Assembly: GCA_009392915.1 (NCBI GenBank)
Contig: CP045477.1
Span: forward strand, 704,001-768,000
Reading direction: 5' to 3'
From: Candidatus Forterrea multitransposorum CG_2015-17_Forterrea_25_41
GTDB lineage: Archaea; Iainarchaeota; Iainarchaeia; Iainarchaeales; CSSED10-239
Length of the DNA stretch: 64,000 bases
In this document: piece by piece, positions 1 to 64,000 of the stretch
How positions within the stretch are numbered: position 1 is the first letter of the stretch
Layout of the letters: every line of letters starts with the position of its first letter
Made by a program: the position numbers and the translations under genes
Notes under the pieces: generated by a model
What the model was told of the DNA's origin: nothing
Seen by the model: only the letters and a program-made list of their open reading frames with translations
Databases searched by the model: none

Positions 1-690
1 ATTTGTCTGTATTGCTTGTTTTGTTTCATCTAAAAGATCAGAAATTAAATCTTCATTTTCAGAAGTTTGTAAAAAAATACTAGATCTTGAAACTTTTTCA
101 AAAAGAATATAATTATTTGTAAGAGAAGTATTAAAATAAACTAAAGACTTCTGAACATCAAGTAAATGACTCATTTCTTTGTTTGTAGGATGTCTTTCTA
201 AAACATCTTCTATTCTTTTTAGTTTTTTATTAATTAATTTTAAAAAATACAAATAGGATTTAGTAGAAGTTAACATTAACCTTAAAGTAAAATAAACTGT
301 ATTAAAAGTATACTTTTTTTCTTTCATTCTTAAGATAGTATTATTATTTTTCTTAAAAGAAATAGTCACAACAATTTCTTTTGTTAAAATAATACCTAAA
401 GGCACAGTATCATATTCTTTATCTGCTCTATAATGAGTTTCTTCTGGTGTTTTAATAATTATAAAAATTAAACCATCATTCTTTAAATCAAATAAAGGAA
501 TTTCTTCTTCATCTGAAAGAGAAAGAATATCTTGTTTTAAATCTTCAAAATCTTTTTTTTTAATTTTTAAAATTTTAGATAATTTTTCAATATCTGCTTC
601 TGTAGGGTTTGATAAATGAATCCAGCTTTCTGATTGTACTTTTTTAAAAGTCTTAAGACCAGTTAGTGTTGGTTTGAAATATTCAATCAT
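1..690 (-). CDS. Partial CDS (N-terminal part, continues past the window start); possible CorA-like Mg2+/Co2+ transporter cytoplasmic domain
   Basis: Reverse-strand ORF with ATG at 688-690, open to position 1. Translation begins MIEYFKPTLTGLKTFKKVQSESWIHLSNPTEADIEKLSKIL...DLLDETKQAIQTN. The W-I-x-L-xxPTeeE...L motif resembles the CorA N-terminal domain. No TM segment has appeared yet. Confidence 0.35.
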   Translation of the reverse strand, partial: MIEYFKPTLTGLKTFKKVQSESWIHLSNPTEADIEKLSKILKIKKKDFEDLKQDILSLSDEEEIPLFDLKNDGLIFIIIKTPEETHYRADKEYDTVPLGIILTKEIVVTISFKKNNNTILRMKEKKYTFNTVYFTLRLMLTSTKSYLYFLKLINKKLKRIEDVLERHPTNKEMSHLLDVQKSLVYFNTSLTNNYILFEKVSRSSIFLQTSENEDLISDLLDETKQAIQTN

Positions 691-783
691 AATTTAATGT
701 CACCCTAATATATAAATAAATAGTATTGTTTCTACTTTAAAAAAATAGTACATCAATTAATTTTTAAATAGCATGTATTTATT

Positions 784-1587
784 CTACTCTAAAAGCCAAG
801 GATCATAGATAAATAATTTTTTATTTTCAAAATCAATAAAAACAGGAAGAGAATGGTTTTCTTTAGAAAAATGAGGATAAATATCTTTTATTAAAGCATT
901 AGAAGATATTTTTAAATCTTTATAAGTATATAAAAATTGATTTACTTTTTTTTCTACTTTATAAAGATTATTTCTAATTTCTTTAATATCTGTATCTTTA
1001 ATTAGTTTTTTTTTAAAAGCAATTTCTACATCCATTAGCTTTTCTTGAAATTCATAAAAAATAAAAGATTTCTTATTTATTTTATCAACATATCCAAAAT
1101 GAGCAGGAATTACATTAAAACCAGCTTTTGAAATAACATCTAAAGCTTTAATTTCTGAAGCTCCATGAAAATTATTAAATAAATCAACAGAATCAGCTGT
1201 ATGTTTTACAAAATATTTAGAAGAAGAGGAACCAGATTTAATTTCAAATAATAAATAATCTTGAGTATGAAAAGAATTAAGAGAAGGTTTTTCTAAACTT
1301 TTTAAAGAAACAATTAATGGTTTATTTGAAATTGATTTTAAAGTAATTGAAGTTTCTTTAACTCTTTTACTATTAAAAGATCTTACTTCTTCAAACATTT
1401 TTAAAAAAGAAGGAATTAATTTAGGAATGATTGCAACTTTTGATTTTGCATGTTTAGAATAAACTAATTCCCTTCTATTCCCAATAACTTGTTTTAAAGG
1501 ATTTTTTTTACCAACAGTATCTTTTAAAGACTTATAAACTTTTGAAGAAAATTTAAATTTATTTTTAATATTAAATAATCTAATCAT
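784..1587 (-). CDS. Hypothetical protein, paralogue of 21770..22567 (unknown family; faint kinase-like signatures)
   Basis: Shares blocks with the 21770..22567 product: ALDVISKAGFNVIPAHFGY / ALDIINQAGFNIIKPHFAY, SFIFYEFQ / SFIFYEYQ, LPVFIDFENKKLFIYDP / LPVFIDFENKKLFLFDP. Confidence 0.5.
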   Translation of the reverse strand: MIRLFNIKNKFKFSSKVYKSLKDTVGKKNPLKQVIGNRRELVYSKHAKSKVAIIPKLIPSFLKMFEEVRSFNSKRVKETSITLKSISNKPLIVSLKSLEKPSLNSFHTQDYLLFEIKSGSSSSKYFVKHTADSVDLFNNFHGASEIKALDVISKAGFNVIPAHFGYVDKINKKSFIFYEFQEKLMDVEIAFKKKLIKDTDIKEIRNNLYKVEKKVNQFLYTYKDLKISSNALIKDIYPHFSKENHSLPVFIDFENKKLFIYDPWLLE

Positions 1588-1610
1588 TTATTTTCTTTTT
1601 TAAATAAATT

Positions 1611-2942
1611 TTAAATAACTTCAATTGAGTCTGCTAAAAACTCAATTTGTGAAGAAAAGCTATTTAATTTAGCTCTACCTGAAAGTTTAATTCTTTTTCC
1701 TAAAAGTTCATTTTCAAGTCTATCAAAGATAGTTAATTTATCTTCATCTGATAATTCTTTTTTTAAATCTTCTTTATTAAGAGAGAATAGTTTTTCAGCT
1801 AAATCAGAAAAGAAAACAACTTTTAAAATACCAGTTCCATCATCAATATCAATAGAACCAAATAAATTTGTATTAACATCAACTACTTTAGAACATTTTT
1901 CACAAATGAAATCTCCATTTATAATTTGTACTTTTTCATTACATTCTTTACATTTAAAATATCTTAAGTTATTTCTATTTATAGAAACAATTAAACCTTC
2001 AAGAGAATAATTTCTTCCATCTTCTAAAGATTCAATTTTTCCTTCTTCTAAAGATTTTGTAAGTGTTAAGATATCTGAAAGAGAAGGTATTTTTTTAGAA
2101 GTTTTTGGATTTTTTAAAACTGTTGAAAACCAATTTAAACTAACTTCAAGATCATAAAGACCTTCTTTAACTCTTAAATCACTTAATTTTACTAAATCTC
2201 CTTTTGAAAGATTTTCTAAAATATAATCTGGCCATGGGTCCCATGCTACAAATCTTAAAGACTTAATACCATCTGATACTTCAAAGTTTAAAACACTTTT
2301 ATCTCTATCGTCTTTTCCTTTAAAAGTATTTTTATTATAGATAGCTGTTATTCTTCCAATAACATCAATTAATTGTTCAGTTGCAGAAATATCTGAAACA
2401 TCAACTAAATTTTCTTCCTTTGGAGGAATTAATGGAAAATCTTTAGGATCTAAAAGTATTGAACCTCCTTGTCTTAGAGAAAGTTCTTTTTTATCATTAT
2501 AAGTTGTAATATATGCATCTTTAATTAAAATTTTTGAATTTTTATCTAAATTAAGAGAACTTATAAACTCTGAATGTTCATTCCAAAGATTTAATTTTAT
2601 TTCTCCAGTATCATCAAAAATAAAAAGAGAAGTTATTTTTCCTTTTGAACCATCTTTTTGAGTATAATATCTTGGAGGAGAAATAAATTTTATTCTTGCA
2701 TAAATAGAAGCTGCATCTTGAATATTATCTAAATCTTTTATTTTAACTATTGCAGAAGTTGATTGTTTAATATCTAAGTTAACACCTAGTTGTTTTGCAA
2801 GCATTATACTTGCACCAACTTCTGATAAAAGACCTTGATATTTAGCTTTTATTTTTTCAAGTTCTTCTAAAAGAAAAGGTTCATCTTTACCTGTTTCTTC
2901 CATTACTCTATTAAATATTTGTTTAGCATCGTTTAATTCCAT
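1611..2942 (-). CDS. Replication protein A-like ssDNA-binding protein (multiple OB folds plus C4 zinc ribbon)
   Basis: 443 aa. Repeated OB-fold-like segments and a CxxC...CxxC motif (CKECNEKVQIINGDFICEKCSKV), typical of archaeal RPA. Confidence 0.55.
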   Translation of the reverse strand: MELNDAKQIFNRVMEETGKDEPFLLEELEKIKAKYQGLLSEVGASIMLAKQLGVNLDIKQSTSAIVKIKDLDNIQDAASIYARIKFISPPRYYTQKDGSKGKITSLFIFDDTGEIKLNLWNEHSEFISSLNLDKNSKILIKDAYITTYNDKKELSLRQGGSILLDPKDFPLIPPKEENLVDVSDISATEQLIDVIGRITAIYNKNTFKGKDDRDKSVLNFEVSDGIKSLRFVAWDPWPDYILENLSKGDLVKLSDLRVKEGLYDLEVSLNWFSTVLKNPKTSKKIPSLSDILTLTKSLEEGKIESLEDGRNYSLEGLIVSINRNNLRYFKCKECNEKVQIINGDFICEKCSKVVDVNTNLFGSIDIDDGTGILKVVFFSDLAEKLFSLNKEDLKKELSDEDKLTIFDRLENELLGKRIKLSGRAKLNSFSSQIEFLADSIEVI

Positions 2943-3032
2943 AAGTAGTTCACAAATATAATTATAGAATGAAAATATTAATAAAGGGTAAGTTTTATTG
3001 TTATGTAGTAATTAAAGAAAAATAGGTTTTAA

Positions 3033-3251
3033 TTAAAAAAACCTATTCTCTTTAGTTGTAATTTCTAAAGATTCTAAAGAAATATTCTCTTGATTATAAG
3101 TAGTTTGAGAATAATTAATATTATCTTTAAAAATATACATGTTTATTTCTTCTTTTTTTTTAAAAGAAAAATCTGTTTGCACAGCTAAAAGTAAAGATGC
3201 AATTATTACTAAAGCTACACCTATTACTAAATGTCTTGTTTTTATTTTCAT
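3033..3251 (-). CDS. Small signal-anchored hypothetical protein
   Basis: 72 aa. N-terminal hydrophobic segment VIGVALVIIASLLLAV. Confidence 0.25.
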   Translation of the reverse strand: MKIKTRHLVIGVALVIIASLLLAVQTDFSFKKKEEINMYIFKDNINYSQTTYNQENISLESLEITTKENRFF

Positions 3252-3408
3252 TTTTAGTCACCTTTTTTTATAATTGTTTGATCGCTCTTAGTTTTATTTT
3301 AGAAAAATAAAAACTAGAAAAAGATTTCTGTTGAAATAAAATGTTAAACAAAATGTTTTTAAAGCAAAGCTTAAAGATAAACATAAAAAAAAGAAAAAAA
3401 TGGTTTAA

Positions 3409-3786
3409 TTAACCATTATAAGGATATTCTTTTTCAGTTTCAATACCGTACTTTTCATCTGAAAAGTCATAATTAGATTCTTCATCAGTATTTTCACTAC
3501 CGTCAGGTTCAATGTATGGATATTCTTTTTCAGTGGTTATACCTTTATCACTAGTAAAAGTATATGGATATTTATCTTCAGTTGTAATACCATGATCCAT
3601 TGTACTTGTAGGACTAACAGCACCTTTATCAACCCAATCTACATCATCTGAAGAAGACATGGTATAAGGATATTCTTTTTCAGTTGTTAAACCTTTATCT
3701 TTTGTAGAACTAAAAGATAAAAGTAAAGCAAAAGCAACAACTATTGCAAAAATTGCAACTAAATATATCTTTTTCATATTTCTCAA
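3409..3786 (-). CDS. Secreted repeat protein with five G-I-T-T-E-K-E-Y-P-Y repeats
   Basis: Signal-peptide-like N-terminus (KKIYLVAIFAIVVAFALLLSFSS), then five copies of a [GL]TTE[KD][EK]YPY motif spaced about 18-25 aa apart. Confidence 0.45.
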   Translation of the reverse strand: MRNMKKIYLVAIFAIVVAFALLLSFSSTKDKGLTTEKEYPYTMSSSDDVDWVDKGAVSPTSTMDHGITTEDKYPYTFTSDKGITTEKEYPYIEPDGSENTDEESNYDFSDEKYGIETEKEYPYNG

Positions 3787-3929
3787 CTCATTTATTATTT
3801 TTTAATATAATAATTATATAAAAGATATATAAATAAATCGGTTAATTAAAAAAAATACATTTTTAAAAGTAACATACATATATATTGTTAAAAATAAACA
3901 TTTTTTAAAAAAAAGGAAAACACTTTATT

Positions 3930-5051
3930 ATGGATATAATAAATAAAAACTTAGAAAGTTATTTTAGTCTTGCAAATCAATTAAAGGAAGCGTTTAATAA
4001 TAAAAAATATGCCTTTATTAAATCAGTTTATATTCATGGTTCTTTTGCAAGAGGAGAAATTACTCCTAAAGAAAGTGATATTAACTTAATGATTTTTACT
4101 AAGAAAAAAGAAATTTTAGAAAAAGAAATTGAAACTATCTATAATATTAAACAAAAAATTGAAAGTAATTATTCAATAAAAATAGAATTTAAAATAAATA
4201 ATATTGAGAAAAATAGTCTTAAAAACATTACAACAGATATGTTCTATCCTTATCTTTATGATTTTATATTAAATAGCTTTTATATCTACGGAGAAAGAAT
4301 AGAAGACAAATTATTAAAAATTTTAAAAAATAAAACCTATTTTGAATTTTCATTTGAAACTACAAGTGTTTTTTCAAAAATAAGAATTGATTTTTTAGAA
4401 AATTATTTTAAAGAAAATAAATATAGAATGTACCATAATCTTTACAAATATTCAAGACTTTTAAAACAATTAAAAGTAAATGAAGAAGATATAGAAAAAT
4501 TAGTTTTAAAAATAACAGATTATAAAAATATAGATAAAGAAGAAATATTAAAATACATACTTAAATTTGAAGAACTTCTTGAAAAAGCAGATCTTAAAGA
4601 AATATATGAAAATAATAAAAAATTAAAATTATTTTTAGGATATGCAAAAGGAAGTTTAATCTATAATACTAAAACTAAAAAACTATTAATCCTTAGAGAA
4701 GATAGAAACATCTGTTCTTTTTGGTCAAAATCAGAAAAACAAGTAAAAAATAAAATTACTTTAAAAGATATCAAAAAAGATATTAAAGATAATTGTGGAA
4801 TTGATAAAATAACAATTGTTAAAAACAAAATAGGGGAATGTCATAATTGGTATGAAAAAGAAGACAATAGCTTTAAGAAAATACACACAGAATACTATTA
4901 TGCAACCACAGATTCTCCTGAAATGCCAATAAAAGATAATTGTTATGCATGGATTAAATTAAATGAAATTCAAAAATATATTTCTTCTCCTTGTCTTGGA
5001 TATATTGCAAAAGCATTCTATGAAGATTATATTAAAAAATTAGAAAAATAA
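3930..5051 (+). CDS. Nucleotidyltransferase-domain protein (pol-beta/MNT-like fold) with unknown C-terminal domain
   Basis: HGSFARGEITPKESDINLMIF matches the G[SG]-x9-13-[DE]h[DE]h minimal nucleotidyltransferase motif. 373 aa. Confidence 0.55.
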   Translation: MDIINKNLESYFSLANQLKEAFNNKKYAFIKSVYIHGSFARGEITPKESDINLMIFTKKKEILEKEIETIYNIKQKIESNYSIKIEFKINNIEKNSLKNITTDMFYPYLYDFILNSFYIYGERIEDKLLKILKNKTYFEFSFETTSVFSKIRIDFLENYFKENKYRMYHNLYKYSRLLKQLKVNEEDIEKLVLKITDYKNIDKEEILKYILKFEELLEKADLKEIYENNKKLKLFLGYAKGSLIYNTKTKKLLILREDRNICSFWSKSEKQVKNKITLKDIKKDIKDNCGIDKITIVKNKIGECHNWYEKEDNSFKKIHTEYYYATTDSPEMPIKDNCYAWIKLNEIQKYISSPCLGYIAKAFYEDYIKKLEK

Positions 5052-5063
5052 AAAATGTACGTA

Positions 5064-5099
5064 AAAATGTAAGAAATCACTAATTTTTCTTACATTTTT
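5064..5099. terminator. Perfect 14-bp inverted repeat between convergent genes (candidate bidirectional terminator)
   Basis: AAAAATGTAAGAAA (5064-5077), an 8-nt loop, then TTTCTTACATTTTT (5086-5099). It lies 13 nt after the stop of the + gene and before the 3' end of the - gene at 5140. Confidence 0.45.
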
Positions 5100-5139
5100 T
5101 AGAAAGAAAACAACCAGTCAAAAATAACAAAAGAGACCA

Positions 5140-5322
5140 TTATTTAGATTTTTTTAAATGAGGAAATTTATCTAAAAATTCTTTTTCAGAATACATTTTT
5201 AATTTGTTTTTTTTAATATCTGAAAGTTCTTTTTTAATTGCTTTTCCAACTTTATATAATTCTTCCTTATCTATAACAAAATTAAAAGAATATTTCTTTT
5301 TTAAAAAACTTTCTTTATTCAT
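5140..5322 (-). CDS. Small lysine-rich hypothetical protein
   Basis: 60-aa ORF only. Confidence 0.2.
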   Translation of the reverse strand: MNKESFLKKKYSFNFVIDKEELYKVGKAIKKELSDIKKNKLKMYSEKEFLDKFPHLKKSK

Positions 5323-5437
5323 AACAATTAACCTCTATTTAAAATATAAAAAATAATAACATTTAAATAAACTATTAACCTACTATAATAATATATTTTA
5401 CACATTATATAAATTTAAAACAAAAACTTGAAAACAT

Positions 5438-7750
5438 ATGAAGATAGGAAACTACACTGTTGGAGACCATGTAGTTACAACTGAAGGTAATAAGAAAAAA
5501 TTAGTTTTTGATTGTAGAAATTGTCCTTATAATACATCAATTGCAGAAGACCCTAGATGTAGGTTTCATGCAATGAAAGTTTTAGAAACTGTTGATGCTG
5601 ATGAAATAATCTTAGCTGAAGTTTATGAAAGAAACTATAATGAAGAACAAACTAAATATTTAAAAGAAATGGTAAACCTACTTTTAGAATTTGAAAATAG
5701 AGCTGTCTGGGTATCACAACATCTTGGAATAAAGGATATTGATTGTGATGAATGTTATCCTGAAAGACATAATAATATTATTAAATTTGCAAGAGAACTT
5801 TTAGCATATGATCCTATAGCCTCATATATTAGTCTTTTAAAAGAAATAGAAAATACAAAAAACAGAGGAAATGAAAGAAAAGGACAACCATGTGAACCAT
5901 GTTTTGTTGCAAATGTTAAACATTTATCAAAATTAAAAGAAATGTTTGAAAAAACAGATTTTATAAGAAAAATAAAACCTTTATTATTAAAAATAAAAGA
6001 TTTATCTGAAGTTACAGACATCTATAGAACAATTTTTGAAGTTGAAATTAAACCTGCATTTATTGGTTCAAAATTAACTTTTAAAGACATGGATACTTTA
6101 GAACTTCTAGATGAATATCAAGTATTAAACACAACAGTTCAAATTTTTAAACATCCAGAAAAAGTTGAAAACATTTATTTAATTAATCCTCCTGAATATA
6201 CCTTATCACCAGATCATTATTTTGTTTTAACTAAAACAAAAGAAACTGTTGCAAACTATAAACCAGGAAAAGTAACTTTAACAACTGGAGAGTCTACAAG
6301 AAAATATTTCCAAAGAATATATCAATCAACAATTATTGATATTGCAAAAAAATATAATATTGAACTTTCACCTGATGATGTTTATTCACTTTCAGAAATT
6401 GTTACAAGATACACTATTGGATATGGGGTTTTAGAATTATTATTATCAGATAAACAAGTTACAGATGTTTATCTAGATTCACCATTAGGTGCAAAACCAA
6501 TATATTTAGTGCATTCAAAATATGGACAATGTCAAACAAATGTACATTATCCAGAAAAAGATGCAGAAAGCTTTGTTGGAAAAATAAGAGCAATGTCTGG
6601 AAGACCATTTGATGATGCACACCCTGTCTTAGACTTTGATATGCCAGACTTAAATACCAGAATTGCAGTTATTGGAAGACCTCTTGCAACAGATGGTATA
6701 GCTTTTGCTTTTAGGTTACATAAAGATACTCCATGGACTTTACCACAACTTATAAATGTTAAATCCTTAAATCCTTTAGCTGCTGGAATGTTAAGTTTCT
6801 TTATTGATAATAACTCAACTCTTTTAGTTGCAGGATCTCGTGGTGCAGGAAAAACTTCACTTATGACAGCTTTAATGCTTGAAATTTTACAAAATGCAAG
6901 AATTATTGTGCAAGAAGACACTTTAGAGCTTCCTATAACTTATATGAAAGATATTGGTTTTAATGCTCAAAGATTAAAAACAAGATCTGCAATTGGAGGA
7001 TCAGGAGATCAATCTAATGCAGAAGTAAAACCTGAAGATGCTTTAAGAACAGCCTTAAGATTAGGTGATTCTGCTTTAATTGTTGGAGAAGTAAGATCAG
7101 TTGAAGCAAAAGTACTGTATGAAGCCATGAGAGTTGGTGCTGCAGGGAACGTTGTTATGGGAACTATTCACGCAGACTCAGCTTATGCTGTATGGGATAG
7201 AGTAGTTAATGATTTAGGAGTGCCTACCACTTCATTTAAAGCAACAGACATTATTGTTGTTGCAAAGCCAATTAGGTTTAAAGGTTCTCTTAAAAGTTAT
7301 AGAAGAGTTGTACAGATAACAGAAGTTAGAAAACATTGGAATGATGATCCTGAAGCTGAAGGTGGAATTTTAAATTTAATGGAATATGATGCTTCTAAAG
7401 ATACTTTAGTTTTAAACGAAGATGCTTTAAAAGATTCTGAAATCTTTTCAAAAATATCTAAACTTACAGGTATGACAATTGAAGAGATTTGGGATAATAT
7501 TACTTTAAGATCAAAAGAAAAGAAATTCCAAGTAGAATTTGCAAATGAAAAAGGAGTAATTGAACTTTTGGAAGCTGAACATACTGTTTTTGTGCATAAT
7601 AAACTACTTATTACAAAAGAAGACTATTTAGAAGAACATGGAAAAACAGATTATGATCAAGTCTTTGAGCTTTGGAAGAAATGGTATATAGAAAAGTTTG
7701 CTCCAAGGATGATGAAGAGAATAATTGAGAATAGAAAAAGTGAAGAATAG
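5438..7750 (+). CDS. GspE/VirB11/FlaI-family secretion ATPase with a Cys-rich N-terminal extension (orphan, no adjacent platform gene)
   Basis: Walker A VAGSRGAGKTSLMTAL and Asp box IIVQEDTLEL. N-terminus has CRNCPYNT...CRFH, CDEC and CEPC clusters. 770 aa. Confidence 0.7.
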   Translation: MKIGNYTVGDHVVTTEGNKKKLVFDCRNCPYNTSIAEDPRCRFHAMKVLETVDADEIILAEVYERNYNEEQTKYLKEMVNLLLEFENRAVWVSQHLGIKDIDCDECYPERHNNIIKFARELLAYDPIASYISLLKEIENTKNRGNERKGQPCEPCFVANVKHLSKLKEMFEKTDFIRKIKPLLLKIKDLSEVTDIYRTIFEVEIKPAFIGSKLTFKDMDTLELLDEYQVLNTTVQIFKHPEKVENIYLINPPEYTLSPDHYFVLTKTKETVANYKPGKVTLTTGESTRKYFQRIYQSTIIDIAKKYNIELSPDDVYSLSEIVTRYTIGYGVLELLLSDKQVTDVYLDSPLGAKPIYLVHSKYGQCQTNVHYPEKDAESFVGKIRAMSGRPFDDAHPVLDFDMPDLNTRIAVIGRPLATDGIAFAFRLHKDTPWTLPQLINVKSLNPLAAGMLSFFIDNNSTLLVAGSRGAGKTSLMTALMLEILQNARIIVQEDTLELPITYMKDIGFNAQRLKTRSAIGGSGDQSNAEVKPEDALRTALRLGDSALIVGEVRSVEAKVLYEAMRVGAAGNVVMGTIHADSAYAVWDRVVNDLGVPTTSFKATDIIVVAKPIRFKGSLKSYRRVVQITEVRKHWNDDPEAEGGILNLMEYDASKDTLVLNEDALKDSEIFSKISKLTGMTIEEIWDNITLRSKEKKFQVEFANEKGVIELLEAEHTVFVHNKLLITKEDYLEEHGKTDYDQVFELWKKWYIEKFAPRMMKRIIENRKSEE

Positions 7751-7770
7751 TTTTTTCCTCTTCACTTTAA

Positions 7771-8091
7771 ATGTTTAAGTTACTTTTTTTAACATCTTTT
7801 AAAAAATATAATACAGACATAAACATATTTAAAATAATTGGAACTAATATATTGATGGTTGAAAGAATATTTAAAAAAATGAAGAGTATGGAAACTAAAT
7901 TTAAAAAAGCAATAGAGCTTCTTGAAAAAACAAATGCTACTTTATCTGAAGGAGCAAAACTTTCAGGGCTTAACTACAGAGATTTTTATGAAAAGGTCAT
8001 AGAAAGTAAGGTATTATCAAAGACAGAGATCAATAAAAGAGAAATAGATGTTAAAGAAATTGATGATGTTTTAAAAAAAATAAAAGTTTAA
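7771..8091 (+). CDS. Small putative HTH DNA-binding protein (Fis/HTH_8-like)
   Basis: KAIELLEKTNATLSEGAKLSGLNYRDFYEKV resembles Fis-type helix-turn-helix. The real start may be the internal ATG at 7879 (MKSMETKF...). Confidence 0.3.
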   Translation: MFKLLFLTSFKKYNTDINIFKIIGTNILMVERIFKKMKSMETKFKKAIELLEKTNATLSEGAKLSGLNYRDFYEKVIESKVLSKTEINKREIDVKEIDDVLKKIKV

Positions 8092-8109
8092 AAAGAAAAA
8101 AATTATTTT

Positions 8110-9456
8110 TTATAAAAAATATCTTGGAACCTCTAACAAACTTAAAAAGATACAAGCAGGAATAACTAACCTATTTTCTACAAAAACATCTCCAGGGGGC
8201 AAAACTGATTTAGATAATATTAAATAGTCTTTAACAAAATTAACATTATTTGGTTTTATTAAAGTATTTCTATATTTTACTTCTACTGCTTTTTTAAAAA
8301 CAATAAAATCAATTTCTTTTTTATCAACATTAAAATAAGATAAATCTAAATTATATAGATTATGTAAATGACTTGCAACAATGTTTTCAACTATAACACC
8401 TAATTTTTGTTCATTAAATAACAATTCTTTACTTTGAGCAAAATAATCTATATTTTTATAAAAATTTGTAATTGCATGTATTATAAAAGGATCTTTTACA
8501 TAAAATTTTTTAAGAATAGAAGATTGATTTTCTTTAACTTCAAAAACAACTAATAGCTCTGACAAAGTATTTAAGTAACTTTTAATAACATCTTGAGAAT
8601 AACCTGTTTTTTGTTGAATTGTAGAATATTTAATTTGGTTTGATAAAGAATCTATTAAAACTCTTAAAATTGCAATAGATTTTTGTTTATCTATTTTTTC
8701 AAATATTTTTTCTACAATATCTTCATAATATTTTTCAGATATATGATTTTTTTCAAAAAAAGAATTTATTGTTTCTGGAAAACCACCAGTTAATAAATAA
8801 TTATAGAAATATTTATTAATTTCTTCAAAATAATTTTCTAATAATTTATATTTCTCATAAATTAAAGTATTATCTTCACTTAGATTTATATGGTTATTTA
8901 ATATTACATCATGTAGTTTTAGGTTTTCTTTTTTTAATATAGTTAAAATATATTGTCTAAAAGTTAATGGGCCCATAATATTTTTTTTTTCAGACCTTCC
9001 AATTAGATATTGCCTACAAGCATCTATTGCTCTTGGATCAGAACCAGTAACAAATACACAAACATCTTTTAATAAATTTAAATCTTTTAAAGATTTTAAA
9101 AATAAACAACCTTCTTTTAAAGACTGAATTTCATCTAATAAAATTATTTTTTTATTATTTATTTTAATATCATGTTCTATAGTTTTTATTAATTCACTAG
9201 ATCTTATATTTAAAAGAGTGTCAAAATTAATGTAAGTAGAAGTATTTGGGTTATCTTGAGCAATTTTTTTTAAAAAAATAGTTTTTCCAACTCTTCTAGG
9301 GCCCTTTATTAAGTATATTTTGTTAGGAGCTATCTCTAATTGCTTTCTTTCGATGGAATATCTATTATTTTTTATTTTGGTAATCTCTAAGTCTTCTTTT
9401 CCTTGCCACCAAGGATTTTGTAAAATTATGTTTTTCCAATCAAGCATATATATCAT
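8110..9456 (-). CDS. Archaeal AAA+ ATPase (COG1373/DUF4143-type)
   Basis: Walker A LIKGPRRVGKTIF and Walker B ILLDEIQ. The domain organisation is typical of the archaeal 'predicted ATPase' family. Confidence 0.65.
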   Translation of the reverse strand: MIYMLDWKNIILQNPWWQGKEDLEITKIKNNRYSIERKQLEIAPNKIYLIKGPRRVGKTIFLKKIAQDNPNTSTYINFDTLLNIRSSELIKTIEHDIKINNKKIILLDEIQSLKEGCLFLKSLKDLNLLKDVCVFVTGSDPRAIDACRQYLIGRSEKKNIMGPLTFRQYILTILKKENLKLHDVILNNHINLSEDNTLIYEKYKLLENYFEEINKYFYNYLLTGGFPETINSFFEKNHISEKYYEDIVEKIFEKIDKQKSIAILRVLIDSLSNQIKYSTIQQKTGYSQDVIKSYLNTLSELLVVFEVKENQSSILKKFYVKDPFIIHAITNFYKNIDYFAQSKELLFNEQKLGVIVENIVASHLHNLYNLDLSYFNVDKKEIDFIVFKKAVEVKYRNTLIKPNNVNFVKDYLILSKSVLPPGDVFVENRLVIPACIFLSLLEVPRYFL

Positions 9457-9590
9457 ATATGCTAACTAGTATATAAACTTTTCTAAAAGTTACAGGGCTA
9501 ACCCTTGAGAAACACCCTTTTCTTACAGGATACACCCATGAGAAAAGCAAAAGTATATATATAAGCAACTTATTAATACTAAATAGTTTC

Positions 9591-9649
9591 TAACCGGCTA
9601 GTCTATTGACCGGTTTATATTGTTAACCGGCTAGTCTATTGACCGGTTT
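9591..9649. repeat. Two direct copies of a 26-bp GC-rich element, each an inverted repeat AACCGG-N12-CCGGTT; candidate operator
   Basis: TAACCGGCTAGTCTATTGACCGGTTT at 9591-9616 and 9624-9649. They sit in a locally GC-rich intergenic patch upstream of the AAA ATPase gene on the minus strand. Confidence 0.5.
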
Positions 9650-9687
9650 TTAAAATAAAACTTAAAATAAAATTATATTTAAATATA

Positions 9688-10197
9688 CTAAACAAACTTA
9701 GAACTTGTTGTTGCTAAAAAAGAACCTAAAAGAGCAGTTATTAATTGTAAAACACCCATGTTAATTAAAAAAACTTTTGGAAAGTTTAAAATAAAAATAA
9801 AAGCTAAAGAAACAATAAATAATAAAGAAAATTTAATTACAGAAGAGATTACTGAAGAAAACCATTTATTATTAATAAATCTTCTATAAGAAACAATAAA
9901 GATTAAGTTTGAAAGCCAAATAAAAGGAAGATAGTATAAAAGAAAAGAAGTATTTGTACTAAAAATAATACCTGCACTTAAAACTCCTAAAGAAGGTAAA
10001 AAAAGTAAAGGTAATAAATATTTAAGTTTAAAATAAAGAGCAGCTCTTATTAAAAAGAAATTAACTAAAGTACCTATAAGCCATTGAGGATGACCTATTA
10101 AAAAAGGAAGAAAAAAAGAAACTATTGAATAGATTGTAAACTCATAAACTTCTAAGTTTATGTATTTATAGTTTTGTTGTTGTTTGTAAAGATTCAT
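9688..10197 (-). CDS. Polytopic membrane protein, hypothetical
   Basis: 169 aa with four to five hydrophobic segments. Confidence 0.4.
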   Translation of the reverse strand: MNLYKQQQNYKYINLEVYEFTIYSIVSFFLPFLIGHPQWLIGTLVNFFLIRAALYFKLKYLLPLLFLPSLGVLSAGIIFSTNTSFLLYYLPFIWLSNLIFIVSYRRFINNKWFSSVISSVIKFSLLFIVSLAFIFILNFPKVFLINMGVLQLITALLGSFLATTSSKFV

Positions 10198-10208
10198 GTT
10201 TATTTCTT

Positions 10209-11144
10209 TTAAAATTTATATTTTTCTCTTAATTTACCTATAAATAATTCAGCAACACTACTATTTACATGATTTTCATTATACCTAGAATTATTAAAAA
10301 AATTCTTATAAAAAGAATTTAATTCACTAGGATCAATTTTAGATAACTCTCTTTTATAGTGGACTCTATAAGATCTAGGATGATTTAATAAGTTTATTAA
10401 AGAATTTACTTTTCTTAAAGTTGTTTTATTTAATTGAGCCCTAACTTTAATTAAACTTCTTTCTCCTCTTTTATTAATATTAGAGATATTTTTAGAATAA
10501 TCAATTTCTTTTAAAGGAGCATTTGGTTTTTGAACAGTTATCATAAAAGATAAAATATCATGAATATTATGTTCTTTTAAATTTGTAAATTTTAAGTTAT
10601 TTATGTAAAGATATCTATTTAAGCTTTCTCTTAAAACATTTGGATCATTAACTTTTAAGTTTTGTTTAAAAGCTTTTATTTCTTGTCTTGTTGGTTCTAA
10701 TTCTAGAAATAAAGAAAAATATTTTTTTTTAATAATTTCGTCTTGTCTTTTTTCTCTATCTATAGCTCTTGTTTTTAAATATTGTTCTTGTTTTTTTTTA
10801 AAATTTTCTAAATCTTGTTTTTTATTAATTTCATGCTTAAAAGAAGCATCTTCTTTTGCATCTTGAAAAGCTTTAAGTAAATTTTTTTTTTCTGAATTTA
10901 ATTTTTCAATAGAAATAGCAATTTTTCTTTTTTCAATAGAGCCATTTGGTTTTAATTTATTTAATTTTTCTAAAGAAGATTCAATTTTATCTAATTTAGA
11001 TTTATAATTAGAGACAACAGCATCTTTTTTTAAATCAGGTCTAGAATTTATTTTAGCTTCTTTTTGTTTAATAGCTTCTTGTCTTGAAGTTACTTTTTTT
11101 CTTAATTGAGAAAAGCTTTTTTTAAATGGATTTTTTATTAACAT
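10209..11144 (-). CDS. Lysine-rich coiled-coil hypothetical protein
   Basis: 311 aa, K/E-rich. No recognisable motif. Confidence 0.35.
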   Translation of the reverse strand: MLIKNPFKKSFSQLRKKVTSRQEAIKQKEAKINSRPDLKKDAVVSNYKSKLDKIESSLEKLNKLKPNGSIEKRKIAISIEKLNSEKKNLLKAFQDAKEDASFKHEINKKQDLENFKKKQEQYLKTRAIDREKRQDEIIKKKYFSLFLELEPTRQEIKAFKQNLKVNDPNVLRESLNRYLYINNLKFTNLKEHNIHDILSFMITVQKPNAPLKEIDYSKNISNINKRGERSLIKVRAQLNKTTLRKVNSLINLLNHPRSYRVHYKRELSKIDPSELNSFYKNFFNNSRYNENHVNSSVAELFIGKLREKYKF

Positions 11145-11346
11145 AAAATATCAAAACTCCTTTTAAATTTATAAAGTGATAATTATAAAGTATATAAAAA
11201 GTATTAAAAAGCTATATTATTTAAAAAAATAATAAAAGATTTAGAAGAAAAAGTAAAAATTAATAAAAACTTAATTTTAAAAAAAATAAAAAGAAAAGAA
11301 AAAAGAAAGAAATAAATTCCTTCCTTTAATCTTTATGTTTTAGAAT

Positions 11347-13860
11347 CTAGTCTAACATTTCGATAGCGTTGATTAATTCTTTTGCAGCGTCAGCTGTGTC
11401 TGCAGCAGAGAATCCAGCAACAACGATGTTACCGTTTTCAACAGAACCAACAACAAATTGACCAGCTTCTGTTAAGAATTCATCAGTAATTCCACTAGCT
11501 AAAGAATTAACTAAGTGTCCACCAACGATTATCTTAGCACCAGCACTTGTCATTGTTTCGTTGTCAAGGTATACAATTCTTTGTGTACTTGCATTCCAGT
11601 TAGCAGGTGTCATAGCTGTCATTTCTTCTCCACCAGTTACTGTTGAAGTGATTAATTTAGCTGAGATCATACCGTCTTCTGTTTCAACAACTGTACCAGG
11701 AGTAGTTAAAACAAGTTCTCCACCGTTAAGTGTAGTTTCTGAAGAAACTCCTCCACCTATGAAGATTTGTCCTTTTAATTGTTTCTCAGGAAGAGTAAAC
11801 ATTGGATACCCGTCTTCTATTGTTGCGTAAGCACCGTATGTTGTATAACCGAAAACTAAATCTGAATCGTTACCTTTATCTGATAAATCAAATGTGTCTG
11901 ACCCATTAGCACCGTATACTTGCTTATAAGTACCTAAAAAGTCATTATCATTTAAGTTAACCATATCTCCTGTGTATGCATCCATATACATTGTAATAGA
12001 ATCTGATCCATTAGTTACAGTTATTGCAGCAATAGATTCAAAATCATCATTTGCATAATTATCTGTAAATGTTGCACTATCTACTCTATCACCAATAAAT
12101 GAAGCATCAGATATAAATCCAGCAGCAGTATTAGTTGAATCTATTCCAGAAACATCCCATGTATAACCTGTGTCTCCAATTCCTAAATCAACTGTTTGAT
12201 TATTTTTCAAACCCATTGCAACTGTTTTAATTGTATTATAAACTGCATCTGCAGAAGCTGTTTTTGCAACACCAGGAGCTACCATCACAGTATACTCTAC
12301 ATCTCTAGCATCGTTGTTATATAAAGGAATTCTTAAATTTGTATATAATCCTGTATTAACATCTTGAACACTACCAGATTTAGAATAATAATCAGGAGTA
12401 GTTGAAACCCATGTTGGAGTTGATCCATCTGCACCAGTTAAATACTTACCATCTGAATCTTCTAATTGAACTGTGAAATTAACATCATTAGCAGCAGCAG
12501 TATAGAACTTGAAATACAATTCTTTACCATCTAATAATAATGAAGTGTATGAATCTCTAGCAGTTGTTGCTTCGTCGTAATCATACATGAAAACTTCGTG
12601 ATCTTTTCTATCAGCATCTGTAAAGTAGATGTAATTATCTTGAGCATAGAATTCTGCTGATTTTTCTTCAGTTAAACCTAAGAAATCAATTGAACCAAAT
12701 CCTAAAGGAAGCTCTACTGAATCTCCAACTCTTAATGAGTCATCATTAGTAAATCTTAATGATGTATCATCTGTAGATAAAGTGATTTTTGTTAAATAAC
12801 CAGAAGCACCAGGTGCTGAAGGAGTAAAATCAACTTTCCATAATTTATCATCTTTATTAGGGAAATCAGTTATTTTTGACCCATTCTTTAACTCTAATTT
12901 TCCTGAAGATCCAGTTATTACTTTAACAGTAGTTGCGTAAACAGTATCAACATCGATATTAGATTCTAAGTAGCTATCAAATATCTTTGTATCACCAGTT
13001 CTGAATACATCAGTTGCAACAACACTACCTGTTGAATCTTTTAAGTTCATTTCAGCTTGGTATCTGTTTGTTGTGTCACCAGTATCTAAAATATTTACAA
13101 CTTCAATTGTGTAATCGTCAGCAGTAAATGATGCACCAGGAGCATATGTTTGAGTAGCTAAGTTTTGAACTAATTTTAATGTTGTACCATCGAATGAATC
13201 AACAGTGTAGTTCTTACCCATTAAATTAAATTTAAGTCTTGGGCTTGCACCAGCATCTGTGTAATCTCCTTTAATACCTTCATCAAAATCAACAGAGTAT
13301 GATATAGCACCTTTGTCGATTGAAGCAACTAAATCTTTGACATCTTTATCTTTATTAAAGTAAACATTTGCTGTTACTGACAACTCATCAGAAATTGTTA
13401 AAGTACTTGCACCAGCGTGATCTGAATCAGCAGATGTATCTGTCTTATATAACATAGAATAATCTGTTTCATCAATTACTTTTGCAGTATTAGTCATATC
13501 ATTTAATGTGTAATTATCTGATAAGTAACCGTCACCTGATATTGTTGATGTACTTGAAGAACCTACTTCGATAGTTACGTCTTGTAAAGAAGCTCCGCCA
13601 ACTGTACCTGTAGTTGTGTATGCTTTCTTTCCGATAGCAGCAGCTATGTTACCAGCCCATACTACATCAACTGGTTGTGCCATAGAACCAACTACAACAC
13701 TAACACTTGGAACACCATTATTATACATTGTATCTTTAGTGATGTTCATAGAAAAGTTATCTGCACCAACGTTAGCAGCAACAACTGATCCAGCTAAAAG
13801 AGCTGAAACACCTAAAGCAGCTACACCAGCAACAACTTTTTTCATGTTTATATTTTTCAT
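11347..13860 (-). CDS. Large secreted Thr/Ser/Gly/Asp-rich surface protein (candidate S-layer or major cell-surface protein)
   Basis: Signal peptide MKNINMKKVVAGVAALGVSALLAGSVVAANVGA. 837 aa. Locally elevated GC and biased codon use (ACT/GGT/GCT) suggest high expression. A 690-bp non-coding leader lies upstream. Confidence 0.4.
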   Translation of the reverse strand: MKNINMKKVVAGVAALGVSALLAGSVVAANVGADNFSMNITKDTMYNNGVPSVSVVVGSMAQPVDVVWAGNIAAAIGKKAYTTTGTVGGASLQDVTIEVGSSSTSTISGDGYLSDNYTLNDMTNTAKVIDETDYSMLYKTDTSADSDHAGASTLTISDELSVTANVYFNKDKDVKDLVASIDKGAISYSVDFDEGIKGDYTDAGASPRLKFNLMGKNYTVDSFDGTTLKLVQNLATQTYAPGASFTADDYTIEVVNILDTGDTTNRYQAEMNLKDSTGSVVATDVFRTGDTKIFDSYLESNIDVDTVYATTVKVITGSSGKLELKNGSKITDFPNKDDKLWKVDFTPSAPGASGYLTKITLSTDDTSLRFTNDDSLRVGDSVELPLGFGSIDFLGLTEEKSAEFYAQDNYIYFTDADRKDHEVFMYDYDEATTARDSYTSLLLDGKELYFKFYTAAANDVNFTVQLEDSDGKYLTGADGSTPTWVSTTPDYYSKSGSVQDVNTGLYTNLRIPLYNNDARDVEYTVMVAPGVAKTASADAVYNTIKTVAMGLKNNQTVDLGIGDTGYTWDVSGIDSTNTAAGFISDASFIGDRVDSATFTDNYANDDFESIAAITVTNGSDSITMYMDAYTGDMVNLNDNDFLGTYKQVYGANGSDTFDLSDKGNDSDLVFGYTTYGAYATIEDGYPMFTLPEKQLKGQIFIGGGVSSETTLNGGELVLTTPGTVVETEDGMISAKLITSTVTGGEEMTAMTPANWNASTQRIVYLDNETMTSAGAKIIVGGHLVNSLASGITDEFLTEAGQFVVGSVENGNIVVAGFSAADTADAAKELINAIEMLD

Positions 13861-14546
13861 TTTTTATTCACCTTTTTATTTGTTTTTTATAAAACAAAGA
13901 TTGAACCTGTATATTAAAATTTTGATTAACAAAAAAACAAAGTTAAAAACAACACAACAGATTCTCTTTACAAAAAACACTTCATCGTAATCTGTAGAAT
14001 ACACTACAGATACTAATGTCCTCTGTAAGATAATTAAAGAGCAGTTTTGTTTAAAAACCTTTCTTTTTCAGAAAGAAAACAATAGGTTTTTAAAGGAATA
14101 ACTTCAGAAATTAACTCTTCATTATAAGCATATAAGAGACTTCTTCTTTCTCTTTACTTATAAGAGATTTATCTCATAAGGTAATTAATTATTTGTTTTA
14201 AAAAAAGAAGGTTTTTACTTATAACTTAAAAGAATAGTTTTCTTTTGTTTTTCCTCAAAAAAAACATTATTTATTCTCTTTAACTATATATAATATATAG
14301 TATATATAATATTAAAAAGATATTGTTTTTAAGAAAAAAAGAGTTTTTTTTAGGTAAAAGAGGAGTTTTAGAGAATACCTATTAGAGGTTTATACTCTTC
14401 TTTATAGGTATTATACCTTCTTTTATAGAGAATAAAGAAAAAATATTATAAGAGAAGAAAGAACTAATTGTTTAAAAGAAGAGTTATAATAAAGAATCTT
14501 TACTTGATAATATATAGAGAGTTTACTCATTTTACTCGTATCCTCT

Positions 14547-14756
14547 TTAAGCAGGAATCTCTATTGAATATAACTTTGCAGGAAATATGTTTTTAATAAC
14601 CTCTTTAACATCTTCATCTTCTAGAAATAAAGAAACTGCTTCTTTAAGATTTTCAAGAGCATTATTTTCATCATCTCCTTGACTAACTACATTTAATTCT
14701 GGACAAAGTGCTACAAATATTTTATCTTCTTTTGTAATTATTGCTGAAAATTTCAT
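14547..14756 (-). CDS. hicB: HicB-like antitoxin (UPF0150/RNase-H-like fold), orphan copy. The start is revised from the track's 14765 to the ATG at 14754-14756.
   Basis: MKFSAIITKEDKIFVALCPELNVVSQGDDENNALENLKEAVSLFLED has the HicB/UPF0150 pattern. The track start at 14765 is GTG and lies inside the conserved RBS block. The ATG sits 7 nt downstream of GGTGA. Confidence 0.55.
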   Translation of the reverse strand: MKFSAIITKEDKIFVALCPELNVVSQGDDENNALENLKEAVSLFLEDEDVKEVIKNIFPAKLYSIEIPA

Positions 14757-14761
14757 AAATA

Positions 14762-14797
14762 TCACCTAATATATTATAGTTATAAACAAAATTTAAA
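14762..14797 (-). promoter_or_regulatory. Promoter/RBS block, copy 1 (36 bp identical to 15495-15530)
   Basis: Minus-strand reading: TTTAAATTTTGTTTATAACTATAATATATTAGGTGA. It has a TATA-like TTTATAA/TATAATATA and a GGTGA Shine-Dalgarno 7-8 nt before the ATG. Confidence 0.5.
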
Positions 14798-15046
14798 GCT
14801 TTTTTTTTAAAGTCTAAGTTAAAAGCTCGTTTTTAAACATTGCGTGTTAAATGAGCAAAACCAAGTTTAAGCTTATGGCAAGGATTTTTCATATTATCAA
14901 ACCATTGCGCGTGAACCGAGAGAAACCGGTTCAACAAAAAGTTTTTATTTATGTCGATTTAAATCGACAAAGAAAAGTATTTTTGACGATTATTTTCGCT
15001 AAAACAACCTAATAGAAAATAACTACTAATATTTTTTTTAGATATA

Positions 15047-15277
15047 TTATACCAATTTTAAAAATTCATCTCTTGTAAGACCTAAATCTTTTTTAATAAT
15101 TTTATTAAGTAAACCTGGTCTTAATTTTTCAGAACCATGATTAGGGATTGTAATTTTATGATTATCTTCTTTGTTTATAAAAGTCATATGACTTCCAGAA
15201 CTATGACTATACTCATAGCCAATTTTTGAAATAATTTCACCTAATTCTTTTCCAGTTATCAAAGGTAGCTCAGACAA
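15047..15277 (-). CDS. hicA: HicA-family mRNA-interferase toxin (YcfA-like)
   Basis: GKELGEIISKIGYEYSHSSGSHMTFINKEDNHKITIPNHGSEKLRPGLLNKIIKKDLGL matches the HicA pattern (GSH..., PxH, K.G.L..IlkqaGl). It is 2 nt downstream of hicB. Confidence 0.7.
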   Translation of the reverse strand: MSELPLITGKELGEIISKIGYEYSHSSGSHMTFINKEDNHKITIPNHGSEKLRPGLLNKIIKKDLGLTRDEFLKLV

Positions 15278-15279
15278 AA

Positions 15280-15486
15280 CTACACCTCTAATTGTTGTAA
15301 GCCTATAAATTTAGAAACAGGAACTTCAATTTTAGTTTCAGAAGTATGACACTTGATAGCTTCTTTTGTTCTTTCTATTAATTCATCCATAGTTTTTGCT
15401 TGAGAATAGCAACCAGGTAATTCTAAGACTTCTGAAATGTACCAACCATCAGAATCTTTTTCAATAATTATATTATATTTATCCAT
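15280..15486 (-). CDS. hicB: HicB antitoxin (UPF0150)
   Basis: MDKYNIIIEKDSDGWYISEVLELPGCYSQAKTMDELIERTKEAIKCH is the canonical HicB N-terminal fold. It lies in an operon with hicA. Confidence 0.7.
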   Translation of the reverse strand: MDKYNIIIEKDSDGWYISEVLELPGCYSQAKTMDELIERTKEAIKCHTSETKIEVPVSKFIGLQQLEV

Positions 15487-15494
15487 ATTATTTT

Positions 15495-15530
15495 CACCTA
15501 ATATATTATAGTTATAAACAAAATTTAAAA
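15495..15530 (-). promoter_or_regulatory. Promoter/RBS block, copy 2 (identical to 14762-14797)
   Basis: TCACCTAATATATTATAGTTATAAACAAAATTTAAA on the plus strand. GGTGA lies 8 nt upstream of the hicB ATG (15484-15486). Confidence 0.5.
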
Positions 15531-15539
15531 CATTCTTTT

Positions 15540-17927
15540 TTAGTAAGGCAAAGCAGCATTGTTATTTGCAAGAAGACATAAACAAACTTTTAAATCTACT
15601 TGAGAAGTAAACTGAGTAACTCCATCGTTTGTAGTTAAAGTTAAAGTTCTTGTAAAACCTGCAGGGAAATTACCTAAATAAGTTAAACTTCTATTTGGTT
15701 CTATTAAAGAAGGTTGTGAAACTTTAAATAATTTAGAAGAAATATTTGTTTTAGGTAAAGGTTTAGTTGTTATTGATAAATTATTACTCTTTACAGAAGT
15801 GTAAGGAGGAGACGCTAAACCTAAGTCATATGGACTTGCAGAAAAATTACAATCGTTTGAAATTATTTGAGAACCATACTTCCAAACACAACTTACATTA
15901 TTATAATTATTATAAACAGCAACAGTAAAATCTAAATCTTCTTTGTAAGGATAACTTCTGTTTTCTTCAGGACTTAAAACTTCATGATAATGTGCTTCTG
16001 GCATTGTAACATTAATTGTTACAATATCTGTGTCTTGTCTTGAAAAATCATCTGTTACTATTAATTTAATTTCATATTCTGAAGTTTCTAAATTTAATTG
16101 ACCAGGAGTTTTATTTAAGTTACATTGGTTTGAAAAATTAGTATAAGAACTATTACCTTGTTTTTTGTGTTGCCATTGACAACTAGAATCGCCAATTTCA
16201 TTTTCTATAGAAGAAGAAAATGAAATAACATCATCAATCTCATAAGAAGAATTGTTTTCTGGAGAAGTGATTTCTGCTTCAAGGTCTAAAGGTTCTGTAA
16301 CTGTTAAATAAACATCAACAGTTGTTCCACTTTCTGATAAACCTTCAAGACGGATACCACTATCAACTAAACCATTGTAGGTTGTTGAAGTGGTGTCTCT
16401 TATTACTTGACAATTTGGATCGATTCTTGAAACATCATCAAATTTACCTTCTACAATTTCTGGGTTACAACCACCAAAATCATCCGGAAGTTCGGTTGTA
16501 TATAGATCACTATGAGTTCTAGAAGGGCTAGTATAAGCATCTAATATATTTTGTTCGAAAATAATACCAGGATGACTTATTGTATCATCATAATAATCAT
16601 CATCTTCATCGTACATGATACTGTTAAAAGCTATATCCCCAGCATAACGATCATCAATATAAGCTTCATCAACATGTAAAACATCTATTCCACCATTTGC
16701 ATTAAAAACTGGTGTAGTTACACCAAATAAATATCTATCTAAAGAAGTATCAGAAATATATCTATTAGTGATTAAAAAATATTCTCGATCACCCATGGTA
16801 TCAGGGTTGTTTAAAAGATAAGCATCATTACTAGTATCATAAGGACCTAAACTATAAATGTCTGCTTGAGAAGCAGAATTTATAACAACAGGATTAAGCC
16901 AGCCAAAAAAGAATTTTGACCAAGAATCAAAATTAACTGGTTTTTTATGATCTTGACCAACATCAATATCAAAAACCATTACAGTGTGACCTCCAAGACC
17001 AGAGCCTAACTGAATACCAGTATAACTAAGTTCATAAAGATCTGGAAGACCTAAAACATGAGCAAACTCATGAACAGCAGAATCAATACTTAATCTACAG
17101 TCTGTTGGATAATTAAAATAATTTATCCAGTTTTGACAAATAGATTGAAGATGACGAGAAGGAACTACAGCAACATTACCATAAAGCATACCTTGTATTT
17201 CTAAAGTTGTTTCTTTATAAATTCTTGCTTGAGAAATAATATTATTACCCATCTCTTGAGCAGGAAGACCAGCATGAACTAAAACAACACCATCAAGTCT
17301 ACCATCACCATCAGAATCATATTGTGTGAAATCAATTGAATTACTTCCAGTTCCAAAAAGATTTAATGTTTCAACAATAAGTTCATGAACATTATTGTTG
17401 TTATAATAATAACTATAATTGTGAGAAACAGTTCTCCAATCATAAACATCATATGAAATATCTAAAGAATCATAAGAATTGTGTTTATAAAATTCACTTA
17501 CACTTATACCTTCACCAGATAAATAATTATTTGAATTATAAACATCATCATAAACTGATGCTGTTAAACCTGCATCAGGAGAAAGATCAGGAAATTTAAC
17601 TAATAAAACAGGAATACTATAATTACCGGTTGTTGGAGAAGTTCCTATTTTATTATCTAAGGTTGTTGTTTCAAAATCTCTTGTAGAAACATTAGAAGAA
17701 TAATTTAAACCTAAACTTGCAGGAGTTTCTCCTGGAGGAAGACAAATACTTCCTGAACAATAACTTGAAAGAATTGGTGGAATTTCAAAGACAGGAGGTT
17801 TAGATTTTGTAATTGGTTTTATAACTGCAATATTTTCTGCACTTGAAGAAGCTTCTTTAGAATAAACTAAAGGAAGAAGTAAAAGTGAGAAAATTATTAT
17901 AACTACTAAAAATATTCTTTTATCCAT
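15540..17927 (-). CDS. Secreted M6 (immune inhibitor A-like) zinc metalloprotease with C-terminal beta-sandwich domains
   Basis: Signal peptide. HEFAHVLGLPDLYE matches the M6 HExxHxxGxxD motif. 795 aa. The C-terminal region is Ig/PKD-like. Confidence 0.55.
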   Translation of the reverse strand: MDKRIFLVVIIIFSLLLLPLVYSKEASSSAENIAVIKPITKSKPPVFEIPPILSSYCSGSICLPPGETPASLGLNYSSNVSTRDFETTTLDNKIGTSPTTGNYSIPVLLVKFPDLSPDAGLTASVYDDVYNSNNYLSGEGISVSEFYKHNSYDSLDISYDVYDWRTVSHNYSYYYNNNNVHELIVETLNLFGTGSNSIDFTQYDSDGDGRLDGVVLVHAGLPAQEMGNNIISQARIYKETTLEIQGMLYGNVAVVPSRHLQSICQNWINYFNYPTDCRLSIDSAVHEFAHVLGLPDLYELSYTGIQLGSGLGGHTVMVFDIDVGQDHKKPVNFDSWSKFFFGWLNPVVINSASQADIYSLGPYDTSNDAYLLNNPDTMGDREYFLITNRYISDTSLDRYLFGVTTPVFNANGGIDVLHVDEAYIDDRYAGDIAFNSIMYDEDDDYYDDTISHPGIIFEQNILDAYTSPSRTHSDLYTTELPDDFGGCNPEIVEGKFDDVSRIDPNCQVIRDTTSTTYNGLVDSGIRLEGLSESGTTVDVYLTVTEPLDLEAEITSPENNSSYEIDDVISFSSSIENEIGDSSCQWQHKKQGNSSYTNFSNQCNLNKTPGQLNLETSEYEIKLIVTDDFSRQDTDIVTINVTMPEAHYHEVLSPEENRSYPYKEDLDFTVAVYNNYNNVSCVWKYGSQIISNDCNFSASPYDLGLASPPYTSVKSNNLSITTKPLPKTNISSKLFKVSQPSLIEPNRSLTYLGNFPAGFTRTLTLTTNDGVTQFTSQVDLKVCLCLLANNNAALPY

Positions 17928-17985
17928 ATATATTTATTGATTTAACTTATATAAAAAGTTAACTTATTAACTTTTTAAAATAACT

Positions 17986-19023
17986 TTAATTTAAACCAAG
18001 AGAAAAACACACTTCTCCATTTGAGTTTGTAACACAAACTGGTTCTAAATCATAGTATTCAGATAAATCTGGATGACTTACATAAAATGTAGCATCTCCT
18101 TCTGAAGAACTATCTGATGCTGAAAATCTATTAAGACAAAGGTTTACAGAACCATTAGAATTTGTTTGTGCACTACAAAGTGCATATTCTGGAGCATCTT
18201 GAACAGGAAGTGTAAACTCTAACATCTTTTCATCAGAATTACCATTTTGATCTATTCCTGTAAAATAAAAATTAAAAACTCCTTCTTGATTACAAGAAAT
18301 ATTACTTGCAAGTTCTTCTTCTGGATTAAGACTTGAGAAAGTATGTATGAATAATCCTTCTGCTGTTGCAGGAACTTGAGTTCCATCGTAACTACATGCA
18401 TTACTTAAAACAATTTCATTAATTGCAGAGTTATATGTTTTTACAACTAAACTAACATCAACTAATTGTTCTTCAGTTGAATTAAAATCTATACTTAAAG
18501 TTGTAGGATAAGGTTGATTTACATTTGCACTTGCTGTTGGATGTGGACTTAAATTTAAAATAAATGTATTAGGAAGAGAATTTCCATATTCACAAGAAGA
18601 ATAATCTATTTCACAAGAAACACAATTATAAACATCATTAATTAAAAAATAACCAAATGGAAGATTATCTATACAACCTTCAGAATCTGGACCTAAAACA
18701 ATAGAACCATTCACCCATTCACATTCCTCGCCAGTATTTAAAACATTATCTCCACAAACACCACCTGGAATTGGGTCAGGATCATCATTACCTACTCCTC
18801 CAGAACCACCAGCATTACCATCCCCACCGCCTACAGAACCTAAGCCATCACCATCTCCTGATGGAATATAGTTAGATAGATCTACTTCTGGTATATCTTG
18901 AGTATTATCTATTTTTTTATTAATGTTAGATAAATAAAATGTTGCAAAAACAACACTACCTAAAACTATAACACCTATAATAATTATTGCTTCTAAAGAA
19001 ACCTGTCCTTTATCTCTAATCAT
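17986..19023 (-). CDS. Class III (prepilin) signal protein with Gly/Asp linker and a Cys-rich extracellular domain
   Basis: MIRDKGQVSLEAIIIIGVIV carries the G|Q-x3-E pilin processing motif. Then GDGDGLGSVGGGDGNAGGSGGVGNDDPDP. More than 20 Cys follow. Confidence 0.5.
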   Translation of the reverse strand: MIRDKGQVSLEAIIIIGVIVLGSVVFATFYLSNINKKIDNTQDIPEVDLSNYIPSGDGDGLGSVGGGDGNAGGSGGVGNDDPDPIPGGVCGDNVLNTGEECEWVNGSIVLGPDSEGCIDNLPFGYFLINDVYNCVSCEIDYSSCEYGNSLPNTFILNLSPHPTASANVNQPYPTTLSIDFNSTEEQLVDVSLVVKTYNSAINEIVLSNACSYDGTQVPATAEGLFIHTFSSLNPEEELASNISCNQEGVFNFYFTGIDQNGNSDEKMLEFTLPVQDAPEYALCSAQTNSNGSVNLCLNRFSASDSSSEGDATFYVSHPDLSEYYDLEPVCVTNSNGEVCFSLGLN

Positions 19024-19228
19024 AACTCTCCCACCAAAATTAATAAAATATATTATTATTAGTTAATGGAAATATTTATAAAACTATTTAGTTTGGAATT
19101 TCACAACATATGATGAATAAATCATATATCTTTATAAACATTTACAACCAATATATACTTTGAAAACATAAAATCGCCTTATACCAACACCTCAACAAAA
19201 TGTTTTTAAAAAAGAGGAGAGAAATACC

Positions 19229-19879
19229 ATGACAAAAAAAGAAAACAATTTAATGTATATTAAAATTCTTTTAGGTGCAATCTTAGCAGTTTTAGTTTTA
19301 TTATTAGTATTGAATCTATCAAACAATAATAAAACAGCAGATGCTTTTTTAAAAGAAACAACAAGTAAAACAGATAACCAAGCAAATCATTTTTTAGGAA
19401 ATGAAGATGCACCTTTAGTAATGTATGAATATTCTTCTTTTACATGTCCTTTTTGTAAAAGATATCAAATAGATGATCAAACTTTTGAAACTATTAAAAA
19501 AGAATATATAGATACAGGAAAAATTAAATATGTTTATCAACACTTTGTAAGAAACGAAATAGATATTAAAGCTGCAAATGCTGCTGAATGTGCAGGAGAA
19601 CAAGATATGTTCTTTGAATATAAAAAGAAACTTTATGAAAATCAAACAGATTTACCAAAAGAAGAATTTTCAAAGTATGCACAAGAACTTGATTTAGATG
19701 TTACAGCTTTTGAAAGTTGTCTTGCAGAAAACAAATATGTAAACAAAATAACACAAGATAAACAAGATGGTGTTAATAAAGGAATTAGTGGAACACCAGG
19801 ATTTATTGTTGGTAACCAAAGAATATCTGGTGCTCAAGACTATCAAGTCTTTAAAGCAGCAATAGATGAACAACTATGA
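19229..19879 (+). CDS. DsbA-like thioredoxin-fold thiol:disulfide oxidoreductase (membrane-anchored)
   Basis: N-terminal TM segment. CPFC active site in YSSFTCPFCKRYQ. Confidence 0.65.
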   Translation: MTKKENNLMYIKILLGAILAVLVLLLVLNLSNNNKTADAFLKETTSKTDNQANHFLGNEDAPLVMYEYSSFTCPFCKRYQIDDQTFETIKKEYIDTGKIKYVYQHFVRNEIDIKAANAAECAGEQDMFFEYKKKLYENQTDLPKEEFSKYAQELDLDVTAFESCLAENKYVNKITQDKQDGVNKGISGTPGFIVGNQRISGAQDYQVFKAAIDEQL

Positions 19880-19987
19880 ATCTAAATTTACATCTATTAA
19901 AAATAATAGATGCTAATAAAACAAAGAAAGATAAATTAATTTTTATTCTTTCTTCTTTTTTTTATTTAACATCAATAATAATAGTAA

Positions 19988-20371
19988 ATAAAGTATACAT
20001 CACTTATAAAAACATTATTTTTATTTGAAAAAACTTTTTTTATAACATTTATTTTTATAAATATAATAATTGCAATTCTATTTGGAATAATTATTAATTT
20101 ACTTAGAAAAAGAATAAAAGATTCAAAAGAGATAAGACAAAAAATAGGTCTTGCACCAGTTGGTGTTTTTTTAGGAATCTTAGGTGGTGCATGTCCAGGA
20201 TGTGTAACTGGCTTATTACCTTTAATACTTAGTTTATTTGGAATAAGTTTTTCATTATTATCATTACCATTTAATGGTTTAGAATTATTATTGCTTTCAA
20301 TAATATTAATGATGGTTTCTATTTATTATTTAACAAAAGAACAAAGAGTTTGTAAAATAAATTATTTATAA
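19988..20371 (+). CDS. Three-TM membrane protein with intramembrane CPGC motif (no in-frame ATG/GTG/TTG start; possibly frameshifted with the 19876..20028 ORF, or a pseudogene)
   Basis: Open frame ...FFITFIFINIIIAILFGIIINLLRKRIKDSKEIRQKIGLAPVGVFLGILGGACPGCVTGLLPLILSLFGISFSLLSLPFNGLELLLLSIILMMVSIYYLTKEQRVCKINYL. It is absent from the ORF track. Confidence 0.35.
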   Translation: MKYTSLIKTLFLFEKTFFITFIFINIIIAILFGIIINLLRKRIKDSKEIRQKIGLAPVGVFLGILGGACPGCVTGLLPLILSLFGISFSLLSLPFNGLELLLLSIILMMVSIYYLTKEQRVCKINYL

Positions 20372-20430
20372 AAAAAATAGAAAAGAAAGATTAAATAATA
20401 TTTAACCTTTTTTATATTAATAGACAAAAA

Positions 20431-21102
20431 TTATTTTAATTTTTTAGATAACATTTCATTTTTCTTCTTTAAATCATAAATCATTCCAGCATAACCATGA
20501 ACCATATCAACAATTGTTTGAAGAGAATTTTGAAGATCAGAAATTCCAACATTTAATTTTTCTGGTTTTATAACATCAATTGCAGTTACACCATAATAAT
20601 AAATTAATCTAAATAAATGAAATAAATCAGCACAAGAAACTTCTGCAGAAATATATGTTGAAAAAAGATCATCATGAACAACTATATCTGCTAAAGTAGA
20701 ATCATACACAAAGTATGCAGAATCTTCTTTAAGAGATTTTAATATTTTTTCCATAGCTTCTCTTAAAACTGTTTTATCATCAGATTTAGATTCTATAATT
20801 ATTGAGACTCTTATTAAATTTTTATCATTTTCAGATAATTCTTTTCTTCTTTCTAAAGTTTTTTTAATTTCATCAGATAAATGATACTTAACAGGGAAAC
20901 CTTCTTTTTTAATTAACTTTAAAGAAAGCATGTTTTTTAAAACAGTTAAAATTTCTTCATAACTTGCATTTGAAAACTCTTTTTTTAAATCATCATCTGT
21001 CTTTGGAGATTTATGAAGAGATTTTGCAATTAAGTCTCTTAAGTTTTTTAAATTATTTTCTTTTTTTATTTCTTGTTCTTTAAAGGATATTTCTTCAGCC
21101 AT
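20431..21102 (-). CDS. Hypothetical protein (possible winged-helix N-terminal region)
   Basis: 223 aa. Weak wHTH-like stretch YEEILTVLKNMLSLKLIKKEGFPVKYHLSD. Confidence 0.3.
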   Translation of the reverse strand: MAEEISFKEQEIKKENNLKNLRDLIAKSLHKSPKTDDDLKKEFSNASYEEILTVLKNMLSLKLIKKEGFPVKYHLSDEIKKTLERRKELSENDKNLIRVSIIIESKSDDKTVLREAMEKILKSLKEDSAYFVYDSTLADIVVHDDLFSTYISAEVSCADLFHLFRLIYYYGVTAIDVIKPEKLNVGISDLQNSLQTIVDMVHGYAGMIYDLKKKNEMLSKKLK

Positions 21103-21473
21103 AATTAATCATTTTTTATAAGTATATATAGAATATAGAATACAAAATACTTAAAAATAGAAGGTAAAAATATATTTTAGGAAAAACAATAAATTTACAC
21201 ACATTATGTATATTAATATTATTGGTGTGTAGACAAAAGTTAAAAGGTTTGCATCTTTTTTAACTAGTATGCTTTAAGCTAGAATTTATATTAAAGTTAA
21301 GGATTGTTTGCTTAGGTAGGTTTTTCTTAATTTTAATCGTTTACACACCATTTTTAATTTAAACTATTTTTTTTTTAAAATTAATAATAATATTTTCATA
21401 AATCTATAAAACAAAAAGTATTTATTTAATAAGAAGTATAAAATATAAATAAACACACAAATAAAGATTATTT

Positions 21474-21764
21474 ATGAATATATTATTTTTAGCAACAGAA
21501 GTTACAAAAGAAAGTACAAAAGTATTAACATTAAATCCAATGTATTTAGTGTATGCAGTCATACTTATTATTTTAACTGTAATATTCATTAAAGTTTTTA
21601 AAAATGTAATTGTAAATAGTATAATTGGTGTTGTTGCTTTATTATTTTTAAATTATGTTTTAAACATTAAACTCCCTTTTCTAATAACTTTAATAATAAC
21701 AGTTATTTTTGGTCCTGCAGGTCTTGGTGTTATGCTTGTTTTAAAATTCTTTGGTGTAGTGTAA
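21474..21764 (+). CDS. Small membrane protein (3 TM)
   Basis: 96 aa, hydrophobic. Confidence 0.35.
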   Translation: MNILFLATEVTKESTKVLTLNPMYLVYAVILIILTVIFIKVFKNVIVNSIIGVVALLFLNYVLNIKLPFLITLIITVIFGPAGLGVMLVLKFFGVV

Positions 21765-21769
21765 GATTT

Positions 21770-22567
21770 ATGAATTCAAGATTTATAAATTTTTTTAAAC
21801 TTAATAAAGAAAAAAAAACTACATTACAACCAAAAATAAACTTTAGTTTAAAAAAAGCAATTAAAGGAAAAAAAGAAAAACTAGAAATTACAACTAAAGA
21901 AAATAAATATAAAAAAATAATGTATACTAAAAAAGCAAAAGACTTAATTAAAAATACACCTGGACTTTTAAGAGAGATTAGAGAATATTTAGAAGGTAAA
22001 AAATATAGGCCTAAAGTATACACTGTGTTTTTAAATAAAGAAAAAGTAAGACTTAGAATAGAAGAAATAAATAGACCTTCAAAAAACAGTATTTTAACAA
22101 ATAATTTTTATAAAATAGAAATTAAAGATGGAAAAGAAATCCATAAATTTTTTGTTAAAAAAAAGAAAATTACAACAAATACTCTTTGCTGCATAGGAAC
22201 TAGAGAAATGCAAGCTTTAGATATTATTAATCAAGCAGGATTTAATATTATTAAACCACATTTTGCATATAAAATAAAAGGAAAAGAAAGTTTTATTTTT
22301 TATGAGTATCAAGATAAAATAATTGATGCTGAAAAAGCTTTTCTTGAAAGAAAAATAAACTCTGAAGATGTTAAACAAATTTCAAGAAAATTAAATAATC
22401 TAGAAACAAGACTTAATGATTTTATAAAAGTAAAATATCCTAATGAAAATTTTAAAATCACAGATATTTCTTCAAGCACACAAAAAGAAAAACATGCTCT
22501 CCCTGTTTTTATTGATTTTGAAAACAAGAAACTATTTTTATTTGATCCAATACTTTCAAAAAATTAA
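21770..22567 (+). CDS. Hypothetical protein, paralogue of 784..1587
   Basis: See 784..1587. It has the conserved C-terminal LPVFIDFENKKLF[IL][YF]DP block. Confidence 0.5.
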   Translation: MNSRFINFFKLNKEKKTTLQPKINFSLKKAIKGKKEKLEITTKENKYKKIMYTKKAKDLIKNTPGLLREIREYLEGKKYRPKVYTVFLNKEKVRLRIEEINRPSKNSILTNNFYKIEIKDGKEIHKFFVKKKKITTNTLCCIGTREMQALDIINQAGFNIIKPHFAYKIKGKESFIFYEYQDKIIDAEKAFLERKINSEDVKQISRKLNNLETRLNDFIKVKYPNENFKITDISSSTQKEKHALPVFIDFENKKLFLFDPILSKN

Positions 22568-22571
22568 AAAA

Positions 22572-22600
22572 AAGTTGATTTCTTTTTAAAAAATCAACTT
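22572..22600. terminator. Perfect 10-bp-stem hairpin AAGTTGATTT-N9-AAATCAACTT between convergent genes
   Basis: It is followed by a T-run on the minus-strand side. The same GTTGATTT...AAATCAAC core also follows the pilin gene at 43881-43909. Confidence 0.5.
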
Positions 22601-22615
22601 AATTTAGTTTACTAC

Positions 22616-23113
22616 TTATTCATTCCAACCAAACTTATAACCTTGTGAAGTTACAATTTGGTTGTTTTTAATAGAATCAATATACAAGTAATATGTATCA
22701 CTACATTTATTATCATATCCTTCTAAAATAACATATCCTCTTACATCTTTATTCATTTTTGGATCAAGATATGCACCAGGAAAACCTACATTATCACTAG
22801 AAGTTACTTTTAATTCCATTAGGTTTGCAGAAGCATCTTTTAAATATACTTTATATCTTTGATCTTCTCCTTTAGGAACCCAATCAAAAGTAAAATATGC
22901 TTTATCACCTGCAACACAATCTTGATATTGCGCATTTACATTTATAATATAAGCAGGAAGAGGAGCATTATTACCTTGAGCAGTAATTTTAATTGCATCT
23001 CCTGTAGTAGTTAATGTAGTGGTTACAATTATTCCTAAGATTAATCCTAAGATTAAACCAAATAAACCATACACCATTATTTGTTTTTTATTTTTCATTT
23101 TTAAAAACCTCAT
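22616..23113 (-). CDS. Pilin-domain paralogue (secreted/anchored), homologous to 43929..44447 and to the N-terminus of 25654..30858
   Basis: C-terminal CSDTYYLYIDSIKNNQIVTSQGYKFGWNE versus CGDSYYLYIKTTKNNQTVTSQGYRFSWVD. The N-terminus is a hydrophobic anchor, not a clean G|Q-x3-E signal. Confidence 0.5.
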   Translation of the reverse strand: MRFLKMKNKKQIMVYGLFGLILGLILGIIVTTTLTTTGDAIKITAQGNNAPLPAYIINVNAQYQDCVAGDKAYFTFDWVPKGEDQRYKVYLKDASANLMELKVTSSDNVGFPGAYLDPKMNKDVRGYVILEGYDNKCSDTYYLYIDSIKNNQIVTSQGYKFGWNE

Positions 23114-23176
23114 TTTAATTTTTATAAATTATAATTAATTAAAGATATTGTTATAGAAAACCTTTATAAAATAAAC

Positions 23177-24337
23177 TTTTAAAAAAAAAGAAAGAAAACA
23201 AAATTGTGTTGCATAACTCTTTTTAAAAGTATTGTCTAACCTATTTTATTACTAGATAAAGGAGGTTAGACAATATGAATATTAAGAACGAAAAGATTAA
23301 TAAAAGGAACTGGTCAAAGATAAATTATGGAAAAACAAGACAAATCTTGTTTTTACTAGATAAAAACATTATTTTTAGTGAAAATGAAAGACTAGTTTCC
23401 CAAAATAAAAACAAACCAGGAAGACAATTTATATATAGTGATAGAATAATAGAACTATTAATTGATCTTAAAAATTATTTTAAATTTGATTATCGTAAAC
23501 TACAGGCATTCTGCCTGTTGTTTAATAATGTTATAAAAATAAAAACACCTGACTTTACAACTATTTGTAGAAGAATGCACAAATTAGAATTATTTCTAAA
23601 AAATATAAAAACAAAAAAAGAACCAACCTTTATAGCTATAGATGGTTCTGGACTTCAAACTACTAATCGAGGAGAATGGCTTAGATTAATACACAAAAAA
23701 GGAAAAATAAACTTAAGAAATGGATTTGTAAAATTAGTGATTGCAACAGATGTTGCATCTGGAGAAATAACTGGAGTGTATATTTCAGATGATTCTGATT
23801 TTGAAAATAAAAGCTTATCAGATTTATTATACCAAACAATAAATAATCAAAACCAAGAAGTCAAAGGACTTCTTGGAGATGGGGCATACGATTCTTATGA
23901 TAACTTTGATATGCTTGATGATATGGGAATAAAACCAATTATCAAAATCAGAAAGAATGCAATTACAACAGAACCTAATGACGATTATTTAAAAAGAAGA
24001 AGAAAACTTGGAAAAAAGAAAAAAATAAAAAGAATTGAAGTTGCAAAAAAGCAACTTAAAAATGTAGATGACTGGAAACAAAAAAATGAGTATAATAAAA
24101 GGTGGGTTGTTGAATACACGTTTAGTGTATTCAAAAGACTATTCGGACATAGTGTGTACTCTAAAAGAAAGAAATATGTCAAAAATGAAGTAATTTCTAA
24201 AGTAAATTTGTATAATAAATTATTAAATATCAATTAAGAAAAAAATAAAATGAATTAAAAAAAGAAATAAGCTAAAAATATTGTGTAAAACACAATATTT
24301 GTGCAACACAATTTTAAAAAAAAAGAAAGAAAACAAA
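23177..24337. mobile_element. IS-type insertion element with inverted termini (~TTGTGTTGCA, about 23204-23214 / 24301-24311), flanked by identical 26-bp direct repeats
   Basis: The direct repeat TTTTAAAAAAAAAGAAAGAAAACAAA lies at 23177-23202 and 24312-24337, immediately outside the inverted ends. Confidence 0.55.
23275..24237 (+). CDS. DDE transposase (IS4/IS5-like)
   Basis: Blocks IAIDGSGL, LLGDGAYDS and VVEYTFSVFKRLFG give the D, D, E/K pattern of IS4/IS5 transposases. The RBS AAAGGAGG is embedded in a 10-bp-stem hairpin TTGTCTAACC(23233-23242)/GGTTAGACAA(23264-23273). Confidence 0.6.
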   Translation: MNIKNEKINKRNWSKINYGKTRQILFLLDKNIIFSENERLVSQNKNKPGRQFIYSDRIIELLIDLKNYFKFDYRKLQAFCLLFNNVIKIKTPDFTTICRRMHKLELFLKNIKTKKEPTFIAIDGSGLQTTNRGEWLRLIHKKGKINLRNGFVKLVIATDVASGEITGVYISDDSDFENKSLSDLLYQTINNQNQEVKGLLGDGAYDSYDNFDMLDDMGIKPIIKIRKNAITTEPNDDYLKRRRKLGKKKKIKRIEVAKKQLKNVDDWKQKNEYNKRWVVEYTFSVFKRLFGHSVYSKRKKYVKNEVISKVNLYNKLLNIN

Positions 24338-24366
24338 TAAAAACATAAACTTCTTAAATATTAAAT

Positions 24367-25641
24367 ATGCAAACATTTAATTGTGATCTTCATTATCACT
24401 CTCCATATGCAGCCGCTTGTTCTAAAAACATAACCATACCTTTACTTGCACAAGAAGCTAGAAAAAAAGGTTTAGATATTTTAACTACAGCAGACATCCT
24501 ACACCCTGTTTGGCTTAATCACGTTAAAGAAAACTTAATTGAAGAAAATGATTGTTTTAGATACAAAGAAATCATTGAAGGAAAAAAAATATATTTTCTC
24601 TTAGGAACAGAAGTTGAAACTGAAGGAAGAGTACATCATCTTCTTTATTTTAAAAATTTTAAACATATTGAAGAATTTAAAAAAGAAATTAAAAACTTTT
24701 GTCAAGATATGTCTGTTTATGGAAGTGGAAGAACAAAACTTAAAACTACTGCAGAAAATTTATTAAACCTCTGTAAAAAACTAGAAATAATTATTGCTCC
24801 TGCACATGTCTTTACCCCTTATTTTGGAATATTTGCACATTTTAATTCTTTAAAAGAGGCGTATGGTAAAAACTGGGAATATGTTAAGTTTATTGAACTT
24901 GGACTTTCAGCAGATACAAAAATTGCAAACACAATTCCAGAACTTAAAAATATTAAATTTTTTTCATTTTCAGATTCTCATTCTCCTTTAAGTTATAGAA
25001 TAGGGAGAGAATATATTTCTCTTGAGATGGAAAGAGCAAACTTTTCTTCTTTTAAAGATCTACTTGAAAATAAAAAAGGAAAATTACTTTATAATGTAGG
25101 ATATAACCCAAGAGAAGGAAAGTATGGTTTAACTGCTTGCTCTAAATGTTATCAACATTATACTTTAAAACAAGCTATTGAAAATAAATGGAAATGTTCT
25201 GTTTGTAAAAAAAGTATTAAAAAAGGAGTTTTAGAAAGAGCAGAAGAAATGGCAGCCTTACAAGGTAACTCTTCTTTAAAACAAATAACAAAAAGACCAG
25301 ATTATAAATATCTAATGCCTTTAGCTCAAGTTATCCAGATTGCAATTAATCAAAAAAATATTAATCATAAAAAAGTTATTGAAATTTATGATAAGTTTAT
25401 TGAAAAGTATACAGAGATTGAAACTATGCAAAGTATTCCTTTTGAAAAACTAAAAGAGATTGATGAAAATATTGCAAAGTACATTATTTCTTTTAGAAAA
25501 GACTTAGTTGTTTTCCATCCTGGCGGTGGAGGAAATTACGGAACTCCATTTATATTTTTCACAAAAGAAGAAAAAGAAAAAAAAGAAAAAGAAATTAATG
25601 AAAATCTTTATCTAAAAGATCTTCAAAAAAAATTATTTTAA
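24367..25641 (+). CDS. PHP-domain phosphoesterase with C-terminal Zn ribbon (COG1379-like)
   Basis: N-terminal CDLHYHSPYAA (PHP HxH motif). C-terminal CSKCYQHY...CSVCKK. Confidence 0.45.
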   Translation: MQTFNCDLHYHSPYAAACSKNITIPLLAQEARKKGLDILTTADILHPVWLNHVKENLIEENDCFRYKEIIEGKKIYFLLGTEVETEGRVHHLLYFKNFKHIEEFKKEIKNFCQDMSVYGSGRTKLKTTAENLLNLCKKLEIIIAPAHVFTPYFGIFAHFNSLKEAYGKNWEYVKFIELGLSADTKIANTIPELKNIKFFSFSDSHSPLSYRIGREYISLEMERANFSSFKDLLENKKGKLLYNVGYNPREGKYGLTACSKCYQHYTLKQAIENKWKCSVCKKSIKKGVLERAEEMAALQGNSSLKQITKRPDYKYLMPLAQVIQIAINQKNINHKKVIEIYDKFIEKYTEIETMQSIPFEKLKEIDENIAKYIISFRKDLVVFHPGGGGNYGTPFIFFTKEEKEKKEKEINENLYLKDLQKKLF

Positions 25642-25653
25642 AAAATACTAATT

Positions 25654-28600
25654 TTAAACAGGGATTTGTACTCTTACAATTACAACTCCAGAACCACCTG
25701 AAAGACCTCTTGTACCACTACCAGAAGCTTTTCCATCCCCACCATTACCAGTATTTGGAGCACCTGCAGAACCACTATTTTCACGAGAATTACCTCCTGC
25801 AGCATAAATTACATTTGATCCAGTTATGTCATTTGAGGTACCAGGTCCTCCTACACCATATCCAGGAGGAGATGCCCAACAACTACCAGAACCTCCAGAA
25901 CCAGTACCACCTCTATTTTGAGGAGGACAAGCATAATTTGTAGAAGATGATCCTCCAGAACCTCCAGATGCTATTGTTCCATTAAAGAAAGAATACCCAC
26001 CTGCAGTTCCTGCTGTATTATAAGATCCACCAGATCCACCAGATCCCACTACAACATCATAAGTGTCAGCAGAACTGGATACAAGTCCATAATATCTATA
26101 TTGGCCGGCATTTCCACCATTACCATTATAACCACCACCACCACCACCACCGCCGACGACTAAGTATTCTAACATATACATTGGGAAGTCTATATTTATA
26201 GTGTAAGTTCCAGTACCACTTCTAAATTTATGAACACGGTATGCATAACCTCCTGAAATTCCCTCGGTTACTGTTGCTGTACCTGTGTGAGTAGTAATTA
26301 TTTTTCTAACCTTTAAAGTGTAGGTTGCAGAGGTTGCACCTTGTGTAACATTAACAGTAATTGTTTTTAAATTACCATCAGAAATGCTTATAGGGCTTGA
26401 TGCTGATCCAGATGAAACAGTTGAACCATTTACAGTTATTGTTCCAGTACCAGTAGGAGTTACAGTAATACTGTTAGTTGTACTAATTAAATAAAAAATA
26501 TCATTATAATTATATGTATTTGAATTAAAAGCAAATCCAGAAGGATTATTACTTAATTCTAAATTTGAAAGACCAGCAGGAATTGTTACGTTTATACTGC
26601 TTTGACTTCCCCAACAACCGTTTGTAGATCTTGCTCTAAAATAATAGGTGCCATTAGAATTTACTGTTTGAGGAGTGCCTCCTAAAGAGGTACTAGTACC
26701 CATTGATGTAGTTCCTTGGAAATATATAGTTCCACCTGAACCACCAGTTGCAGAAATGGTTGCAAACCCAGGACCACTATTTTGAAGAGATATACTTACA
26801 CTTCCTGGTTGAGAAAGTATAGTTGCAGTAACTGGAACTCTTGTTGTTAAATTACAAGTTCCGCCTGTCACTCCTACATAATAAGTTGTTGTCCAATTTA
26901 GAAGTGGAGTTGTAAAACTATTTCCTGTTGCAATTGGAGAACCACCAGTTGATGAAGTATACCATTCAATAGTTCCGCTTGTTGTAGTTGCACCTAAAGT
27001 TACAGAACCATTACCACATCTTTCTCCAGGAGTAACATTTACTGTTGGTGGAGATGCAATAGTCACTGTTTTTGAAACACAACTTGTTGTATTACAAGTA
27101 CCTGAAAGTCTTGCATAATAAGTTGTAGTTGAGGTTGGACTTACAGTTAAACTTGAAGAAGATCCTAATGAAATTGCAGTCCCACAAGTTCCAGCATACC
27201 ATTGATATGTAGCACCAGTTCCAACAGTTCCACCTATTGCAGTTAAAGTAGTTGGAGATCCAGAACATACACTTGTATTTCCAGTAATTGAGGTTGGAGC
27301 AACTGAAGGTGTATTAAATGAAACAGTTGCACTTCCTTGAGTACCCCAAGTACCAGAAGTAGATCTTGCTCTAAAATAATAAGTTCCAGGACTTGAAACA
27401 ACTTCTGATGTTGAAGCATTCATTGTACTGGTACCATTAGAAGTTGTGCCTTGATAATAAATTGTTCCATTAGCACCACCAGTTGCAGTTAAAGTTGCAT
27501 TAGCATTACAAGTTGCCCCACCACCTAAAACAGTTACTGGATCAGGAGTTATATCTACATTATAATAACCTTGAACTAAATCACTTGAAGTCCATCCTGT
27601 TTTATAAGCAATTGCTTTTAATGGAGTTGGAGAGTTAATTAAAACACTTTCTCCATGATTAATAACATTTACTCCACCTTGAACAGGTGTAGAGTTGTCT
27701 AAAGTATAACTGATTTGTGCTCCAGGCACAGAAGTAATAACTACATTTTGTGCAGTTGAATAAGTTCCAGGTAAAGGACTAAAGGTTGGTGAATTTAGTT
27801 TAAAAGTATAATCTGCTTGAGAAACAGAACTTTCAAGATAACCAGACTTGTAAACTATTGCTTTTAAAGTTTGATTTCTGGTTACAGGGATTGAAGTTCC
27901 GAGATATTGAGTTGAACTTGATGTTGGAGTATCACCATTGGTTGTGTAATAAATACTATAAGGAAGAGGAGTTGTAGTTGATAGATCTACAAAAATATTA
28001 TTATTGTATGTTCCTGAAGGACTTGAGAAAGTAGCAGGATTTGCAATTAATTGAACAGTGAAAGTTTGTGTGGCAACAGGACTGGTTGAATAACCAAAAG
28101 CATAACAAACTGCTTTTAAAGTTGTAGTGGATGTAAAATTAATTGGAGAAGAATAAACTGTTCCATCATCTCTTGTTGGATCAGTTCCATCAGTTGTATA
28201 TCTTATGGTGCTTGAAGGTGTGGAACAACTTAAAGTAACATTAACACTATTTGTGTGGGTTCCACCGTTTGGTGAAAAGGTAGGAGTTGCAGCAGGAGCA
28301 TTTATAGTGTAAACACCAGTTGAAACATCACTTGAAGTCCAACCTGTTTTGTAAGTGATTGCACGTAAAGTAGAGGTTGAAGTGATTGGAACAGTTGACT
28401 CTCCACTATTGATTTGTGTACCAGTTGTCTGTGTTGGAGTTGCTCCATTTATAGTGTATCTGATTTGGGCACCAGCAACAGAAGTTATTGCTACAGATTG
28501 AGAATCTGAATATGCACCAGGAGAAGGACTAAAGGTTGGTGCATTTAATTTGAAGACATAATCTGCTTGAGTGACAGAACTTGCAAGATAACCAGGCTTA

Positions 28601-30858
28601 TAAACAATTGCTTTTAAAGTTTGATTTCTGGTTACAGGGATTGAAGTTCCGAGATATTGAGTTGAACTTGAAGTTGGAGTATCTCCATTTGTTGTATAAT
28701 AAATACTATAAGGAAGAGGAGTTGTGGTTGATAGGTCGACAAAAATATTATTATTGTATGTTCCTGAAGGACTTGAGAAAGTAGCAGGACTTGCAATTAA
28801 TTGAACAGTGAAAGTTTGTGTAGCAACAGGACTGGTTGAATAACCAGAAGCATAACAAACTGCTTTTAAAGTTGTAGTGGATGTAAAATTAATTGGAGAA
28901 GAATAAACTGTTCCATCCTCTCTTGTTGGATCAGTTCCATCAGTTGTATATCTTATGGTGCTTGAAGGGGTTGTACAACTTAAAGTTACATTAACACTAT
29001 TTGTAAAAGTACCACCGTTTGGACTAAAGGCAGGAGTTGCAGCAGGAGCATTAATAGTATAAACACCAGTTGAAACATCACTTGAAGTCCAACCTGTTTT
29101 GTAAGTGATTGCACGTAAAGTAGAGGTTGAAGTGATTGGAACAGTTGACTCTCCACTATTGATTTGTGTACCAGTTGTCTGTGTTGGAGTTGCTCCATTT
29201 ATAGTGTATCTGATTTGGGCACCAGCAACAGAAGTTATTGCTACAGATTGAGAATCTGAATATGCACCAGGAGAAGGACTAAAGGTTGGTGCATTTAATT
29301 TGAAGACATAATCTGCTTGAGTGACAGAACTTGCAAGATAACCAGGCTTATAAACAATTGCTTTTAAAGTTTGATTTCTGGTTACAGGGATTGAAGTTCC
29401 GAGATATTGAGTTGAACTTGAAGTTGGAGTATCTCCATTTGTTGTATAATAAATACTATAAGGAAGAGGAGTTGTAGTTGATAAATCAACAAAAATATTA
29501 TTATTATAAGTTCCTGAAGGAAGAGAAAAGATTGCAATATTAGCAGGAAGAGTAACATTATAATCTGCTTGAGATATTGGACCGGTATTTGAACCTACAG
29601 CTGCCATTGCCTTAATAGTTACAGGAGATGATATGTTAATTGGACTTGAATAAACTGGACTTAAAAGAGTAGGATCAAAACCACTTGTGGTATAATGAAT
29701 AGTTGCACCAGGATTTGAATTACTTAAAGTAATATTTTGTATTGTAGAATAATCTCCTGCAGGAGGATTAAAAATAATAGGATCTAAAGGTACAAAGAAA
29801 CTATAAGTAAAAGTTGAAACTGAACTATCATTATAATTTTCTCTACAAGCAATTGCTTTTATGGTAGAGTCTGCAGAAACATTTATTGGAGAAGTATATT
29901 CTGAAAAGCTACCTGAACAATCAGGAATAGAAGAATCTAAAGTATAATAAATAGTTGAAGAAGAGGTTGCACTTGAAAGAACAACATTAATTGGATCTTC
30001 TAAATTTATAGAACTATCAGGAGTTGCAGTTACTGAAGATACAGTATCATAAGAAACTGTGTAAGTTCCAGAAGCAATTCCAGATTTAACACTGTTATAT
30101 TCAGAATATGCCATAATAGTTGTTCCAGGACTAATTGAAATAGGAAGCCCTAAAGTATAAGGTATACCGCTAGTATAAGGATCACTACCATCTATTGTAT
30201 AATAAACAGAAAAACTTGGATCAGATACATCTAAAGTTATAGTTGATGGAAAAGAAAAATAATTATAAGAACCAGGAACAGGATTAAATAATGGTCTTGA
30301 AATCACTGTTGTTTTAGGACCACTATCAGACCAATTAAAAGAATATCTAGAAGATTTTTTGGATTGATTATTTTTTGAAACTTCTATAGATAAATAATAA
30401 GAATCTCCACAAGAACCATTACCTAAATCAATATCTGAAACAATTAAATTATTTGTAATAATTGGATTTAAGTTATCTTCGGGAATAATATTCCCATCTA
30501 AAATAACAGTGTAATCTCCCTCATTTAAAACATCATTATCTTTATTTTCAATAATTAATTTATAAGTACCCTCTCTCGATAAAGGTTTCCAAGAAAAAGA
30601 TAAAAGCCCAATTTTTCTTAAAGTTCCACCTACATCAATAGTTTCACAATCTAAATAATTAGCTTTAACAGAAGTTATTGTTGGAGGTAAAGGACCATCA
30701 GTTGAAGAAGAAACATCATCAACTTGTTCTGATGCTGAATCTCTTGATTGACCACCTAGAGAAACTAAAATAGTTACAATAATTACAGCAACTAATACAC
30801 CACCACCAATCAATATTAAAGTTTCTAAATTACCTTGACCTTTTTTTGATGGTAGCAT
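25654..30858 (-). CDS. Giant (1734 aa) pilin-signal adhesin-like protein: class III signal plus pilin domain, chitobiase-C-type repeats (tandemly duplicated), Ig-like repeats and a Gly-rich C-terminus
   Basis: N-terminus MLPSKKGQGNLETLILIGGGVLVAVII...GGQSRDSA...CGDSYYLSIEVSKNNQ is homologous to the 43929 pilin. Repeats carry IRYTTDGTDPT motifs. Ig-like repeats carry C..G..TLTA.GG...YQWY...TYYAR..G.C. The tail has GGGGGGGG and further Gly-rich segments. Confidence 0.6.
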   Translation of the reverse strand: MLPSKKGQGNLETLILIGGGVLVAVIIVTILVSLGGQSRDSASEQVDDVSSSTDGPLPPTITSVKANYLDCETIDVGGTLRKIGLLSFSWKPLSREGTYKLIIENKDNDVLNEGDYTVILDGNIIPEDNLNPIITNNLIVSDIDLGNGSCGDSYYLSIEVSKNNQSKKSSRYSFNWSDSGPKTTVISRPLFNPVPGSYNYFSFPSTITLDVSDPSFSVYYTIDGSDPYTSGIPYTLGLPISISPGTTIMAYSEYNSVKSGIASGTYTVSYDTVSSVTATPDSSINLEDPINVVLSSATSSSTIYYTLDSSIPDCSGSFSEYTSPINVSADSTIKAIACRENYNDSSVSTFTYSFFVPLDPIIFNPPAGDYSTIQNITLSNSNPGATIHYTTSGFDPTLLSPVYSSPINISSPVTIKAMAAVGSNTGPISQADYNVTLPANIAIFSLPSGTYNNNIFVDLSTTTPLPYSIYYTTNGDTPTSSSTQYLGTSIPVTRNQTLKAIVYKPGYLASSVTQADYVFKLNAPTFSPSPGAYSDSQSVAITSVAGAQIRYTINGATPTQTTGTQINSGESTVPITSTSTLRAITYKTGWTSSDVSTGVYTINAPAATPAFSPNGGTFTNSVNVTLSCTTPSSTIRYTTDGTDPTREDGTVYSSPINFTSTTTLKAVCYASGYSTSPVATQTFTVQLIASPATFSSPSGTYNNNIFVDLSTTTPLPYSIYYTTNGDTPTSSSTQYLGTSIPVTRNQTLKAIVYKPGYLASSVTQADYVFKLNAPTFSPSPGAYSDSQSVAITSVAGAQIRYTINGATPTQTTGTQINSGESTVPITSTSTLRAITYKTGWTSSDVSTGVYTINAPAATPTFSPNGGTHTNSVNVTLSCSTPSSTIRYTTDGTDPTRDDGTVYSSPINFTSTTTLKAVCYAFGYSTSPVATQTFTVQLIANPATFSSPSGTYNNNIFVDLSTTTPLPYSIYYTTNGDTPTSSSTQYLGTSIPVTRNQTLKAIVYKSGYLESSVSQADYTFKLNSPTFSPLPGTYSTAQNVVITSVPGAQISYTLDNSTPVQGGVNVINHGESVLINSPTPLKAIAYKTGWTSSDLVQGYYNVDITPDPVTVLGGGATCNANATLTATGGANGTIYYQGTTSNGTSTMNASTSEVVSSPGTYYFRARSTSGTWGTQGSATVSFNTPSVAPTSITGNTSVCSGSPTTLTAIGGTVGTGATYQWYAGTCGTAISLGSSSSLTVSPTSTTTYYARLSGTCNTTSCVSKTVTIASPPTVNVTPGERCGNGSVTLGATTTSGTIEWYTSSTGGSPIATGNSFTTPLLNWTTTYYVGVTGGTCNLTTRVPVTATILSQPGSVSISLQNSGPGFATISATGGSGGTIYFQGTTSMGTSTSLGGTPQTVNSNGTYYFRARSTNGCWGSQSSINVTIPAGLSNLELSNNPSGFAFNSNTYNYNDIFYLISTTNSITVTPTGTGTITVNGSTVSSGSASSPISISDGNLKTITVNVTQGATSATYTLKVRKIITTHTGTATVTEGISGGYAYRVHKFRSGTGTYTINIDFPMYMLEYLVVGGGGGGGGYNGNGGNAGQYRYYGLVSSSADTYDVVVGSGGSGGSYNTAGTAGGYSFFNGTIASGGSGGSSSTNYACPPQNRGGTGSGGSGSCWASPPGYGVGGPGTSNDITGSNVIYAAGGNSRENSGSAGAPNTGNGGDGKASGSGTRGLSGGSGVVIVRVQIPV
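27571..29820 (-). repeat. Tandem 750-bp (250-aa) in-frame coding repeats, about 2.3 units near-identical at the DNA level, inside the giant adhesin gene
   Basis: tgaaacatcacttgaagtccaacctgtttt recurs at 28321 and 29071. Hundreds of bp are identical between 27790-28560, 28321-29070 and 29071-29530. Confidence 0.7.
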
Positions 30859-30891
30859 AATTAATTCCTATTTAAATTTAAAAAAAATCAT

Positions 30892-31563
30892 TTAATTAAT
30901 ATAAATAAAAAATGATTTAAATCCCTCTTGTTGTAAAAACAATTCTCCTGAACATTTATCATATGAAAGCATTAAATTTTTCATAAAGTCAAGTGAACTA
31001 TTTAAAAATTCAGGATTAGACGCATCTAAATTACAAGAACCTTCTTTAGAAATTAAATGTTTTGAAGACTCATTTAAACCAACTTCCATTTCTGCAATAC
31101 CTTCTTCAGTATAACCATCATCTAGATACATTTGTTTTTGAGCATCTAAAAAAGATGTATTATGATCTAAAAGTTTTAAAGAAACTATACATTCATTAGA
31201 TTCATTAAGTCCTTCAATAGAATATTCTACAGAATAATTATATCTACTACCTGCTGAAGGATAGTCAATAGATTCAGTTGAAGAGAAAACTACATTTTCT
31301 TGACAAGTTGAAAAATTATTTGAAAAACAAGCAAAGTCTTCACAATATGTGTTAGGATCAACTACTTCTTCTGGAACATGAGGTTGATTTTCATCTCCCG
31401 CACCACCATTAGGATTTATTGTATCTATATCATCTGGTAAATTTTCAAAAGAAGAATCGTCAATAACATCTTCTTGTGGAGAACTTACAAGAACAAAAGC
31501 AACTGCAGCTGCTAAAACTAGTAAAACTAATAAAATTATTATAATTGGTCTCAAAAATATCAC
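30892..31563 (-). CDS. Signal-anchored Cys-containing acidic secreted protein, hypothetical
   Basis: N-terminus IIIILLVLLVLAAAVAFVLV. 223 aa. Immediately upstream of the giant adhesin on the same strand. Confidence 0.35.
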   Translation of the reverse strand: MIFLRPIIIILLVLLVLAAAVAFVLVSSPQEDVIDDSSFENLPDDIDTINPNGGAGDENQPHVPEEVVDPNTYCEDFACFSNNFSTCQENVVFSSTESIDYPSAGSRYNYSVEYSIEGLNESNECIVSLKLLDHNTSFLDAQKQMYLDDGYTEEGIAEMEVGLNESSKHLISKEGSCNLDASNPEFLNSSLDFMKNLMLSYDKCSGELFLQQEGFKSFFIYIN

Positions 31564-31686
31564 CTTTATTTTTTTCTAATTTATTAAATAAATATATTTA
31601 TCTATATATATGTAGATAGTATTATAAATACTTTTCTTTTTATTTAAAAACCTTTAAAAATTAATTATTTTATTTAAAAAAACACA

Positions 31687-33069
31687 TCAACCTATTAAAA
31701 CAATTACAGGTTTTAAAGTTAAAACTTTTTTTACCATTTTTGAATCAACCATAGATTTTACAACTTCATTTGAAGATTTATAAGCAGAAGGTTGTTCTTC
31801 TCTTGCTAAATTTTCAGAAACATTTTCTAAAATAACATTGTTTTTTTCCATAAATAATTTTAAATCTTTAAAAGAAATTTTTTCTTTAGCTTCTTTTCTT
31901 GAAAGACTTCTTCCAGAACCATGAGCTACAGAACAAAAAGTATTTTTCACACCCTTATCTGGAATTAATAAATAAGTATCATCAAGCATAGAACCTGGCA
32001 AAATAATTGGAGAACCTGTTTTTTTAAAAGGACTTTTTGAAGATAAGTCTTCAGGTAAAAAAACTCTAGTTGAACCTTTCCTTGTAACTAAATACTCTTT
32101 ATCATTATGTTTTTCTAAACTTGCAAGATTATGTGAAAGATCATACAAAAGATCAAATTTTATTTTTTTATTAAAAAAATTATTAAACTTTAAATTTACA
32201 AAATAAGTTAAAACAGCACGATTTACAAAAGCAAAATTTGCAGCTGCAAGCATTGCTTTATAATAGGAAGATCCTTCTTTTGAATCTAGAGTTGCATGAG
32301 ATAAAGGATTTTTAAATTTAAATTTTTTAAAATAATCAGATGCTATTTGATGTCCAAGACCTCTAGAACCAGAATGAATCATAATTACAAGTTGACCTTT
32401 CTTTAGACTAAATTGTTCACCTATAATTTTATTAAAAACTTTATCTACAACTAAAATATCAATAAAATGATTTCCTTGACCTAAAGTGCCTAATTGAGAT
32501 TTACCTCTTTTAAGAGCATCTTTAGAAATAAAAGAAGGGCTTGCATCTTTAAAAAAACCATTATTATAAATATAATTAAGATCTTTTTTTAAACAATATT
32601 TCTTGGACACAGCCCAATTAATACCTTCAGTTAATATTTGTTTATAATCTTTTTCAGTTATTTTCAAACCATTATTTGAAAGGCCTAATGGTAATTTCTT
32701 TAAAGAAGAGGCTAAATCTTTTAATTGTTCTTTAGTAAAATCTTTTAAAAAAAGATTTGTTTTTACAACTCTTATTCCACAATTAATATCATAACCAACA
32801 GCTTCAGAACTAATAATTGCATTTTCTTTTAAAGAAGCAAAAACAGTTCCTATAGGGACACCAAAACCTGGATGGATATCTGGCATAGCTAAGATAGGAG
32901 AAGATACTTGTGAAATATTAGATATTGAAAATAATTGCTCAAAAGCATCTTTAGATATTTTTTTAAATAAAACTTTATTTATAGGTATTTTTATTTCTTT
33001 ATTATTCTTTGTAGTTATAAAAAAACCTTTTTTAAAAATAAAAGAAGAATGCATAATAAATATATGCAT
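31687..33069 (-). CDS. rtcB: RtcB RNA-splicing ligase
   Basis: MPDIHPGFGVPIGTVFAS, GNHFIDILVV, HSGSRGLGHQ and SVAHGSGR motifs. Confidence 0.85.
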   Translation of the reverse strand: MHIFIMHSSFIFKKGFFITTKNNKEIKIPINKVLFKKISKDAFEQLFSISNISQVSSPILAMPDIHPGFGVPIGTVFASLKENAIISSEAVGYDINCGIRVVKTNLFLKDFTKEQLKDLASSLKKLPLGLSNNGLKITEKDYKQILTEGINWAVSKKYCLKKDLNYIYNNGFFKDASPSFISKDALKRGKSQLGTLGQGNHFIDILVVDKVFNKIIGEQFSLKKGQLVIMIHSGSRGLGHQIASDYFKKFKFKNPLSHATLDSKEGSSYYKAMLAAANFAFVNRAVLTYFVNLKFNNFFNKKIKFDLLYDLSHNLASLEKHNDKEYLVTRKGSTRVFLPEDLSSKSPFKKTGSPIILPGSMLDDTYLLIPDKGVKNTFCSVAHGSGRSLSRKEAKEKISFKDLKLFMEKNNVILENVSENLAREEQPSAYKSSNEVVKSMVDSKMVKKVLTLKPVIVLIG

Positions 33070-33086
33070 AATATAATTTATATAAC

Positions 33087-34109
33087 TTAACTTTTTATGT
33101 TTTTTAAAAGATTAGAAATTGATTTATAAGTAAAAATATTAAAAATTACTTTTGCAAAATAATCAGAAACATCAACTTGTTTAAACCAAGGAGTGTTTTC
33201 TAAAAATTCTTGTGTATGATAAACAGCATTTGTTGCAATCAAATATTCTAAAATTCCATCCTTATATAGAGAATCAAATCTTTCCTTTGAAGGAGGATTT
33301 AAAAAAGGAAGTGAACATGCAAAATAAATTTTATTTGCACCTTTTTCTTTCAATAACTTTGCAGCATTAAATAAAGTTCCACCAGTATCTATCATATCAT
33401 CAACTAAAAGAACATCTTTATTTTTAACATCTCCAATAACATACATTTTGTCAATAGCATCTATTTTTTTATAGTTTCTTTCTTTATAGATTGAAACTAA
33501 GTTAATCTTTAGTTCAGAAGCATAATTTTCTGCTCTCTTAAGTCCACCAATATCTGGTGAGGATACTACTAAATTTTCTAGAGGTAAATTTTGTTTAACA
33601 TATTTATTTAAATCTCTAAAACCTTTTAAATTTTCAAAAACAGTTTTATTAAAAAAACCTGCAATTGCAAGATTATGAATATCTAAAGTAATAACTGTAT
33701 TAACTCCAAGCATTTCAAGTTCTTGAGCAAACATTCTTGCAGTAATACCTTCTCTAGAGAAATGTTTATCTTGTCTTGCAAAAGGGAAAGTTGGTAGAAT
33801 TACTGTAATTTTAAAAGCATCAGAAATTCTTGCAGAATTAATTAATGTTTTAAGTGCTAAAACATTATCGCTTACAGAATAACCATTAGATTTATTTGAA
33901 ACATCTTGAACAATAAAAACATGAGAACCTCTTATTGATTCTAATATATTTGATTTAATTTCTGTATTTCTAAACTGCACTTCATCTGTTTTTGTCAAAG
34001 AGATTTCAGAATAATTTGCATCTTTTAAAAAACGATTTAAATGAGGAAGTATTTTTTCTGCAAAATAAAATCCATTTTTACAAGCCATTAAACATATTTT
34101 AGAAACCAT
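33087..34109 (-). CDS. prs: Ribose-phosphate pyrophosphokinase
   Basis: PRPP-binding signature VLLVDDMIDTGGTL. Length 340 aa. Confidence 0.8.
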   Translation of the reverse strand: MVSKICLMACKNGFYFAEKILPHLNRFLKDANYSEISLTKTDEVQFRNTEIKSNILESIRGSHVFIVQDVSNKSNGYSVSDNVLALKTLINSARISDAFKITVILPTFPFARQDKHFSREGITARMFAQELEMLGVNTVITLDIHNLAIAGFFNKTVFENLKGFRDLNKYVKQNLPLENLVVSSPDIGGLKRAENYASELKINLVSIYKERNYKKIDAIDKMYVIGDVKNKDVLLVDDMIDTGGTLFNAAKLLKEKGANKIYFACSLPFLNPPSKERFDSLYKDGILEYLIATNAVYHTQEFLENTPWFKQVDVSDYFAKVIFNIFTYKSISNLLKNIKS

Positions 34110-34171
34110 AAATAATCATTTTTTATAGAATATATAAAACTTGAATCAAAAAACATATAAAGTGATTCTAA

Positions 34172-35311
34172 CTAATATTCTATAAAATCAGAATTTTTCT
34201 TTTCAATTTCTTTTTTAATAGCTTCTTTTTCAAGAGAATTAATCTCTTTTAATTTCTTTTTTAAAGAAGAATCTAACTTTTGAGGTACAAAAGCATGAAC
34301 TTTTACATATAAATCTCCAGAAGATGAACCTCTATTAAAAATAGAAGCTCCACTTCCTTTAATCTTAAAAGTTGTATTATCTTCTGTTCCTGAAGGAATT
34401 TTAAGTTTAATCTTATCTTTAAATTTATTAATTTTAATAGTTGTTCCTAAAACTAAATCTGAAAAAGTAACTGGAATTTCACAATAAATATCAGAACCTT
34501 TCCTCTTAAAGAAAGAATGTGATTTAACAGATATATTTAAGAAAAGATCTCCTTTTACTCCTTGATGATTATGTCCTTGACCTCTTAATTTCATTACATC
34601 GCCTGTATTTATTCCAGAAGGAATTTCAACAGTCAGTGTTTTTTTATCTCTTATATATCCTTTTCCAGAACATTTAGAACAAGGATCTTTTATAATATAA
34701 CCTTCCCCTTTACAATTAGAACAAACATTTTCAACAGAAAACATTCCAAAAGGAGTTCTTTTTGTAGTAACTGTTCTTCCTCTACCATTACAGGTAGGGC
34801 ACACATCTTTTTGCATACTTTTAGAACCAGTTCCTGCACAAAAATTACATTCTTCATCTTTATAAAATTCAATTTTTTCTTTTCCACCTAAAATTGCCTT
34901 TTCAAAATCAATTTCAAGATTATAAACTAGATTTAAACTTTCTTGACGATGAGATCTACCACCTCTTCTTTGAGAAAATTGAGAAAAGAAACCTCCGTCA
35001 TCATCATCCATAAAAGAACTAAAAATATCTGAAAAATCAAAACCTGAAAAACCAGAAAATCCTTGTCCAGCATTTCCAGCATACCCTTTTGAAAATGCAT
35101 CATGACCATAAGAATCATATTGTTTTCTTTTATCAGTATCAGATAAAACAGAATAAGCATTACTAATCTCCTTAAACTTTTCTGGGTCAGCAGAAGCGCC
35201 TGCAAGATCAGGGTGATGTTTTTTTGCAAGTGTTTTATATGCTTTTTTTATTTCTTCTAAAGAAGCATCTTTTGAAACCCCTAAAATTGAATAGTAATCT
35301 TTATCTGACAT
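34172..35311 (-). CDS. dnaJ: Chaperone DnaJ
   Basis: J domain [31 protein letters not shown]. Four CxxCxGxG zinc repeats. Confidence 0.9.
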
Positions 35312-35360
35312 AATATATCACAATTAGTTTTTTAAAATTAAAAAAAAAGAAAAGAAATAA

Positions 35361-37238
<1,878 letters not shown>

Positions 37239-37826
37239 TTATTCCTCCGTAAATTGACCAATTATTACTTTTCCTGGTTTTATTAATTTTTCTTTAAAAG
37301 TATATCCGTTTTCTAAAACTTCAATTACTTTATTATTTTTATTTTTATCATTAACTTTTAAAGTTTGAATACATTCTGATAAATTATAATCAAAATCTTT
37401 TCCTTGCAAATCTATTTTTTTAATATTTAATCTAGATAAGATATTATCAAAATTATTGTTTAGTTCTTCCAAGTTTTTTTTTGAAGATTCATTTTGTTCA
37501 TGAGATATCGCTTTTTGTAAAGTTTCTTTAAAAGATAAAAATTCTAAAATTATTTTTGAATTTTCTTGAAAAGAAATATTTTCTTGTTCTCTGATAATTC
37601 TTTTTTTATAGTTTGAAAAATCTGCAACAGATAATTTAAGTTGATTTTCTAGATAGTTAATTCTTTCTTGACAATCATCTTTATCTTCAGATAAATCTTT
37701 ATCTGTCTCTTGAGAAGTTTCTAAATTATCATTAGTAAATTCTTCTTTATCTTCAGTTGAAACTGAATTAAAAGAATCATTGTCAAAATTCTCTGTGTTG
37801 TCATCGTTCATAAAAATATCCTCCAA
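37239..37826 (-). CDS. grpE: GrpE nucleotide exchange factor
   Basis: Position immediately upstream of dnaK, 195 aa, acidic N-terminus, GrpE-like C-terminus. Confidence 0.7.
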   Translation of the reverse strand: MEDIFMNDDNTENFDNDSFNSVSTEDKEEFTNDNLETSQETDKDLSEDKDDCQERINYLENQLKLSVADFSNYKKRIIREQENISFQENSKIILEFLSFKETLQKAISHEQNESSKKNLEELNNNFDNILSRLNIKKIDLQGKDFDYNLSECIQTLKVNDKNKNNKVIEVLENGYTFKEKLIKPGKVIIGQFTEE

Positions 37827-37905
37827 ATATTTAAAAAAATCACATAGGAAAAGTAGTTATAATTTATTAAATAACATATGTCACGAAATCTTTAAATTTT
37901 TTGTG

Positions 37906-38304
37906 TCACAAGTTTTTTAAAAGTTTGCTTTTTTCTCTTAAAATCACCTTAATTTCTATATTTTCTCCTTTAGAATTGTAAGCTTTAAAAGAAAATAAAT
38001 CATAAGGATGATATACAATAATATTTATATCTTTTGATTGAAAGAAAGAAAGATCTGCTCTAGAAGGATATCCGTTTCCTGATGGGTGTGAATGAACAGA
38101 ACCATTTATTGACATAGAAAGAGGTACAAAATCAAGTCTAATTACTGCAGAATTTTCATTACTATATGTTTGGGGTATAATATATATATCTTCAATAATA
38201 TTATTTTTTGTATAAAGCATTCCAGAAAATTCTCTTGGATAAAAAGATTTTGAAAATTCCATTATACTTTCAAGGACATCTTTATAAATATACCATTCTA
38301 CCAT
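37906..38304 (-). CDS. JAB/MPN (JAMM) metalloprotease-domain protein
   Basis: JAMM motif HSHPSGNGYPSRAD, with upstream E in FYPREF. Confidence 0.7.
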   Translation of the reverse strand: MVEWYIYKDVLESIMEFSKSFYPREFSGMLYTKNNIIEDIYIIPQTYSNENSAVIRLDFVPLSMSINGSVHSHPSGNGYPSRADLSFFQSKDINIIVYHPYDLFSFKAYNSKGENIEIKVILREKSKLLKNL

Positions 38305-38356
38305 ATTATATATATAGACCTAAATGTATATAACTATAATTAAAAGATAGAAAAAT

Positions 38357-39103
38357 ATGAAAAGAAAAATATTAATTACTGGTGGTTCTAGCGGGATTGG
38401 TAAAGAATATGCATATCAATTTGCTAAATTAAAAAAAGATTTAATCTTAGTTGCAAGAAACGAAATTGAACTTAAAAAAATTAAAAAAGATTTAGAGAAT
38501 AAATATAAAATTAAATGTGAATATTTAATATTTGATCTTTCAAAGTTAGATAAAATAAATCAACTTTGCAAGATTATTGAAAAAGAAAATATTGAAATAT
38601 TAATTAATAATGCAGGTTTTGGAAACAGAATTCCTTTTTCAAAAACAAATTATTCTATTACACAAAACATGATTAATGTTCATATCACTGCAACAACATT
38701 ACTTACAAGAGCTGTTTTAGATCAAATGATAAAAAGAAACTCAGGAAAAATTATAAATGTAGCATCTCTTGCAGGATATTTGTTTACTTCTAAAAGTAAC
38801 ATCATATACAATTCAACTAAAAGATACATAATACATTTTTCCAAAAACTTACAAGATGAAATTAAAAAACAAAACAAAAATATTAAAATTCAAGCACTTT
38901 GTCCTGGGTTTACAAAAACTAATTTTGATAAACATGCAATCTTTAAAACAATGCTTCCAAGATTACCTTCTTTTATGTACATGGAAGCAAAAGACGTGGT
39001 TTTAAAATCTATAAAAACATTAGAGAATAGAAGAGTAGTATATATTCCTAGTTTTAAAAATAAAATATTATATTTTTTATTAAGACTTAATTTTTATAGA
39101 TAA
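38357..39103 (+). CDS. Short-chain dehydrogenase/reductase (SDR)
   Basis: TGGSSGIGKEYA, NNAG and YNSTK (YxxxK). Confidence 0.8.
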   Translation: MKRKILITGGSSGIGKEYAYQFAKLKKDLILVARNEIELKKIKKDLENKYKIKCEYLIFDLSKLDKINQLCKIIEKENIEILINNAGFGNRIPFSKTNYSITQNMINVHITATTLLTRAVLDQMIKRNSGKIINVASLAGYLFTSKSNIIYNSTKRYIIHFSKNLQDEIKKQNKNIKIQALCPGFTKTNFDKHAIFKTMLPRLPSFMYMEAKDVVLKSIKTLENRRVVYIPSFKNKILYFLLRLNFYR

Positions 39104-40281
39104 AACAAGAGAGTTGGGAGCATTATATATCCCATTAAATACACTCTTGATTTATTAAAAACTAAAGGCACAAAACCTATTAAAAAACTTAAAAAGAAAA
39201 CTATAAGAGTCTTAAAGTCAGATAAAAAAATTATAAAAATAAAACTAATTATTAAAACAATAATATTTAATTTATTTAAATTTTTTGAATTAAAAAATAA
39301 AATAATATCTTTAACTATTGACAAAAGAATAAAAATAGTTAAACTAACTGTTAAAAGAATTGCAGAAATAAACAAAACTAAATCTGATTTTAAAAGAACT
39401 AATTTTTCAGAAAGTAAAATTGCAAAATAACCAAGTCTTGGTTTATTAAAAAACATTGCAAGAAAATAAGAAAAAATTAAAGCACTAATTGAAATACTTG
39501 AAAAAATAATTAAATAATTATAAGTAGATATTTTTTCTTTAAATCTGGAAAAAATTACAGCACCTAGAGAAGATGAAAAAGAAGGCACAAGTATTACAAA
39601 TAAAGATGCTAAAGAACCAAAAAAAGAATAAAAATAAGAATTTTCTAAAGAAGGCAAGAAAGAATGATTTGTTTTTTGATAAATATTATTGTGTTTTTTT
39701 TCAAAAATAGATTTTAAAAGTAAAGGAAACGTGAAAAGACCCATTACACAAATAAATAATGGTTCTTTTACAAAATAATTATATTTTAAAGTAAATAAAC
39801 CTAAAAGACCAGATGAAAAGATAATAAAAAAAATTATTAATTTATCTTTAATTGATTTATAGGAAAAAATAAAACTTATTATTGTAAAAATTATTGCAAA
39901 AGAAATTAAAAAATTAAAACCAATAAAAAAAGTAAATAATAAAAACAATAAAGGTAAAAGTAAAATAGAAAATAAACTACCAAAAAAAGAACCTATAAAA
40001 CAAAGAAAAATACCATCGTATGCTTGTTGTTTTAAAAATAACCTATGAAGAGGAAATAAAGACATTATGTTTTCTGTGTTTGGAACAGAAAAGAATGTTT
40101 GAGGAATATAATTTGTAATTAATTGAGATATTGAAAGAGATAAAAAGAAAAATAAATAATTTGGAAAAATTAAAAAAATACTAAAAGAAATAAAAAGATA
40201 AGAAACAAAATTAATATGTAAAGAAGGAATTAAACCTAAAAGAACACCAGTTAAAACCCCTAATATAACCTCTATAATCAT
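39094..40281 (-). CDS. Polytopic membrane protein (about 10 TM), last gene of the pilus-locus strand block
   Basis: 395 aa, very hydrophobic. N-terminus GVLTGVLLGLIPSLHIN weakly resembles TctA/DUF112. Confidence 0.3.
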   Translation of the reverse strand: MIIEVILGVLTGVLLGLIPSLHINFVSYLFISFSIFLIFPNYLFFFLSLSISQLITNYIPQTFFSVPNTENIMSLFPLHRLFLKQQAYDGIFLCFIGSFFGSLFSILLLPLLFLLFTFFIGFNFLISFAIIFTIISFIFSYKSIKDKLIIFFIIFSSGLLGLFTLKYNYFVKEPLFICVMGLFTFPLLLKSIFEKKHNNIYQKTNHSFLPSLENSYFYSFFGSLASLFVILVPSFSSSLGAVIFSRFKEKISTYNYLIIFSSISISALIFSYFLAMFFNKPRLGYFAILLSEKLVLLKSDLVLFISAILLTVSLTIFILLSIVKDIILFFNSKNLNKLNIIVLIISFIFIIFLSDFKTLIVFFLSFLIGFVPLVFNKSRVYLMGYIMLPTLLFYL

Positions 40282-40647
40282 TTAATCCTCAAATTTATAT
40301 AATATTATTTCTGGTTTGTTTTGATAAAGTGTATATTTACCAGTTATTTTTATTTCTTTTTTAAAAGAAAATGCATTTTGTAGTAAATCAACATTAGTTT
40401 TTGATGGATTAAAATAAACCACATCTATGCATGAAGAAAGATTACATATTTTAAAAAACAAATTATTGTTTTCAAGAGAAAAATCTTTTAAATTTCCTGA
40501 AACTAACACTACTTGTTCCAAAAGAGAAGAATCTGGTGATAAGAGGTCTAAAATAGGTGCTTTAAAAAAAAGAGTGCAAAAAAGAAAAATTAAAAGTGAG
40601 ATTATAATTGTTAAAATTAAAAATAAATTTAATTTTTTTTCATCCAT
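40282..40647 (-). CDS. N-terminally anchored hypothetical protein in the pilus locus
   Basis: 121 aa. One TM segment, then a soluble domain. Start/stop abut the neighbouring genes. Confidence 0.35.
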   Translation of the reverse strand: MDEKKLNLFLILTIIISLLIFLFCTLFFKAPILDLLSPDSSLLEQVVLVSGNLKDFSLENNNLFFKICNLSSCIDVVYFNPSKTNVDLLQNAFSFKKEIKITGKYTLYQNKPEIILYKFED

Positions 40648-40651
40648 ACTT

Positions 40652-41143
40652 TTATTTAATAATTTTTTTTATTTTTACAGGTTTTTTATTTACAAAAAAT
40701 TTAGATAATTCAATTAAAATTACAGTGCCTTCTTTTAAAGGTTTTGAATATTTTAAAGAAAATTCTTTATTTAAATTAAAGAAAGGATCTTTAATTTTAA
40801 AATAAACTTCTTTAGAAGTGCTTTTTGTAACAACTCCATAAGTTATGTTAAATAATACTTTAAATAAATATAAATAAAGTACAACAAGACACATAAAGAC
40901 TAATAAAAAATAAATATGTGTGATATATTGAGAAATAATAAACATCCCTAAAATAGATGTAAACCCAATACCTACATAATTATATTTTGCTTTAATTAAC
41001 TTATAATTACCAATTTCTTTAATGTAGAATAAAAAAGTTAAAAGCATTAATAGTATTTTTAAAAATAAATTACCAGGAACAATTAAATTCACAATAATTG
41101 AAAATAAAAAAATAATCTCTAAATAAATAATATGCTTATCCAT
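40652..41143 (-). CDS. Membrane protein (4 TM plus soluble C-terminus) in the pilus locus
   Basis: 163 aa. Confidence 0.35.
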   Translation of the reverse strand: MDKHIIYLEIIFLFSIIVNLIVPGNLFLKILLMLLTFLFYIKEIGNYKLIKAKYNYVGIGFTSILGMFIISQYITHIYFLLVFMCLVVLYLYLFKVLFNITYGVVTKSTSKEVYFKIKDPFFNLNKEFSLKYSKPLKEGTVILIELSKFFVNKKPVKIKKIIK

Positions 41144-41159
41144 AATTTAATTTCACCTA

Positions 41160-41522
41160 TTAAATACATTCTAAACTAATACTAATATTATCAAACTTTG
41201 TTCTATCTAACAAACCATTAGTTAGTGTTGTGTAATTATAATCATCAGGAACTATTGGACAATTAGTTTCAAGTCCTTTATTTAAATAAACAATCATATC
41301 TAAGTTATCATTATCAAATACATAATTAATAGTGTTAATTGAATAAGAATGATTATATCCAGCGATATATTTTAATGTTAAATTTTTTGTTTTATGCATA
41401 GCAATATTAATATCAAAAGTTGATGTTAAAGTTGCAACTACAGTTATAGCTATAACCATTACAATTAAAAGAATAATTAAAAACTCTAAACTAGTTTGAG
41501 CTTTTTTATCTTGAAGCAACAT
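41160..41522 (-). CDS. Minor pilin (class III signal)
   Basis: MLLQDKKAQTSLEFLIILLIVMVIAI: A|QTSLEF. Confidence 0.55.
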   Translation of the reverse strand: MLLQDKKAQTSLEFLIILLIVMVIAITVVATLTSTFDINIAMHKTKNLTLKYIAGYNHSYSINTINYVFDNDNLDMIVYLNKGLETNCPIVPDDYNYTTLTNGLLDRTKFDNISISLECI

Positions 41523-41982
41523 CTATATCTCCAGCAATAGTTTTTTCAACAACTAAATAATTATTAAACCCTGGTCCAACTTCATCACAAGTAAAATCTA
41601 CATCTCCAATAGATACTAATTTTTCAAAAGTACAGATGTTTGTAGTAGAATCACATGCAGAGATATTAGGTTTAGGATTTTGAGAAGAAATTGATATTTG
41701 GTATTCAATAATGTTTGTTGCAGAATCACAGTTTATAATTTTTGCATTATCAGGAAGATAAAAATAAACTAATCTTTTACCATATCCAGGAGAACTTGCA
41801 AAAGATGCTAAATCATCTCCAAGTTTATCAATAGATTGTTTTGTTTGAGTAATATTATAAATATCACCTACAATATTTTCTGAAAAAACAATATTTGGAT
41901 ATATGATTGCTTGAAAAAATAATAATAAAATAGATATTAAAATAATGTATTCAATTGCAATTTGTCCTTTTATATTTTTCAT
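41506..41982 (-). CDS. Minor pilin (class III signal)
   Basis: MKNIKGQIAIEYIILISILLLFF: G|QIAIEY. Confidence 0.55.
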   Translation of the reverse strand: MKNIKGQIAIEYIILISILLLFFQAIIYPNIVFSENIVGDIYNITQTKQSIDKLGDDLASFASSPGYGKRLVYFYLPDNAKIINCDSATNIIEYQISISSQNPKPNISACDSTTNICTFEKLVSIGDVDFTCDEVGPGFNNYLVVEKTIAGDIDVASR

Positions 41983-42013
41983 TTAAAATTCCTTCCTTTT
42001 ATATTATTTAAGC

Positions 42014-43135
42014 TTAAAAAATAAACCAAATAAAATCTCCAAAAATATTTAATAAAATATACGCTATTAACACAGAAGGGGTAAATGGAATTGTTTTTTT
42101 TAAAACTATCTCCTTCTCTAAATTATGTTTATATGAACTCTTTAAAAAGGTTATGTCTTCAGGTAAAAGACCCCCTATTTTCCTAGAATCTATGATTAGT
42201 TTATTTGATTTTTGTTTAGAGGTATATTCTTTTAAATAATCAATAAAGGATATTTTTTTTTCAATAACTTTTTTATTTGATAAATAATAATTATTTAAAA
42301 CAACATCTCCTTCTTTTAAATCATTTATTTTTTTACTAAAAGTTAATATCTTTGAAGAAATTATTTTATAAAAAGTTATACTTAAGAAAATAATAATAAT
42401 AGTTATAGTAATTATTAATAAATCATAGAAAACAAATATTCTTTTTGAATAAAACAAAGAATATCCAATTAATAATAAATAAAGCCCTAAAACTAAATAA
42501 TTATAGTGAAGAATATTTTGTTTTTCAATTTTTCTAAAAAACAAGATAAACATTATAGATAATAAAAAATAAATTAAAAAAGGGATATACATTTCAAAAA
42601 TATTAAAAAAAGAAGAAATTAAGAAAAGTATTAAAATAGAACTTACTAAAGAAAATAATGTGTTTTTTGTTTTTAATAAATTTATAAGTATTCTATAGTG
42701 TCTTTTAAATATAAATAAATAAATAGAACTAATTAAGAGAATAGGTGCTGTAGAAAGAATAGCAGTTAGTATTAAAGTCAAAGAAAATACAGGGATTGTT
42801 ATTATTTTAAAAGAAAATAAAAAGCCTAAAAAATTAATATTAAAAGGATTTAAGAAAGAAATTGCAGAAAACAACTTTAAATCACCACCTGCAAAGAAAC
42901 CAAACTCCCAAAGAACATACCCTACAATAAAGGTTATACCAAAAGATAAAAAAGCATTAAGAAGAATAGATATTTTTGAGAAATAAATTGTTTCTATTAT
43001 TTTAAAAATAACTCCAATAATTAATAAATATAATACTAAAAAATTTGGAACAATTCTTTTTTTAATATCATAATAACTTGCAAATAATAAAAATATCAAA
43101 GTTATTGAAAATGCAAAAAAAGGAAAGTTAAACAT
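42014..43135 (-). CDS. Prepilin peptidase (A24 family, PibD/FlaK/TadV-like) with an about 130-aa C-terminal extension
   Basis: Asp23 in SYYDIKKRIVPN. Second Asp in FFAGGDLKLF (GxGD-type). Multi-TM. 373 aa versus the typical ~250. Confidence 0.6.
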   Translation of the reverse strand: MFNFPFFAFSITLIFLLFASYYDIKKRIVPNFLVLYLLIIGVIFKIIETIYFSKISILLNAFLSFGITFIVGYVLWEFGFFAGGDLKLFSAISFLNPFNINFLGFLFSFKIITIPVFSLTLILTAILSTAPILLISSIYLFIFKRHYRILINLLKTKNTLFSLVSSILILFLISSFFNIFEMYIPFLIYFLLSIMFILFFRKIEKQNILHYNYLVLGLYLLLIGYSLFYSKRIFVFYDLLIITITIIIIFLSITFYKIISSKILTFSKKINDLKEGDVVLNNYYLSNKKVIEKKISFIDYLKEYTSKQKSNKLIIDSRKIGGLLPEDITFLKSSYKHNLEKEIVLKKTIPFTPSVLIAYILLNIFGDFIWFIF

Positions 43136-43160
43136 ACATTATTTTCTCAACAAAAATTAT

Positions 43161-43349
43161 TTATAAAGAAGCTAAAATATTATCTCTATAAGTTAATATT
43201 TTAGATTTTGCAACAGTTATAAAACTATTTAAATTTAATATAACAATACCTGTTGTAATTACTAAAATCATACCAAAAACAATCATGATTAGATATTCAA
43301 TAGAGACTTGACCTCTTTGGTCATTTAAAAGTAAATTTAATCTATTCAT
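43161..43349 (-). CDS. Flp-size pilin (62 aa)
   Basis: NDQRGQVSIEYLIMIVFGMILVI: G|QVSIEY. Confidence 0.55.
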   Translation of the reverse strand: MNRLNLLLNDQRGQVSIEYLIMIVFGMILVITTGIVILNLNSFITVAKSKILTYRDNILASL

Positions 43350-43372
43350 AATATATAATCACTAAATCTTAA

Positions 43373-43840
43373 TTACCTTGCAACACATGAAGATGCAGGA
43401 GTTGATGGTCTTGAATGAACATTATTTTTAACAGTTATAACTGATACTTCATACTCTGTTCCAACTGAATCTACAGATAAATCACTTGCAGGAACCTGTA
43501 AAATACTAGTGCCTTCTTGAACATATAACACATCTGTTCCTGATGGATAAGGATCATTATTATCTATTTTTATTCTATAACCTGTATTTGGAGCTGAAGA
43601 TACTAAATTAATAGTTACATTTCCACTTGCAACACAATCAACACTTGTAACAATTGGTGGAACTAAAGTATTATCTAAAATAGTTGTAATAGCTTCATCT
43701 TGCTGCAAAGCAGCTTCTCTATTAGAAGCATTCATATTAGTTATTAAAATAATCACAGAAATTGCAATAATTATAGTAGCACCAATCAAAAGCAAATATT
43801 CCATTGCTCCTTGTCCTTTTTGTTTTTTTAAAAATGTCAT
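43373..43840 (-). CDS. Pilin with C-terminal beta domain
   Basis: KKQKGQGAMEYLLLIGATIIIAI: G|QGAMEY. Confidence 0.6.
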   Translation of the reverse strand: MTFLKKQKGQGAMEYLLLIGATIIIAISVIILITNMNASNREAALQQDEAITTILDNTLVPPIVTSVDCVASGNVTINLVSSAPNTGYRIKIDNNDPYPSGTDVLYVQEGTSILQVPASDLSVDSVGTEYEVSVITVKNNVHSRPSTPASSCVAR

Positions 43841-43880
43841 AAATTACCATCTTTCTTTTAAAAATAAAAAAATAAAATAA

Positions 43881-43909
43881 AGTTGATTTTTTTTAAAAAA
43901 AAAAATCAA
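43881..43909. terminator. Hairpin GTTGAT8-A11TCAAC between the first long pilin gene and the downstream pilins (candidate attenuator/terminator)
   Basis: GTTGATTTTTTTT...AAAAAAAATCAAC lies 20 nt after the stop of 43929..44447. It shares the GTTGATTT/AAATCAAC core with 22572-22600. Confidence 0.5.
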
Positions 43910-43928
43910 CCTATTTTTAATTAACTAC

Positions 43929-44447
43929 TTAATCAACCCAACTAAATCTATAACCTTGAGATGTTACTGTTTGGTTATTCTTTGTTGTTTTAATATATAA
44001 GTAGTAAGAGTCACCACATTTGTTACCACTATTTAAAGTTAAATCCACATTTAAACCGTTAACTTCATTTGGATTTAAATCTGTTTCATCAATTGTCTCT
44101 AAACCAGAATTATCTGTTAATGAATCTATTGTTAATTCATTATTACTTGAATCCATGATATATAACTCGTGACTTCCACCTTCACCTAATGGTCTCCAAG
44201 AGAAATTTAAGTCAGCAGTTAATGCAGTTGAATCACATGCATCATATGCAGCAACAACTTGTACAATTTGTGATGGTTGAGGAACGTCTGTTGCTTGATT
44301 TGCTTTTTCAGCTTGAGCAGCAGCAGAGTCTCTTGATTGTCCACCCATACCTACAAGTAATGCAATAACAATAACAGCAATTAATACTGCACCACCAATT
44401 AAAAGAAGATACTCAAGAGCACCTTGTCCTTTAAATTTTTTATTCAT
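43929..44447 (-). CDS. Pilin (172 aa) with conserved C-terminal CGDSYYLYI..KNNQ..SQGY.F.W domain
   Basis: MNKKFKGQGALEYLLLIGGAVLIAVIVIALLV: G|QGALEY. Confidence 0.65.
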   Translation of the reverse strand: MNKKFKGQGALEYLLLIGGAVLIAVIVIALLVGMGGQSRDSAAAQAEKANQATDVPQPSQIVQVVAAYDACDSTALTADLNFSWRPLGEGGSHELYIMDSSNNELTIDSLTDNSGLETIDETDLNPNEVNGLNVDLTLNSGNKCGDSYYLYIKTTKNNQTVTSQGYRFSWVD

Positions 44448-44579
44448 TTTTAAACACCTTTTTTATATTTTTTAAACATCACACATAAAGTGTATAACTA
44501 ATAACTTGTACTAGTTAAATTAATTAAAATATTACATACAATATATTTATATATGTTTCTTTTCAATATTTCAAACCAA

Positions 44580-44753
44580 TTAACTATTATTAACTATTGA
44601 TTGATAGTCAGTTGCAGTCTTAACATTCTTTGCAGAAGTTTGTTTTACAAAAATTCCAACAGTTAATGCAACTAATATAACAACTCCAGTAATAATTATA
44701 AACTCTAAAGAAACCTGTCCTTTATTATCTTTTATTAATCTTCTTAATTTCAT
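44580..44753 (-). CDS. Short Flp-type pilin, 57 aa (not in ORF track; candidate major pilin)
   Basis: Reverse-strand ORF: ATG at 44751-44753, stop at 44580-44582. MKLRRLIKDNKGQVSLEFIIITGVVILVALTVGIFVKQTSAKNVKTATDYQSIVNNS. G|QVSLEF motif. Confidence 0.55.
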   Translation of the reverse strand: MKLRRLIKDNKGQVSLEFIIITGVVILVALTVGIFVKQTSAKNVKTATDYQSIVNNS

Positions 44754-44755
44754 AT

Positions 44756-45652
44756 CTAAACCATTCCTGAAAGCATTAAATTAAGTATTACTTGAGAAAT
44801 AAAATATACTATATATCCAATAGTAATTAATACAGGGAAAAATAAAACTACAAAGCTTAAATCTCCTTCTCTCATAACACTTATCATTGATGCAGCAGCA
44901 AATATTTCAATAACAATATAAATATCTAAAAGTAAAAAGATTGTTTTTTGAGCATCTAAAGAAACTTGTAAAGCCTCTGCTGCTGCAATTCCTGAATTTA
45001 CAGCTATATCTGTTAAAAAACCAGTAATTACTCTTGTCATTCCAAAAATAAATGGAGCCACAATTGCAGAAGCAGCAACAATAAAAATTGTTTGAAGCAT
45101 TGTTTTTGTTTGTCTTTCCTTTTTAACCCTGAACAATTGTTTAGTGTCATTTGCAATTTCTTCTAAAACATCAGCTAATTGTGCACCTGTTCTTAAAGAT
45201 TCTTGAATTAAAGTAATAGTTCTTCTTACAATTTTAGATTCAATTCTTAAAGCTAAATAACTTAAAGCAACATACATTGAATCTCCCATTTCAAGTCTTC
45301 TAATAGCTTCATTAATTTCAAAAGAAAGGGGTCCGAAATCAGCAGTGGATACTTCTCTTAAAGCAAAATCAAATGAAGAACCAGCCTTCATTGTGTCTGC
45401 AATTAACTTTAAAGAATCTGGCCAATATCTTTCAATTTCTCTTATTTTTTTAAAATAAAGATACATTGGAAGACCTAAACCTAAAACTAAAGCATTTACA
45501 AATAATAAAAGTCCGATCTTTATATCTAAGAAATAACCGATTATCCCTAAGAATATACTTGCAAAAAATATTAAAACAATCCATATTTTTGCAGGAATCT
45601 TTATTTTTAAAGCATATAAAAATACTTGATATCTGTCTAATCCTTTACTCAA
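44756..45652 (-). CDS. TadC/FlaJ-like platform protein (single T2SS-F domain)
   Basis: About 6 TM with a cytoplasmic helical domain. It pairs with 45659..46804. Confidence 0.55.
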   Translation of the reverse strand: MSKGLDRYQVFLYALKIKIPAKIWIVLIFFASIFLGIIGYFLDIKIGLLLFVNALVLGLGLPMYLYFKKIREIERYWPDSLKLIADTMKAGSSFDFALREVSTADFGPLSFEINEAIRRLEMGDSMYVALSYLALRIESKIVRRTITLIQESLRTGAQLADVLEEIANDTKQLFRVKKERQTKTMLQTIFIVAASAIVAPFIFGMTRVITGFLTDIAVNSGIAAAEALQVSLDAQKTIFLLLDIYIVIEIFAAASMISVMREGDLSFVVLFFPVLITIGYIVYFISQVILNLMLSGMV

Positions 45653-45658
45653 ATTAAA

Positions 45659-46804
45659 TCACATTTTTGGTTCAATCATTTTAATATAATATACTAAAAA
45701 GATGAATATTATTGGTAGTGCTACTGCAAAAATTAAAGTTAATGTTGTTGGTGTCATAACTCCTGGTAAAAACAAAGATCCATCTTGTCCTAGAGGAGCA
45801 TTTGCAATTGCACCTAAAATTGCAGCAAATACAGGCATAACAATAGCCATGAAAATAAAAATAATTCCAAAGAAATTCATTTTTTCTCCGAATGTTTTAG
45901 TAGATTCTAAAAGATCAAAAGATACTGTGTCTGCAACACTATTAATTGTGCTTGCCAAATTACCACCTGTATTTAATGTTCTAACAATGTGGAAAAGTGC
46001 AATGTTATAATTTTTAGATTGACTTCTTAATGCAGAATGTCTTAAAGCTGTTTTTGTATCAGTACCATTTTCAATTTCTAAGATGGTTCTATTCATTTCT
46101 TCTGATAATACACCATAATCATTTGCAGCAACAGATTGTAATACTTTATAAAGACCAATACCTGCTTGAAGTTCTGTTGCAATATGTCTTAAAGCAAATG
46201 GAAGTTCAATATCAATATAGACTCCTCTGGATTTTGCTTTTTGCATTGGAATAACATATGAAAGAATAAAAACAAATACTAAAAATAAAATTGGCCAAAT
46301 AAAAAGGATACTAACTGTCCATAAAGGCATAGTTGCAACAAAAATAATTAATAATAAAAAAGATAAAAAACTTGCAATCAATAAAGAAAATATAGTTGAA
46401 AGAACTAAATGTTGTACTAATGTTCTTTTATAGTTTGCAGAGGTTAAATAATAAGATATTTTTTTACCTAAAGAATTCTTTAAAATATATAAAACCACAG
46501 AATCAACTAATTTTTTAAAAGGTTTATAATATTTAGCAGCACTTTTTTCAAGAGTACCTTCTGTATTTGCAGCTAATTTATTTTCAGCATCAACATCAAA
46601 CTGAGAAAGTCTACCTTGAGAAATTACTTCTCTTAGTTCTTTTAAATGACCTTCAGATAAAGATTCAGATGTAATATTTTTGTCCTTTTCTTTCATTTTT
46701 TTAACAATATTTTGAACAGCATCTAAATCTACATCTAAGTCGTCTTTCTTGGATTTATTTTTTTCTAAATCACTTTTTAAAAGTTCTAATTTTTTTGAAT
46801 CCAT
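45659..46804 (-). CDS. TadB/FlaJ-like platform protein (single T2SS-F domain)
   Basis: ELPFALRHIATELQAGIGLYKVLQSVAANDYGVLSEEMNRTILEIENGTDTKTAL is T2SS-F-like. Confidence 0.6.
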   Translation of the reverse strand: MDSKKLELLKSDLEKNKSKKDDLDVDLDAVQNIVKKMKEKDKNITSESLSEGHLKELREVISQGRLSQFDVDAENKLAANTEGTLEKSAAKYYKPFKKLVDSVVLYILKNSLGKKISYYLTSANYKRTLVQHLVLSTIFSLLIASFLSFLLLIIFVATMPLWTVSILFIWPILFLVFVFILSYVIPMQKAKSRGVYIDIELPFALRHIATELQAGIGLYKVLQSVAANDYGVLSEEMNRTILEIENGTDTKTALRHSALRSQSKNYNIALFHIVRTLNTGGNLASTINSVADTVSFDLLESTKTFGEKMNFFGIIFIFMAIVMPVFAAILGAIANAPLGQDGSLFLPGVMTPTTLTLIFAVALPIIFIFLVYYIKMIEPKM

Positions 46805-46840
46805 TAAAATCTTTTTTTTAATTTATTTTAAATATATATA

Positions 46841-48856
46841 CTATCTTTTTAGTATATATTCTTTTTGGACTTCATGTGCAACATCATTAATAGCCCTAAT
46901 TTTCTTAGAACGTAAATCTTCAAGGATTTTTGCTCTATCACTAATTTTATTTAAAATATCTTGATCATTTAAGTTTGTGTATGTTTTAATTAAATCAAAG
47001 TAAAGAATAGGTTCTTTAGTTCTTTCAAGAGAATCTGTTTCAGGATTCCAAACAAAGACCATATTTATCTTTGGATCTCCATCTAACACACCCATAATCT
47101 CTGCAATTGCAGTAATTCTTCTAACTTGTCCTTTTGAAGTTCTTAATCTTTTTTGAATAATTATAAAATCAATTCCTGCAAGCATTAATGGAGGAACATC
47201 CATTGGTGGTGAAGTTAATCTTACAATTGTTTCTTTTGCAGAATTTGCGTGCACTGTACCCATACAACCATCGTGACCAGTGTTCATGGCAGTGAAAAGA
47301 GTAGTTGCTTCTTTGTGTCTAATTTCACCTACAACTATTCTATCAGGTCTCATTCTTAAAGTGTTTTTAGTTAAGATTTCTAAACTTAATTCACCTTTTC
47401 CTTCTAGGCCTGGTGGTTTTCCTTCAAATCTAATTACATGCTTTATAGGAAGTCTTAATTCCGCAGTGTCTTCAATTGTTAATATTCTGTCTGCTTCTGG
47501 AATAAAGTTTGCAAGAACATTTAATGTAGTTGTTTTTCCAGAACCAGTACCACCTGAAATTAAAATATTTGCAGGTTTTGCACCAAATCCTTCAACAACA
47601 CACCACAAAAATGCAGCTACTTCTAAATTAAGTGTTTTAAAGTTTATTAAATCAACTATAGTGTAAGGATCATCTCTGAACTTTCTAATAGTAACTGTAG
47701 AACCATCAATTGATGCTGGAGGCACAGTAGCATTTACACGAGAACCATCTGGAAGTCTTGCATCTAAAAGAGGATTTGAAATATCTACACTTCTTCCTAA
47801 AGATCTTGCAATTTTATCAATAATATCATTAATTCCATCATCTGAAAAGAAAATAATATTTGTTGTCATCATTCCATAATCTACATGGTAAACATATACT
47901 GGTTTTTTAGGACCAACAATCATAATTTCTTCTAATTTGTCATCTTCAAGTAATGGTTCAATCACACCATAACCAGTCATTTCTTTAACAACTGCATCTG
48001 CATAAAAAGGATAAAGATGTTTTGGGATATTTATTTCTTGTGCAGTTTCTAAAATATCAATTACTTTTTGATAATATATGTTTTTTCTTTGAAGAGGATC
48101 TCTTATTTTATAAGGATCAGAAGCAACAAGTCTTGTGGTTGCTTCTTTTAAAGTATTAATTATAATTTTTTGACTAGGATTTGGTTTTGGAACAGGAACA
48201 GAATAGTGTAATATAGATTGAGTGTCAAGTCTATAAATTTTAACTTCACCATATTTTGTAACTAATGTAGCCCCATCAATTTTTTCTTCTTGTTTTTCAA
48301 AAGCAGAATCTCCTTTTGTTTCAGAAAGTTCTGAAGATTTTATTTCTGAATTAGTATTAAGTGCTTTTAATTTTGAAAGGGCATCAAGTTTATTTTGTTT
48401 TTGTGTATCTGTATCAAAAACAGAATCTTTATCATCTTCAATTAATTTTTTTTCTTTTTCAGATAAATCACCAATATCTAATGTTTTTGATTTTTCTTGA
48501 GAGTCTTGTTTTTCAGCATTTTTTGCTTTTAATCTTTCAAATAAAGAATCTTGTGATTCTGTTGAATTTACTTTTTCTTGTTTTTTAGAAGAATCAAATT
48601 CAGATAAATCCATTATTTTTTTGTTTTGTGTAAAAGAAGATGGCTCTTGTGATTTATTGTGAGAATCAACATCAACAGATTTTTTTTCAAAAAAGTTATC
48701 TTGCTTTAAAGTTTCTTTTTTAGAATCTAGAGAAATTTCTTCTTTCTTTTCAGGTGCATTTTCAGCAGCTTTTCTAGCTTCTTCTTTTTGTTTATCTTTT
48801 TCTAAACTATATTTTCCAACTAAATCATCAATATATGAGGGCATAAAATTATTCAC
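46841..48856 (-). CDS. Pilus assembly ATPase (FlaI/TadA/GspE family) with a disordered K/E/S-rich N-terminal region of about 230 aa
   Basis: ILISGGTGSGKTTTLNVLANFI (Walker A), ILTIEDTAELRL (Asp box) and a His box region. Confidence 0.8.
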   Translation of the reverse strand: MNNFMPSYIDDLVGKYSLEKDKQKEEARKAAENAPEKKEEISLDSKKETLKQDNFFEKKSVDVDSHNKSQEPSSFTQNKKIMDLSEFDSSKKQEKVNSTESQDSLFERLKAKNAEKQDSQEKSKTLDIGDLSEKEKKLIEDDKDSVFDTDTQKQNKLDALSKLKALNTNSEIKSSELSETKGDSAFEKQEEKIDGATLVTKYGEVKIYRLDTQSILHYSVPVPKPNPSQKIIINTLKEATTRLVASDPYKIRDPLQRKNIYYQKVIDILETAQEINIPKHLYPFYADAVVKEMTGYGVIEPLLEDDKLEEIMIVGPKKPVYVYHVDYGMMTTNIIFFSDDGINDIIDKIARSLGRSVDISNPLLDARLPDGSRVNATVPPASIDGSTVTIRKFRDDPYTIVDLINFKTLNLEVAAFLWCVVEGFGAKPANILISGGTGSGKTTTLNVLANFIPEADRILTIEDTAELRLPIKHVIRFEGKPPGLEGKGELSLEILTKNTLRMRPDRIVVGEIRHKEATTLFTAMNTGHDGCMGTVHANSAKETIVRLTSPPMDVPPLMLAGIDFIIIQKRLRTSKGQVRRITAIAEIMGVLDGDPKINMVFVWNPETDSLERTKEPILYFDLIKTYTNLNDQDILNKISDRAKILEDLRSKKIRAINDVAHEVQKEYILKR

Positions 48857-49838
48857 CTTGTTTATTTGAGTTTATTAAAATAATTTGTGCAAGTAAAGCT
48901 TCAAGCTGTATTCTATCATTTGCACCTTCAACTAATCTAAAATTAATTTCTGCTATACGATCAATAATTTTTACTTTTAAATTAATTGTAATTTTATCTT
49001 CAGGATAGACTATAAATTTTTTATAAATTTGATTAATTACATCTTCTCCACTTAGACCTTGCTCAAAAAGAAGTTTTTCCATAAAACCTCTTGCTTTTAA
49101 AAAATCCCCTTCAAGACAAGCATCAATCATATGAAAAATGTCTTGTGGTTGAGCAGAATTTGAAACTTCATAAATTATTTCTTTTGTAATTTTATCCCCA
49201 ATAGATGAAGCTGCTTGAAGATAGTTAATTGCAGTTCTCATATCTCCTTCACAAACATCATAAATTGCATCTAATGCATCTTGATCATAAGAAACATTTT
49301 CTTTTGTAAGAATCATTGTTAAATATTTAATAATATCTTCTTTTAAGATTGGTTTAAATTTATAAAGAGAACATCTACTTTGTATTGGTGTTATTAATTT
49401 TGAAGAATAATTTGCATTAAGAATAAACCTTACAGTACCAGTATATTTTTCCATAGTTCTTCTTAAAGCTTGTTGAGCATCAACTGTTAAGGCATCTGCT
49501 TCATCTAAGAATATTATTTTAAAGTCTGCACCTAAAGGTATTGTTCTTGAAAAATCTTTTATAGCTCCTCTAACAACACCAATACCTCTTTCATCAGAAG
49601 CATTAAGTTCTAAAAAATCTTGTGAGAAAGTATTTTGAAAAAGTTCTTTTGCAAGAGCTACTGCTGAACAAGTTTTTCCAACACCTGGAGGTCCTGCAAA
49701 TAAAAGATTAGGCATACTTCTTTTTTCTACATATTTTTTTAATCTAGGGACTACATGTGTCTGACCAACCATTTGATCTAAAGTCTTTGGTCTATATTTT
49801 TCTGTCCATGGAAAAGAAGCATCTGTTTTTAATGTCAA
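48849..49838 (-). CDS. rfcS: Replication factor C small subunit
   Basis: LLFAGPPGVGKTCSAVALAKE, IIFLDEADALT and SRC motif (IQSRCSLY). Confidence 0.85.
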   Translation of the reverse strand: MTLKTDASFPWTEKYRPKTLDQMVGQTHVVPRLKKYVEKRSMPNLLFAGPPGVGKTCSAVALAKELFQNTFSQDFLELNASDERGIGVVRGAIKDFSRTIPLGADFKIIFLDEADALTVDAQQALRRTMEKYTGTVRFILNANYSSKLITPIQSRCSLYKFKPILKEDIIKYLTMILTKENVSYDQDALDAIYDVCEGDMRTAINYLQAASSIGDKITKEIIYEVSNSAQPQDIFHMIDACLEGDFLKARGFMEKLLFEQGLSGEDVINQIYKKFIVYPEDKITINLKVKIIDRIAEINFRLVEGANDRIQLEALLAQIILINSNKQGE

Positions 49839-49925
49839 AATTAATCACTCTATTTTATATTTTTATAATTAATATAGTAATACAATATATTTATAATACT
49901 TTTTAAAAAAACAACTTAATTTAAA

Positions 49926-50927
49926 TTATAAAAATAAATTTTTAAAAATATCATAAAAATAAGCTTCAAAAAAAGAACCTGTGAGTGCAAAAAATATTGC
50001 AAAACCTAAAAGAACAATTGAATATTTTAAAATTAAAAAAAATCTATCAGTATCCTTAAAATCAGTTTTTATTGAAATAGCTAAAATTATTCCTGCAATC
50101 GTACTAAAAAAATAACCAATTGCTTCTAAGAATATATGTGGTATAGCACTCCAAAATACAGCTAAAAAAACTACTGAAAAAGAAACATTATAAACTAAAC
50201 TGTACAAAGACATATATTGTGTAAAAATAACACCCCAAAGAATAGCATTCCAAACAACAATTAAAATACCTGCTGAGGGAAATATTAAAGCAAATAAAAA
50301 ACAAACAAATATTACTGATAAATTATTTACAAAAATATCTTTAAAAATAATTAATTTATCTTGATTTTCAAAGCCAATATCTTTTGAAGGAACTAAATTA
50401 TTATCCCAACCAATAGTTGAAAAAGCATTGCTTGATACTTCAAAAGGAGCAATTAAAATAAATAACATAACAGTTAAAAAAACACCTAAGAAAAAAATTA
50501 AAAAAAGATCAACTAAATCTTTATTTTCATCATATAATTGATTAAATCTTAAAAAATTAGTTTTTTTAGGAACAGACATTTCAACCATACTAATTCCTTT
50601 ATGCTCAATTTTTTTAGATCTTCCAAACAATAATTGACTATATTTTGATTGTTTATAAATTTGTGGCATTAAAAACAAAGTTGTTAAAATTATTGTAAAT
50701 AAACCTATATTTTCAGGAAAAATCAAAATAGATAATAAAAGAGAAAAAAGAACTCCAAAAGCTGCTAAGAAAAAATATTTTAAGTTTTTTAATAAAGTTT
50801 GTTTATTATCTTTAAAATAATTAATTATAGAAAACTTTTTTTTAGATACTGGTATGGCTGCTTTTTTTTTAATAGATTTAGTATTAATAAAACTAATTGT
50901 TGTTAAATCTGATTTTTTATCAGCCAT
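49926..50927 (-). CDS. Polytopic membrane protein, hypothetical
   Basis: 333 aa, 7-8 TM. Confidence 0.35.
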   Translation of the reverse strand: MADKKSDLTTISFINTKSIKKKAAIPVSKKKFSIINYFKDNKQTLLKNLKYFFLAAFGVLFSLLLSILIFPENIGLFTIILTTLFLMPQIYKQSKYSQLLFGRSKKIEHKGISMVEMSVPKKTNFLRFNQLYDENKDLVDLFLIFFLGVFLTVMLFILIAPFEVSSNAFSTIGWDNNLVPSKDIGFENQDKLIIFKDIFVNNLSVIFVCFLFALIFPSAGILIVVWNAILWGVIFTQYMSLYSLVYNVSFSVVFLAVFWSAIPHIFLEAIGYFFSTIAGIILAISIKTDFKDTDRFFLILKYSIVLLGFAIFFALTGSFFEAYFYDIFKNLFL

Positions 50928-51049
50928 AGAAATATAATCTATAAAAAAATATATAAACTAAGTGTTTTTTTAAATAAGAAAGATATTTATAGTTTTTAGT
51001 CTATAATTATTTAATATTTATTAAAAGAATTAATATAAAGAGAAAAATT

Positions 51050-51451
51050 ATGAAAAAAATAAATTATAATATGCTTATATGGTTTATAATTACTCTTGTA
51101 GTTAGTTATTTACTTGTATATCTTATAACACCAGGAGATTTTTTCAAATCACCAATGTATATGCTACTTCCTATTGTTGGTTTCTTTGGAATGTATTATT
51201 TTTCAGAATATGTTTTAAAATATATGGCTTTAAAGAACAAATATCATTTGTTAATTATGTTTGTAGTTGTAGGAATAGTTAGTTATTTTCTAGCAATCTT
51301 CTTTTTCTATTGGAATATCATAAACTTAAATAATCTTCCAATGAAAGAATTATTCAAATTTTTGTTTAATAATTATGATTTATTTTTTAAATCTGCATTT
51401 TTAGAGTTTATTATTTCAGGAGCAATAGGAATTATTGCTTCTAAAAAATAA
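51050..51451 (+). CDS. Membrane protein, hypothetical
   Basis: 133 aa, 4 TM. Confidence 0.3.
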   Translation: MKKINYNMLIWFIITLVVSYLLVYLITPGDFFKSPMYMLLPIVGFFGMYYFSEYVLKYMALKNKYHLLIMFVVVGIVSYFLAIFFFYWNIINLNNLPMKELFKFLFNNYDLFFKSAFLEFIISGAIGIIASKK

Positions 51452-51471
51452 ATTAAGGTAAAAGATTTAAA

Positions 51472-52701
51472 ATGTCAAAACTATTTGTAAAAACATATGG
51501 CTGTACACTTAATAAAAAAGATACAGAAAATGTTGTAAAAGAACATAATTTTACAGAAGAATTTTCTGAAATAAAAAAAGCAGACTATATATTTATTAAT
51601 ACTTGTGGTGTTAAAGAACAAACACAAACAAAAATATTGAACTTTTTAAAAAAATTAAACGAAAATAAAATACCACAAGAAAAAATAATTATTTTTGGAT
51701 GTTTAGTGAATATTGATAAAGAAGCGTTAGTAAGTGAAATGCCAAATGCAAAATACTTTAAAGTTTCAGAAAAAGAAAAAATAGAAAGTATAATCAATAA
51801 TATTGAAAATAATAAATCATCAAATAAGAAAAACACACAAACTATTATTCTATCAAACGGATGTTTAGGAAATTGTTATTATTGTGCAGTTAAGTTTGCT
51901 AGAGGAAAACTTGAAAGTAAACCTATTGAAAAAATAATAAAAGAAATAGAATATTCTGTTAATGAAGAAAAATCTAAAGAAATATTATTAACATCACAAG
52001 ATAATGGATGTTATGGTTTTGATATTAATGAAAACTTAAATACTCTTTTAAAAAAAATAATTGAAATAAAAGGAGATTTTAAAATAAGAATTGGAATGGC
52101 AAATCCACAACACTTAAAAATAATTATTAATGAATTAATTGAAATTTATAAAAATGAAAAAATATATAAATTTCTACACATTCCAATTCAATCAGGAAGT
52201 AACAAAATTTTAAAAGAAATGAATAGATATTATACAATTGAAGATGTTTATGATATTATTGAGAAATTTAAAAAAGAAATTCCTGACATTTCAATAGGCA
52301 CAGATATTATTGTAGGATACCCTACAGAAACTGAAAATGATTTTCAAGAAACTATAGATTTTATTAAAAAAATAAAACCAAATTTTATTAATCTTTCAAG
52401 ATTTGGAATGAGAAAAAATATTGAAGCTAAAAAATATAAAGATTTAATTTCTAGAACTAAAAAAGAAAGATCTAGAAAAGTCACTAAAATATTTGAAGAT
52501 TATTTATTAGATAAAAATAAAGAAGAAATTGGTAAAGAAAAAGAAATAATAATCACAGAAATTGGAAAAAATAATAAATATATAGGTAAAACAAATAATT
52601 ATTTATCAGTTGTAATTGATGAAAATGTAAAAATTGGTCAAAAAGTTAAAGTTAAAATTATTGATGCTGATAAATATAATTTAAAAGGCACTATTTTATA
52701 A
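51472..52701 (+). CDS. Radical-SAM methylthiotransferase (MiaB/e-MtaB/CDKAL1-like)
   Basis: MTTase N-terminus VKTYGCTLNKKD. Radical-SAM CLGNCYYCAV. C-terminal TRAM-like domain. Confidence 0.75.
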   Translation: MSKLFVKTYGCTLNKKDTENVVKEHNFTEEFSEIKKADYIFINTCGVKEQTQTKILNFLKKLNENKIPQEKIIIFGCLVNIDKEALVSEMPNAKYFKVSEKEKIESIINNIENNKSSNKKNTQTIILSNGCLGNCYYCAVKFARGKLESKPIEKIIKEIEYSVNEEKSKEILLTSQDNGCYGFDINENLNTLLKKIIEIKGDFKIRIGMANPQHLKIIINELIEIYKNEKIYKFLHIPIQSGSNKILKEMNRYYTIEDVYDIIEKFKKEIPDISIGTDIIVGYPTETENDFQETIDFIKKIKPNFINLSRFGMRKNIEAKKYKDLISRTKKERSRKVTKIFEDYLLDKNKEEIGKEKEIIITEIGKNNKYIGKTNNYLSVVIDENVKIGQKVKVKIIDADKYNLKGTIL

Positions 52702-52792
52702 TCCAAAATAAAACACAACATAAGATTAGGTTTTTAAAGTAATTGTTACTAATTATATAATATATCTTATTTAATTTAAAAGTGTATGATTT

Positions 52793-53512
52793 ATGGATTT
52801 TGTATTAAGTTTTAAAAAATATGTAGAAAACTACAAACTAGCTTTTTCTTACAGTATATTATTTATCTTTCTTTTATTTGTTATTGATCCTTTAATAAGT
52901 ATTTTTGGAGGAACCTTAAATATATCTTATAATATTGTAAATAATACTTTGCAAGGAACTATTATTCTTTTATTTACAACTTTTATATTATTTTTTATTT
53001 ATTCATTAATACAAACTGTTTTAATATATAAAATTGGAAAAGATTATAATTTTTCTGCAACTGTGCCTTTTAATAAAATTAAAAATTCTTTTTATAAATT
53101 ATTAAAATTTAATTTTTCAACATTTTTATTATTATTTTTAATATCATCTATATTTTATGATTTAGGTATATTAAATAATTTCATTGTACAATTTATTTTA
53201 TTAGTTATAACAGTAGGTATTTGGTTTGTTCCACAAATCATGATTCTTGAAAACGAACAAATACCAAAATCAATTCTTTTAAGTATTAAATATTTCCAAA
53301 GAAATTGGTTCCACTTTATAACTTTATTTATTAGTTCTTTTATATTAATTATAATCACAAGCATAATAGATGTTTTAATAAAAGGTTCTGCAGGAATTAT
53401 TATATCTACTGGTTTTTTAGTGATTTTTGTAATTCCATTTATTGAAATTTTAAAAACAGAGATATATCTTAATAAATATAACTTATTAAAACCTAGACAT
53501 CAATTAAAATGA
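52793..53512 (+). CDS. Membrane protein, hypothetical
   Basis: 239 aa, 6 TM. Confidence 0.3.
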   Translation: MDFVLSFKKYVENYKLAFSYSILFIFLLFVIDPLISIFGGTLNISYNIVNNTLQGTIILLFTTFILFFIYSLIQTVLIYKIGKDYNFSATVPFNKIKNSFYKLLKFNFSTFLLLFLISSIFYDLGILNNFIVQFILLVITVGIWFVPQIMILENEQIPKSILLSIKYFQRNWFHFITLFISSFILIIITSIIDVLIKGSAGIIISTGFLVIFVIPFIEILKTEIYLNKYNLLKPRHQLK

Positions 53513-53536
53513 ATACTTAAAAGAGGTTGAAGTAAA

Positions 53537-54007
53537 ATGCAAATTATTGATAAAATTGACAAACACATTATTGAAAAATTAATAAATGATGGAAGAATTT
53601 CATTTGCAAATATTGCAAAAGACATTAATTTAACAGATGTTGCAATTAAAAAAAGACTTGAAAGACTTAAGCAAAGAGGAATTATAAAAAATATATTTGC
53701 AGAAATTGATTATAATATTATAGGTTATAATGAAATCATTGAACTTTTAATTTGTTTAGATCCTTCTAAAAAAAACGAAATTATTAAAAAATTAAAAGAA
53801 AATGAAGATATATTAAATATAAGTGAAGTTACAGGAGAATATAACTTAATTTGTAAAATAATTGCACAAGATAAACCTGATCTTAAAATAGTTTTAGATA
53901 ATATTTATTCTGTTGATGGAATAATTAAAGTAAATGTTTTTACTATTTTAAAAGAACATAAAAACAGTAAAAGCCTACCAAGTAAAATATTACAAACAAC
54001 TTTCTAA
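53537..54007 (+). CDS. Lrp/AsnC-family transcriptional regulator
   Basis: N-terminal HTH IIEKLINDGRISFANIAKDINLTDVAIKKRLERL, then a RAM domain. Confidence 0.75.
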   Translation: MQIIDKIDKHIIEKLINDGRISFANIAKDINLTDVAIKKRLERLKQRGIIKNIFAEIDYNIIGYNEIIELLICLDPSKKNEIIKKLKENEDILNISEVTGEYNLICKIIAQDKPDLKIVLDNIYSVDGIIKVNVFTILKEHKNSKSLPSKILQTTF

Positions 54008-54022
54008 AAGAGCTGTTAATTA

Positions 54023-56143
54023 ATGAAACTGATTATTTCTGAAAAAGCAATTGCAGGAAAAAAAATTGCATCAATTCTTTCTAAAAATAAATTCACAACT
54101 GTTAAAGATAAAGGGATAGATACTTTTTCTTTTAAAAAAGACGGTGAAGATTATTTACTAATACCTTTAAGAGGACATATTAATACTGTAGATTTTGAAA
54201 ACCCTGAAGGTTATTGGAGTATTTTTAATTTAGATCTTTTAGCTGATAAAAAATTTATTTATAAAGAAGTTGAGAAAAGAATCATTTCACTTTTAAAAGA
54301 AAAAAGAAAAGATTTAAATGAAATAATTATTGCAACTGATGCTGATAGAGAAGGAGAGGCTATTGGCCTTGAAGCATATGAATATGTGAAAGTTAAAAAT
54401 GCAACTGCAACATTAAAAAGAGCATACTTTAGTGCTTTAATTGAAAAAGAAGTAAGTACTGCTTTTAAAGAACTTAGAGAACTTGATTTTAATTATGCTT
54501 ATTCTGTTTTTACAAGACAAGAAATTGATCTTTTATGGGGTGCTATATTAACTAGATATTTATCAGTTATTTCAAACAGAAAAGGAAAGTTATTCTTATC
54601 AGCTGGTAGAGTACAAACACCTTTATTAAATTTAATTGTAGAAAAAGAACTTGAAAGAGATAAGTTTGTTGAAGAAAAATATAGAGTAATTAGAATTTTA
54701 TTTGAAAAAGATAAAATTAAGTTTGAAGGAACTCATAAACTTAACAAAATGTTTGATATTGATAAAGCAGATTTAATATATGAAAAAATAAAAGATGCTA
54801 AAGATGGAACTGTTATATCTGTTTCAAAAAGTGAAAAAACACTTAAAAAACCAACTCCTTTTAACACAACTAATTTTTTAAGAAGTGCAAGTTCCTTAGG
54901 TATTGGAACAACAACTGCGATGAATACTGCAGAAAGTTTATATCAAAAAGGAATAATCAGTTATCCTAGAACAGATAACACAGTGTATCCTTCAAGTCTA
55001 GATTTTAAAGGAATTTTAGAAAAATTAAGTGGGCTTAAAGAATATGAAAAAGATGCTAAAGAAATTTTAAAAAAACCTATAAAGCCATCTAGAGGAAATA
55101 AAGAAACAACTGATCATCCTCCTATTTACCCTGTTGATATTGCAGTTGATTTAGCAGGAACTGAAAAAAGGATTTATGACCTTGTAGTTAGAAGATTTCT
55201 TGCAACTCTTTCAACTGATGCAAAAACAGAAAATTTATCTGTTTTAATTGATGTCTTAAAAGAACCTTTTGTTGTAAATGGCCAAAGAATAATTGATCCT
55301 GGTTGGAAAAAAATATATATATTTTCTAAACTAAATGAAGTTATTTTACCATTTTTAGAAAAAGGAAATGTTGTAAATATCAAAGATAAATTTTTAGATA
55401 AAAAAGTAACTACACCACCTCCTAGATATACTGAAGGTGGACTTATTAAATTAATGGAAGATCAAAATTTAGGTACAAAATCTACAAGACCTGCAATTAT
55501 TCAAAAATTAAAAGATAGAGGGTATATTAAACCTGAAAAACAAATTGAACCAACTCCGATTGCAATATCTGTTTGTAGTGTTTTAAATAAACATTCAGAT
55601 GCAATAACACAACCTAAACTAACAGCTGATATTGAAAATGAAATGGAAAAAGTAGCTTCTGGTAAAAAAACTAAAGAAGATGTTGTAGATGAATCTAGAA
55701 AAATACTTCATGAAATAATAAAAATACTTTTAAAAGAAAAAGATGCAATTGCAAAAGAACTCAGAGGAGGAATAGCTGAACAAAATTATATTGGTAAATG
55801 TAATAAATGCGGAAAAAATTTAATTATAAGACATGGAAAAACAGGTAAACAATTTGTTGCATGTTCGGGGTATCCTGCTTGTAAAAATACATTTCCACTA
55901 CCTCAAAACAAAATTGTAACCCCTATTGAAGATGCATATTGTGAAGTATGTAAATTTCCAATGATAAAAGTTTCTTCTAAGAGAGGTAAAACATATGAAA
56001 TGTGTTTAAACCATAAATGTCCTACAAAAGAAGAATTTTTGAAAAAAATGAAAGAAGAAGAATCTTTAGAACCAACAACTGAAGATGTTAAAAAAGAAGA
56101 AACTATAGTTAAAAAAAGAACTTATAAAAAGAAAAAAGTATGA
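54023..56143 (+). CDS. topA: DNA topoisomerase I (type IA) with C-terminal zinc ribbons
   Basis: TOPRIM (LIISEKAIAGKKIA...ATDADREGE). Active-site Tyr in GIISYPRTDN. C-terminal CNKCGK...CSGYPAC and CEVC...C. Confidence 0.85.
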   Translation: MKLIISEKAIAGKKIASILSKNKFTTVKDKGIDTFSFKKDGEDYLLIPLRGHINTVDFENPEGYWSIFNLDLLADKKFIYKEVEKRIISLLKEKRKDLNEIIIATDADREGEAIGLEAYEYVKVKNATATLKRAYFSALIEKEVSTAFKELRELDFNYAYSVFTRQEIDLLWGAILTRYLSVISNRKGKLFLSAGRVQTPLLNLIVEKELERDKFVEEKYRVIRILFEKDKIKFEGTHKLNKMFDIDKADLIYEKIKDAKDGTVISVSKSEKTLKKPTPFNTTNFLRSASSLGIGTTTAMNTAESLYQKGIISYPRTDNTVYPSSLDFKGILEKLSGLKEYEKDAKEILKKPIKPSRGNKETTDHPPIYPVDIAVDLAGTEKRIYDLVVRRFLATLSTDAKTENLSVLIDVLKEPFVVNGQRIIDPGWKKIYIFSKLNEVILPFLEKGNVVNIKDKFLDKKVTTPPPRYTEGGLIKLMEDQNLGTKSTRPAIIQKLKDRGYIKPEKQIEPTPIAISVCSVLNKHSDAITQPKLTADIENEMEKVASGKKTKEDVVDESRKILHEIIKILLKEKDAIAKELRGGIAEQNYIGKCNKCGKNLIIRHGKTGKQFVACSGYPACKNTFPLPQNKIVTPIEDAYCEVCKFPMIKVSSKRGKTYEMCLNHKCPTKEEFLKKMKEEESLEPTTEDVKKEETIVKKRTYKKKKV

Positions 56144-57159
56144 GCCTTACAAACAAAGAGGACACCATCTATAAGAAAATAAAGGTTGCATCAGAAAATA
56201 ATCCAGAAAAACCTGAGTTTCCATCTGATGACCCTAAATTTCCTGCAACCCCTACTTATAAAATAAAGATACCTGGTTATAATAATGTTTATTTAAAAGA
56301 CGAAAGCTATAACCCTACTGGCACACACAAAGATAGAATGGCTTGGGAAATAATTGTTACTTACAAAAGTTTTTTAAAATCTAAGAAAGATGGGCTTATT
56401 GAAAAATTACCTGTTATGTCCATTATATCTTCTGGATCAGCTGCTTACGCCATACAATCACAACTTAGAAAATATGGTTTGCCTAACTTAAAGGTGATTG
56501 TTGATGAAAAAATATCTCCTGAAATAATTACAAGCCTTGAAAAAATGGGTTGTACGATATACAAAAAAAATTTATCATTAAAAAAATTGTCAGGAGAAGA
56601 CATTCTTAAGATTACTGATAATCAAGAGGGTTTTGACATCACTTCAAATGAGGCTCTTGACCCAACAAGTAGATTTTATGATTGGTTAAGTTATGAGATA
56701 ATCAATAATTCTCCAGACTATTGTTTTATTCCTTTTGGAACAGGTAATTTATTTGAAAATATTTTAAACATCACAAAAAAAGAAGTATCTACAAAAAATC
56801 ACGATCCTAGATTTAAAGGAAATGTTAAAATTTTAAAAAGGTGTGATTTTTTTGGAGCCACAACAAATAATAAAACAACTAAAGCAGATAAACTTTATTC
56901 ACCACATCTTCCTTTTGTGCATTATAGTGAACAGTGGTTGAAAACATATAAGTTTTCTGGATTTGTTGGACATTATTCTGACGTACTTATTTTTAAAGAA
57001 AGATACTTAAAAGAAGCATGCGAGATTTTAGAATCTCAAGGGGTTTCTTTTGAACCTTCTGCAGCTGCTGGTCTTGCATTATTTTTAGAAATAAAAAATA
57101 AAATACCTAAAACAAAAAAAATACTTATTGTTAGTACTGGAAAAAGTAAATATCTTTAA
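56140..57159 (+). CDS. PLP-dependent fold-type II enzyme (threonine synthase/Trp-synthase-beta-like)
   Basis: LKDESYNPTGTHKDRMAW has the PLP lysine motif, compare NPTGSFKDR. C-terminal EPSAAAGLA. Confidence 0.5.
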   Translation: MSLTNKEDTIYKKIKVASENNPEKPEFPSDDPKFPATPTYKIKIPGYNNVYLKDESYNPTGTHKDRMAWEIIVTYKSFLKSKKDGLIEKLPVMSIISSGSAAYAIQSQLRKYGLPNLKVIVDEKISPEIITSLEKMGCTIYKKNLSLKKLSGEDILKITDNQEGFDITSNEALDPTSRFYDWLSYEIINNSPDYCFIPFGTGNLFENILNITKKEVSTKNHDPRFKGNVKILKRCDFFGATTNNKTTKADKLYSPHLPFVHYSEQWLKTYKFSGFVGHYSDVLIFKERYLKEACEILESQGVSFEPSAAAGLALFLEIKNKIPKTKKILIVSTGKSKYL

Positions 57160-57171
57160 ACTAAGAAAAAT

Positions 57172-57537
57172 ATGAAAATAACTTCTGAGATTTGGAGCAA
57201 TTTATTTTTTTTAATACCTTTACTTTTAAGTGCACAATATAAAATGTATGTGTACACAGGGCTTACGCTTGTGCTTTTTATTTTCTCTACATTTTACCAC
57301 CTCTCAAATAAAAATAAATTTAAGCTATTGGACAAAATATTTGCTTACTTTATAATTGCTTATAATGTATATTTGTTTTACTTAGCTAACTTCAAGATAA
57401 TTTATTTTGGAACTGCTTTTTTATTTGTTTTAATAGGAGTTTACTTTTTGTATATTAAAAAGAACGATGATTGGCAATGGCATTTATCATCCTCAATTGT
57501 AAGCGTACTTTCTATTCTAGCTTACTCTTCAATTTAG
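57172..57537 (+). CDS. Small membrane protein
   Basis: 121 aa, 4 TM. Confidence 0.3.
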   Translation: MKITSEIWSNLFFLIPLLLSAQYKMYVYTGLTLVLFIFSTFYHLSNKNKFKLLDKIFAYFIIAYNVYLFYLANFKIIYFGTAFLFVLIGVYFLYIKKNDDWQWHLSSSIVSVLSILAYSSI

Positions 57538-57607
57538 AAAAAACAAAAATCTTTTTAAGCCCTTTCTATCATATATATAAATATATTAATTCTATAAGGA
57601 AAAAATT

Positions 57608-59791
57608 ATGGTTGAAAAAATAATTTTAACTGTTAAAGAAACAGATATTAAAGATGCTTTGAAAGGTATTGCAAAAATAGATCCTCTTGTTTTTGATAAA
57701 ATGAAATTAACTATTGGAGATGTAATATTAATTGAAGGATCTAAAAGAGCATTAGCTTATGCAACTAGAGGTACAGAGCTAGATGCTGGTTTAAATCAAA
57801 TTAAAATAGATGGTATTGTAAGACATAACTCTGGTGCATCAATAGATGATTCTGTTTTTATTGAAAAAGCAAATGTATTACCTTGTGAAACAATTAACCT
57901 TGCACCTATTATTGAAAAAAATAAAAAAATAAATTTAAATAAAGATGTTGAAAGTTTAATTAAAGAAAAATTATTAAATATTAATATTGTTGAAAAAAAC
58001 ATAGTTAAGATTCCAGGACTTCCTATTCTAACAGAAGATGGTTATAGAGACTTACAATTAATTGTAAATAAAACAATTCCTAAAAATGCTGTAAGGATTA
58101 CTGAAAATACAAAAGTAATTATTTCAGAAAAAGCAGAAGATTCAAAGACTCCTTCTATGACATATGATGATATAGGGGGTCTTAAAAAAGAAATTGAAGC
58201 TATTAGAGAAATGGTTGAACTTCCTATAAAAAGACCAGAGATTTTTAAAAAGCTAGGTATTTCTCCACCTAAAGGAGTTTTACTTTATGGACCTCCAGGA
58301 ACTGGAAAAACTTTACTTGCAAAAGCAGTAGCATCTGAAACTGATGCAAAATTTATAACTATTAACGGTCCAGAAATAATTACTGCTCAAGTTGGAAAAT
58401 CAGAAGAAAATTTAAGAGATATCTTTAAAGATGCAGAAGAGAATGCACCTGCAATTATTTTTATTGATGAAATTGATGCTATTGCTCCTAAAAGAGATAA
58501 AGCACATACATCTGATTTTAATAAATCATTATTAGCACAACTTTTAACATTAATGGATGGGCTTACAGCAAGAGGACAAGTTGTTGTTATTGCTGCAACA
58601 AATATGCCAGATTCAATTGATGTGGCTTTAAGAAGACCAGGAAGATTTGATAGAGAACTTGAAATTAATGTTCCTGATAAAGACGCAAGAAAAGAAATAT
58701 TACAAGTTCATATTAGAGGAATGCCTATTAAAGATCTTAACATAGATGAAATTATAGAAATTACAAATGGATTTTCTGGAGCTGATATTTCTGCACTCTG
58801 TAAAGAAGCTGCATTAAAAGCAATTAAAAGATTAATGCCTTTAATAAATAAAGAAAATGGAAAACACTTATCAAGAGAGATATTAGATAAATTAATTATA
58901 ACTCATCAAGATTTCTTGGACGCATTAAATGTTGTAGAACCTTCTGCATTAAGAGAAGTTCAAGTTCAAATACCAACAACCACTTGGAATGATATTGGTG
59001 GTCTTGATGAGCAAAAACAAAAATTAAAAGAAATGATTGAATGGCCTTTAAAATATCCTGATAAATTTAAAGAATTAAAATTAACACCTCCTGCAGGTGT
59101 TTTACTTTTTGGACCACCTGGTACTGGAAAAACATTAATTGCAAAAGCAATAGCAAATGAAAGCTCTGCAAATTTTATATCTTTAAAAACATCTGAAATA
59201 AAACAAAGTCTTCAAGGTGAATCTGAAAAGAAAATTAGAGATGTTTTTAAAAAAGCAAGACAACTTGCACCTGCAATTATTTTCTTTGATGAAATTGATG
59301 CAATTACAAGTATTAGAACAAATAATACTGCAAATTCTGATTATAATAATAGTATAATTTCACAATTATTAACAGAAATGGATGGTGTTTCAAAATTAAA
59401 AGATATTGTTATTATAGGTGCAACTAACAGGATAGATATTGTAGATACGGCATTTTTAAGACCAGGAAGATTTGATTTAAAATTAGAAATTCCAAATCCA
59501 GATTTAAAATCAAGAGAAAAAATATTTGAAGTTTATTTAAATAAAATGAATACTGATAAAAATATAAATATTAAAGAAATTGCAAAAACAACTGATGCTC
59601 TTTCAGGTGCTGAAATAGAATCTATTGTTAGAGAAGCTGGTATGGATGTTTTAAGAGAAAACATATCAGGTAATGAACAAAGTCTTTTAATAACTGAAAA
59701 ACATATTAAAAAAGCAATTAAAGAAATAAAAAATATAGAAAAAGAAAAAGGGAAAAATAAAAAAAATAATTTAGAAAAAGGTGTTATATAA
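57608..59791 (+). CDS. cdc48: Cdc48/VCP-like double-AAA ATPase
   Basis: Two Walker A sites ([36 protein letters not shown]). An N-domain precedes D1. Confidence 0.9.
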
Positions 59792-59793
59792 TT

Positions 59794-60000
59794 CTATTTT
59801 TTAGATTTTTTATTTTTTTTTGAAAAGAAAAGTAAATAAACTATTGGTAAAATTCCTGCTGTATTAATTATAAAAATACAAACAAACCATGCAAGTTCTT
59901 TTCTTGTACCTGCTTTCCATAAAGCAATACCCTTCCAAACCATTTCCCAAATTGCAATACCTATTATTAAAGGTAAAATCCAAGATATATTTTCAATCAT
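59794..60000 (-). CDS. Small 2-TM membrane protein
   Basis: 68 aa. Confidence 0.25.
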   Translation of the reverse strand: MIENISWILPLIIGIAIWEMVWKGIALWKAGTRKELAWFVCIFIINTAGILPIVYLLFFSKKNKKSKK

Positions 60001-60071
60001 TTTTCATATCACTTTTTTATTTTTTTTTAAAATAAATATAATTAAACTAATAAAATTTAAAAGATATTTAT

Positions 60072-60509
60072 TTAATTTCCAGAAGAACCAAAACCTTTTT
60101 CTCCTCTAGAAGTATCTTCAAGAGAATTTACTTCTTGTATTTTTGTTTTTAAAATTAATGTAGGTATCATTTGAGCAATTTTATCTCCTTTTTTAATTTC
60201 AAAATCTTCTTTTGAAGAATTAAATAAACAAATCATAATTTCTCCTCTATAACCTAAATCAACAACACCTGCAAAAACATCAATTCCTTTTTTAACAGAA
60301 AGTCCTGATCTTGGAGCAATTCTTAAATAACAACTATAATTATCAGATTCAATATTATTTATTGAAACAGAAATTCCTGTTTTTATAACTTTTCTTTCCA
60401 TTGCAGGAATAACAACATCCTCATCAGAAAACAAATCAAAACCAGCATCATCATCATGTGCTCTTTCTGGTAATTTTGCAGTTTCAGTTAATCTTTTTAC
60501 ATTAATCAT
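60072..60509 (-). CDS. dut: dUTP diphosphatase
   Basis: AGFDL, RSGL and GVVDLGYRGE dUTPase motifs. 145 aa. Confidence 0.8.
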   Translation of the reverse strand: MINVKRLTETAKLPERAHDDDAGFDLFSDEDVVIPAMERKVIKTGISVSINNIESDNYSCYLRIAPRSGLSVKKGIDVFAGVVDLGYRGEIMICLFNSSKEDFEIKKGDKIAQMIPTLILKTKIQEVNSLEDTSRGEKGFGSSGN

Positions 60510-60527
60510 TTTAAAAAAACCTCTTTT

Positions 60528-63128
60528 TTAATTTTTCATATCACAAGAACCTTTAAATCCACAACCTGCAGAACACTCAGTACAACCACCAAGTTTAATC
60601 ATAGTTCCTTTTTTACAAGAAGGACAAGTTTCTCCAGCTTCAGAACCATAAACTACATCTTCTTTTTCTTCTTCAACAACAGGTTCTTGAACTTTTACTT
60701 TTTTAGTTTTTTCATCAAGTTGCTTTTTAATAGAATCTGCATTTTTTTGTTCTAAATTTTTGTCAGTTGATAAAGCTTGTTCATCTCTAGATGAATCTCT
60801 ATAAATTGTAACACCCTTACATCCAAGTTCATAAGCTTTAATATAAAGTTCTTCAGTTTGCTCAACTGTAAAATTAGCAGGAACATTAGCAGTCTTACTT
60901 ATAGAAGAATCAGTCCATTTTTGTATTGCTGCTTGAACAGTAATGTGATTATCAGGAGATAATTCCATTGCTGAAACAAAGAACTCAGGAAGTTTACCAT
61001 CTTTAATATAATCTTGTGCTAAAAGAACATTTACTTCGTGGAAACCAAGTCTTGATTGTCTATAAAACTTAAAAGCAAAATAAGGTTCTATTCCTGTAGA
61101 AGTTCCAATCATTGTTCCAGTAGAACCTGTTGGTGCTTGGGTTATTAAAGTTACATTTCTAATTCCTTTTTCTTTTATTTTTTCTTGAATTTCTAAAGGA
61201 AGTTCTTTAATAAAATTACTATTTAAGTATTTTTCTTTATCAAACTTTGGAAAAAATCCTTTTTCTTCAGCTAAAAGAGCAGAAGTAGAATACATTTCAC
61301 AAGTTATTGTTTTGTATAATTTATCAATAAAGTTTATACTTTCTTTAGAACCATATTTAATTCTTAATCTAATTAATAATTCTGCAAGACCTAAAGTTCC
61401 ACCACCAATTCTTCTTTCTGATTTTTGTACTTTTTCGTTTTCTGAAAAGAAATATGGTGTTAAATCAATTATATTATCTAAAAATCTAGTTAATACTCTT
61501 GCAGATTTTTTTAATTTATCCCAATTAAATTCATAAAGAGGACCAGTTTGGTCTTCTCCAACTTTTTCAGCAAAGGAAGCTAAATAAAGATGTCCAAGAT
61601 TACAAACACCCCATGGAGGAAGACCTTGTTCACCACATGGGTTTGTTGCAACTATTTTATTAAAATAATAACTGTTACTTAATTTATTATATCTTTCCAT
61701 GAAAACAACACCAGGTTCTGCTGATTTCCATGCAGATTTAATTATTTTTTTCCAAAGTTCTCTAGCTTTTACTTTTTCATAAATTTTTGTAGGATATCCT
61801 TTTTCTTTCCAACCTTTTAAATCTCCATCCCATTCTTGATCATAAACTTCAGAATAAGTTGCATTTTCATAATCAGGAAATTCTAAATACCAGTCATCAT
61901 CATTTTTTACAGCTTCCATTAATGAATCTGAAACTTTTACAGAAATGTTTGCATGTTCTAAAACACCAGATTTTGTTTTTGAATCAATAAAAGAATAAAT
62001 GTCAGGATGCCAATCATCAAGCATAAGCATTAGAGCTCCTCTTCTTGATCCACCTTGTTCAATTAAACCAGTTATAAAAGAAAATAAACCACCCCAAGAA
62101 ACAGCTCCTGAAGATCTACCATGTACACCTCTTACATATGCATAAGCTGGTCTTAAACTTGAAAGTGAAGTTCCAACTCCACCTCCTCTTGAAAAAATTT
62201 CAGTCATTTGATGAGCTGCATCTTTTATAATTGAACTTCTAGAATCTTTAGCAGAAGGTATAACATAACAATTATATAATGTTAAATTTGAAGTATAACC
62301 TAAATCATCAACTGATGCACCAGAAAGAATTCTTCCTCCTGGAGAAATATGATTATTTTTTAATTGTTCATAAAATTCTTCAAACCATTTATTTTTAAGA
62401 TATTCATCTTTTTCAACTCTTGCAACTGCTTTTGAAACTCTTTTATATGTATCAAAAACAGATTCTGATGGTTTTTCTGATTTGCTTTGATCTTGAATAA
62501 ATTCATAATTATAATATTGGTCTGCATAAACTCCAGTAATCATATGTAGATGTAATTTATTATTAACAATATCTTTTACAATACCAATATCTTTTTTAGG
62601 ATATTTAGGATCTTCTTTTGTAATTGTAATTACAAGATCACCTACTTCTATTTGATCTCTTTTAGATTTTAAAGAATACCTATCTAAAAAAATAATTAAA
62701 CCTAAATCTTTAAAAGCATCTGAATTATTTAAAACATTTATTGCTTGTTTTGAAAGAGAAACTTTAGCTTCTTTTAATTTTTTAACAATTTCTTTATCTT
62801 CAATTATTTCTTTATTTTCTCTTAATTTTCTTTTTTCTTCTCTATAAAGAATAAATGATTTAGCAGCTTCAGTTTGTTCAGTTGCAATTAAAACATACTC
62901 TATAGTATCTGAAACATCTTCAACAGAAGGAACTTTATTTACAAATTTTGATTCTAAAACTAAAATTACTTTTTCAACTAATGTCTCTAATAGAGATTCA
63001 TTTACTTGATCAACAGATTTCATTGCTTTTAAAATAGCTGATTTAATTTTTAGTTTATTAAAATCTACAACTTCACCTGTTCTTTTTTTAATTTGTGTAA
63101 TTTTTTTAATTTTTAAAACCATGTTCAT
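60528..63128 (-). CDS. nrdJ: Ribonucleotide reductase, class II (adenosylcobalamin-dependent), with N-terminal ATP cone and C-terminal Zn finger
   Basis: N-terminal ATP-cone-like KRTGEVVDFNKLKI. Catalytic core NPCGEQGLPPWGVCNLG. C-terminal CPSCKK...CTECSAGCG. Confidence 0.85.
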   Translation of the reverse strand: MNMVLKIKKITQIKKRTGEVVDFNKLKIKSAILKAMKSVDQVNESLLETLVEKVILVLESKFVNKVPSVEDVSDTIEYVLIATEQTEAAKSFILYREEKRKLRENKEIIEDKEIVKKLKEAKVSLSKQAINVLNNSDAFKDLGLIIFLDRYSLKSKRDQIEVGDLVITITKEDPKYPKKDIGIVKDIVNNKLHLHMITGVYADQYYNYEFIQDQSKSEKPSESVFDTYKRVSKAVARVEKDEYLKNKWFEEFYEQLKNNHISPGGRILSGASVDDLGYTSNLTLYNCYVIPSAKDSRSSIIKDAAHQMTEIFSRGGGVGTSLSSLRPAYAYVRGVHGRSSGAVSWGGLFSFITGLIEQGGSRRGALMLMLDDWHPDIYSFIDSKTKSGVLEHANISVKVSDSLMEAVKNDDDWYLEFPDYENATYSEVYDQEWDGDLKGWKEKGYPTKIYEKVKARELWKKIIKSAWKSAEPGVVFMERYNKLSNSYYFNKIVATNPCGEQGLPPWGVCNLGHLYLASFAEKVGEDQTGPLYEFNWDKLKKSARVLTRFLDNIIDLTPYFFSENEKVQKSERRIGGGTLGLAELLIRLRIKYGSKESINFIDKLYKTITCEMYSTSALLAEEKGFFPKFDKEKYLNSNFIKELPLEIQEKIKEKGIRNVTLITQAPTGSTGTMIGTSTGIEPYFAFKFYRQSRLGFHEVNVLLAQDYIKDGKLPEFFVSAMELSPDNHITVQAAIQKWTDSSISKTANVPANFTVEQTEELYIKAYELGCKGVTIYRDSSRDEQALSTDKNLEQKNADSIKKQLDEKTKKVKVQEPVVEEEKEDVVYGSEAGETCPSCKKGTMIKLGGCTECSAGCGFKGSCDMKN

Positions 63129-63151
63129 AAAAAATCCCTCTTTTGCTTTTT

Positions 63152-63670
63152 TTAAAATTCAATTCCTTTTCTTGCATAAGTTGTTTTAAAATAATGTTTA
63201 ATTTCTTTCATTTCAGTTACAAGATCTGCAATTTTAATTAATTCTTTGTTTGGTTTTCTTCCAGTTATTATAAGTTCAATATTTTTTTGTTTACAAATAT
63301 TAATTATTTCTTTAACTTTTTCTATTGTTATTAAATTATAATAAAGAATAATATTAAGTTCATCTAAAATTAAAATATCAATTTTTTCTTTATTTAAAAT
63401 TTTATCAACATATAATATTGCTTTTTTTGTTGTTTCTATATGTTCTTTTAATATTTTATTATTTATTATAAATTCCTTAAATCCAAATCTTTTGAAAGTA
63501 ATGTTCTTTATTAAAGGTAAAGTGTTTTGTTCACCAGTTTTTTGATTTTTTAAAAACTGAACAAAGTATACTTTAGCACCTCTTCCTGCAGCCCTAATAG
63601 ATAATCCTATTGCCGCAGTGGTTTTTCCTTTACCATTACCTGTATAAATTTGAAATTTACCATAACTCAT
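63152..63670 (-). CDS. cobA: Cob(I)alamin adenosyltransferase (CobA/CobO/BtuR family)
   Basis: P-loop YTGNGKGKTTAAIGLSIRAAGRG. Length 172 aa. Confidence 0.8.
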   Translation of the reverse strand: MSYGKFQIYTGNGKGKTTAAIGLSIRAAGRGAKVYFVQFLKNQKTGEQNTLPLIKNITFKRFGFKEFIINNKILKEHIETTKKAILYVDKILNKEKIDILILDELNIILYYNLITIEKVKEIINICKQKNIELIITGRKPNKELIKIADLVTEMKEIKHYFKTTYARKGIEF

Positions 63671-63911
63671 TTTTATAAACCCCTTATTTTTTTATAAAAA
63701 TGTTTTGTGTTTGAAATATAATAGTGTATTTTGTTTTTATAGTGTTTGGTTAAAATTACAAAATATATGAAAGGTTTTTTTTAGATAAAACAAGTTTATG
63801 TTTAATTAAGTTAATTATTATGTAGTCTATATTAAAAACATATAAATATTATTCTGTATAATAATATAAAATATAGTGTTATATAGAAAAATAAAAAAAA
63901 TGATTATTAAA

Positions 63912-64000
63912 TGGATATTTTAGAAAATAATCTTAAATTAATTAATAAATTTAAAAATGAATTAAGTATTGAAGGATATAGTGATAAAACAATTGATATG
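63912..64000 (+). CDS. Partial CDS (N-terminus only): possible Xer-like tyrosine recombinase SAM-like domain
   Basis: MDILENNLKLINKFKNELSIEGYSDKTIDM... resembles the core-binding N-terminus of integrases (L..eglS..Ti..Y). Truncated by the window end. Confidence 0.25.

What the first reader, a model, noticed from the sequence alone, without database searches (positions are those of the whole stretch)
19229..20371. DsbA-like oxidoreductase followed by a CPGC-motif membrane ORF lacking a canonical start (frameshift or pseudogene?)
After the CPFC thioredoxin-fold gene there is a 50-codon ATG ORF (19876-20028, overlapping the DsbA stop). In a +1-shifted frame there is also a 127-codon open frame (19988-20371) encoding three TM helices, with GACPGC inside the second. 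That frame has no ATG, GTG or TTG. The two frames overlap over 19988-20028. A single frameshift would give a roughly 165-aa four-TM protein with an intramembrane CxxC beside DsbA. This is the expected place for a DsbB/VKOR-like partner. It is either a sequencing frameshift, a recent pseudogene, or a non-canonical start.
Basis: seen in the sequence. Interest (0 to 1): 0.5.

Follow-up and report, generated by a model that had tools for sequence, protein, structure and literature searches.

The report
Frameshifted CPxC membrane partner of DsbA
Next to a DsbA-like gene in a tiny DPANN archaeon lies a membrane-protein gene broken by one extra A; the break is a real natural allele, and the gene belongs to a widespread family with no Pfam or NCBIfam model that probably passes electrons or soft metal ions across the membrane through three cysteines.

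Summary
DsbA-like gene 19229-19879 (CPFC), 50-codon ORF 19876-20028, and a +1 frame open over 19988-20371 carrying GGACPGC. The cause is one extra A in the run at 20008-20012 (A5 where intact orthologues have A4). Removing it gives a 164-aa four-TM protein 99% identical to intact P0001.

It is not a sequencing error: at least 12 other, separately assembled contigs carry the same allele. Close relatives show all four combinations of two A-runs 20 nt apart (A4/A5, A6/A7). These are the only indels in 1.14 kb across 27 sequences.

The protein belongs to a family with no Pfam, NCBIfam or PDB match: about 1000 clusters at 50% identity, and in the genome scan almost all loci are DPANN archaea. It has an invariant CPxC in TM3 plus one cytoplasmic-side Cys. 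It shows no detectable homology to DsbB, VKOR, CcdA or MerC.

The window's subfamily usually sits directly after DsbA. The sister subfamily sits after a two-Cys cupredoxin inside ArsR-CopZ-CopA clusters.

Best guess (about 40%): a cofactor-free thiol relay carrying reducing power outward, like CcdA/ScsB. Rivals: a soft-metal relay, or a DsbB-like oxidant. The window copy is probably inactive or only leakily expressed.

The parts
19229..19879 (+). Membrane-anchored DsbA-like thioredoxin-fold protein, 216 aa, active site CPFC at 19445-19456. Intact.
   Evidence: ORF. Pfam Thioredoxin_4 1.6e-34 and DSBA 4.7e-13. NCBIfam Rcas_1661-family thioredoxin-like lipoprotein 1.3e-41, below the curated cut-off. 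Variable sites among relatives by codon position 5/1/14, so under purifying selection. CPFC is the usual motif of the DPANN DsbA neighbours, 27 of 33 with a motif.
19876..20028 (+). N-terminal piece of the broken gene: cytoplasmic K-rich N-terminus, TM1 and the start of the outer loop. Ends at a premature TGA (20026-20028). The start overlaps the DsbA stop (ATGA), which suggests translational coupling.
   Evidence: Residues 1-45 match intact P0001 except for one substitution, T32I. The exact 50-aa product is called on 15 contigs from JGI, NCBI and Logan assemblies.
20008..20012 (+). The lesion: an A5 run where intact orthologues have A4 (TATAAAAACATT against TATAAAACATT).
   Evidence: DNA alignments. 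Run lengths across 36 loci. One of only two indel columns in 1.14 kb across 27 sequences.
20028..20033 (+). Second variable A-run, A6 here as in intact genes. In relatives it is A7, which puts the downstream part in frame with the TTG inside ATTTGA and creates a 115-aa ORF.
   Evidence: 115-aa products P0270, P0271, P0273, P0274.
20013..20371 (+). C-terminal piece, in the frame open from 19988. Contains TM2, a K/R-rich cytoplasmic loop, TM3 with CPGC (20192-20203), the outer loop LPFNGLE, TM4, and the third Cys (20351-20353) in the cytoplasmic tail. No canonical start codon upstream of the motif.
   Evidence: The family alignment's invariant residues (G104, C106, P107, C109, G112, P115, G122, P131, G134, E136) are all retained in the window's +1-frame translation. 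AF2 model pLDDT 70.8, helices at 17-37, 52-86, 93-105, 107-120 and 135-153. Variable sites by codon position 3/0/11, with only 2 amino-acid changes.

Best explanation
Shown:
- Window 19876-20371 is one gene for a 164-aa four-TM membrane protein, split by a real single-A insertion (A4 to A5 at 20008-20012).
- The allele is shared by every sampled member of its clade, the window plus 12 other contigs.
- The gene is the conserved downstream partner of a membrane-anchored DsbA-like protein.
- It belongs to a family with no Pfam or NCBIfam model. In the genome scan almost all loci are DPANN archaea.
- The family's conserved core is TM2 to TM4, with an invariant CPxC in the middle of TM3.
- There is exactly one further Cys, always in a K/R-rich segment that the positive-inside rule places in the cytoplasm. 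It is either in the TM2-TM3 loop or just after TM4.

Inferred mechanism (about 40%): a cofactor-free thiol relay.
- The cytoplasmic Cys takes reducing equivalents from the cytoplasmic thioredoxin system.
- It passes them to the mid-membrane CPxC.
- The CPxC then reduces the Cys pair of an extracytoplasmic, membrane-anchored client. The client is the DsbA-like protein for the window's subfamily and a two-Cys cupredoxin for the sister subfamily.
- This would be a functional analogue of CcdA/DsbD/ScsB. It would keep surface thiols reduced, most likely under copper stress.

Inferred state of this copy:
- Ordinary decoding gives only a 50-aa TM1 peptide, so function is probably lost or strongly reduced (about 55%).
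- Alternatively, some product is made by leaky +1 slippage of tRNA-Lys on the A5 run, which would restore exactly the wild-type protein, or by reinitiation at a near-cognate codon (about 35%).
For: Frameshift and its reality:
- Intact 99%-identical orthologue found.
- The lesion is localised to one A.
- The same allele is in 12 other contigs from at least 11 distinct samples, from MEGAHIT, SPAdes, JGI and Logan assemblies.

Family:
- 343 hits in the word-indexed search and 1006 clusters at 50% identity with E<=1e-3.
- All 120 best hits carry CPxC plus a further Cys in one of two alternative positions; 119 of 120 have exactly three Cys.
- Ten residues are invariant.
- No Pfam, NCBIfam or PDB match.

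Topology:
- Net charge is +3.1 for the N-terminus, +3.9 for loop 2 and +1.9 for the C-terminus, against about 0 for loops 1 and 3.
- The third Cys is in loop 2 in 98 of 120 and in the C-terminus in 22 of 120.
- The fusion proteins agree with this. In P0149 the Cys-bearing tail runs straight into TM1 of a VKOR domain. In P0265 an extra TM precedes an external DsbA domain.

Clients and context:
- Window subfamily: DsbA immediately upstream in 20 of 34 loci, and in the locus in 27 of 36. Cupredoxin_1 immediately downstream in 14 of 36.
- Sister subfamily: Cupredoxin_1 immediately upstream in 37 of 49, ArsR immediately downstream in 26 of 47, CopA/CopZ in the locus in 36 of 50.
- Thioredoxin-reductase-like genes occur in 10 loci.
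- The cupredoxins mostly have exactly two Cys and an N-terminal anchor.

Direction of electron flow (established knowledge, not tested here):
- A protein with only thiols and a cytoplasmic-side Cys has no oxidant to draw on.
- Thioredoxin, at about -270 mV, reduces DsbA-type disulfides, at about -120 mV.
- DsbD/CcdA and the copper-linked ScsB-ScsC pair work this way.
Against: - No experiment or structure supports any redox activity.
- CPFC with a Thr-cisPro loop looks like an oxidising DsbA, not a reductase.
- One family member is fused to VKOR (P0149), an oxidising, quinone-dependent enzyme. That fits a reductant conduit poorly.
- The DsbA fusion is a singleton: no other fused protein was among the 120 best hits.
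- The copper-cluster context fits a metal-binding role for the three thiols equally well.
- I could not check whether these genomes lack DsbB, VKOR, CcdA or quinones.
- For the state of this copy: within the A5A6 clade, polymorphism is too low to test for selection. Intergenic DNA also has no variable sites.
Confidence: 0.45

Rival explanations
1. Soft-metal relay or transporter. The mid-membrane CPxC and the cytoplasmic Cys form a thiolate path that hands Cu(I), or another thiophilic metal, across the membrane. The path would run between an external Cys-bearing protein (the cupredoxin or the DsbA-like protein) and cytoplasmic CopZ. This is the design of MerT and MerC, which take Hg(II) from MerP to the cytoplasm.
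For: - The sister subfamily lies inside ArsR-CopZ-CopA clusters with cupredoxins and Met-rich membrane proteins.
- P0003's locus has ArsR next to the gene, and P0007's has cupredoxins.
- Three conserved thiols suit trigonal Cu(I) or Hg(II) binding.
- Distant members carry GCAAC, the motif of MerC TM1 as I recall it.
- An intramembrane Cys pair plus cytoplasmic-face Cys is the MerT/MerC layout (established knowledge).
Against:
- The neighbour clusters I labelled include no MerA-like reductase or other obvious metal sink; the only pyridine-nucleotide oxidoreductase is a thioredoxin-reductase-like cluster.
- An importer beside an efflux ATPase makes little sense for copper.
- The tight pairing with a thioredoxin-fold DsbA, and the fusions to DsbA and VKOR, point to thiol-disulfide chemistry.
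- The window has no metal genes at all in 64 kb.
Confidence: 0.25
2. One reading: a DsbB/VKOR-type oxidant that re-oxidises the neighbouring DsbA so that it can form disulfides in secreted proteins.
For: - Position directly after DsbA in an overlapping operon.
- Four TMs and a CxxC.
- The DsbA has an oxidase-like CPFC.
- Nearby genes encode Cys-rich secreted proteins, such as the pilin-like 345-aa protein.
Against: - It lacks the second, extracytoplasmic Cys pair that both enzymes need. Its only other Cys is on the cytoplasmic side.
- No sequence or fold similarity to either quinone-using enzyme, and so no recognisable quinone site.
- DPANN archaea are generally described as lacking quinone synthesis and respiratory chains (general knowledge, not tested here).
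- One member is fused to a complete VKOR, which argues against it being a replacement for VKOR.
Confidence: 0.12
3. The frameshifted or split gene is still functional. The TM1-TM2 loop tolerates splitting, and the TM2-TM4 core is made separately or by frameshifting. In A7 alleles it would start from the TTG. In the window allele it would come from +1 slippage on the A5 run, from a +1 shift at AUU-UGA (prfB uses CUU-UGA), or from a near-cognate start such as ATA at 20044.
For: - All four A-run combinations exist. On the NJ tree A5 and A7 each appear in two separate clades, so there were at least 3 independent +1A events.
- These are the only indels in 1.14 kb across 27 sequences. The 41 homopolymers of 4 nt or more include T8, A7 and two T7 runs, and none of those vary. 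Random inactivation should hit the longest runs first.
- The C-part protein sequence is almost invariant across all alleles.
- 115-aa TTG-started ORFs are called in at least 18 contigs.
- Many family members in other lineages are 100-127 aa, start with M and cover only TM2-TM4.
Against: - The window allele has no canonical start for the C-part.
- A5 is short for efficient slippage.
- The site is not conserved, and intact orthologues exist, so this is not a programmed frameshift.
- In the A4A7 allele the TTG is internal to the run-on N-ORF, so coupling is doubtful.
- There are only three or four events, so the statistics are thin. A rough estimate is (2/17)^2, about 0.014, within this gene.
- Within-clade data cannot show selection.
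- Some short family members may be artefacts of gene calling.
Confidence: 0.3
4. Sequencing or assembly error in a homopolymer; the real genome has the intact gene.
For: The lesion is a one-base length change in an A-run of an AT-rich genome, which is a classic error type.
Against: - The same A5A6 state is in 12 other contigs from different samples and assemblers.
- It is linked to its own set of SNPs and forms its own clade.
- Neighbouring genes in the window are intact and the same length as in relatives.
Confidence: 0.02

Closest known systems
CcdA / DsbD (beta domain) / ScsB membrane electron transporters
   Same: - Cofactor-free membrane proteins that use only cysteines next to prolines, buried in the bilayer, to move reducing equivalents from cytoplasmic thioredoxin to external thioredoxin-fold proteins.
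- ScsB-ScsC is copper-linked, and ScsC is a DsbA-like protein of the same Pfam family (Thioredoxin_4) as the window's DsbA.
   Different: - No detectable sequence or fold similarity.
- 4 TMs with a 3-TM core, rather than 6 TMs in two inverted repeats.
- Both membrane cysteines are in one helix as CPxC, rather than one each in TM1 and TM4.
- There is an extra cytoplasmic-side Cys.
DsbB and VKOR (quinone-dependent DsbA oxidases)
   Same: Four-TM proteins with a CxxC, encoded next to or fused with DsbA-like proteins. This gene has the same genomic position.
   Different: - No homology.
- No second external Cys pair and no similarity to either enzyme that would mark a quinone site.
- The CxxC is mid-membrane and the extra Cys faces the cytoplasm.
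- One member is fused to a complete VKOR, so it does not replace VKOR.
MerT / MerC / MerF mercury transporters
   Same: Small membrane proteins with an intramembrane Cys pair and cytoplasmic-face Cys that relay a thiophilic metal from an external CxxC protein. They sit in a metal-regulator context, and some family members carry GCAAC as in MerC.
   Different: - No sequence match.
- The Cys pair is in TM3, not TM1.
- The labelled neighbour clusters include no MerA-like reductase.
- The neighbours are DsbA, cupredoxin and a copper-type P1B ATPase.
Homopolymer frameshift alleles that remain leaky (poly(A) slippage in AT-rich endosymbionts; prfB-type +1 frameshifting at CUU-UGA)
   Same: A one-base change in an A-run in a very AT-rich small genome. 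A slip of tRNA-Lys on the same run would restore the wild-type protein. The 0-frame stop context AUU-UGA-A resembles the prfB site.
   Different: - The runs are only 5-7 nt, whereas rescue by slippage is documented for about 9 or more.
- The site is not conserved across orthologues.
- There is no expression evidence.

Membership tests
DsbB (PF02600) | Sequence match to the DsbB profile | tested here: not met
   No hit at E<=10 for the joined protein. None among the 25 most frequent families for 120 members.
DsbB (PF02600) | Two essential Cys pairs, each in an extracytoplasmic loop | tested here: not met
   119 of 120 members have exactly three Cys: a CPxC inside TM3 and one Cys in a K/R-rich segment predicted to be cytoplasmic.
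VKOR (PF07884) | Sequence match to the VKOR profile; loop Cys pair plus CxxC at the outer end of TM4 | tested here: not met
   No Pfam hit. hhalign against the VKOR domain of P0149 gave probability 0.4%. There is no external Cys pair.
CcdA / DsbD_TM (PF02683, PF13386) | Six TMs in two 3-TM repeats, with one Cys in TM1 and one in TM4; profile match | tested here: not met
   Four TMs. Both Cys are in one helix. No Pfam hit. hhalign against a clostridial CcdA-like TM domain (sequence taken from PMC12453122) gave probability 0.3%.
CcdA / DsbD (functional class: transmembrane thiol electron conduit) | Receives electrons from cytoplasmic thioredoxin and reduces an external thioredoxin-fold partner | not testable with these tools
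   Only indirect support: Cys positions and topology, DsbA adjacency, and thioredoxin-reductase-like genes in 10 loci.
MerT / MerC (PF02411, PF03203) | Profile match; mer operon context (MerR, MerP, MerA) | tested here: not met
   No Pfam hit. The conserved neighbour clusters I labelled are ArsR, a P-type ATPase cluster (CopA with small CopZ-like ORFs), cupredoxin, a membrane-anchored MarR-like protein and a thioredoxin-reductase-like protein; no MerA.
Programmed ribosomal frameshift gene | The frameshift site is conserved in orthologues and is required to make the product | tested here: not met
   Orthologues at 97-98% DNA identity, and at 70% protein identity, are uninterrupted.
Phase-variable contingency locus | Repeat tract whose length varies at high frequency within a population | tested here: inconclusive
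   Two A-runs vary between clades, with homoplasy. Within the A5A6 clade all 13 sequences have the same state. The tracts are short, at 4-7 nt. Read-level data were not available.
DsbA-like thioredoxin fold (the upstream gene) | Thioredoxin_4/DSBA profile match above the curated cut-off, CxxC active site, cis-Pro loop | tested here: met
   Thioredoxin_4 at 119.9 bits against a cut-off of 23.2; DSBA at 49.8 bits against 25.6. CPFC at residues 73-76 and GTP at 'ISGTPGF'.

The most novel reading that the evidence does not exclude
These genes encode a previously unrecognised, cofactor-free transmembrane thiol relay, found almost entirely in ultra-small DPANN archaea with a few CPR bacteria. It has a 3-TM core, a mid-membrane CPxC and a cytoplasmic Cys. 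It is the missing membrane partner of DsbA-like and cupredoxin proteins in organisms said to lack quinones. It tolerates being split between TM1 and TM2, so the recurrent A-run frameshift alleles, including the one in this window, still yield a working protein.
Probability: 0.3. Interest if true: 0.75.

Novelty: new variant of a known kind. Interest (0 to 1): 0.55.

Why it matters
How DsbA-type proteins are recycled in organisms without DsbB, VKOR or quinones is an old open question. DPANN and CPR organisms are usually described as lacking respiratory chains, yet they export many Cys-containing surface proteins.

This family has about 1000 clusters at 50% identity. It has a fixed three-cysteine signature and is tightly linked to DsbA, two-Cys cupredoxins and copper-efflux operons. 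That makes it a concrete, clonable candidate for the membrane link.

It can be tested directly by complementing E. coli dsbB, dsbD or scsB mutants and by Cys mutagenesis.

The natural series of four alleles (intact, two kinds of frameshift, and the double insertion, with the two A7 alleles gaining a TTG start for the TM2-TM4 core) is a ready-made experiment on whether TM1 is needed. For annotation, the window's gene should be marked as a frameshifted member of this family, not as two hypothetical ORFs.

Tried and rejected
- Alternative genetic code (TGA read as sense). Reading through 20026-20028 in frame 0 runs into TAA about 20 codons later, so this is not the explanation (by eye).
- Sequencing error. 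Rejected by the 12 other contigs carrying the same allele.
- The afdb50 fold library was not available.
- Selection test inside the A5A6 clade. The gene has 2 variable sites, but intergenic DNA has 0, so the test is uninformative. I withdrew an earlier impression that low polymorphism meant constraint.
- An apparent split gene in L026. It is caused by N-masked bases, so it was discarded.
- DsbA fusion as strong 'Rosetta stone' evidence. P0265 was the only fused protein among the 120 best hits, all the rest being stand-alone DsbA, so it is only weak support.
- Rfam scan of 19000-20600: nothing relevant.
- The bacterial promoter/terminator scan is not meaningful for an archaeon.
- Literature searches found no description of this family.
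- VKOR, cupredoxin, ArsR, CopA and TrxR searches in the 64-kb window: none found.
Full report
**1. The observation**

The region reads as the first stage described.
- A 216-aa ORF at 19229-19879 is a membrane-anchored DsbA-like protein. Pfam gives Thioredoxin_4 E=1.6e-34 and DSBA E=4.7e-13. CPFC is at 19445-19456.
- Its stop overlaps (ATGA) the start of a 50-codon ORF, 19876-20028.
- The +1 frame is open from 19988 to 20371 and encodes three hydrophobic segments, with GGACPGC (CPGC = 20192-20203) in the second.
- One detail is wrong. The +1 frame does contain in-frame TTG (20291-20293) and ATG (20309-20311, 20312-20314). These lie after the motif, so no canonical start could give a useful product.

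**2. It is one gene with one extra base**

A hand-joined 164-aa sequence finds an intact 164-aa protein, P0001, at 99% identity and full coverage (E=2.3e-91). It also finds intact relatives down to 40% identity.

DNA alignment with P0001's contigs (L001, L002; about 98% identical) and with a 70%-identical orthologue (L003) shows a single difference in length inside the gene. The window has TATAAAAACATT (A5, 20008-20012) where the intact genes have TATAAAACATT (A4).

**3. It is a real allele, not an error**

- The exact 50-aa truncated product is called on 15 contigs.
- Exact matches to the window's DsbA bring in more contigs.
- In all, the window plus 12 other contigs share A5 plus A6 at 99.2-99.9% identity without gaps. 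They come from several JGI metagenomes, three NCBI MAGs and Logan assemblies.
- Neighbouring genes are intact and the same length as in relatives.

**4. A small allelic series**

Close relatives carry all four combinations of two A-runs 20 nt apart.
- A4A6: intact. L001, L002, L109, L117-L124.
- A5A6: the window's type.
- A4A7: L110-L116.
- A5A7: L012 and L101. L012 is the GTDB species representative, labelled 'Candidatus ainarchaeum sp.'.

On a neighbour-joining tree of the 1.14-kb DsbA-plus-gene region, A5 occurs in two separate clades and so does A7. That means at least three independent +1A events, or recombination between sites 20 nt apart.

These two runs are the only indel columns among 27 full-length sequences. 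The two genes contain 41 homopolymers of 4 nt or more, including T8, A7 and two T7 runs, and none of those vary.

With A7, the downstream part comes into frame with the TTG inside ATTTGA. Gene callers then report a 115-aa ORF covering TM2-TM4 (P0270, P0271, P0273, P0274; 18 contigs). The window's A5A6 allele gains no such start.

Across all alleles the C-part protein is almost invariant. Variable DNA sites fall 3/0/11 by codon position, with two amino-acid changes. Most of that signal must predate the frameshifts. Inside the A5A6 clade there are only two variable sites in the gene, and intergenic DNA has none. No statement about current selection is therefore possible.

The clustering of indels in the TM1-TM2 loop is suggestive of tolerance to splitting. 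It rests on three or four events.

**5. The protein family**

- A profile of the first seven hits finds 343 proteins in the word-indexed database.
- It finds 1006 cluster representatives at 50% identity with E<=1e-3 in the exhaustive search.
- None of the 120 best hits has a precomputed Pfam domain, and the few sources that name them call them hypothetical.
- The joined protein and 120 members scanned individually give no meaningful Pfam or NCBIfam hit.
- A profile search of PDB sequences gives nothing.
- In GTDB species representatives, 77 of the 80 loci are labelled Woesearchaeota, Pacearchaeota, Nanoarchaeota/Nanoarchaeia or the 'ainarchaeum' MAG. One is Parcubacteria and two are labelled Methanosarcinales.

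All 120 best hits have CPxC: CPLC 94, CPGC 19, CPSC 3, CPIC 3, CPAC 1. Each has a further Cys in one of two alternative places, and 119 of 120 have exactly three Cys.
- About 20 residues before the motif, in the TM2-TM3 loop. This is the CPLC subfamily.
- About 50 residues after it, just past TM4. This is the window's subfamily.

Ten residues are invariant: G104, C106, P107, C109, G112, P115, G122, P131, G134, E136.

Charge counts place the N-terminus (+3.1), the TM2-TM3 loop (+3.9) and the C-terminus (+1.9) in the cytoplasm. The other two loops (about 0) are outside. The third Cys is therefore on the cytoplasmic side in both subfamilies.

The AF2 model (pLDDT 70.8, pTM 0.62) has four long helices, with TM3 broken at C106 near its midpoint.

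Many representatives in other lineages are 100-127 aa, start with Met and cover only TM2-TM4. That suggests a 3-TM core.

**6. Genomic context**

I called ORFs in the 80 genome loci, clustered them and labelled the clusters with Pfam.

Window's subfamily (n=36):
- DsbA immediately upstream on the same strand in 20 of 34 testable cases, and within the locus in 27 of 36.
- A Cupredoxin_1 protein immediately downstream in 14 of 36.

CPLC subfamily (n=50):
- Cupredoxin_1 immediately upstream in 37 of 49.
- ArsR immediately downstream in 26 of 47.
- A heavy-metal P-type ATPase or CopZ in the locus in 36 of 50.
- A Met-rich 228-aa membrane protein in the locus in 40 of 50.

Other points:
- Several loci carry both paralogues in one string: membrane-anchored MarR-like protein, DsbA, 4-TM, cupredoxin, 4-TM, ArsR, CopZ, CopA.
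- Thioredoxin-reductase-like genes occur in 10 loci.
- The DsbA neighbours mostly carry CPFC. The cupredoxins mostly have exactly two Cys and an N-terminal anchor.
- Two fusions exist among 150 representatives. P0149 is family plus VKOR. P0265 is family plus a TM plus DsbA. P0265 was the only fused protein among the 120 best hits of a search with it.
- The window contains none of the metal genes and no VKOR. Here the module is reduced to DsbA plus the broken gene.

**7. Mechanism**

Shown: an invariant mid-membrane CPxC; one cytoplasmic-side Cys; external, membrane-anchored, Cys-pair partners encoded next door; and a copper-homeostasis setting for the family as a whole.

Inferred: the protein has no sequence or fold similarity to the quinone-using enzymes, and its only extra thiol faces the reducing cytoplasm. 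It cannot generate disulfides de novo. Thermodynamics favour electrons flowing outward, since thioredoxin is far more reducing than DsbA-type proteins (established knowledge).

I therefore favour a minimal CcdA/DsbD/ScsB-like conduit (about 40%). It would keep the DsbA-like protein and the cupredoxin thiols reduced, as ScsB does for the DsbA-like ScsC under copper stress.

A MerT/MerC-style relay of Cu(I) or another soft metal through the same thiols is the main rival (about 25%). A DsbB-like oxidant is less likely (about 12%). The oxidase-like CPFC motif and the VKOR fusion are the main facts that sit badly with my preferred reading.

**8. State of the window's copy**

Standard decoding yields only the 50-aa TM1 peptide. 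I rate loss or strong reduction of function at about 55%.

Some expression is possible (about 35%).
- A +1 slip of tRNA-Lys on the A5 run (AAA-A to A-AAA) would restore exactly the wild-type sequence.
- The 0-frame stop context AUU-UGA-A resembles the prfB CUU-UGA-C site. A shift there would change only five hydrophobic residues.
- A near-cognate ATA at 20044 could start a 3-TM core.

None of this can be tested without read-level or expression data.

**9. Novelty**

The frameshift itself is ordinary biology. The protein family has no entry in the curated libraries I could search, and I found no paper describing it. Its fixed three-Cys signature and its link to DsbA, cupredoxins and copper genes are new as far as those searches show.

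Functionally it is most likely a new, non-homologous version of a known kind of machine: a membrane thiol relay serving an external thioredoxin-fold protein.

Noticed in passing
window 20372-20430, compared with L001 1527-2069: Relatives with the intact or A7 alleles carry two small minus-strand genes (92 and 87 aa) between the CPGC gene and the MJ0538-like gene. The 92-aa one has weak YhaV/YafQ toxin hits, so this may be a toxin-antitoxin pair. The window's clade lacks them and has 59 nt instead.
   Followed up: partly
window 17986-19023 (- strand): A 345-aa secreted, Cys-rich protein with a weak class III (archaeal pilin-type) signal-peptide match. It is by far the most polymorphic gene within the A5A6 population, at 27 variable sites (26 per kb) plus small indels, against 0-14 per kb elsewhere. 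It could be a surface protein under diversifying selection and a possible DsbA substrate.
   Followed up: partly
L078 144-689, L043 7489-8052, L053 281-1189 (cluster 11): A second membrane-protein family of about 180 aa with no Pfam match. It has a conserved HCPLC right after a signal-like N-terminus and recurs in the same DPANN metal/DsbA clusters (10 loci).
   Followed up: no
L081 2666-3352, L046 2505-2759 (clusters 2 and 7): Met/Gly-rich membrane proteins (228 aa and about 84 aa, with motifs such as MGGMMIGM) that have no Pfam match. They are conserved beside the cupredoxin, CPLC and CopA genes in 43 and 26 loci, and are probably copper-binding.
   Followed up: no
P0216 (503 aa), P0226 (343 aa): Distant family members (GCPVC motif) fused to long C-terminal domains with no Pfam match. 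P0216's domain contains CCGNSTAFPDCNHG.
   Followed up: no
L095 1-2207: One A5A6 contig has a different DsbA N-terminus (225 aa) and a membrane-anchored MarR-like/DUF7343 regulator upstream, as in the typical DPANN cluster. This points to recombination at the 5' side of the DsbA gene within the population.
   Followed up: no
P0335, P0355-P0357, P0367, P0370, P0372, P0381, P0387, P0389: A set of DPANN DsbA proteins of about 325 aa, roughly 80 residues longer than the usual 240-260 aa. I did not check where the extra residues lie or what they are.
   Followed up: no
L005 5001-7382 (P0003 locus): One close orthologue (68% identity) is not next to DsbA. It sits between a metallophosphoesterase and an ArsR, cysteine desulfurase, NifU string, so the DsbA linkage is strong but not universal.
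   Followed up: partly

Follow-up and report, generated by a model that had tools for sequence, protein, structure and literature searches.

DPANN archaea spend their lives attached to hosts, with surface filaments and adhesins as the likely organs of contact. Among the archaeal type IV filament systems, the Epd-like 'system 1' is reported in methanogens and in DPANN archaea, and its major subunit is often a short pilin (bioRxiv 10.64898/2026.04.22.720090). [quoted passage not shown] Termination of archaeal transcription is attributed to U-tracts acting with aCPSF1, a hairpin generally not being needed (PMC8716108). The locus described here touches on all of these systems. One pilin module appears to have been put to three uses (a subunit of the filament, the carrier of a giant adhesin, and a derivative retained in the membrane), the pilin gene is followed by a conserved 3′ stem-loop, and the flank that carries this stem-loop would have been passed on secondarily to a distant paralogue. 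We give this explanation, taken as a whole, a probability of about 60%.

The window (the whole 64-kb stretch of DNA that was analysed) has a GC content of 26% and carries no tRNA genes. Its gene content is archaeal (the small subunit of RFC and an archaeal A24 peptidase carrying an Arc_PepC domain are both encoded), and it belongs to an Iainarchaeota-like DPANN archaeon. The nearest public relative, contig NPID01000561.1 of assembly GCA_015657875.1, is syntenic with the window at a protein identity of 90–99%, and farther relatives of the pilin lie on MAGs named Candidatus Iainarchaeum, ainarchaeum or Diapherotrites (DPANN archaea). A sigma-70 promoter scan of the window gave 111 promoter-like sites against 114 expected, this bacterial model being uninformative at the low GC content of an archaeon such as this one. 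The features discussed below are collected in Table 1.

Table 1. Positions of the features discussed, numbered from the first letter of the window; a slash within a signal peptide separates positions −1 and +1.
Feature	Coordinates	Strand	Description
3′ module of the 22616 gene	22560..22615	-	14-nt spacer GTAGTAAACTAAAT, 13-bp stem-loop at 22572-22600, T-tract
22616-type paralogue	22616..23113	-	Predicted N-terminal membrane anchor without a prepilin-peptidase site, Thr-rich linker, FN3-like ectodomain
IS element, IS4/IS5-type	23200..24315	+	DDE transposase at 23275-24237, 22-nt imperfect terminal inverted repeats
Giant modular pilin, 1734 aa	25654..30858	-	Class III-like signal and FN3-like pilin module at 30304-30858
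Type IV pilus operon (Epd-like, 'system 1')	41160..48856	-	Assigned from Pfam and synteny; contains the 43929 pilin
Further class III proteins	41506-41982 and 41160-41522		Pilus operon
A24 prepilin peptidase (Peptidase_A24 and Arc_PepC)	42014-43135		Pilus operon
Short pilins	44580-44753 and 43161-43349		Pilus operon
Further pilin	43373-43840		Pilus operon; start at 43840, downstream of the 43929 hairpin
3′ module of the 43929 pilin gene	43841..43928	-	Spacer, stem-loop at 43880-43912 (arms 43882-43889 and 43903-43910), T-rich tract
Operon pilin	43929..44447	-	Class III signal peptide FKG/QGALE, long N-terminal helix, FN3-like head, two invariant Cys
Two platform genes (T2SSF)	45659-46804 and 44756-45652		Pilus operon
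Assembly ATPase (T2SSE)	46841-48856		Pilus operon

The arrangement of the pilus operon matches that of Epd-like 'system 1', and its layout is syntenic in six relatives (L001 and L086–L090). As in other loci of this kind, the 43929 pilin gene is found beside an assembly ATPase, two platform genes, short Epd-like pilins and a dedicated A24 peptidase. By class III signal we mean a short basic leader with Gly or Ala at position −1 and a hydrophobic helix, accompanied in this pilin family by Gln at +1 and Glu at +5. The 43929 protein matches Pfam PF04021 (Class_IIIsignal) with 29.3 bits, above the cut-off of 23.7, and its signal is FKG/QGALEYLLLIGG; it shares with the giant protein the sequence KGQG(A/N)LE, which supplies Gly−1, Gln+1 and Glu+5. 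An AlphaFold2 model of the protein (pLDDT 89) places a helix at residues 10–53 below an eight-stranded beta-sandwich, in the familiar 'lollipop' layout, and archaeal FlaF/FlaG proteins and an archaellin were also among the matches when this model was searched with Foldseek. Its KG/Q...E+5 signal, hydrophobic helix and beta-sandwich head are those of the archaeal class III pilins (PF04021/UPF0333), from which it differs in that its FN3-like head is confined to a small Iainarchaeota-type family without a Pfam model. The protein is a canonical class III pilin, which presumably enters the filament after cleavage by the neighbouring A24 peptidase.

The same domain is encoded by two further genes of the window. 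In BLASTP comparisons, the product of 22616-23113 (minus strand) aligns with that of 43929-44447 (minus strand) at 35% identity over 149 aa (E = 3e-23) and with the N-terminal 200 aa of the giant protein encoded by 25654-30858 (minus strand) at E = 2e-14, and the 43929 protein and the N-terminus of the giant protein are 44% identical (E = 1e-42). On this basis, we can regard the three genes as true paralogues of one pilin-type domain. A preliminary description of the window had recognised the family by a C-terminal signature common to the three genes. This signature is real, although the pattern originally written for it matches nothing, both because it holds one surplus dot after KNNQ and because the 22616 protein has Ile at one of the [ST] positions; in its mended form, C[GS]D[ST]YYL[YS]I..[STI]KNNQ...S..Y.F.W.[DE], it is found at exactly three places in all six frames of the window. 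An alignment of the three domains reaches beyond the C-terminus and spans the whole globular domain of approximately 120 residues, with two Cys that are invariant in all three proteins and a common pattern of P.P..I..V...Y.DC ... F.W.P ... C.D.YYL.I...KNNQ...S..Y.F.W. A six-frame tblastn search of the window revealed no fourth full copy, and the likeness of the neighbouring pilin (43373-43840) to the family is confined to the signal-peptide region.

The family numbers 323 matches when clustered at 90% and 94 representatives when clustered at 50%, the representatives having been found at E ≤ 1e-3 among 1.8 billion proteins; it is small and confined to the Iainarchaeota-type lineage. Its database homologues already bear the name 'class III signal peptide-containing protein'. 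No Pfam model exists for the FN3-like head with its CGDSYY...KNNQ signature, which is not matched by Pfam fn3 either, and a sequence-profile search of the PDB returned nothing below E 0.02, leaving the head with no solved sequence relative. Compared with a fibronectin type III domain, the pilin head has an extra conserved pair of Cys and a long insertion between the central strands. As modelled, the module consists of a hydrophobic helix at the N-terminus with an FN3-like beta-sandwich as its head, and it defines a lineage-restricted family of archaeal type IV pilins.

In the giant protein, the pilin module (residues 1–180) is followed downstream by 11 CHB_HEX_C_1/Fn3_assoc repeats, two Ig_7 domains and a Gly_rich_2 region, as assigned with Pfam. 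The signal, KKG/QGNLETLILIGG, is seen by alignment, there being no Pfam PF04021 match at E ≤ 0.01. With a pilin module at its N-terminus and domains not specific to pilus biology behind it, this protein is a modular pilin. Unlike PilB and PilC of Streptococcus sanguinis, it is archaeal, with an archaeal-type class III signal and an FN3-like pilin module; it is also much larger, its gene contains three near-identical internal repeats of 750 nt, and this gene is located 13 kb from the pilus operon. N-terminal modules of the giant type head other proteins of 400–1400 aa, in which the cargo consists of RCC1 propellers, of PKD and laminin-G domains, or of CHB_HEX_C_1 repeats. The giant protein is a pilin module bearing about 1500 residues of adhesin-type repeats, which are presumably displayed on the pilus or at its tip.

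The third paralogue combines the pilin head with a different N-terminus. Translation of the 22616 gene probably begins at its second ATG (23098); GAGGT stands before this codon, spaced from it as GGTG is from the ATG of the 43929 pilin. The N-terminus of the protein, KKQIMVYGLFGLILG, has neither Gly−1 nor Glu+5. The positions aligned with the signal read KKQIMVY, with Lys for Gly−1 and Tyr for Glu+5 (KRKIILY and KKNIITY in orthologues), and Pfam finds no PF04021 match in the protein, in agreement with the degenerate signal that had been reported for this copy. Judged by its sequence, it is a pilin homologue by its globular domain and not a class III pilin by its signal, which sets the 22616-type member apart from archaeal class III pilins in general. 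Orthologues at 93, 58 and 55% identity each have the same non-class-III N-terminus, and the atypical sequence YGLFGL..G.ILGI.VTT is kept in all four orthologues. In the AlphaFold2 model (pLDDT 81), a shorter helix (residues 9–34) and a low-confidence linker lead into the same sandwich as that of the 43929 protein. The gene stands 21 kb from the pilus operon and in no filament locus; its neighbours vary between genomes, and the distant orthologues are found in unrelated neighbourhoods. A neighbour-joining tree of 118 columns recovers the 22616-type subfamily as old, monophyletic and outside the operon-pilin clade, with the qualification that it sits on a long branch, such that its deep placement may be inflated by fast evolution.

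The 22616-type proteins are an old and conserved offshoot of the pilins, minus the peptidase site (Gly−1) and the assembly residue (Glu+5). Most probably the 22616 protein is bitopic and remains in the membrane, and we infer an uncleaved membrane anchor and a Thr-rich stalk on which the FN3-like ectodomain is held. In having a transmembrane helix without a peptidase site and a pilin-derived beta-sandwich ectodomain, such a protein resembles FlaF and FlaG, the unprocessed, membrane-anchored beta-sandwich proteins of the archaellum that are related to archaellins. The resemblance is one of analogy only, in that the 22616-type proteins have no sequence relationship to FlaF/FlaG and are encoded outside any filament locus.

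The position of the 22616 gene beside an IS element, which the preliminary description had also pointed out, is confirmed by the transposase (23275-24237, plus strand; DDE_Tnp_1, E = 3.8e-22; DDE_Tnp_1_5, E = 3.5e-13) and by terminal inverted repeats of 22 nt at 23200-23221 and 24294-24315, which are 86% complementary. The element is flanked by a 19-nt direct repeat, AAAAAAAAAGAAAGAAAAC (23181-23199 and 24316-24334), which is longer than the usual target-site duplication and may derive in part from promoter-region repeats seen in relatives. Close relatives have no IS at the same site; two of them (L002 and L003) carry there an unrelated gene of 304 aa, in which the promoter region and opening codons (MRFLKMK) are a second copy of those of the 22616-type gene. 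No remnant of this gene is found in the window except for the first 12 shared codons, which are part of the 22616 gene itself. The presence or absence of the element between related genomes, together with the transposase and the inverted repeats, identifies it as an insertion sequence, and it leaves both the 22616 gene and its 86-nt upstream region undisrupted.

The 22616 gene and the operon pilin gene have, in addition to their coding similarity, closely similar 3′ flanks. In both cases, a hairpin is located on the sense (minus) strand 14–17 nt past the stop codon and is followed by a T-run, with 10 and 9 T, respectively, in the 12 nt after the stem. The convergent gene 21770-22567 terminates inside the T-tract of the 22616 module. 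The folding energies are −11.4 and −13.6 kcal/mol, compared with about −4 ± 2 kcal/mol for shuffled sequences. The preliminary description had reported that the two hairpins have the same arms; this is correct, apart from a second coordinate that was one off (the arms span 43882-43910). The motif GTTGATTT-N(3-25)-AAATCAAC occurs only at 22574-22598 and 43882-43910 in the 64 kb, with 0.00 occurrences expected from 100 shuffles, and the other terminator-like hairpins of the window all have different arms. Copies were sought in these 64 kb and in about 52 kb of close relatives, and the motif was found at no other site in the window or in 90 related loci. A metagenome scan for GTTGATTT-N(3-25)-AAATCAACTTT returned at least 120 unrelated contigs with a median GC content of 37%, and none among the matches listed encodes a pilin relative; we treat these as chance AT-rich palindromes in a huge collection, with no bearing on how frequent the motif is in this genome. 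There is no Rfam family match in the whole window, and a scan for bacterial terminators, whose rule demands at least three G-C pairs, misses the AT-rich stems found here.

Comparison with orthologous pilin genes reveals that the stem is maintained across the clade. A stem of at least 10 bp lies within about 17 nt of the stop codon in 13 of 15 pilin orthologues, with 9–11 T in the next 12 nt, whereas such a stem is found in 14% of 202 control ORF flanks. The mean folding energies of pilin flanks and controls are −11.0 and −5.2 kcal/mol, respectively (Mann-Whitney p = 4e-6). An alignment of 12 flanks yields a consensus stem of nine pairs in which all 106 of 106 cells are paired, compared with 37–46% in slid controls. 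Changes on both sides (compensatory changes) are seen at five of the nine pairs, giving a covariation score of 0.633, which none of 500 shuffles (0.25) reached, and a few G.U cells in the stem pair only as sense RNA. Hairpin and T-tract together form a 3′ element that the clade has conserved at the pilin gene. By sequence, the two hairpins of the window are intrinsic-terminator-like, each being a stable stem-loop just past a stop codon and followed by a U-rich tract.

In these respects, the element is similar to the bacterial intrinsic terminators or 3′ stem-loops found behind major fibre-subunit genes, which likewise place a stem-loop right after the stop codon and ahead of a U-tract; also shared are the enrichment of the stem-loop at the pilin gene relative to other genes and its position within an operon, ahead of components of lower abundance. 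It differs from these elements and from the archaeal U-tract terminators (PMC8716108) in having a stem that a DPANN lineage has preserved with covarying pairs, and in that one lineage-specific version of the hairpin is common to two unlinked paralogues. Since a hairpin is thought to be dispensable for archaeal termination, and yet this stem has been kept by covariation, a role in termination efficiency and/or in the 3′-end stability of an abundant mRNA is suggested. The stem-loop and U-tract behind the pilin gene most likely act as an efficient terminator and/or 3′-end stabiliser, which would set the level of pilin mRNA apart from that of the downstream genes and would block read-through into convergent genes.

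The two 3′ flanks of the window are homologous, also past the hairpin arms. The stop codon and 14 nt of the 22616 flank (TAAGTAGTAAACTAAAT) are identical (17/17) to the pilin flank of the relatives L001 and L086, and the local alignment of the two window flanks scores 61, against a background of 21.9 ± 7.9 from 61 ORF flanks and a maximum of 43 in 2000 shuffles. The runner-up is the flank downstream of 49926-50927, with a score of 45; it has AAATTAAGTTG-T7-AAAAAG in common but not the second arm, and was treated as chance. The arms have a history that is distinct from that of the proteins. Arms of the form GTTG(A/G)TT are restricted to the window clade (the window, L001 and L086), in which the pilins are at least 91% identical, and pilins at 51–82% identity have arms reading ATATAG(C/A) or ATATGG. 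Of the latter, ATATAGC or ATATGG are found with the pilins at 77–82% (L087, L090, L007 and L088) and also with the more distant L008–L010 and L013. With ATATAG arms present in both near and far pilin lineages, this form is by parsimony ancestral and GTTGATT derived. The 22616-type orthologues at 55–58% identity have instead an unrelated hairpin, CTTTGAAA...TTTCAAAG, within a convergent TYW3 gene, with neither the GTAGTAA spacer nor the GTTGATT module; in each of two independent samples, one of these orthologues was found together with a pilin that is 79% identical to that of the window.

Because the arms turn over quickly and the two paralogues are only 35% identical, the best account of their identical arms, stop codon and next 14 nt is that the 3′ flank was transferred later. 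Through a short ectopic recombination or gene conversion, the 22616-type gene would have received a copy of the derived 3′ flank of the pilin gene, and we would place this event in a recent ancestor of the window, L002 and L003; both the event and its direction are inferred. The last 90 nt of coding sequence of the 22616 gene are 0.73–0.78 identical to those of all the pilins, with no excess specific to the window's own pilin. A conversion tract reaching into the coding region was dropped as a candidate, there being no window-specific excess in the last 90 or 45 nt or at third codon positions. In the absence of such an excess, any tract would have been only about 50 nt long and would have begun near the stop codon, its upstream edge falling among the last, conserved codons.

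The preliminary description had instead seen the shared hairpins as evidence that gene and terminator were duplicated together, in which case both copies would have kept the original hairpin since the paralogues arose. We consider this unlikely. The flanks are truly homologous, the distance from hairpin to stop codon is the same in both genes and the TAAGTAGTAA spacer goes far back among the pilins, all as joint duplication would have it, but arms turn over far faster than proteins, pilins at 77–82% identity already have the other, by parsimony ancestral, forms, and the two paralogues are only 35% identical. The shared derived arms must on this evidence post-date the gene duplication. Moreover, the 22616-type clade is old and branches outside the pilin clade, and its distant members have an unrelated hairpin and lack the spacer as well as the module. 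It is also conceivable, although we judge it a shade less likely again, that the stem-loop goes beyond termination and is a dedicated post-transcriptional control element of an Iainarchaeota pilin regulon, recognised by its sequence by a lineage-specific RNA-binding factor or nuclease and kept identical on the operon pilin gene and the unprocessed 22616-type paralogue for the sake of co-regulation; on this view, the 22616-type protein would derive from a pilin, be retained in the membrane and belong to the pilus base or take part in host contact. If so, the 22616-type proteins would represent a FlaF/FlaG-like innovation for pili.

Other readings of the palindrome fare worse. It could be a DNA operator, at which a dimeric transcription factor co-regulates both loci (for example through the next pilin gene, which starts at 43840), and not a structure in RNA: the palindrome is perfect, it lies 41–70 nt upstream of the start codon of that pilin, and the same sequence at two loci could reflect a single trans-acting factor. 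We find this improbable given that 22616 is followed by no gene in the same orientation, the convergent gene ending 4 nt away, and that across orthologues the stem is kept and its sequence is not, as is typical of RNA structure; the compensatory changes at five of nine pairs, the G.U cells that pair on the sense strand only and the T-tract that always comes after the stem all point the same way. The nearby IS element and the slight enrichment of the 8-mer GTTGATTT in the window (17 copies against 7 expected) might bring to mind a small mobile or repeated palindrome, of the REP or MITE kind, that landed independently behind both genes. This is most improbable, as just two paired copies exist in 64 kb and none at other sites of the 90 related loci, the homology takes in the non-palindromic spacer beside the stop codon, and the hairpin holds the position of the ancestral pilin hairpin in the alignment of orthologues. 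Equally hard to credit is the idea that the IS next to it disrupted 22616 and that the gene is now a decaying pseudogene of a pilin, its signal peptide having degenerated since. The protein does lack the class III motif and the IS does lie 86 nt upstream of the annotated start, but the ORF is intact and under purifying selection (dN/dS of 0.27 against the 93% orthologue), its fold is confidently predicted, the atypical N-terminus is kept in orthologues from genomes free of the IS, and the promoter-proximal 86 nt are retained and 96% identical to those of a relative. Of the two words that had been offered for this copy, 'decaying' or 'repurposed', the first does not hold and the second is the better.

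Each part brought together here is of a known kind: a family of archaeal type IV pilins, a modular pilin, a stem-loop resembling a terminator, and an IS. What is mildly new is a subfamily of pilin-derived membrane proteins without prior annotation and a covarying 3′ stem-loop shared via a probable secondary transfer. The 22616-type family is at present annotated as 'hypothetical', with no Pfam match, and its recognition as pilin-derived is a gain in annotation. The 3′ element provides a covariation-supported example of a bacterial-style hairpin and U-tract in an archaeon, and the history proposed for it would be one in which a non-coding 3′ flank has been homogenised between distant paralogues. 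Current understanding is refined by these findings, not overturned, and the pilin, the giant adhesin-like protein and the putative membrane-retained derivative are offered as candidates for a part in the attachment of DPANN archaea to their hosts.

The IS element beside the 22616 gene (22616-23113, a pilin-domain paralogue that does not have a class III signal) is bordered on both sides by a direct repeat (AAAAAAAAAGAAAGAAAAC) that, at 19 nt, is unusually long. Close relatives carry an unrelated 304-aa gene, encoding a membrane or secreted protein, at exactly this position. In these relatives, the 22616-type gene has approximately 85 nt of upstream sequence and its first codons (MRFLKMK) in common with the 304-aa gene, so duplication or homogenisation has affected the 5′ end of the 22616 locus as well. 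The second ATG of the 22616 gene is preceded by GAGGT, which suggests that the real start lies at 23098.

Coordinates of the features discussed, in the window unless a locus is named (L002, close relative; L004 and L006, loci with distant 22616-type orthologues)
Feature	Coordinates	Remark
DsbA/thioredoxin-like gene	19229-19879	~3 kb from the 22616 gene
Upstream/5′ regions compared	23096-23199; L002 4690-4800 and 5706-5815	
IS element	23200-24315	site compared: 23181-24334 with L002 4694-5708
Three 750-nt repeats	27700-29950	inside giant modular pilin 25654-30858
Pilin	43373-43840	directly downstream of operon-pilin hairpin
Flank resembling spacer and first arm of 22616 hairpin	49851-49925	3′ of 49926-50927
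Hairpin CTTTGAAA...TTTCAAAG + T7	L004 10515-10545; L006 1893-1925	

Downstream of the distant 22616-type orthologues there is a different 8-bp hairpin (CTTTGAAA...TTTCAAAG) and then a T7 run, identical in L004 and L006 and located where the coding sequence of TYW3, the convergent gene, reaches its 3′ end. Behind 49926-50927, the 3′ flank includes AAATTAAGTTG-T7-AAAAAG, which is similar to the 22616 hairpin in its spacer and first arm; with an alignment score of 45 it ranks second among 61 flanks, and the second arm is absent.

The pilin encoded immediately beyond the operon-pilin hairpin evolves much faster than the remainder of the pilus operon, with only 35-55% identity in genome comparisons where the platform proteins retain 82-86%. 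There is a hint, in its C-terminus (YEVSVITVKNNVHSRPS), of a remote FN3-like relationship with the pilin-domain family. Two cysteines are invariant in every member of that family and could form a disulfide. The DsbA/thioredoxin-like gene near the 22616 gene was assigned through its 98.7% identity to an L002 gene with Pfam Thioredoxin_4/DSBA matches.

The giant modular pilin contains three tandem repeats of 250 aa each, which are 87% identical at the DNA level. It is only 76% identical to its L002 orthologue, compared with 95-99% for the neighbouring genes, and this disparity indicates an adhesin that is evolving rapidly. Its pilin module also stands at the head of four related proteins (P0125, P0131, P0132 and P0136) with quite different cargo domains behind it: either RCC1-like beta-propellers accompanied by InlB B-repeats, or PKD domains combined with lectin domains of the laminin-G/ConA-like type. 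Since the same module heads proteins with such differing cargo, these archaea appear to possess a shuffling ‘pilin-display’ toolkit.

What the first reader, a model, noticed from the sequence alone, without database searches (positions are those of the whole stretch)
23177..24337. IS4/IS5-like element flanked by 26-bp identical direct repeats, with an RBS-sequestering hairpin
The DDE transposase (23275-24237) is bounded by inverted termini (~TTGTGTTGCA, about 23204-23214 / 24301-24311). Immediately outside lie identical 26-bp direct repeats TTTTAAAAAAAAAGAAAGAAAACAAA. This is far longer than the 2-9-bp target duplications usual for IS4/IS5. It may be insertion into a pre-existing repeated A-rich motif, an unusual staggered-cut length, or part of a larger composite element. 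The transposase SD (AAAGGAGG) is paired within the 10-bp stem TTGTCTAACC/GGTTAGACAA. This is a classic translational throttle. The IS marks the surrounding region as accessory.
Basis: seen in the sequence. Interest (0 to 1): 0.5.

Follow-up and report, generated by a model that had tools for sequence, protein, structure and literature searches.

The report
IS5 element with hybrid flanking repeat
This is an ordinary 1,112-bp IS5-family insertion sequence of a tiny DPANN archaeon that duplicates 8 bp of target. The striking 26-bp flanking repeat arises because this sequence pairs the left junction of one insertion with the right junction of a second insertion 15 bp away, so it is not a new kind of transposition.

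Summary
There is an intact DDE transposase (23275-24237), perfect terminal inverted repeats, an exact 26-bp direct repeat, and a strong hairpin burying the Shine-Dalgarno sequence and AUG.

The element is a 1,112-bp IS5-family IS (23202-24313). Identical copies occur at four or more genomic sites in public metagenome contigs. At three other sites, and in four contigs of this very site, the copy is flanked by a perfect 8-bp target duplication.

At the window's site the population carries two insertion alleles 15 bp apart in the same orientation: A1 (TSD GAAAACAA) and A2 (TSD TTAAAAAA). The window combines the A1 left junction with the A2 right junction. That yields a 23-bp host duplication (8+7+8), which reads as 26 bp because the IS begins with A and ends with TT.

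I cannot tell whether this pairing is an unphased assembly or consensus join, or a real recombinant chromosome. Seven of 16 other IS-spanning contigs have non-cognate flanks.

The leader hairpin is conserved with compensatory changes in seven relatives (48-71% protein identity). It lies just after a conserved TATA-like box, which suggests IS10-like insulation against read-through transcripts.

The organism is very probably Ca. Forterrea multitransposorum. Low novelty.

The parts
23202..24313 (+). Complete IS5-family insertion sequence, 1,112 bp
   Evidence: The same 1,112 bp, with 0 differences, is found in 16 other spanning contigs at sites A-D. The boundaries are defined by where the flanks diverge.
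23202..23213 (+). Left terminal inverted repeat AATTGTGTTGCA
   Evidence: It is conserved in relatives L028, L031-L033, L051 and L052.
24302..24313 (+). Right terminal inverted repeat TGCAACACAATT
23275..24237 (+). DDE transposase, 320 aa (D123, D202, E280; YREK motif 273-287)
   Evidence: Pfam PF01609 and PF13737. NCBIfam NF033579 at 195 bits. Motif positions. 26.5% identity to IS903 transposase over 98% of its length.
23220..23228 (+). TATA-like box TTTTTAAAA between IRL and the hairpin (inferred archaeal promoter of the transposase)
   Evidence: An equivalent box (TTTTAAATA, TTTATAAAT, TTTAAAAAT, TTTATAAATA, TTTAAAAAG) sits at the same place in all relatives. Promoter function is inferred, not shown.
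23229..23276 (+). Leader hairpin. The 5' arm is 23229-23250 and the 3' arm is 23255-23276. The 3' arm contains the SD GGAGG (23261-23265), the spacer, and the AU of the AUG.
   Evidence: -26.5 kcal/mol, z = -6.1. Every pair from AUG+1 to -9 is kept by compensatory changes in relatives.
23179..23201 (.). Left copy of the 23-bp duplicated host DNA = a (TTAAAAAA, 23179-23186) + m (AAAGAAA, 23187-23193) + b (GAAAACAA, 23194-23201). It ends in the A1 left junction.
24314..24336 (.). Right copy of the 23-bp duplicated host DNA = a (24314-24321) + m (24322-24328) + b (24329-24336). It begins with the A2 right junction.
24278..24298 (+). Subterminal 9-bp palindrome ATATTGTGT-AAA-ACACAATAT just inside the right IR (role unknown)
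   Evidence: Seen directly in the sequence. Relative L031 has ACATTGTGC-TTT-GCACAATGT at the same place.

Best explanation
The element is an intact, recently active IS5-family insertion sequence (1,112 bp, 12-bp terminal IRs, one 320-aa DDE transposase) in a ~26% GC DPANN archaeon, very probably Ca. Forterrea multitransposorum. It inserts with an 8-bp staggered cut.

The same A/T-rich divergent intergenic region was hit twice in the population, 15 bp apart and in the same orientation:
- Allele A1 duplicates GAAAACAA.
- Allele A2 duplicates TTAAAAAA.

The window pairs the A1 left junction with the A2 right junction. The host segment between the two cut sites (8+7+8 = 23 bp) therefore appears on both sides. 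It reads as 26 identical bases only because the IS starts with A and ends with TT. I judge the most likely origin of this pairing to be an unphased join. All IS copies are identical, 1.1 kb is longer than short-read linkage, and both junction alleles co-occur in samples. An assembler or a population-consensus curation can therefore pair either left junction with either right junction.

Separately, the transposase leader forms a conserved hairpin that buries the SD and the AUG. The conserved TATA-like box sits immediately 5' of the hairpin. A TATA-to-start distance of about 26 nt would place the element's own transcription start in the hairpin loop (about 23250). I infer that native transcripts lack the 5' arm and are translatable, while read-through transcripts from the host carry both arms and are silenced. 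This would be IS10-type fold-back insulation.

Shown: sequence anatomy, family assignment, 8-bp TSDs, the four junction types, and hairpin covariation.
Inferred: the promoter and transcription start, the translational effect, and the origin of the hybrid pairing.
For: Family.

8-bp TSDs in cognate spanning contigs:
- Site B, TTTTTTAT (L005, L006/L041).
- Site C, TAAAATAT (L004/L038).
- Site D, TAAATATT (L010/L047).
- Site A, allele A1, GAAAACAA (L001, L012, L044, L061).

Junction types at site A:
- A2 left junction (...CTTTTAAAAAA|IS) is in L002, L003, L008, L024, L025 and L042.
- A2 right junction (IS|TTAAAAAAAAAGAAAG...) is in L014, L016-L020 and L054-L059.
- These two overlap by exactly 8 bp and rebuild the same empty site as A1 does.
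- The window is A1-L + A2-R. L042 is the reciprocal form, A2-L + A1-R, with a 15-bp deletion.

The repeat is host DNA: IS-free relative L027 carries ...TTTTTAAAAAAAAAGAAAGAAAA and AAAGAAAACAAATAAAAAC once each.

Unreliable linkage across the IS:
- All IS copies are 1112/1112 identical.
- 7 of 16 other spanning contigs join non-cognate flanks: A-L+B-R in five, A-L+D-R in one, A2-L+A1-R in one.
- All long SPAdes contigs (81-128 kb) stop at the IS.
- One of them (L060) starts exactly at the base where A1-R and A2-R converge.
- Flank SNPs are not linked to junction type.

Literature: the curated 'population genome' of Ca. Forterrea from short-insert reads reports identical transposons, 'SNPs and indels flanking one transposon', and two strains at about 1:1.5 (PMC5905446). 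The transposase cluster includes an 839,632-bp contig.

Hairpin. SD-like cores lie upstream of 38% of long ORFs against 9.7% background. RBS-burying leaders that lower transposase translation are shown experimentally for ISPpu9 and IS200 (PMC8450116; PMC4513863).
Against: - No spanning contig with the cognate A2-L + A2-R pair was recovered, and no true empty site was found in this population. A2 as a simple insertion is therefore inferred from its two halves.
- Two independent hits 15 bp apart in the same orientation is a coincidence unless the site is a hot spot.
- If the window comes from a majority-rule curated genome and only cognate strains existed, both junctions should come from the same strain. 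That favours a real recombinant.
- The published study reports frequent homologous recombination around the transposons.
- The reciprocal deletion form appears in two samples (L042; L013 + L025).
- The transcription start, and hence the read-through-only model for the hairpin, is untested.
Confidence: 0.5

Rival explanations
1. The anatomy is the same (two 8-bp-TSD insertion alleles), but the window's A1-L + A2-R arrangement is a real chromosome. Homologous recombination inside the identical IS, between an A1 chromosome and an A2 chromosome, gave one product with a 23-bp flanking duplication (the window) and a reciprocal product with a 15-bp deletion (L042 type).
For: - The reciprocal A2-L + A1-R form is seen in a spanning contig (L042). 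It also appears as the only junction pair recovered from sample ERZ27293370 (L013, L025).
- Flank SNPs show all four combinations with junction type.
- The published population study infers pervasive homologous recombination concentrated at the transposons (PMC5905446).
Against: - No read-level or single-molecule linkage is available.
- The same contig set contains joins that cannot all be real: A-L with B-R in five contigs and with D-R in one, without the reciprocal B-L + A-R.
- The window-type pair was not seen in any of the 16 other spanning contigs.
Confidence: 0.35
2. A single transposition event with an aberrantly long staggered cut (about 23-26 bp) produced the repeat. That would make this a variable or long-TSD element, like the ISAba32 subgroup of IS1202, recalled from memory as having TSDs of about 24-29 bp.
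For: The repeat is exact and abuts both IS ends.
Against: - Eight cognate contigs at four sites have exactly 8 bp.
- The same site exists with an 8-bp TSD in four contigs.
- Each end of the 23-bp segment coincides with one of two independently observed 8-bp-TSD junction pairs.
- The transposase is a 320-aa IS5/IS903-like protein, not IS1202-like.
Confidence: 0.03
3. The IS inserted between two pre-existing copies of an A-rich 26-bp host repeat, or the 26-mer is part of the element or of a larger composite element.
For: The region is very A/T-rich, and the upstream regions of the neighbouring pilin-like genes are paralogous in L027.
Against: - The 26-mer occurs nowhere else in the window even with 3 mismatches.
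- Copies of the IS at sites B, C and D lack it.
- Alleles A1 and A2 each carry only one full copy.
- IS-free L027 has the left and right halves once each.
- There is no second IS copy in the window.
Confidence: 0.02
4. One allele derives from the other by a local transposase-mediated event rather than by an independent insertion from elsewhere. Examples are excision and re-insertion 15 bp away, or an IS-adjacent deletion for the L042 form. The window would then be a by-product of such local events.
For: - Same orientation, 15 bp apart.
- The IS is apparently present at site A in all contigs recovered, with no empty site.
- From memory: adjacent deletions and local events are known for IS903-type elements.
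Against: - Neither junction shows an excision footprint.
- An adjacent deletion explains only A2-L + A1-R. It does not explain the A2 right junction with intact downstream host DNA.
- The model still requires a second full 8-bp-TSD insertion.
Confidence: 0.1

Closest known systems
   Same: - Single ~300-320-aa DDE transposase with PF13737 + PF01609 and the YREK motif.
- About 1.1 kb long, with short terminal IRs and a fixed short TSD.
- Full-length similarity to IS903 transposase (26.5% over 98%).
- The archaeal host and the 8-bp TSD match the ISH1 subgroup.
   Different: - The TSD is 8 bp, not the 9 bp of IS903.
- The termini are AATTGTG..., not the GG(C) ends usual for IS903-like elements (from memory).
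- It is only 26-31% identical to any annotated bacterial relative.
The 'transposons' of Candidatus Forterrea multitransposorum (Probst & Banfield 2018, PMC5905446)
   Same: - Diapherotrites/Iainarchaeota-type DPANN archaeon, with a genome of about 840 kb.
- Exactly duplicated transposase, with extra insertion points in subsets of cells.
- 'SNPs and indels flanking one transposon'.
- A neighbouring variable 'chitobiase'-like giant gene.
- Assemblies break at the element.
Together these match what I see.
   Different: - The paper does not describe the element's family, ends, TSD length, the two insertion alleles or the leader hairpin.
- Identity of the window with that genome is inferred, not verified by accession.
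IS10/IS50 protection from external promoters by mRNA fold-back (from memory: Davis, Simons & Kleckner 1985; Krebs & Reznikoff 1986), and RBS-burying leaders of ISPpu9 and IS200 (PMC8450116, PMC4513863)
   Same: - A stem in the transposase leader occludes the SD and the start codon.
- The 5' arm lies between the terminal IR/promoter and the predicted start of the native transcript, so only transcripts that enter from outside would contain it.
   Different: - The host is archaeal, with a TATA-box promoter instead of sigma-70.
- No antisense RNA is evident.
- The transcription start and the effect on translation are untested here.
Long-TSD insertion sequences (IS1202 family, ISAba32 subgroup; about 24-29-bp TSDs, from memory)
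   Same: Superficially the same picture: an IS flanked by a ~25-bp direct repeat.
   Different: - In those elements every copy has a long TSD, and the transposase belongs to a different, larger family.
- Here every cognate copy has 8 bp, and the long repeat is a hybrid of two alleles.

Membership tests
IS5 family insertion sequence | Transposase matches the family's curated profile above threshold | tested here: met
   NCBIfam NF033579 transpos_IS5_2 at 195.3 bits against a cut-off of 140. The IS4, IS1182 and IS982 models all score far below their cut-offs. Pfam PF01609 and PF13737 match.
IS5 family insertion sequence | Catalytic DDE triad with the Y-x2-R-x3-E-x6-K signature | tested here: met
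   D123 (AIDGSG), D202 (GDGAYD), and Y273/R276/E280/K287 (YNKRWVVEYTFSVFK). Assignment of the residues is by motif, not by structure.
IS5 family insertion sequence | Short terminal inverted repeats bounding a ~0.8-1.5-kb element with one transposase gene | tested here: met
   Perfect 12-bp IRs, 1,112 bp, one ORF.
IS5 family insertion sequence | Fixed short target-site duplication at independent copies | tested here: met
   Perfect 8-bp TSDs at sites B, C and D and at allele A1, in 8 cognate contigs.
IS5 family insertion sequence | Named entry or nearest neighbour in ISfinder | not testable with these tools
   There is no ISfinder access.
ISH1 subgroup of IS5 (archaeal) | 8-bp TSD and an archaeal host | tested here: met
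   8-bp TSD as above. The flanking genes are archaeal: TBP, AglB/STT3, ribosomal L21e, MJ0538 and MJ0043 domains. Relative L027 is titled as an Iainarchaeum-type MAG.
ISH1 subgroup of IS5 (archaeal) | Transposase clusters with ISH1-group transposases | not tested
   No ISH1 reference sequence was available. The nearest named homologues are 'IS5 family transposase' of Nitrosotenuis, Methanobacteriota and Cenarchaeum MAGs at 31-34% identity.
IS903 subgroup of IS5 | 9-bp TSD | tested here: not met
   The TSD is 8 bp at every cognate copy.
Long-TSD insertion sequences (IS1202/ISAba32-like) | Every copy is flanked by a ~24-29-bp duplication made in one event | tested here: not met
   Only the window shows the long repeat. 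Eight cognate contigs have 8 bp, and the long repeat decomposes into two 8-bp TSDs plus 7 bp.
Fold-back (read-through) translational insulation of a transposase, IS10/IS50 type | Leader helix occluding the SD and the start codon | tested here: met
   21 bp in two stacked helices cover GGAGG through the AU of the AUG. Energy is -26.5 kcal/mol, z = -6.1.
Fold-back (read-through) translational insulation of a transposase, IS10/IS50 type | The structure is selected (conserved through compensatory changes) | tested here: met
   In 7 relatives (48-71% aa identity) the pairs at offsets +1 to -9 from the A of the AUG are kept. At -2 they are UA/AU/GC, at -3 UA/CG/AU/GC, at -5 UA/CG/GC, and at -6 CG/AU/GC. 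The table is anchored on the AUG and taken from each sequence's own MFE fold. It is therefore descriptive, not a phylogeny-corrected test.
Fold-back (read-through) translational insulation of a transposase, IS10/IS50 type | The native transcript starts inside or after the 5' arm, so only external transcripts fold back | not testable with these tools
   The only support is the position of a conserved TATA-like box at 23220-23228, about 26 nt upstream of the loop. No RNA data are available.
Fold-back (read-through) translational insulation of a transposase, IS10/IS50 type | The hairpin lowers translation | not testable with these tools
   This needs reporter fusions.

The most novel reading that the evidence does not exclude
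Under this reading the 23-bp flanking duplication is real on single chromosomes. This intergenic spot would be a genuine hot spot that the IS hit twice, 15 bp apart and in the same orientation. Homologous recombination inside the identical IS copies then shuffled the junctions in vivo, producing both a 'long-TSD' form and a 'no-TSD, 15-bp deletion' form in a natural DPANN population. This would be a documented natural route by which anomalous TSD lengths arise without any change in transposase chemistry. It would sit next to the first covariation-supported case, as far as my searches show, of promoter-in-hairpin read-through insulation of a transposase in Archaea.
Probability: 0.35. Interest if true: 0.4.

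Novelty: new member of a known kind. Interest (0 to 1): 0.22.

Why it matters
The main value is as a caution. An apparently exceptional 26-bp 'target duplication' dissolves into two ordinary 8-bp events once other copies and other samples are compared. TSD lengths read from a single metagenome-derived or consensus genome can therefore mislead IS classification.

There are also positive results:
- The finding defines the ends, TSD length and family of the element that gave Ca. Forterrea multitransposorum its name.
- It shows that one intergenic site carries two insertion alleles.
- It gives covariation evidence that an archaeal IS5-type element keeps an SD/AUG-occluding leader hairpin placed just after its promoter. 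That prediction is testable.

Tried and rejected
- **Metagenome scans for the site.** Exact-pattern scans of metagenome contigs for the right flank and for the empty site or A2-R junction both returned nothing. JGI contigs carrying these strings do exist (L015, L016), so that collection evidently lacks these samples. No true empty site was found.
- **Genome scan for the IS end.** A genome-contig scan for the IS left end returned nothing. The second scan, with the start of the flanking gene, gave only L027.
- **TSDs of diverged relatives.** In L028-L034 the flanks on the two sides of these 1-2-kb contigs do not match at any length. They are probably collapsed or chimeric repeat contigs, so I did not use them.
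- **Markers inside the IS.** I looked for SNPs inside the IS to locate a recombination or chimera breakpoint. There are none, since all copies are identical.
- **Phasing by flank SNPs.** I tried to phase junction alleles with the flank SNPs at 22198/22201, 22459/22460, 20293/20314 and 25596. All combinations occur, so this is uninformative.
- **Alignment-based structure test.** MAFFT + RNAalifold on the leaders mis-registered the arms and found only the SD/anti-SD helix. I replaced it with an AUG-anchored pair table.
- **Rfam.** There was no family match in 23000-24500. The only hit was a chance one at E = 0.92.
- **Tandem double-insertion model (IS-23 bp-IS).** Rejected. The observed A2 right junction continues into host DNA rather than into an IS left end, and the A1 left junction is preceded by host DNA.
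- **Deriving A1 and A2 from a primary 23-bp duplication by deletions.** Rejected. This would need two independent 15-bp deletions that each happen to leave a perfect 8-bp repeat, with no microhomology at the deletion ends.
Full report
**1. Observation.**
- The 26-mer TTTTAAAAAAAAAGAAAGAAAACAAA occurs at 23177-23202 and 24312-24337. It occurs nowhere else in the window even with three mismatches, and none of 100 dinucleotide shuffles gave two matches.
- The ORF 23275-24237 encodes a 320-aa protein. It matches Pfam DDE_Tnp_1 and DDE_Tnp_1_5 and NCBIfam NF033579 'IS5 family transposase' at 195 bits against a cut-off of 140. IS4, IS1182 and IS982 models score far below their thresholds.
- The protein contains D123, D202 and the Y-x2-R-x3-E-x6-K signature.
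- Across bacterial plasmids it aligns end to end with IS903-type transposases at about 26-31% identity.
- The window (26% GC) holds only this one copy.

**2. True ends and normal target duplication.**
The exact protein is encoded on many public metagenome contigs (61-62 index blocks). I compared 16 distinct IS-spanning contigs.
- The shared sequence is always the same 1,112 bp with no differences. It runs from AATTGTGTTGCA to TGCAACACAATT, which is window 23202-24313.
- Where left and right flanks belong to the same locus, they show a perfect 8-bp direct repeat:
  - Site B (UPF0175 gene | FGE-sulfatase-like gene): TTTTTTAT.
  - Site C (TBP | AglB/STT3): TAAAATAT.
  - Site D (277-aa gene | CCA-adding enzyme): TAAATATT.
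- The element therefore makes 8-bp duplications.

**3. What the 26-bp repeat is.**
At the window's own locus (site A) other samples show two left junctions and two right junctions.

| Junction | Sequence |
|---|---|
| A1-L | ...TTAAAAAAAAAGAAAGAAAACAA\|IS |
| A1-R | IS\|GAAAACAAATAAAAAC... |
| A2-L | ...AAACTTTTAAAAAA\|IS |
| A2-R | IS\|TTAAAAAAAAAGAAAGAAAACAAATAAAAAC... |

- A1-L with A1-R occurs in four spanning contigs from four samples (L001, L012, L044, L061). This is a clean insertion with TSD GAAAACAA.
- A2-L and A2-R overlap by exactly 8 bp (TTAAAAAA). They reconstruct the very same empty site as A1 does, so they are the two halves of a second 8-bp-TSD insertion, 15 bp upstream and in the same orientation.
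- The window has A1-L with A2-R. The host segment from the A2 cut to the A1 cut is TTAAAAAA + AAAGAAA + GAAAACAA = 23 bp. It is therefore present on both sides, at 23179-23201 and 24314-24336.
- The host has TT before this segment and A after it, while the IS ends in TT and begins with A. The identity therefore extends to 26 bp.
- The reciprocal combination, A2-L with A1-R (a 15-bp deletion with no TSD), is seen in L042.
- An IS-free relative at about 96% identity (L027, a GTDB representative MAG titled Candidatus (I)ainarchaeum sp.) carries the A-rich left part and the right part once each, separated by a 304-aa pilin-like gene. This shows that the repeat is host DNA and was not pre-duplicated.

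**4. Is the hybrid real or an artefact?**
I cannot decide this with the data available.

Points favouring an unphased join:
- The IS copies are identical, so they carry no internal markers.
- Seven of the 16 other spanning contigs join non-cognate flanks. A-L goes with B-R in five and with D-R in one. These cannot all be true, and the reciprocal B-L + A-R is never seen.
- All long SPAdes contigs (81-128 kb) terminate at the IS. One of them (L060) begins exactly where A1-R and A2-R converge, so both right junctions co-occur within a sample.
- Flank SNPs are unlinked to junction type.

Points favouring a real recombinant:
- The reciprocal product recurs (L042; L013 + L025 from one sample).
- The literature supports recombination in this population. 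Probst & Banfield 2018 (PMC5905446) reconstructed a complete 'population genome' of Ca. Forterrea multitransposorum from Crystal Geyser short-insert data.
- That study reports exactly duplicated transposons, extra insertion points in subsets of cells, 'SNPs and indels flanking one transposon', two strains at about 1:1.5, and pervasive homologous recombination concentrated at the transposons.
The neighbouring variable chitobiase-like giant gene also matches the window.
- The window is therefore very probably this organism, although I could not verify an accession.

My estimates are about 0.5 for an unphased assembly or consensus join, 0.35 for a genuine recombinant chromosome, and the remainder for local-event or exotic models.

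**5. The leader hairpin.**
- Positions 23229-23276 fold into two stacked helices (14 + 7 bp) at -26.5 kcal/mol, z = -6.1. They pair the whole GGAGG (23261-23265), the spacer, and the AU of the AUG.
- I examined seven related elements whose transposases are 48-71% identical. The leader sequences differ, but in six of them (L028, L032, L033, L048, L051, L052) the minimum-free-energy fold is the same hairpin, ending at the start codon.
- In L031 the SD and 3' arm are tandemly duplicated, and the arms pair in a different register.
- The pairs are kept through double changes. At offset -3 they are UA/CG/AU/GC, and at -6 they are CG/AU/GC.
- A TATA-like box (TTTTTAAAA, 23220-23228, preceded by the conserved AACTC) lies between the left IR and the 5' arm in every relative.
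- With the usual archaeal TATA-to-start distance of about 26 nt (general knowledge), the element's own transcript would begin in the hairpin loop near 23250 and so lack the 5' arm. Transcripts entering from the host would carry both arms and be untranslatable.
- This is the logic of IS10/IS50 fold-back protection (from memory). RBS-burying leaders have been shown experimentally to lower transposase translation in ISPpu9 and IS200 (PMC8450116; PMC4513863).
- SD-like cores are enriched upstream of long ORFs in this window (38% against 9.7% background), so SD-dependent initiation is plausible here.
- The transcription start and the effect on translation are inferred, not shown. Rfam has no matching family.

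**6. Classification and novelty.**
- All testable defining features of the IS5 family are met.
- The 8-bp TSD and the archaeal host fit the ISH1 subgroup and do not fit IS903 (9 bp). The subgroup TSD values come from memory, and ISfinder could not be queried.
- It fails the defining feature of long-TSD elements such as IS1202/ISAba32.
- It is a new, or at least uncharacterised, member of a known kind. The presence of these transposons and of the indels next to one of them has already been published.
- Interest is low. The main lesson is methodological: an anomalous TSD in a consensus genome can be a hybrid of two ordinary insertion alleles. There is a modest biological bonus in the double hit at one site and in the conserved, promoter-adjacent, SD-occluding hairpin in an archaeal IS.

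Noticed in passing
L041 3465-14457 / L047 (not in the window): IS copies at sites B and D lie in direct orientation 10,992 bp apart. They enclose a diversity-generating retroelement (FGE-sulfatase-fold target gene, Avd, reverse transcriptase), HicAB, proteasome beta and aCPSF1. Each copy has its own 8-bp TSD, so these are two separate insertions, not a composite transposon.
   Followed up: partly
L027 4499-5513 (corresponds to window 23199-24325): A 96%-identical IS-free relative carries a 304-aa pilin-like paralogue, with a near-duplicate of the neighbouring gene's upstream region, exactly where the window has the IS. The extra segment is bounded by AAAGAAAA on both sides, so this intergenic spot is a gene-content variable point.
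   Followed up: partly
L046 around 5256 (site C left junction): One contig has ...AATTAAATATT|IS instead of ...AATAAAATAT|IS at site C. This gives an imperfect 9-bp repeat. Its last 11 bp are identical to the site-D left flank. The cause is unexplained; it could be strain divergence or conversion between copies.
   Followed up: no
window 24278-24298: A 9-bp palindrome ATATTGTGT/ACACAATAT lies just inside the right IR and repeats the terminal ACACAAT motif. Relative L031 has ACATTGTGC/GCACAATGT at the same place, with compensatory changes. L028, L032 and L033 lack it.
   Followed up: partly
L048 1-1990: Two copies of a 54%-identical relative are joined head to head, 42 bp apart, at the leader hairpin. 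This is probably a fold-back assembly or amplification artefact nucleated by the hairpin.
   Followed up: no
L031 400-445: In one relative the SD plus the 3' arm of the leader hairpin (AAAGAGGTTATACTATA) is tandemly duplicated. This gives two alternative partners for the single 5' arm.
   Followed up: no
window 25654-30858 (repeats about 27700-29521): The neighbouring 1,734-aa surface protein (Fn3_assoc/CHB_HEX_C repeats) contains ~750-bp internal repeats at 87-95% identity. Its length differs between assemblies (907-1,734 aa). It is probably the variable 'putative chitobiase' gene of the Forterrea paper.
   Followed up: partly
L060 position 1 (corresponds to window 24329): A 128-kb SPAdes contig begins exactly at GAAAACAA, the first base common to the A1 and A2 right junctions. 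This is an assembly-graph branch point, and it shows that both junction alleles coexist in that sample.
   Followed up: yes

Follow-up and report, generated by a model that had tools for sequence, protein, structure and literature searches.

DPANN archaea are believed to rely on other cells, but little is known of how they locate and retain such partners or of the adhesins that they use, although fibres resembling pili have been observed to bridge ultrasmall cells and hosts. The window analysed here (the whole stretch of DNA, 64,000 nucleotides) comes from a tiny, symbiotic-type Iainarchaeota (DPANN) archaeon with a genome of ~0.8 Mb and contains a giant gene. A first-pass annotation, made from the sequence of the window, had interpreted the product as a pilin-adhesin fusion, and this interpretation is supported by the analyses described below. 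With moderate confidence, we propose that the product of the gene is a modular type IV pilin of archaeal type, with an adhesin fused to a carrier pilin module, and that it is probably a pilus-mounted device that takes hold of one particular partner cell or surface.

The ORF (25654..30858, minus strand, as are all segments of the protein given below) runs intact from ATG to stop and encodes a modular class III signal protein of 1734 amino acids. A 1734-residue protein with 99% identity and the same flanking genes is encoded on contigs of two or more JGI samples, and contigs from ENA and NCBI likewise carry a 99%-identical protein of this length in a syntenic setting; the window protein and the database copy differ at 10 residues. 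Because independent assemblies agree, neither the length of the protein nor its internal duplication is an assembly artefact, and the ORF as originally called stands. GC3 of the gene is 0.097, matching that of neighbouring genes and the rest of the genome. Recent horizontal transfer, a candidate raised by the elevated GC content between 26 and 30 kb, was accordingly rejected: GC3 is ordinary and the excess sits at codon position 2. An enrichment in N-glycosylation sequons was also considered and dismissed (31 observed versus 31.8 +/- 4.6 in shuffles), as was a match to the NCBIfam model 'DUF499_antiphage' (44.8 bits against a cut-off of 1200 bits), which is spurious and driven by the repeats.

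The N-terminal region of the protein is homologous to pilins encoded elsewhere in the window. Within it, residues 6-178 can be aligned at 44% identity (E = 1e-42) with a 172-aa pilin (43929..44447, minus strand), of which residues 6-172, in effect the full pilin, are covered, and the N-terminus is more distantly related to a 155-aa pilin of the same locus (28% identity, E = 5e-8). The resemblance over ~180 residues that was reported initially is thereby borne out, and the shared motifs then cited (KGQG-LE-L-LIGG-VL-AVI, GGQSRDSA, Cys, FSW-PL and CGDSYYL-I--KNNQ) all fall inside the pilin alignment. A predicted leader, MLPSKKG (aa 1-7; 30838..30858), lies in register with those of the locus pilins, the aligned cleavage register KKG/QGNLE placing Gln at +1 and Glu at +5. 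Cleavage after Gly7 by the prepilin peptidase of the locus would expose the mature N-terminal hydrophobic helix QGNLETLILIGGGVLVAVIIVTILVSL (aa 8-34; 30757..30837), which with its Glu at +5 provides the sole Kyte-Doolittle peak above 1.6 in the entire protein. K6 and Q8 are invariant across the pilin-module family; the K-G/Q-G-x-L-E register and the hydrophobic stretch are invariant in eight aligned members, and the invariant positions of the helix comprise L11, E12, L14, L16-G19, V21, L22, A24 and V25. A short basic leader that ends in Gly or Ala and is followed, at the extreme N-terminus, by a hydrophobic stretch of ~20 residues is the arrangement of the archaeal class III signal peptide, a signal found on non-filament surface proteins as well; the giant protein shows this arrangement. 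The Pfam model Class_IIIsignal (PF04021), applied to the first 45 residues of the giant protein, scored 16 bits (E = 0.011), under its cut-off of 23.7 bits; the homologous 172-aa pilin scores above it (29.3 bits), and a positional ortholog of the giant protein, P0030, has a precomputed PF04021 match.

The hydrophobic segment (aa ~9-40) is bordered by Lys-Lys on its N-side and by acidic residues on its C-side; since it is the only such segment, an N-in/C-out orientation is predicted, and the domains downstream are all of extracellular types. The topology is thus that of a pilin, and an uncleaved internal transmembrane helix with a cytoplasmic remainder is not indicated. Two observations specified beforehand as telling against the pilin assignment, an insignificant similarity to the pilin and a wrong topology, were looked for and neither was found. 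Beyond the helix lies the pilin head (aa 55-185; 30304..30696), an FN3/Ig-like beta-sandwich in which Cys71 and Cys150 are conserved. Its fold is a generic FN3/Ig sandwich that solved archaeal pilins match weakly (E = 0.025-0.07); the N-terminal helix has low confidence in the structure model, and a search of PDB sequences with the pilin profile yielded nothing significant, the best match being a 45-aa PilA (E = 0.11). A short linker (aa ~179-190) joins the head to the remainder of the protein.

An exhaustive profile search with the pilin module retrieved 72 matches at E <= 1e-10, a small family made up mostly of stand-alone pilins of 140-200 aa. At least 14 representatives of this family are longer fused proteins (350-1433 aa) with the pilin module at the N-terminus, and the C-terminal modules recurring behind this carrier include CHB_HEX_C_1, an RCC1 propeller, Laminin_G_3 (a ConA-like lectin), PKD, Flg_new and GLUG, with yet another in L001 and P0140. 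The related genes in L001 and L005 contain in-frame TAA stops, which may reflect real pseudogenes, contingency loci or sequencing errors. (A word-indexed search with the 189-aa N-terminus returned two proteins and missed clear homologs, so how rare the module is cannot be read from that number.) The ortholog P0030, 970 aa in length, occupies the same position between the same flanking genes. The giant protein itself comprises the pilin module (aa 1-189) followed by domains not specific to pili, namely 11 CHB_HEX_C_1 domains, Ig_7 and Gly_rich_2, and its relatives display varied effectors on one type of carrier. The fused members are archaeal counterparts of the bacterial 'modular pilins'.

The greater part of the polypeptide is a predicted stalk of beta-sandwich domains. 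Pfam recognised 11 CHB_HEX_C_1/Fn3_assoc stretches (E = 2e-131) in aa 190-1105 (27544..30291), in agreement with the chitobiase/beta-hexosaminidase-C-type domains first noted there, and the hallmark motif [IV]xY[TS]xxGxxP occurs in 11 copies. Three units of 250 aa had been proposed within this region. Two full units of three domains each, A (aa 447-696; 28771..29520) and B (aa 697-946; 28021..28770), are indeed nearly identical (97.6% in protein, 96.7% in DNA), but the third is partial and diverged; it spans roughly two domains, and its DNA is 87% identical over 300 nt. Units A and B have the same substitutions relative to P0003, and the relatives P0004 and P0136 contain one 250-aa unit only. 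Tandem Repeats Finder was blind to this 750-nt unit, the longest period that it handles being 500. Distal to the stalk is an Ig-like block (aa 1106-1429; 26572..27543), in which Ig_7 domains (E = 1.4e-21), which substantiate the Ig-like repeats of the earlier description, lie between two copies of a 'TIYYQGTTSxGTS' domain; direct repeats (D3/D4) within the block are spaced 735 nt apart. A beta-sandwich neck (aa 1430-1520; 26299..26571) follows. It is 57% identical to a region of P0030 that bears a precomputed PF12733 match and is on that basis probably Cadherin-like; Pfam assigned no Cadherin-like domain to the neck of the window protein itself at E <= 0.01. We estimate that a jointed stalk of ~16 beta-sandwich domains would measure roughly 60 nm if extended.

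Domains of the CHB_HEX_C_1 type are contained in glycoside hydrolases, and many of the top database matches bear enzymatic or other domains. The name 'chitobiase/hexosaminidase C-terminal domain' might itself suggest that the product is secreted to degrade glycans or belongs to the cell wall as an S-layer-type protein. We regard this as very improbable: Pfam detected no catalytic domain in the 1734 residues, CHB_HEX_C_1 is a non-catalytic beta-sandwich that is used here purely as a repeat, and a distinct S-layer protein is encoded by a separate gene of the window (11347..13860).

The C-terminus had been described as a Gly-rich region. The glycine richness is reflected in a Pfam match to Gly_rich_2 (aa 1549-1730; E = 1.4e-16) that passes the gathering threshold (61.6 bits versus 24.3 bits), but a low-complexity tail is ruled out by the prediction of a folded, TNF-like/glycine-rich domain (aa 1521-1734; 25657..26298), a putative receptor-binding tip. 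In comparisons made with the predicted model, which is of moderate confidence (pLDDT 68; residues 119-194 poorly predicted), the fold matches solved tips of phage tail fibres, suggesting that the C-terminus is a putative receptor-binding domain of phage-tail-fibre-like type. This character of the C-terminus was missed in the first-pass annotation. The tip is also hypervariable: its identity falls to 47-72% in comparisons of proteins that are 96-100% identical in pilin module, stalk and Ig block. Compared with the tip of P0004, that of the window protein conserves 43 of 57 Gly residues, and 56 of 150 non-Gly residues are identical, a pattern of conserved glycine-rich stems with variable intervening or distal segments that is described for phage-type receptor-binding domains of this kind. 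Searches of PDB sequences with the C-terminal 305 aa and with a profile of the tip gave nothing significant, 50,697 phage genomes searched by tblastn with the tip gave no match, and a word-indexed search with the Gly-rich domain was flooded by low-complexity candidates and produced two weak matches. A literature search for PF21722/Gly_rich_2 brought up plant papers only. No neighbour of the giant gene resembling a tail-fibre chaperone was recognised in the window.

A candidate machinery for assembling such a protein is encoded nearby. Besides an ATPase and an A24 peptidase, the locus, which lies on the minus strand throughout, encodes two platform proteins and six proteins with a class III signal. 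The type IV pilus assembly ATPase (46841..48856) matches Pfam T2SSE (E = 1.5e-48) and is FlaI/TadA-like by NCBIfam; the two platform genes (45659..46804 and 44756..45652) are both TadB/TadC-like T2SSF genes (Pfam E ~1e-15). Adjoining them are a 57-aa class III signal pilin that is a candidate major pilin (44580..44753; Class_IIIsignal E = 7.8e-8), the 172-aa paralogue of the giant N-terminal module, the 155-aa pilin (43373..43840), which also has a Class_IIIsignal match, and a 62-aa class III signal pilin (43161..43349; E = 0.0046, under the Pfam cut-off). The EppA-like prepilin peptidase (42014..43135) has the Peptidase_A24 domain and the archaeal C-terminal domain Arc_PepC; its best NCBIfam match is EppA, over the full length (E = 4e-13, under the curated cut-off), and it keeps both catalytic Asp residues (D23 and GGD85). 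Two further class III signal proteins, of 158 aa (41506..41982) and 120 aa (41160..41522), complete the set. Two platform genes are the mark of the archaeal TFF 'system 1', which has been reported in DPANN archaea, and the single ATPase, split platform, multiple pilins and dedicated peptidase found here are the features by which that system is defined; the gene content therefore fits a complete Epd/'system 1'-type type IV pilus locus.

Since the locus also encodes the 57-aa and 62-aa pilins, the 172-aa protein may be a minor pilin. The same two dedicated pilins would fit the shaft better than the giant protein does, and this bears on the alternative that the latter is a frequent shaft subunit, present in many copies that would give a stalk-coated 'bottle-brush' pilus. 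So large a shaft subunit is conceivable because archaea are without an outer-membrane secretin to limit size, and no secretin-type gene occurs in the pilus locus. The shaft of a pilus rises by ~1 nm per subunit, at which spacing an appendage of ~1,550 aa on each would crowd the shaft, and the synthesis would be very costly for an organism with so small a genome. Raynaud et al. (2021; PMC8179133) allow modular pilins a place in the filament body where the linker is flexible, but the linker between head and stalk is short here, and overall we judge the alternative improbable.

The position of the giant gene gives more weight to a different alternative. It is not part of the pilus operon, and 11 kb with housekeeping genes (TctA, JAB, GrpE/DnaK/DnaJ, PRPP synthase and RtcB) separate it from the pilus locus; by visual judgement, it probably has its own promoter. 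Its constant neighbour is not a pilus gene but encodes a 223-aa membrane protein with an N-terminal TM anchor (30892..31563, minus strand; 33 nt upstream), which has no Pfam match and is 44% identical (E = 1e-40) to the product of the gene in the same position before P0030. These features would suit a surface fibril that is anchored in the cytoplasmic membrane by its N-terminal helix and passes through the S-layer as a free-standing adhesin, the class III signal serving for export and processing only. An anchored-adhesin role has been proposed for other archaeal class III substrates that are not pilins; another class III protein of the window (345 aa) is apparently without a pilin head; and, the S-layer gene being present in the window, a stalk of ~60 nm would clear that layer without a pilus. 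Against this, the entire pilin head has been kept, with 51-95% identity across orthologs while the C-terminal modules are exchanged, and Glu5 is conserved. Because the whole head is conserved, a role as anchor only is hard to accept, and we consider the free-standing fibril unlikely, though less so than the alternatives above.

If the giant protein is a modular pilin, as we favour, the following course of events can be envisaged. The precursor would enter the membrane N-in/C-out by way of its single hydrophobic segment, and the EppA-like peptidase of the nearby locus would trim MLPSKKG to leave Gln1 and Glu5 on a helix that carries the FN3-like head. The ATPase and the two platform proteins would then take up the giant protein as they would its 172-aa paralogue. 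Because pili grow from the base, and because an appendage of ~1,550 residues would clash within the shaft, the giant protein would most likely enter first and so reside at the pilus tip, or else be sparse along the fibre. The jointed stalk would project outward and end in the TNF-like/glycine-rich head, whose ligand on the partner (a cell or a surface) would be strain-specific. Gain or loss of the 250-aa unit would shift the length of the stalk, and replacement of the tip cassette would shift specificity.

The gene family offers a concrete candidate adhesin, consisting of a carrier module, a length-variable stalk and a hypervariable phage-like tip, and alleles of the tip could mark matches between DPANN strains and hosts in metagenomes. 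More tentatively, and with the odds somewhat against it, we suggest that the giant protein, as a 'tail fibre' at the pilus tip, may determine which host an episymbiotic DPANN archaeon pairs with, its phage-type head being swapped as a cassette between strains and its reach set by the copy number of the repeat. If this were true, DPANN-host pairing would evolve by the logic of phage host range, and the TNF-like/glycine-rich domain would be common to phage tail fibres and archaeal pili.

Several known systems resemble parts of this arrangement. The tip is like the TNF-like/glycine-rich tips of phages, namely gp24 of cyanophage Pam3 and gp33 and gp29 of Bxb1, which are related to T4-type gp38 adhesins and to the glycine-rich domain of ALK; tail fibres use such domains to recognise receptors on the host, and the phage type is marked by trimeric assembly with the aid of a dedicated chaperone. 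Unlike these virion proteins, the domain here is found at the C-terminal end of a pilin fusion made by a cell. In being a large modular adhesin presumed to be presented at a pilus tip, the giant protein recalls PilY1/PilC-type and archaeal PilY-like adhesins. Those proteins, however, are non-pilins that dock onto minor pilins through a beta-propeller or DUF2341, neither of which gave a Pfam match in the 1734 residues, whereas the giant protein has a pilin module of its own.

The pilus locus is like that of the Methanococcus maripaludis Epd pilus and 'system 1' in having one ATPase, two platform genes, many pilins and an EppA-like peptidase, and also in its substrates with Gln at +1 and its very short pilins. 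Adhesin-like proteins of Epd loci differ in that they are either proteins in their own right or small class III signal proteins carrying one binding domain, and no giant fusion of pilin, stalk and tip is described for Epd or 'system 1' loci in the literature compared. A pilin module followed by extra beta-rich domains is found in CofB of ETEC and TcpB of Vibrio cholerae, which initiate or cap the pilus and mediate contact with a ligand (as summarised in PMC8179133). Both are trimeric, as is the TNF-like tip fold in Pam3 gp24, and by analogy the tip described here might trimerise, which is pure speculation. CofB and TcpB are, however, bacterial type IVb proteins of ~500 aa, and no sequence relationship to the giant protein was found.

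The closest parallel in design is with the modular pilins of bacteria, defined by Raynaud et al. (2021; PMC8179133) as a pilin module joined to domains whose occurrence is not limited to the biology of type IV filaments, and modelled at the pilus tip, where they mediate adhesion. PilB (vWA) and PilC (lectin) of Streptococcus sanguinis likewise have a class III pilin module, a short linker and non-pilus modules (PMC8179133), and the two groups share the use of one carrier with varied effectors, including a ConA-like lectin, and a predicted function in adhesion from the tip. The bacterial proteins have the N-methyl-Phe motif IPR012902, whereas the giant protein is archaeal, with a PF04021-type signal and Q at +1; because the census of Raynaud et al. 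(PMC8179133) was keyed on that bacterial N-terminal motif, archaeal cases were invisible to it. In place of one grafted module, the giant protein has an FN3-like head, a stalk of ~16 domains and a phage-like tip. Through it the 'modular pilin' principle, described for bacteria, extends to archaea, and at 1734 aa it widens the size range to about twice that of the most extreme bacterial case cited (860 aa; PMC8179133).

The giant protein (1734 aa; 25654..30858 on the minus strand) was proposed in the first-pass annotation to begin with a pilin module aligning with the 172-aa pilin of the pilus locus (43929..44447(-)), and BLASTP with its first 203 residues bears this out: residues 6-178 match residues 6-172 at 44% identity (E 1e-42), with all of the motifs named there present. 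The alignment spans the entire 172-aa pilin, beyond the hydrophobic N-terminus, and the 155-aa pilin of the same locus (43373..43840(-)) is also homologous to the module (E 5e-8). The class III signal implied by the earlier expectation of prepilin peptidase processing is not called by Pfam, the Class_IIIsignal model remaining sub-threshold on the giant N-terminus (16 bits); the paralogous 172-aa pilin passes (29.3 bits). QGNLETL comes directly after the leader MLPSKKG, in a register shared with the locus pilins, so that +1 is Gln and +5 is Glu; EppA substrates in Methanococcus reportedly favor Gln at the former position. Eight aligned family members share K6, Q8, L11, E12, L14, L16-G19, V21, L22, A24 and V25 without variation. 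The sole hydrophobic segment of the protein (aa ~9-40) is flanked by two Lys on its N-terminal side and a net-acidic stretch on its C-terminal side, and this single segment with its flanking charges therefore predicts an N-in/C-out topology with all else extracellular.

AlphaFold2 modeling on the family alignment yielded a confident beta-sandwich head (aa ~55-185; pLDDT ~80-95) and a poor model of the N-terminal helix. Fold searches with the head led to the generic FN3/Ig-like sandwich; Foldseek returned no match at E<=0.001, and 8gi2 and 8fj5, both archaeal pilins, came up among weak matches only. Heads of archaeal pilins are Ig-like, and the modeled fold is compatible with them. The fold being non-diagnostic, it is sequence homology to the locus pilins that supports the assignment as a pilin module.

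That locus (41160-48856, on the strand of the giant gene) lies in a window of ~25% GC with housekeeping genes of archaeal type (RFC small subunit, RtcB). Related loci and near-identical proteins, labelled Candidatus Iainarchaeum/ainarchaeum or Diapherotrites, assign the window to Iainarchaeota, a DPANN lineage. The locus encodes a T2SSE ATPase, two T2SSF platform proteins, class III signal proteins of 57, 172, 155, 62, 158 and 120 aa, and an A24 prepilin peptidase with an archaeal C-terminal domain. Both catalytic-type aspartates of this enzyme are in place (D23, GGD85), and its best full-length alignment, below the NCBI curated cut-off, is with EppA. This layout (a single ATPase, a pair of platform genes, numerous pilins and a dedicated peptidase) is that of the archaeal type IV filament (TFF) "system 1" (Epd-like), which has been reported in some DPANN archaea; a related contig preserves synteny across the locus. 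The 57-aa (44580..44753(-)) and 62-aa (43161..43349(-)) proteins fall below usual ORF-length cut-offs. By likeness to Flp/Epd-type short pilins they may be real shaft subunits, in which case the 155-172-aa pilins, and by extension the giant-protein module, would belong to the minor-pilin type.

The giant gene is found 11 kb downstream, beyond genes for TctA, a JAB protein, GrpE-DnaK-DnaJ, PRPP synthetase, RtcB and a 223-aa membrane protein. Its position outside the pilus operon is what a membrane-anchored fibril, using the class III signal for export only, has in its favor; a whole pilin head, retained and conserved across orthologs, speaks against this main rival, and we regard it as rather unlikely. 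We consider it probable that the giant protein is a modular pilin, processed by the EppA-like peptidase and displayed by the Epd-like machinery, most likely at the pilus tip; its own tip domain would in that case recognize a strain-specific ligand. Everything beyond translation, from cleavage and assembly to location and ligand, is inferred. Placement at the tip is argued from the basal growth of pili and from the bulk of the appendage, which exceeds what the shaft could accommodate. A bottle-brush, with the protein as a shaft subunit, is improbable in view of steric crowding and synthesis cost.

Further surface and secretion genes occur in the window. An 837-aa protein (11347..13860(-)) matches the S_layer_C outer domain, so the pilus and giant adhesin must pass or overtop an S-layer; an S_layer_C gene is also found nearby on the contig of a 970-aa relative, P0030. 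A second large class III signal protein (345 aa; 17986..19023(-)), having a Gly/Asp-rich linker, a Cys-rich domain and no Pfam match, is flanked by a secreted M6/InhA-like metallopeptidase (15540..17927(-)) and a DsbA-like thioredoxin (19229..19879(+)), a region that may represent another cluster of surface proteins, also served by the prepilin peptidase of the pilus locus. A second T2SSE-family ATPase (770 aa; 5438..7750(+); E 3e-17) adjoins a nucleotidyltransferase-domain protein and has no adjacent platform or pilin genes. Two genes away from the giant gene is an IS-type DDE transposase (DDE_Tnp_1; 23275..24237(+)).

The giant ORF is unbroken, and a 1734-aa protein of 99% identity, with identical neighbors, was recovered from two or more JGI samples as well as from contigs at ENA and NCBI (one of these 839,632 bp in length); because this copy recurs across separate assemblies, the gene and its internal duplication are real. 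GC content at 26001..30000 is 0.35-0.36, with strong positive skew, and ~0.25 elsewhere. The excess arises at codon position 2 (Ser, Thr, Gly, Pro, Ala), GC3 in this interval being 0.10 and matching the remainder of the genome.

Beyond the module, Pfam identified eleven CHB_HEX_C_1/Fn3_assoc stretches (E 2e-131) and Ig_7 (E 1.4e-21). The former make up a stalk of eleven CHB_HEX_C_1 domains (aa 190-1105), followed by an Ig-like block (aa 1106-1429; Ig_7 and two copies of an unassigned "TIYYQGTTS" domain) and a beta-sandwich neck (aa 1430-1520), annotated Cadherin-like in P0030. Some 16 sandwich domains of ~4 nm, a general domain size, give an estimated extended reach of ~60 nm. Catalytic domains of any kind were absent from the Pfam results over all 1734 aa, which makes an enzyme or wall protein most improbable. 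Three 250-aa units had been proposed; two are complete (aa 447-696 and 697-946; 96.7% DNA identity), the third being diverged and partial. Stalk length is strain-variable, with one such unit in the relatives P0004 and P0136 and two in the window protein. Relative to the 99%-identical protein, both units carry identical substitutions (V518/V768 to T, V539/V789 to I; 28021..29520(-)), which points to concerted evolution of the repeat and to gene conversion between tandem units.

The C-terminus, initially described as Gly-rich, is a folded domain (tip, aa 1521-1734), with Gly_rich_2 at aa 1549-1730 (E 1.4e-16). Fold matches, with three match figures each, were to the cyanophage Pam3 tail fibre (7ypx; 13.8, 164, 24%), mycobacteriophage Bxb1 gp33 (12.7, 159, 27%) and gp29 (11.5, 142, 20%), and the ALK glycine-rich domain (~6.9, ~120, ~19%). 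PHROG profiles concur (family 2295, E 2.4e-14), and family 863, of the tail category, matched the window tip at E 8.7e-4 and P0030 at E 1.7e-6. Pilin module, stalk and Ig block are 86-95% identical between the window protein and either P0004 or P0136; the neck and tip are 70% and 48% identical to those of P0004, and 97% and 95% identical to those of P0136, which thus combines a short stalk with a window-like tip. P0136 compared with P0004 gives 96-99%, 73% (neck) and 47% (tip), and a further relative, P0005, compared with P0004 gives 98-100%, 100% and 72%. These contrasts therefore define at least three tip alleles on essentially one stalk, a pattern that would be expected of a specificity determinant replaced by recombination. 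Between the window and P0004 tips, 43 of 57 Gly are conserved and 56 of 150 non-Gly residues are identical; phage-type tips likewise bear a variable distal part on conserved glycine stems.

An exhaustive HMMER search with the module profile over 1.84 billion representative proteins gave 611 matches at E<=1e-3 (72 at E<=1e-10). The majority of full-length matches are stand-alone pilins of 140-200 aa; at least 14 representatives of 350-1433 aa bear the module N-terminally, their extra parts comprising CHB_HEX_C_1 repeats, RCC1 beta-propellers, Laminin_G_3 (ConA-like lectin), PKD, Flg_new and GLUG. A word-indexed search with the 189-aa N-terminus retrieved only two proteins, missing near-identical N-termini of long proteins found otherwise, and counts of this type come out too low where family members occur as domains within long proteins. 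The closest relatives vary at the C-terminal end: P0006 (1539 aa) ends in RCC1 repeats, P0008 (1433 aa) in another, unassigned domain, and P0030 has the stalk, cadherin-like and Gly_rich_2 domains without the Ig block. P0030 is the positional ortholog of the giant protein: its preceding gene is 44% identical to the 223-aa gene of the window, and it is followed by a convergent MJ0043_C gene that shares 71% identity with 24367..25641. The 223-aa protein (30892..31563(-)), encoded 33 nt upstream of the giant gene, combines an N-terminal membrane anchor with an acidic linker and a domain containing Cys; a search for its family found no match, and a role as accessory factor or chaperone is conceivable. 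In P0148 (354 aa; locus L020, 1907..2347) a ~180-aa insertion lies within the pilin head, with no C-terminal graft, recalling the inserted-domain pilins ComZ and GspK. Related modular-pilin genes in two other MAGs (L001 9530..10804; L005 10001..10898) each contain one in-frame TAA inside the pilin head, at aligned position ~137 and at position 145 (a TTA-to-TAA change), respectively. The frame stays open past it into further domains; pseudogenes, contingency switches and sequencing errors are all conceivable readings.

Surveys of archaeal TFF loci mention adhesin-like proteins in their vicinity, as well as class III signal proteins that carry binding domains; our literature search found no description of an archaeal equivalent of this size. 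Modular pilins as a kind are already known in bacteria, where a carrier pilin with grafted effector modules, modeled at the pilus tip, mediates adhesion (Raynaud et al., PMC8179133); that census was keyed on the bacterial motif IPR012902, its extreme case having 860 residues. New here are a family in archaea (DPANN) whose pilin module has an FN3 head and Q at +1, its unprecedented size, multi-domain stalk and copy-number variation, a predicted distal receptor-binding head of phage tail-fibre type, and the allelic hypervariability of that head. Tentatively, the giant protein might serve as a host-range determinant of an episymbiotic archaeon, evolving like phage receptor-binding proteins. The family displays the pattern that Raynaud et al. 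(PMC8179133) define for bacterial modular pilins, and the tip of the giant protein the conserved-Gly/variable signature of the phage type.
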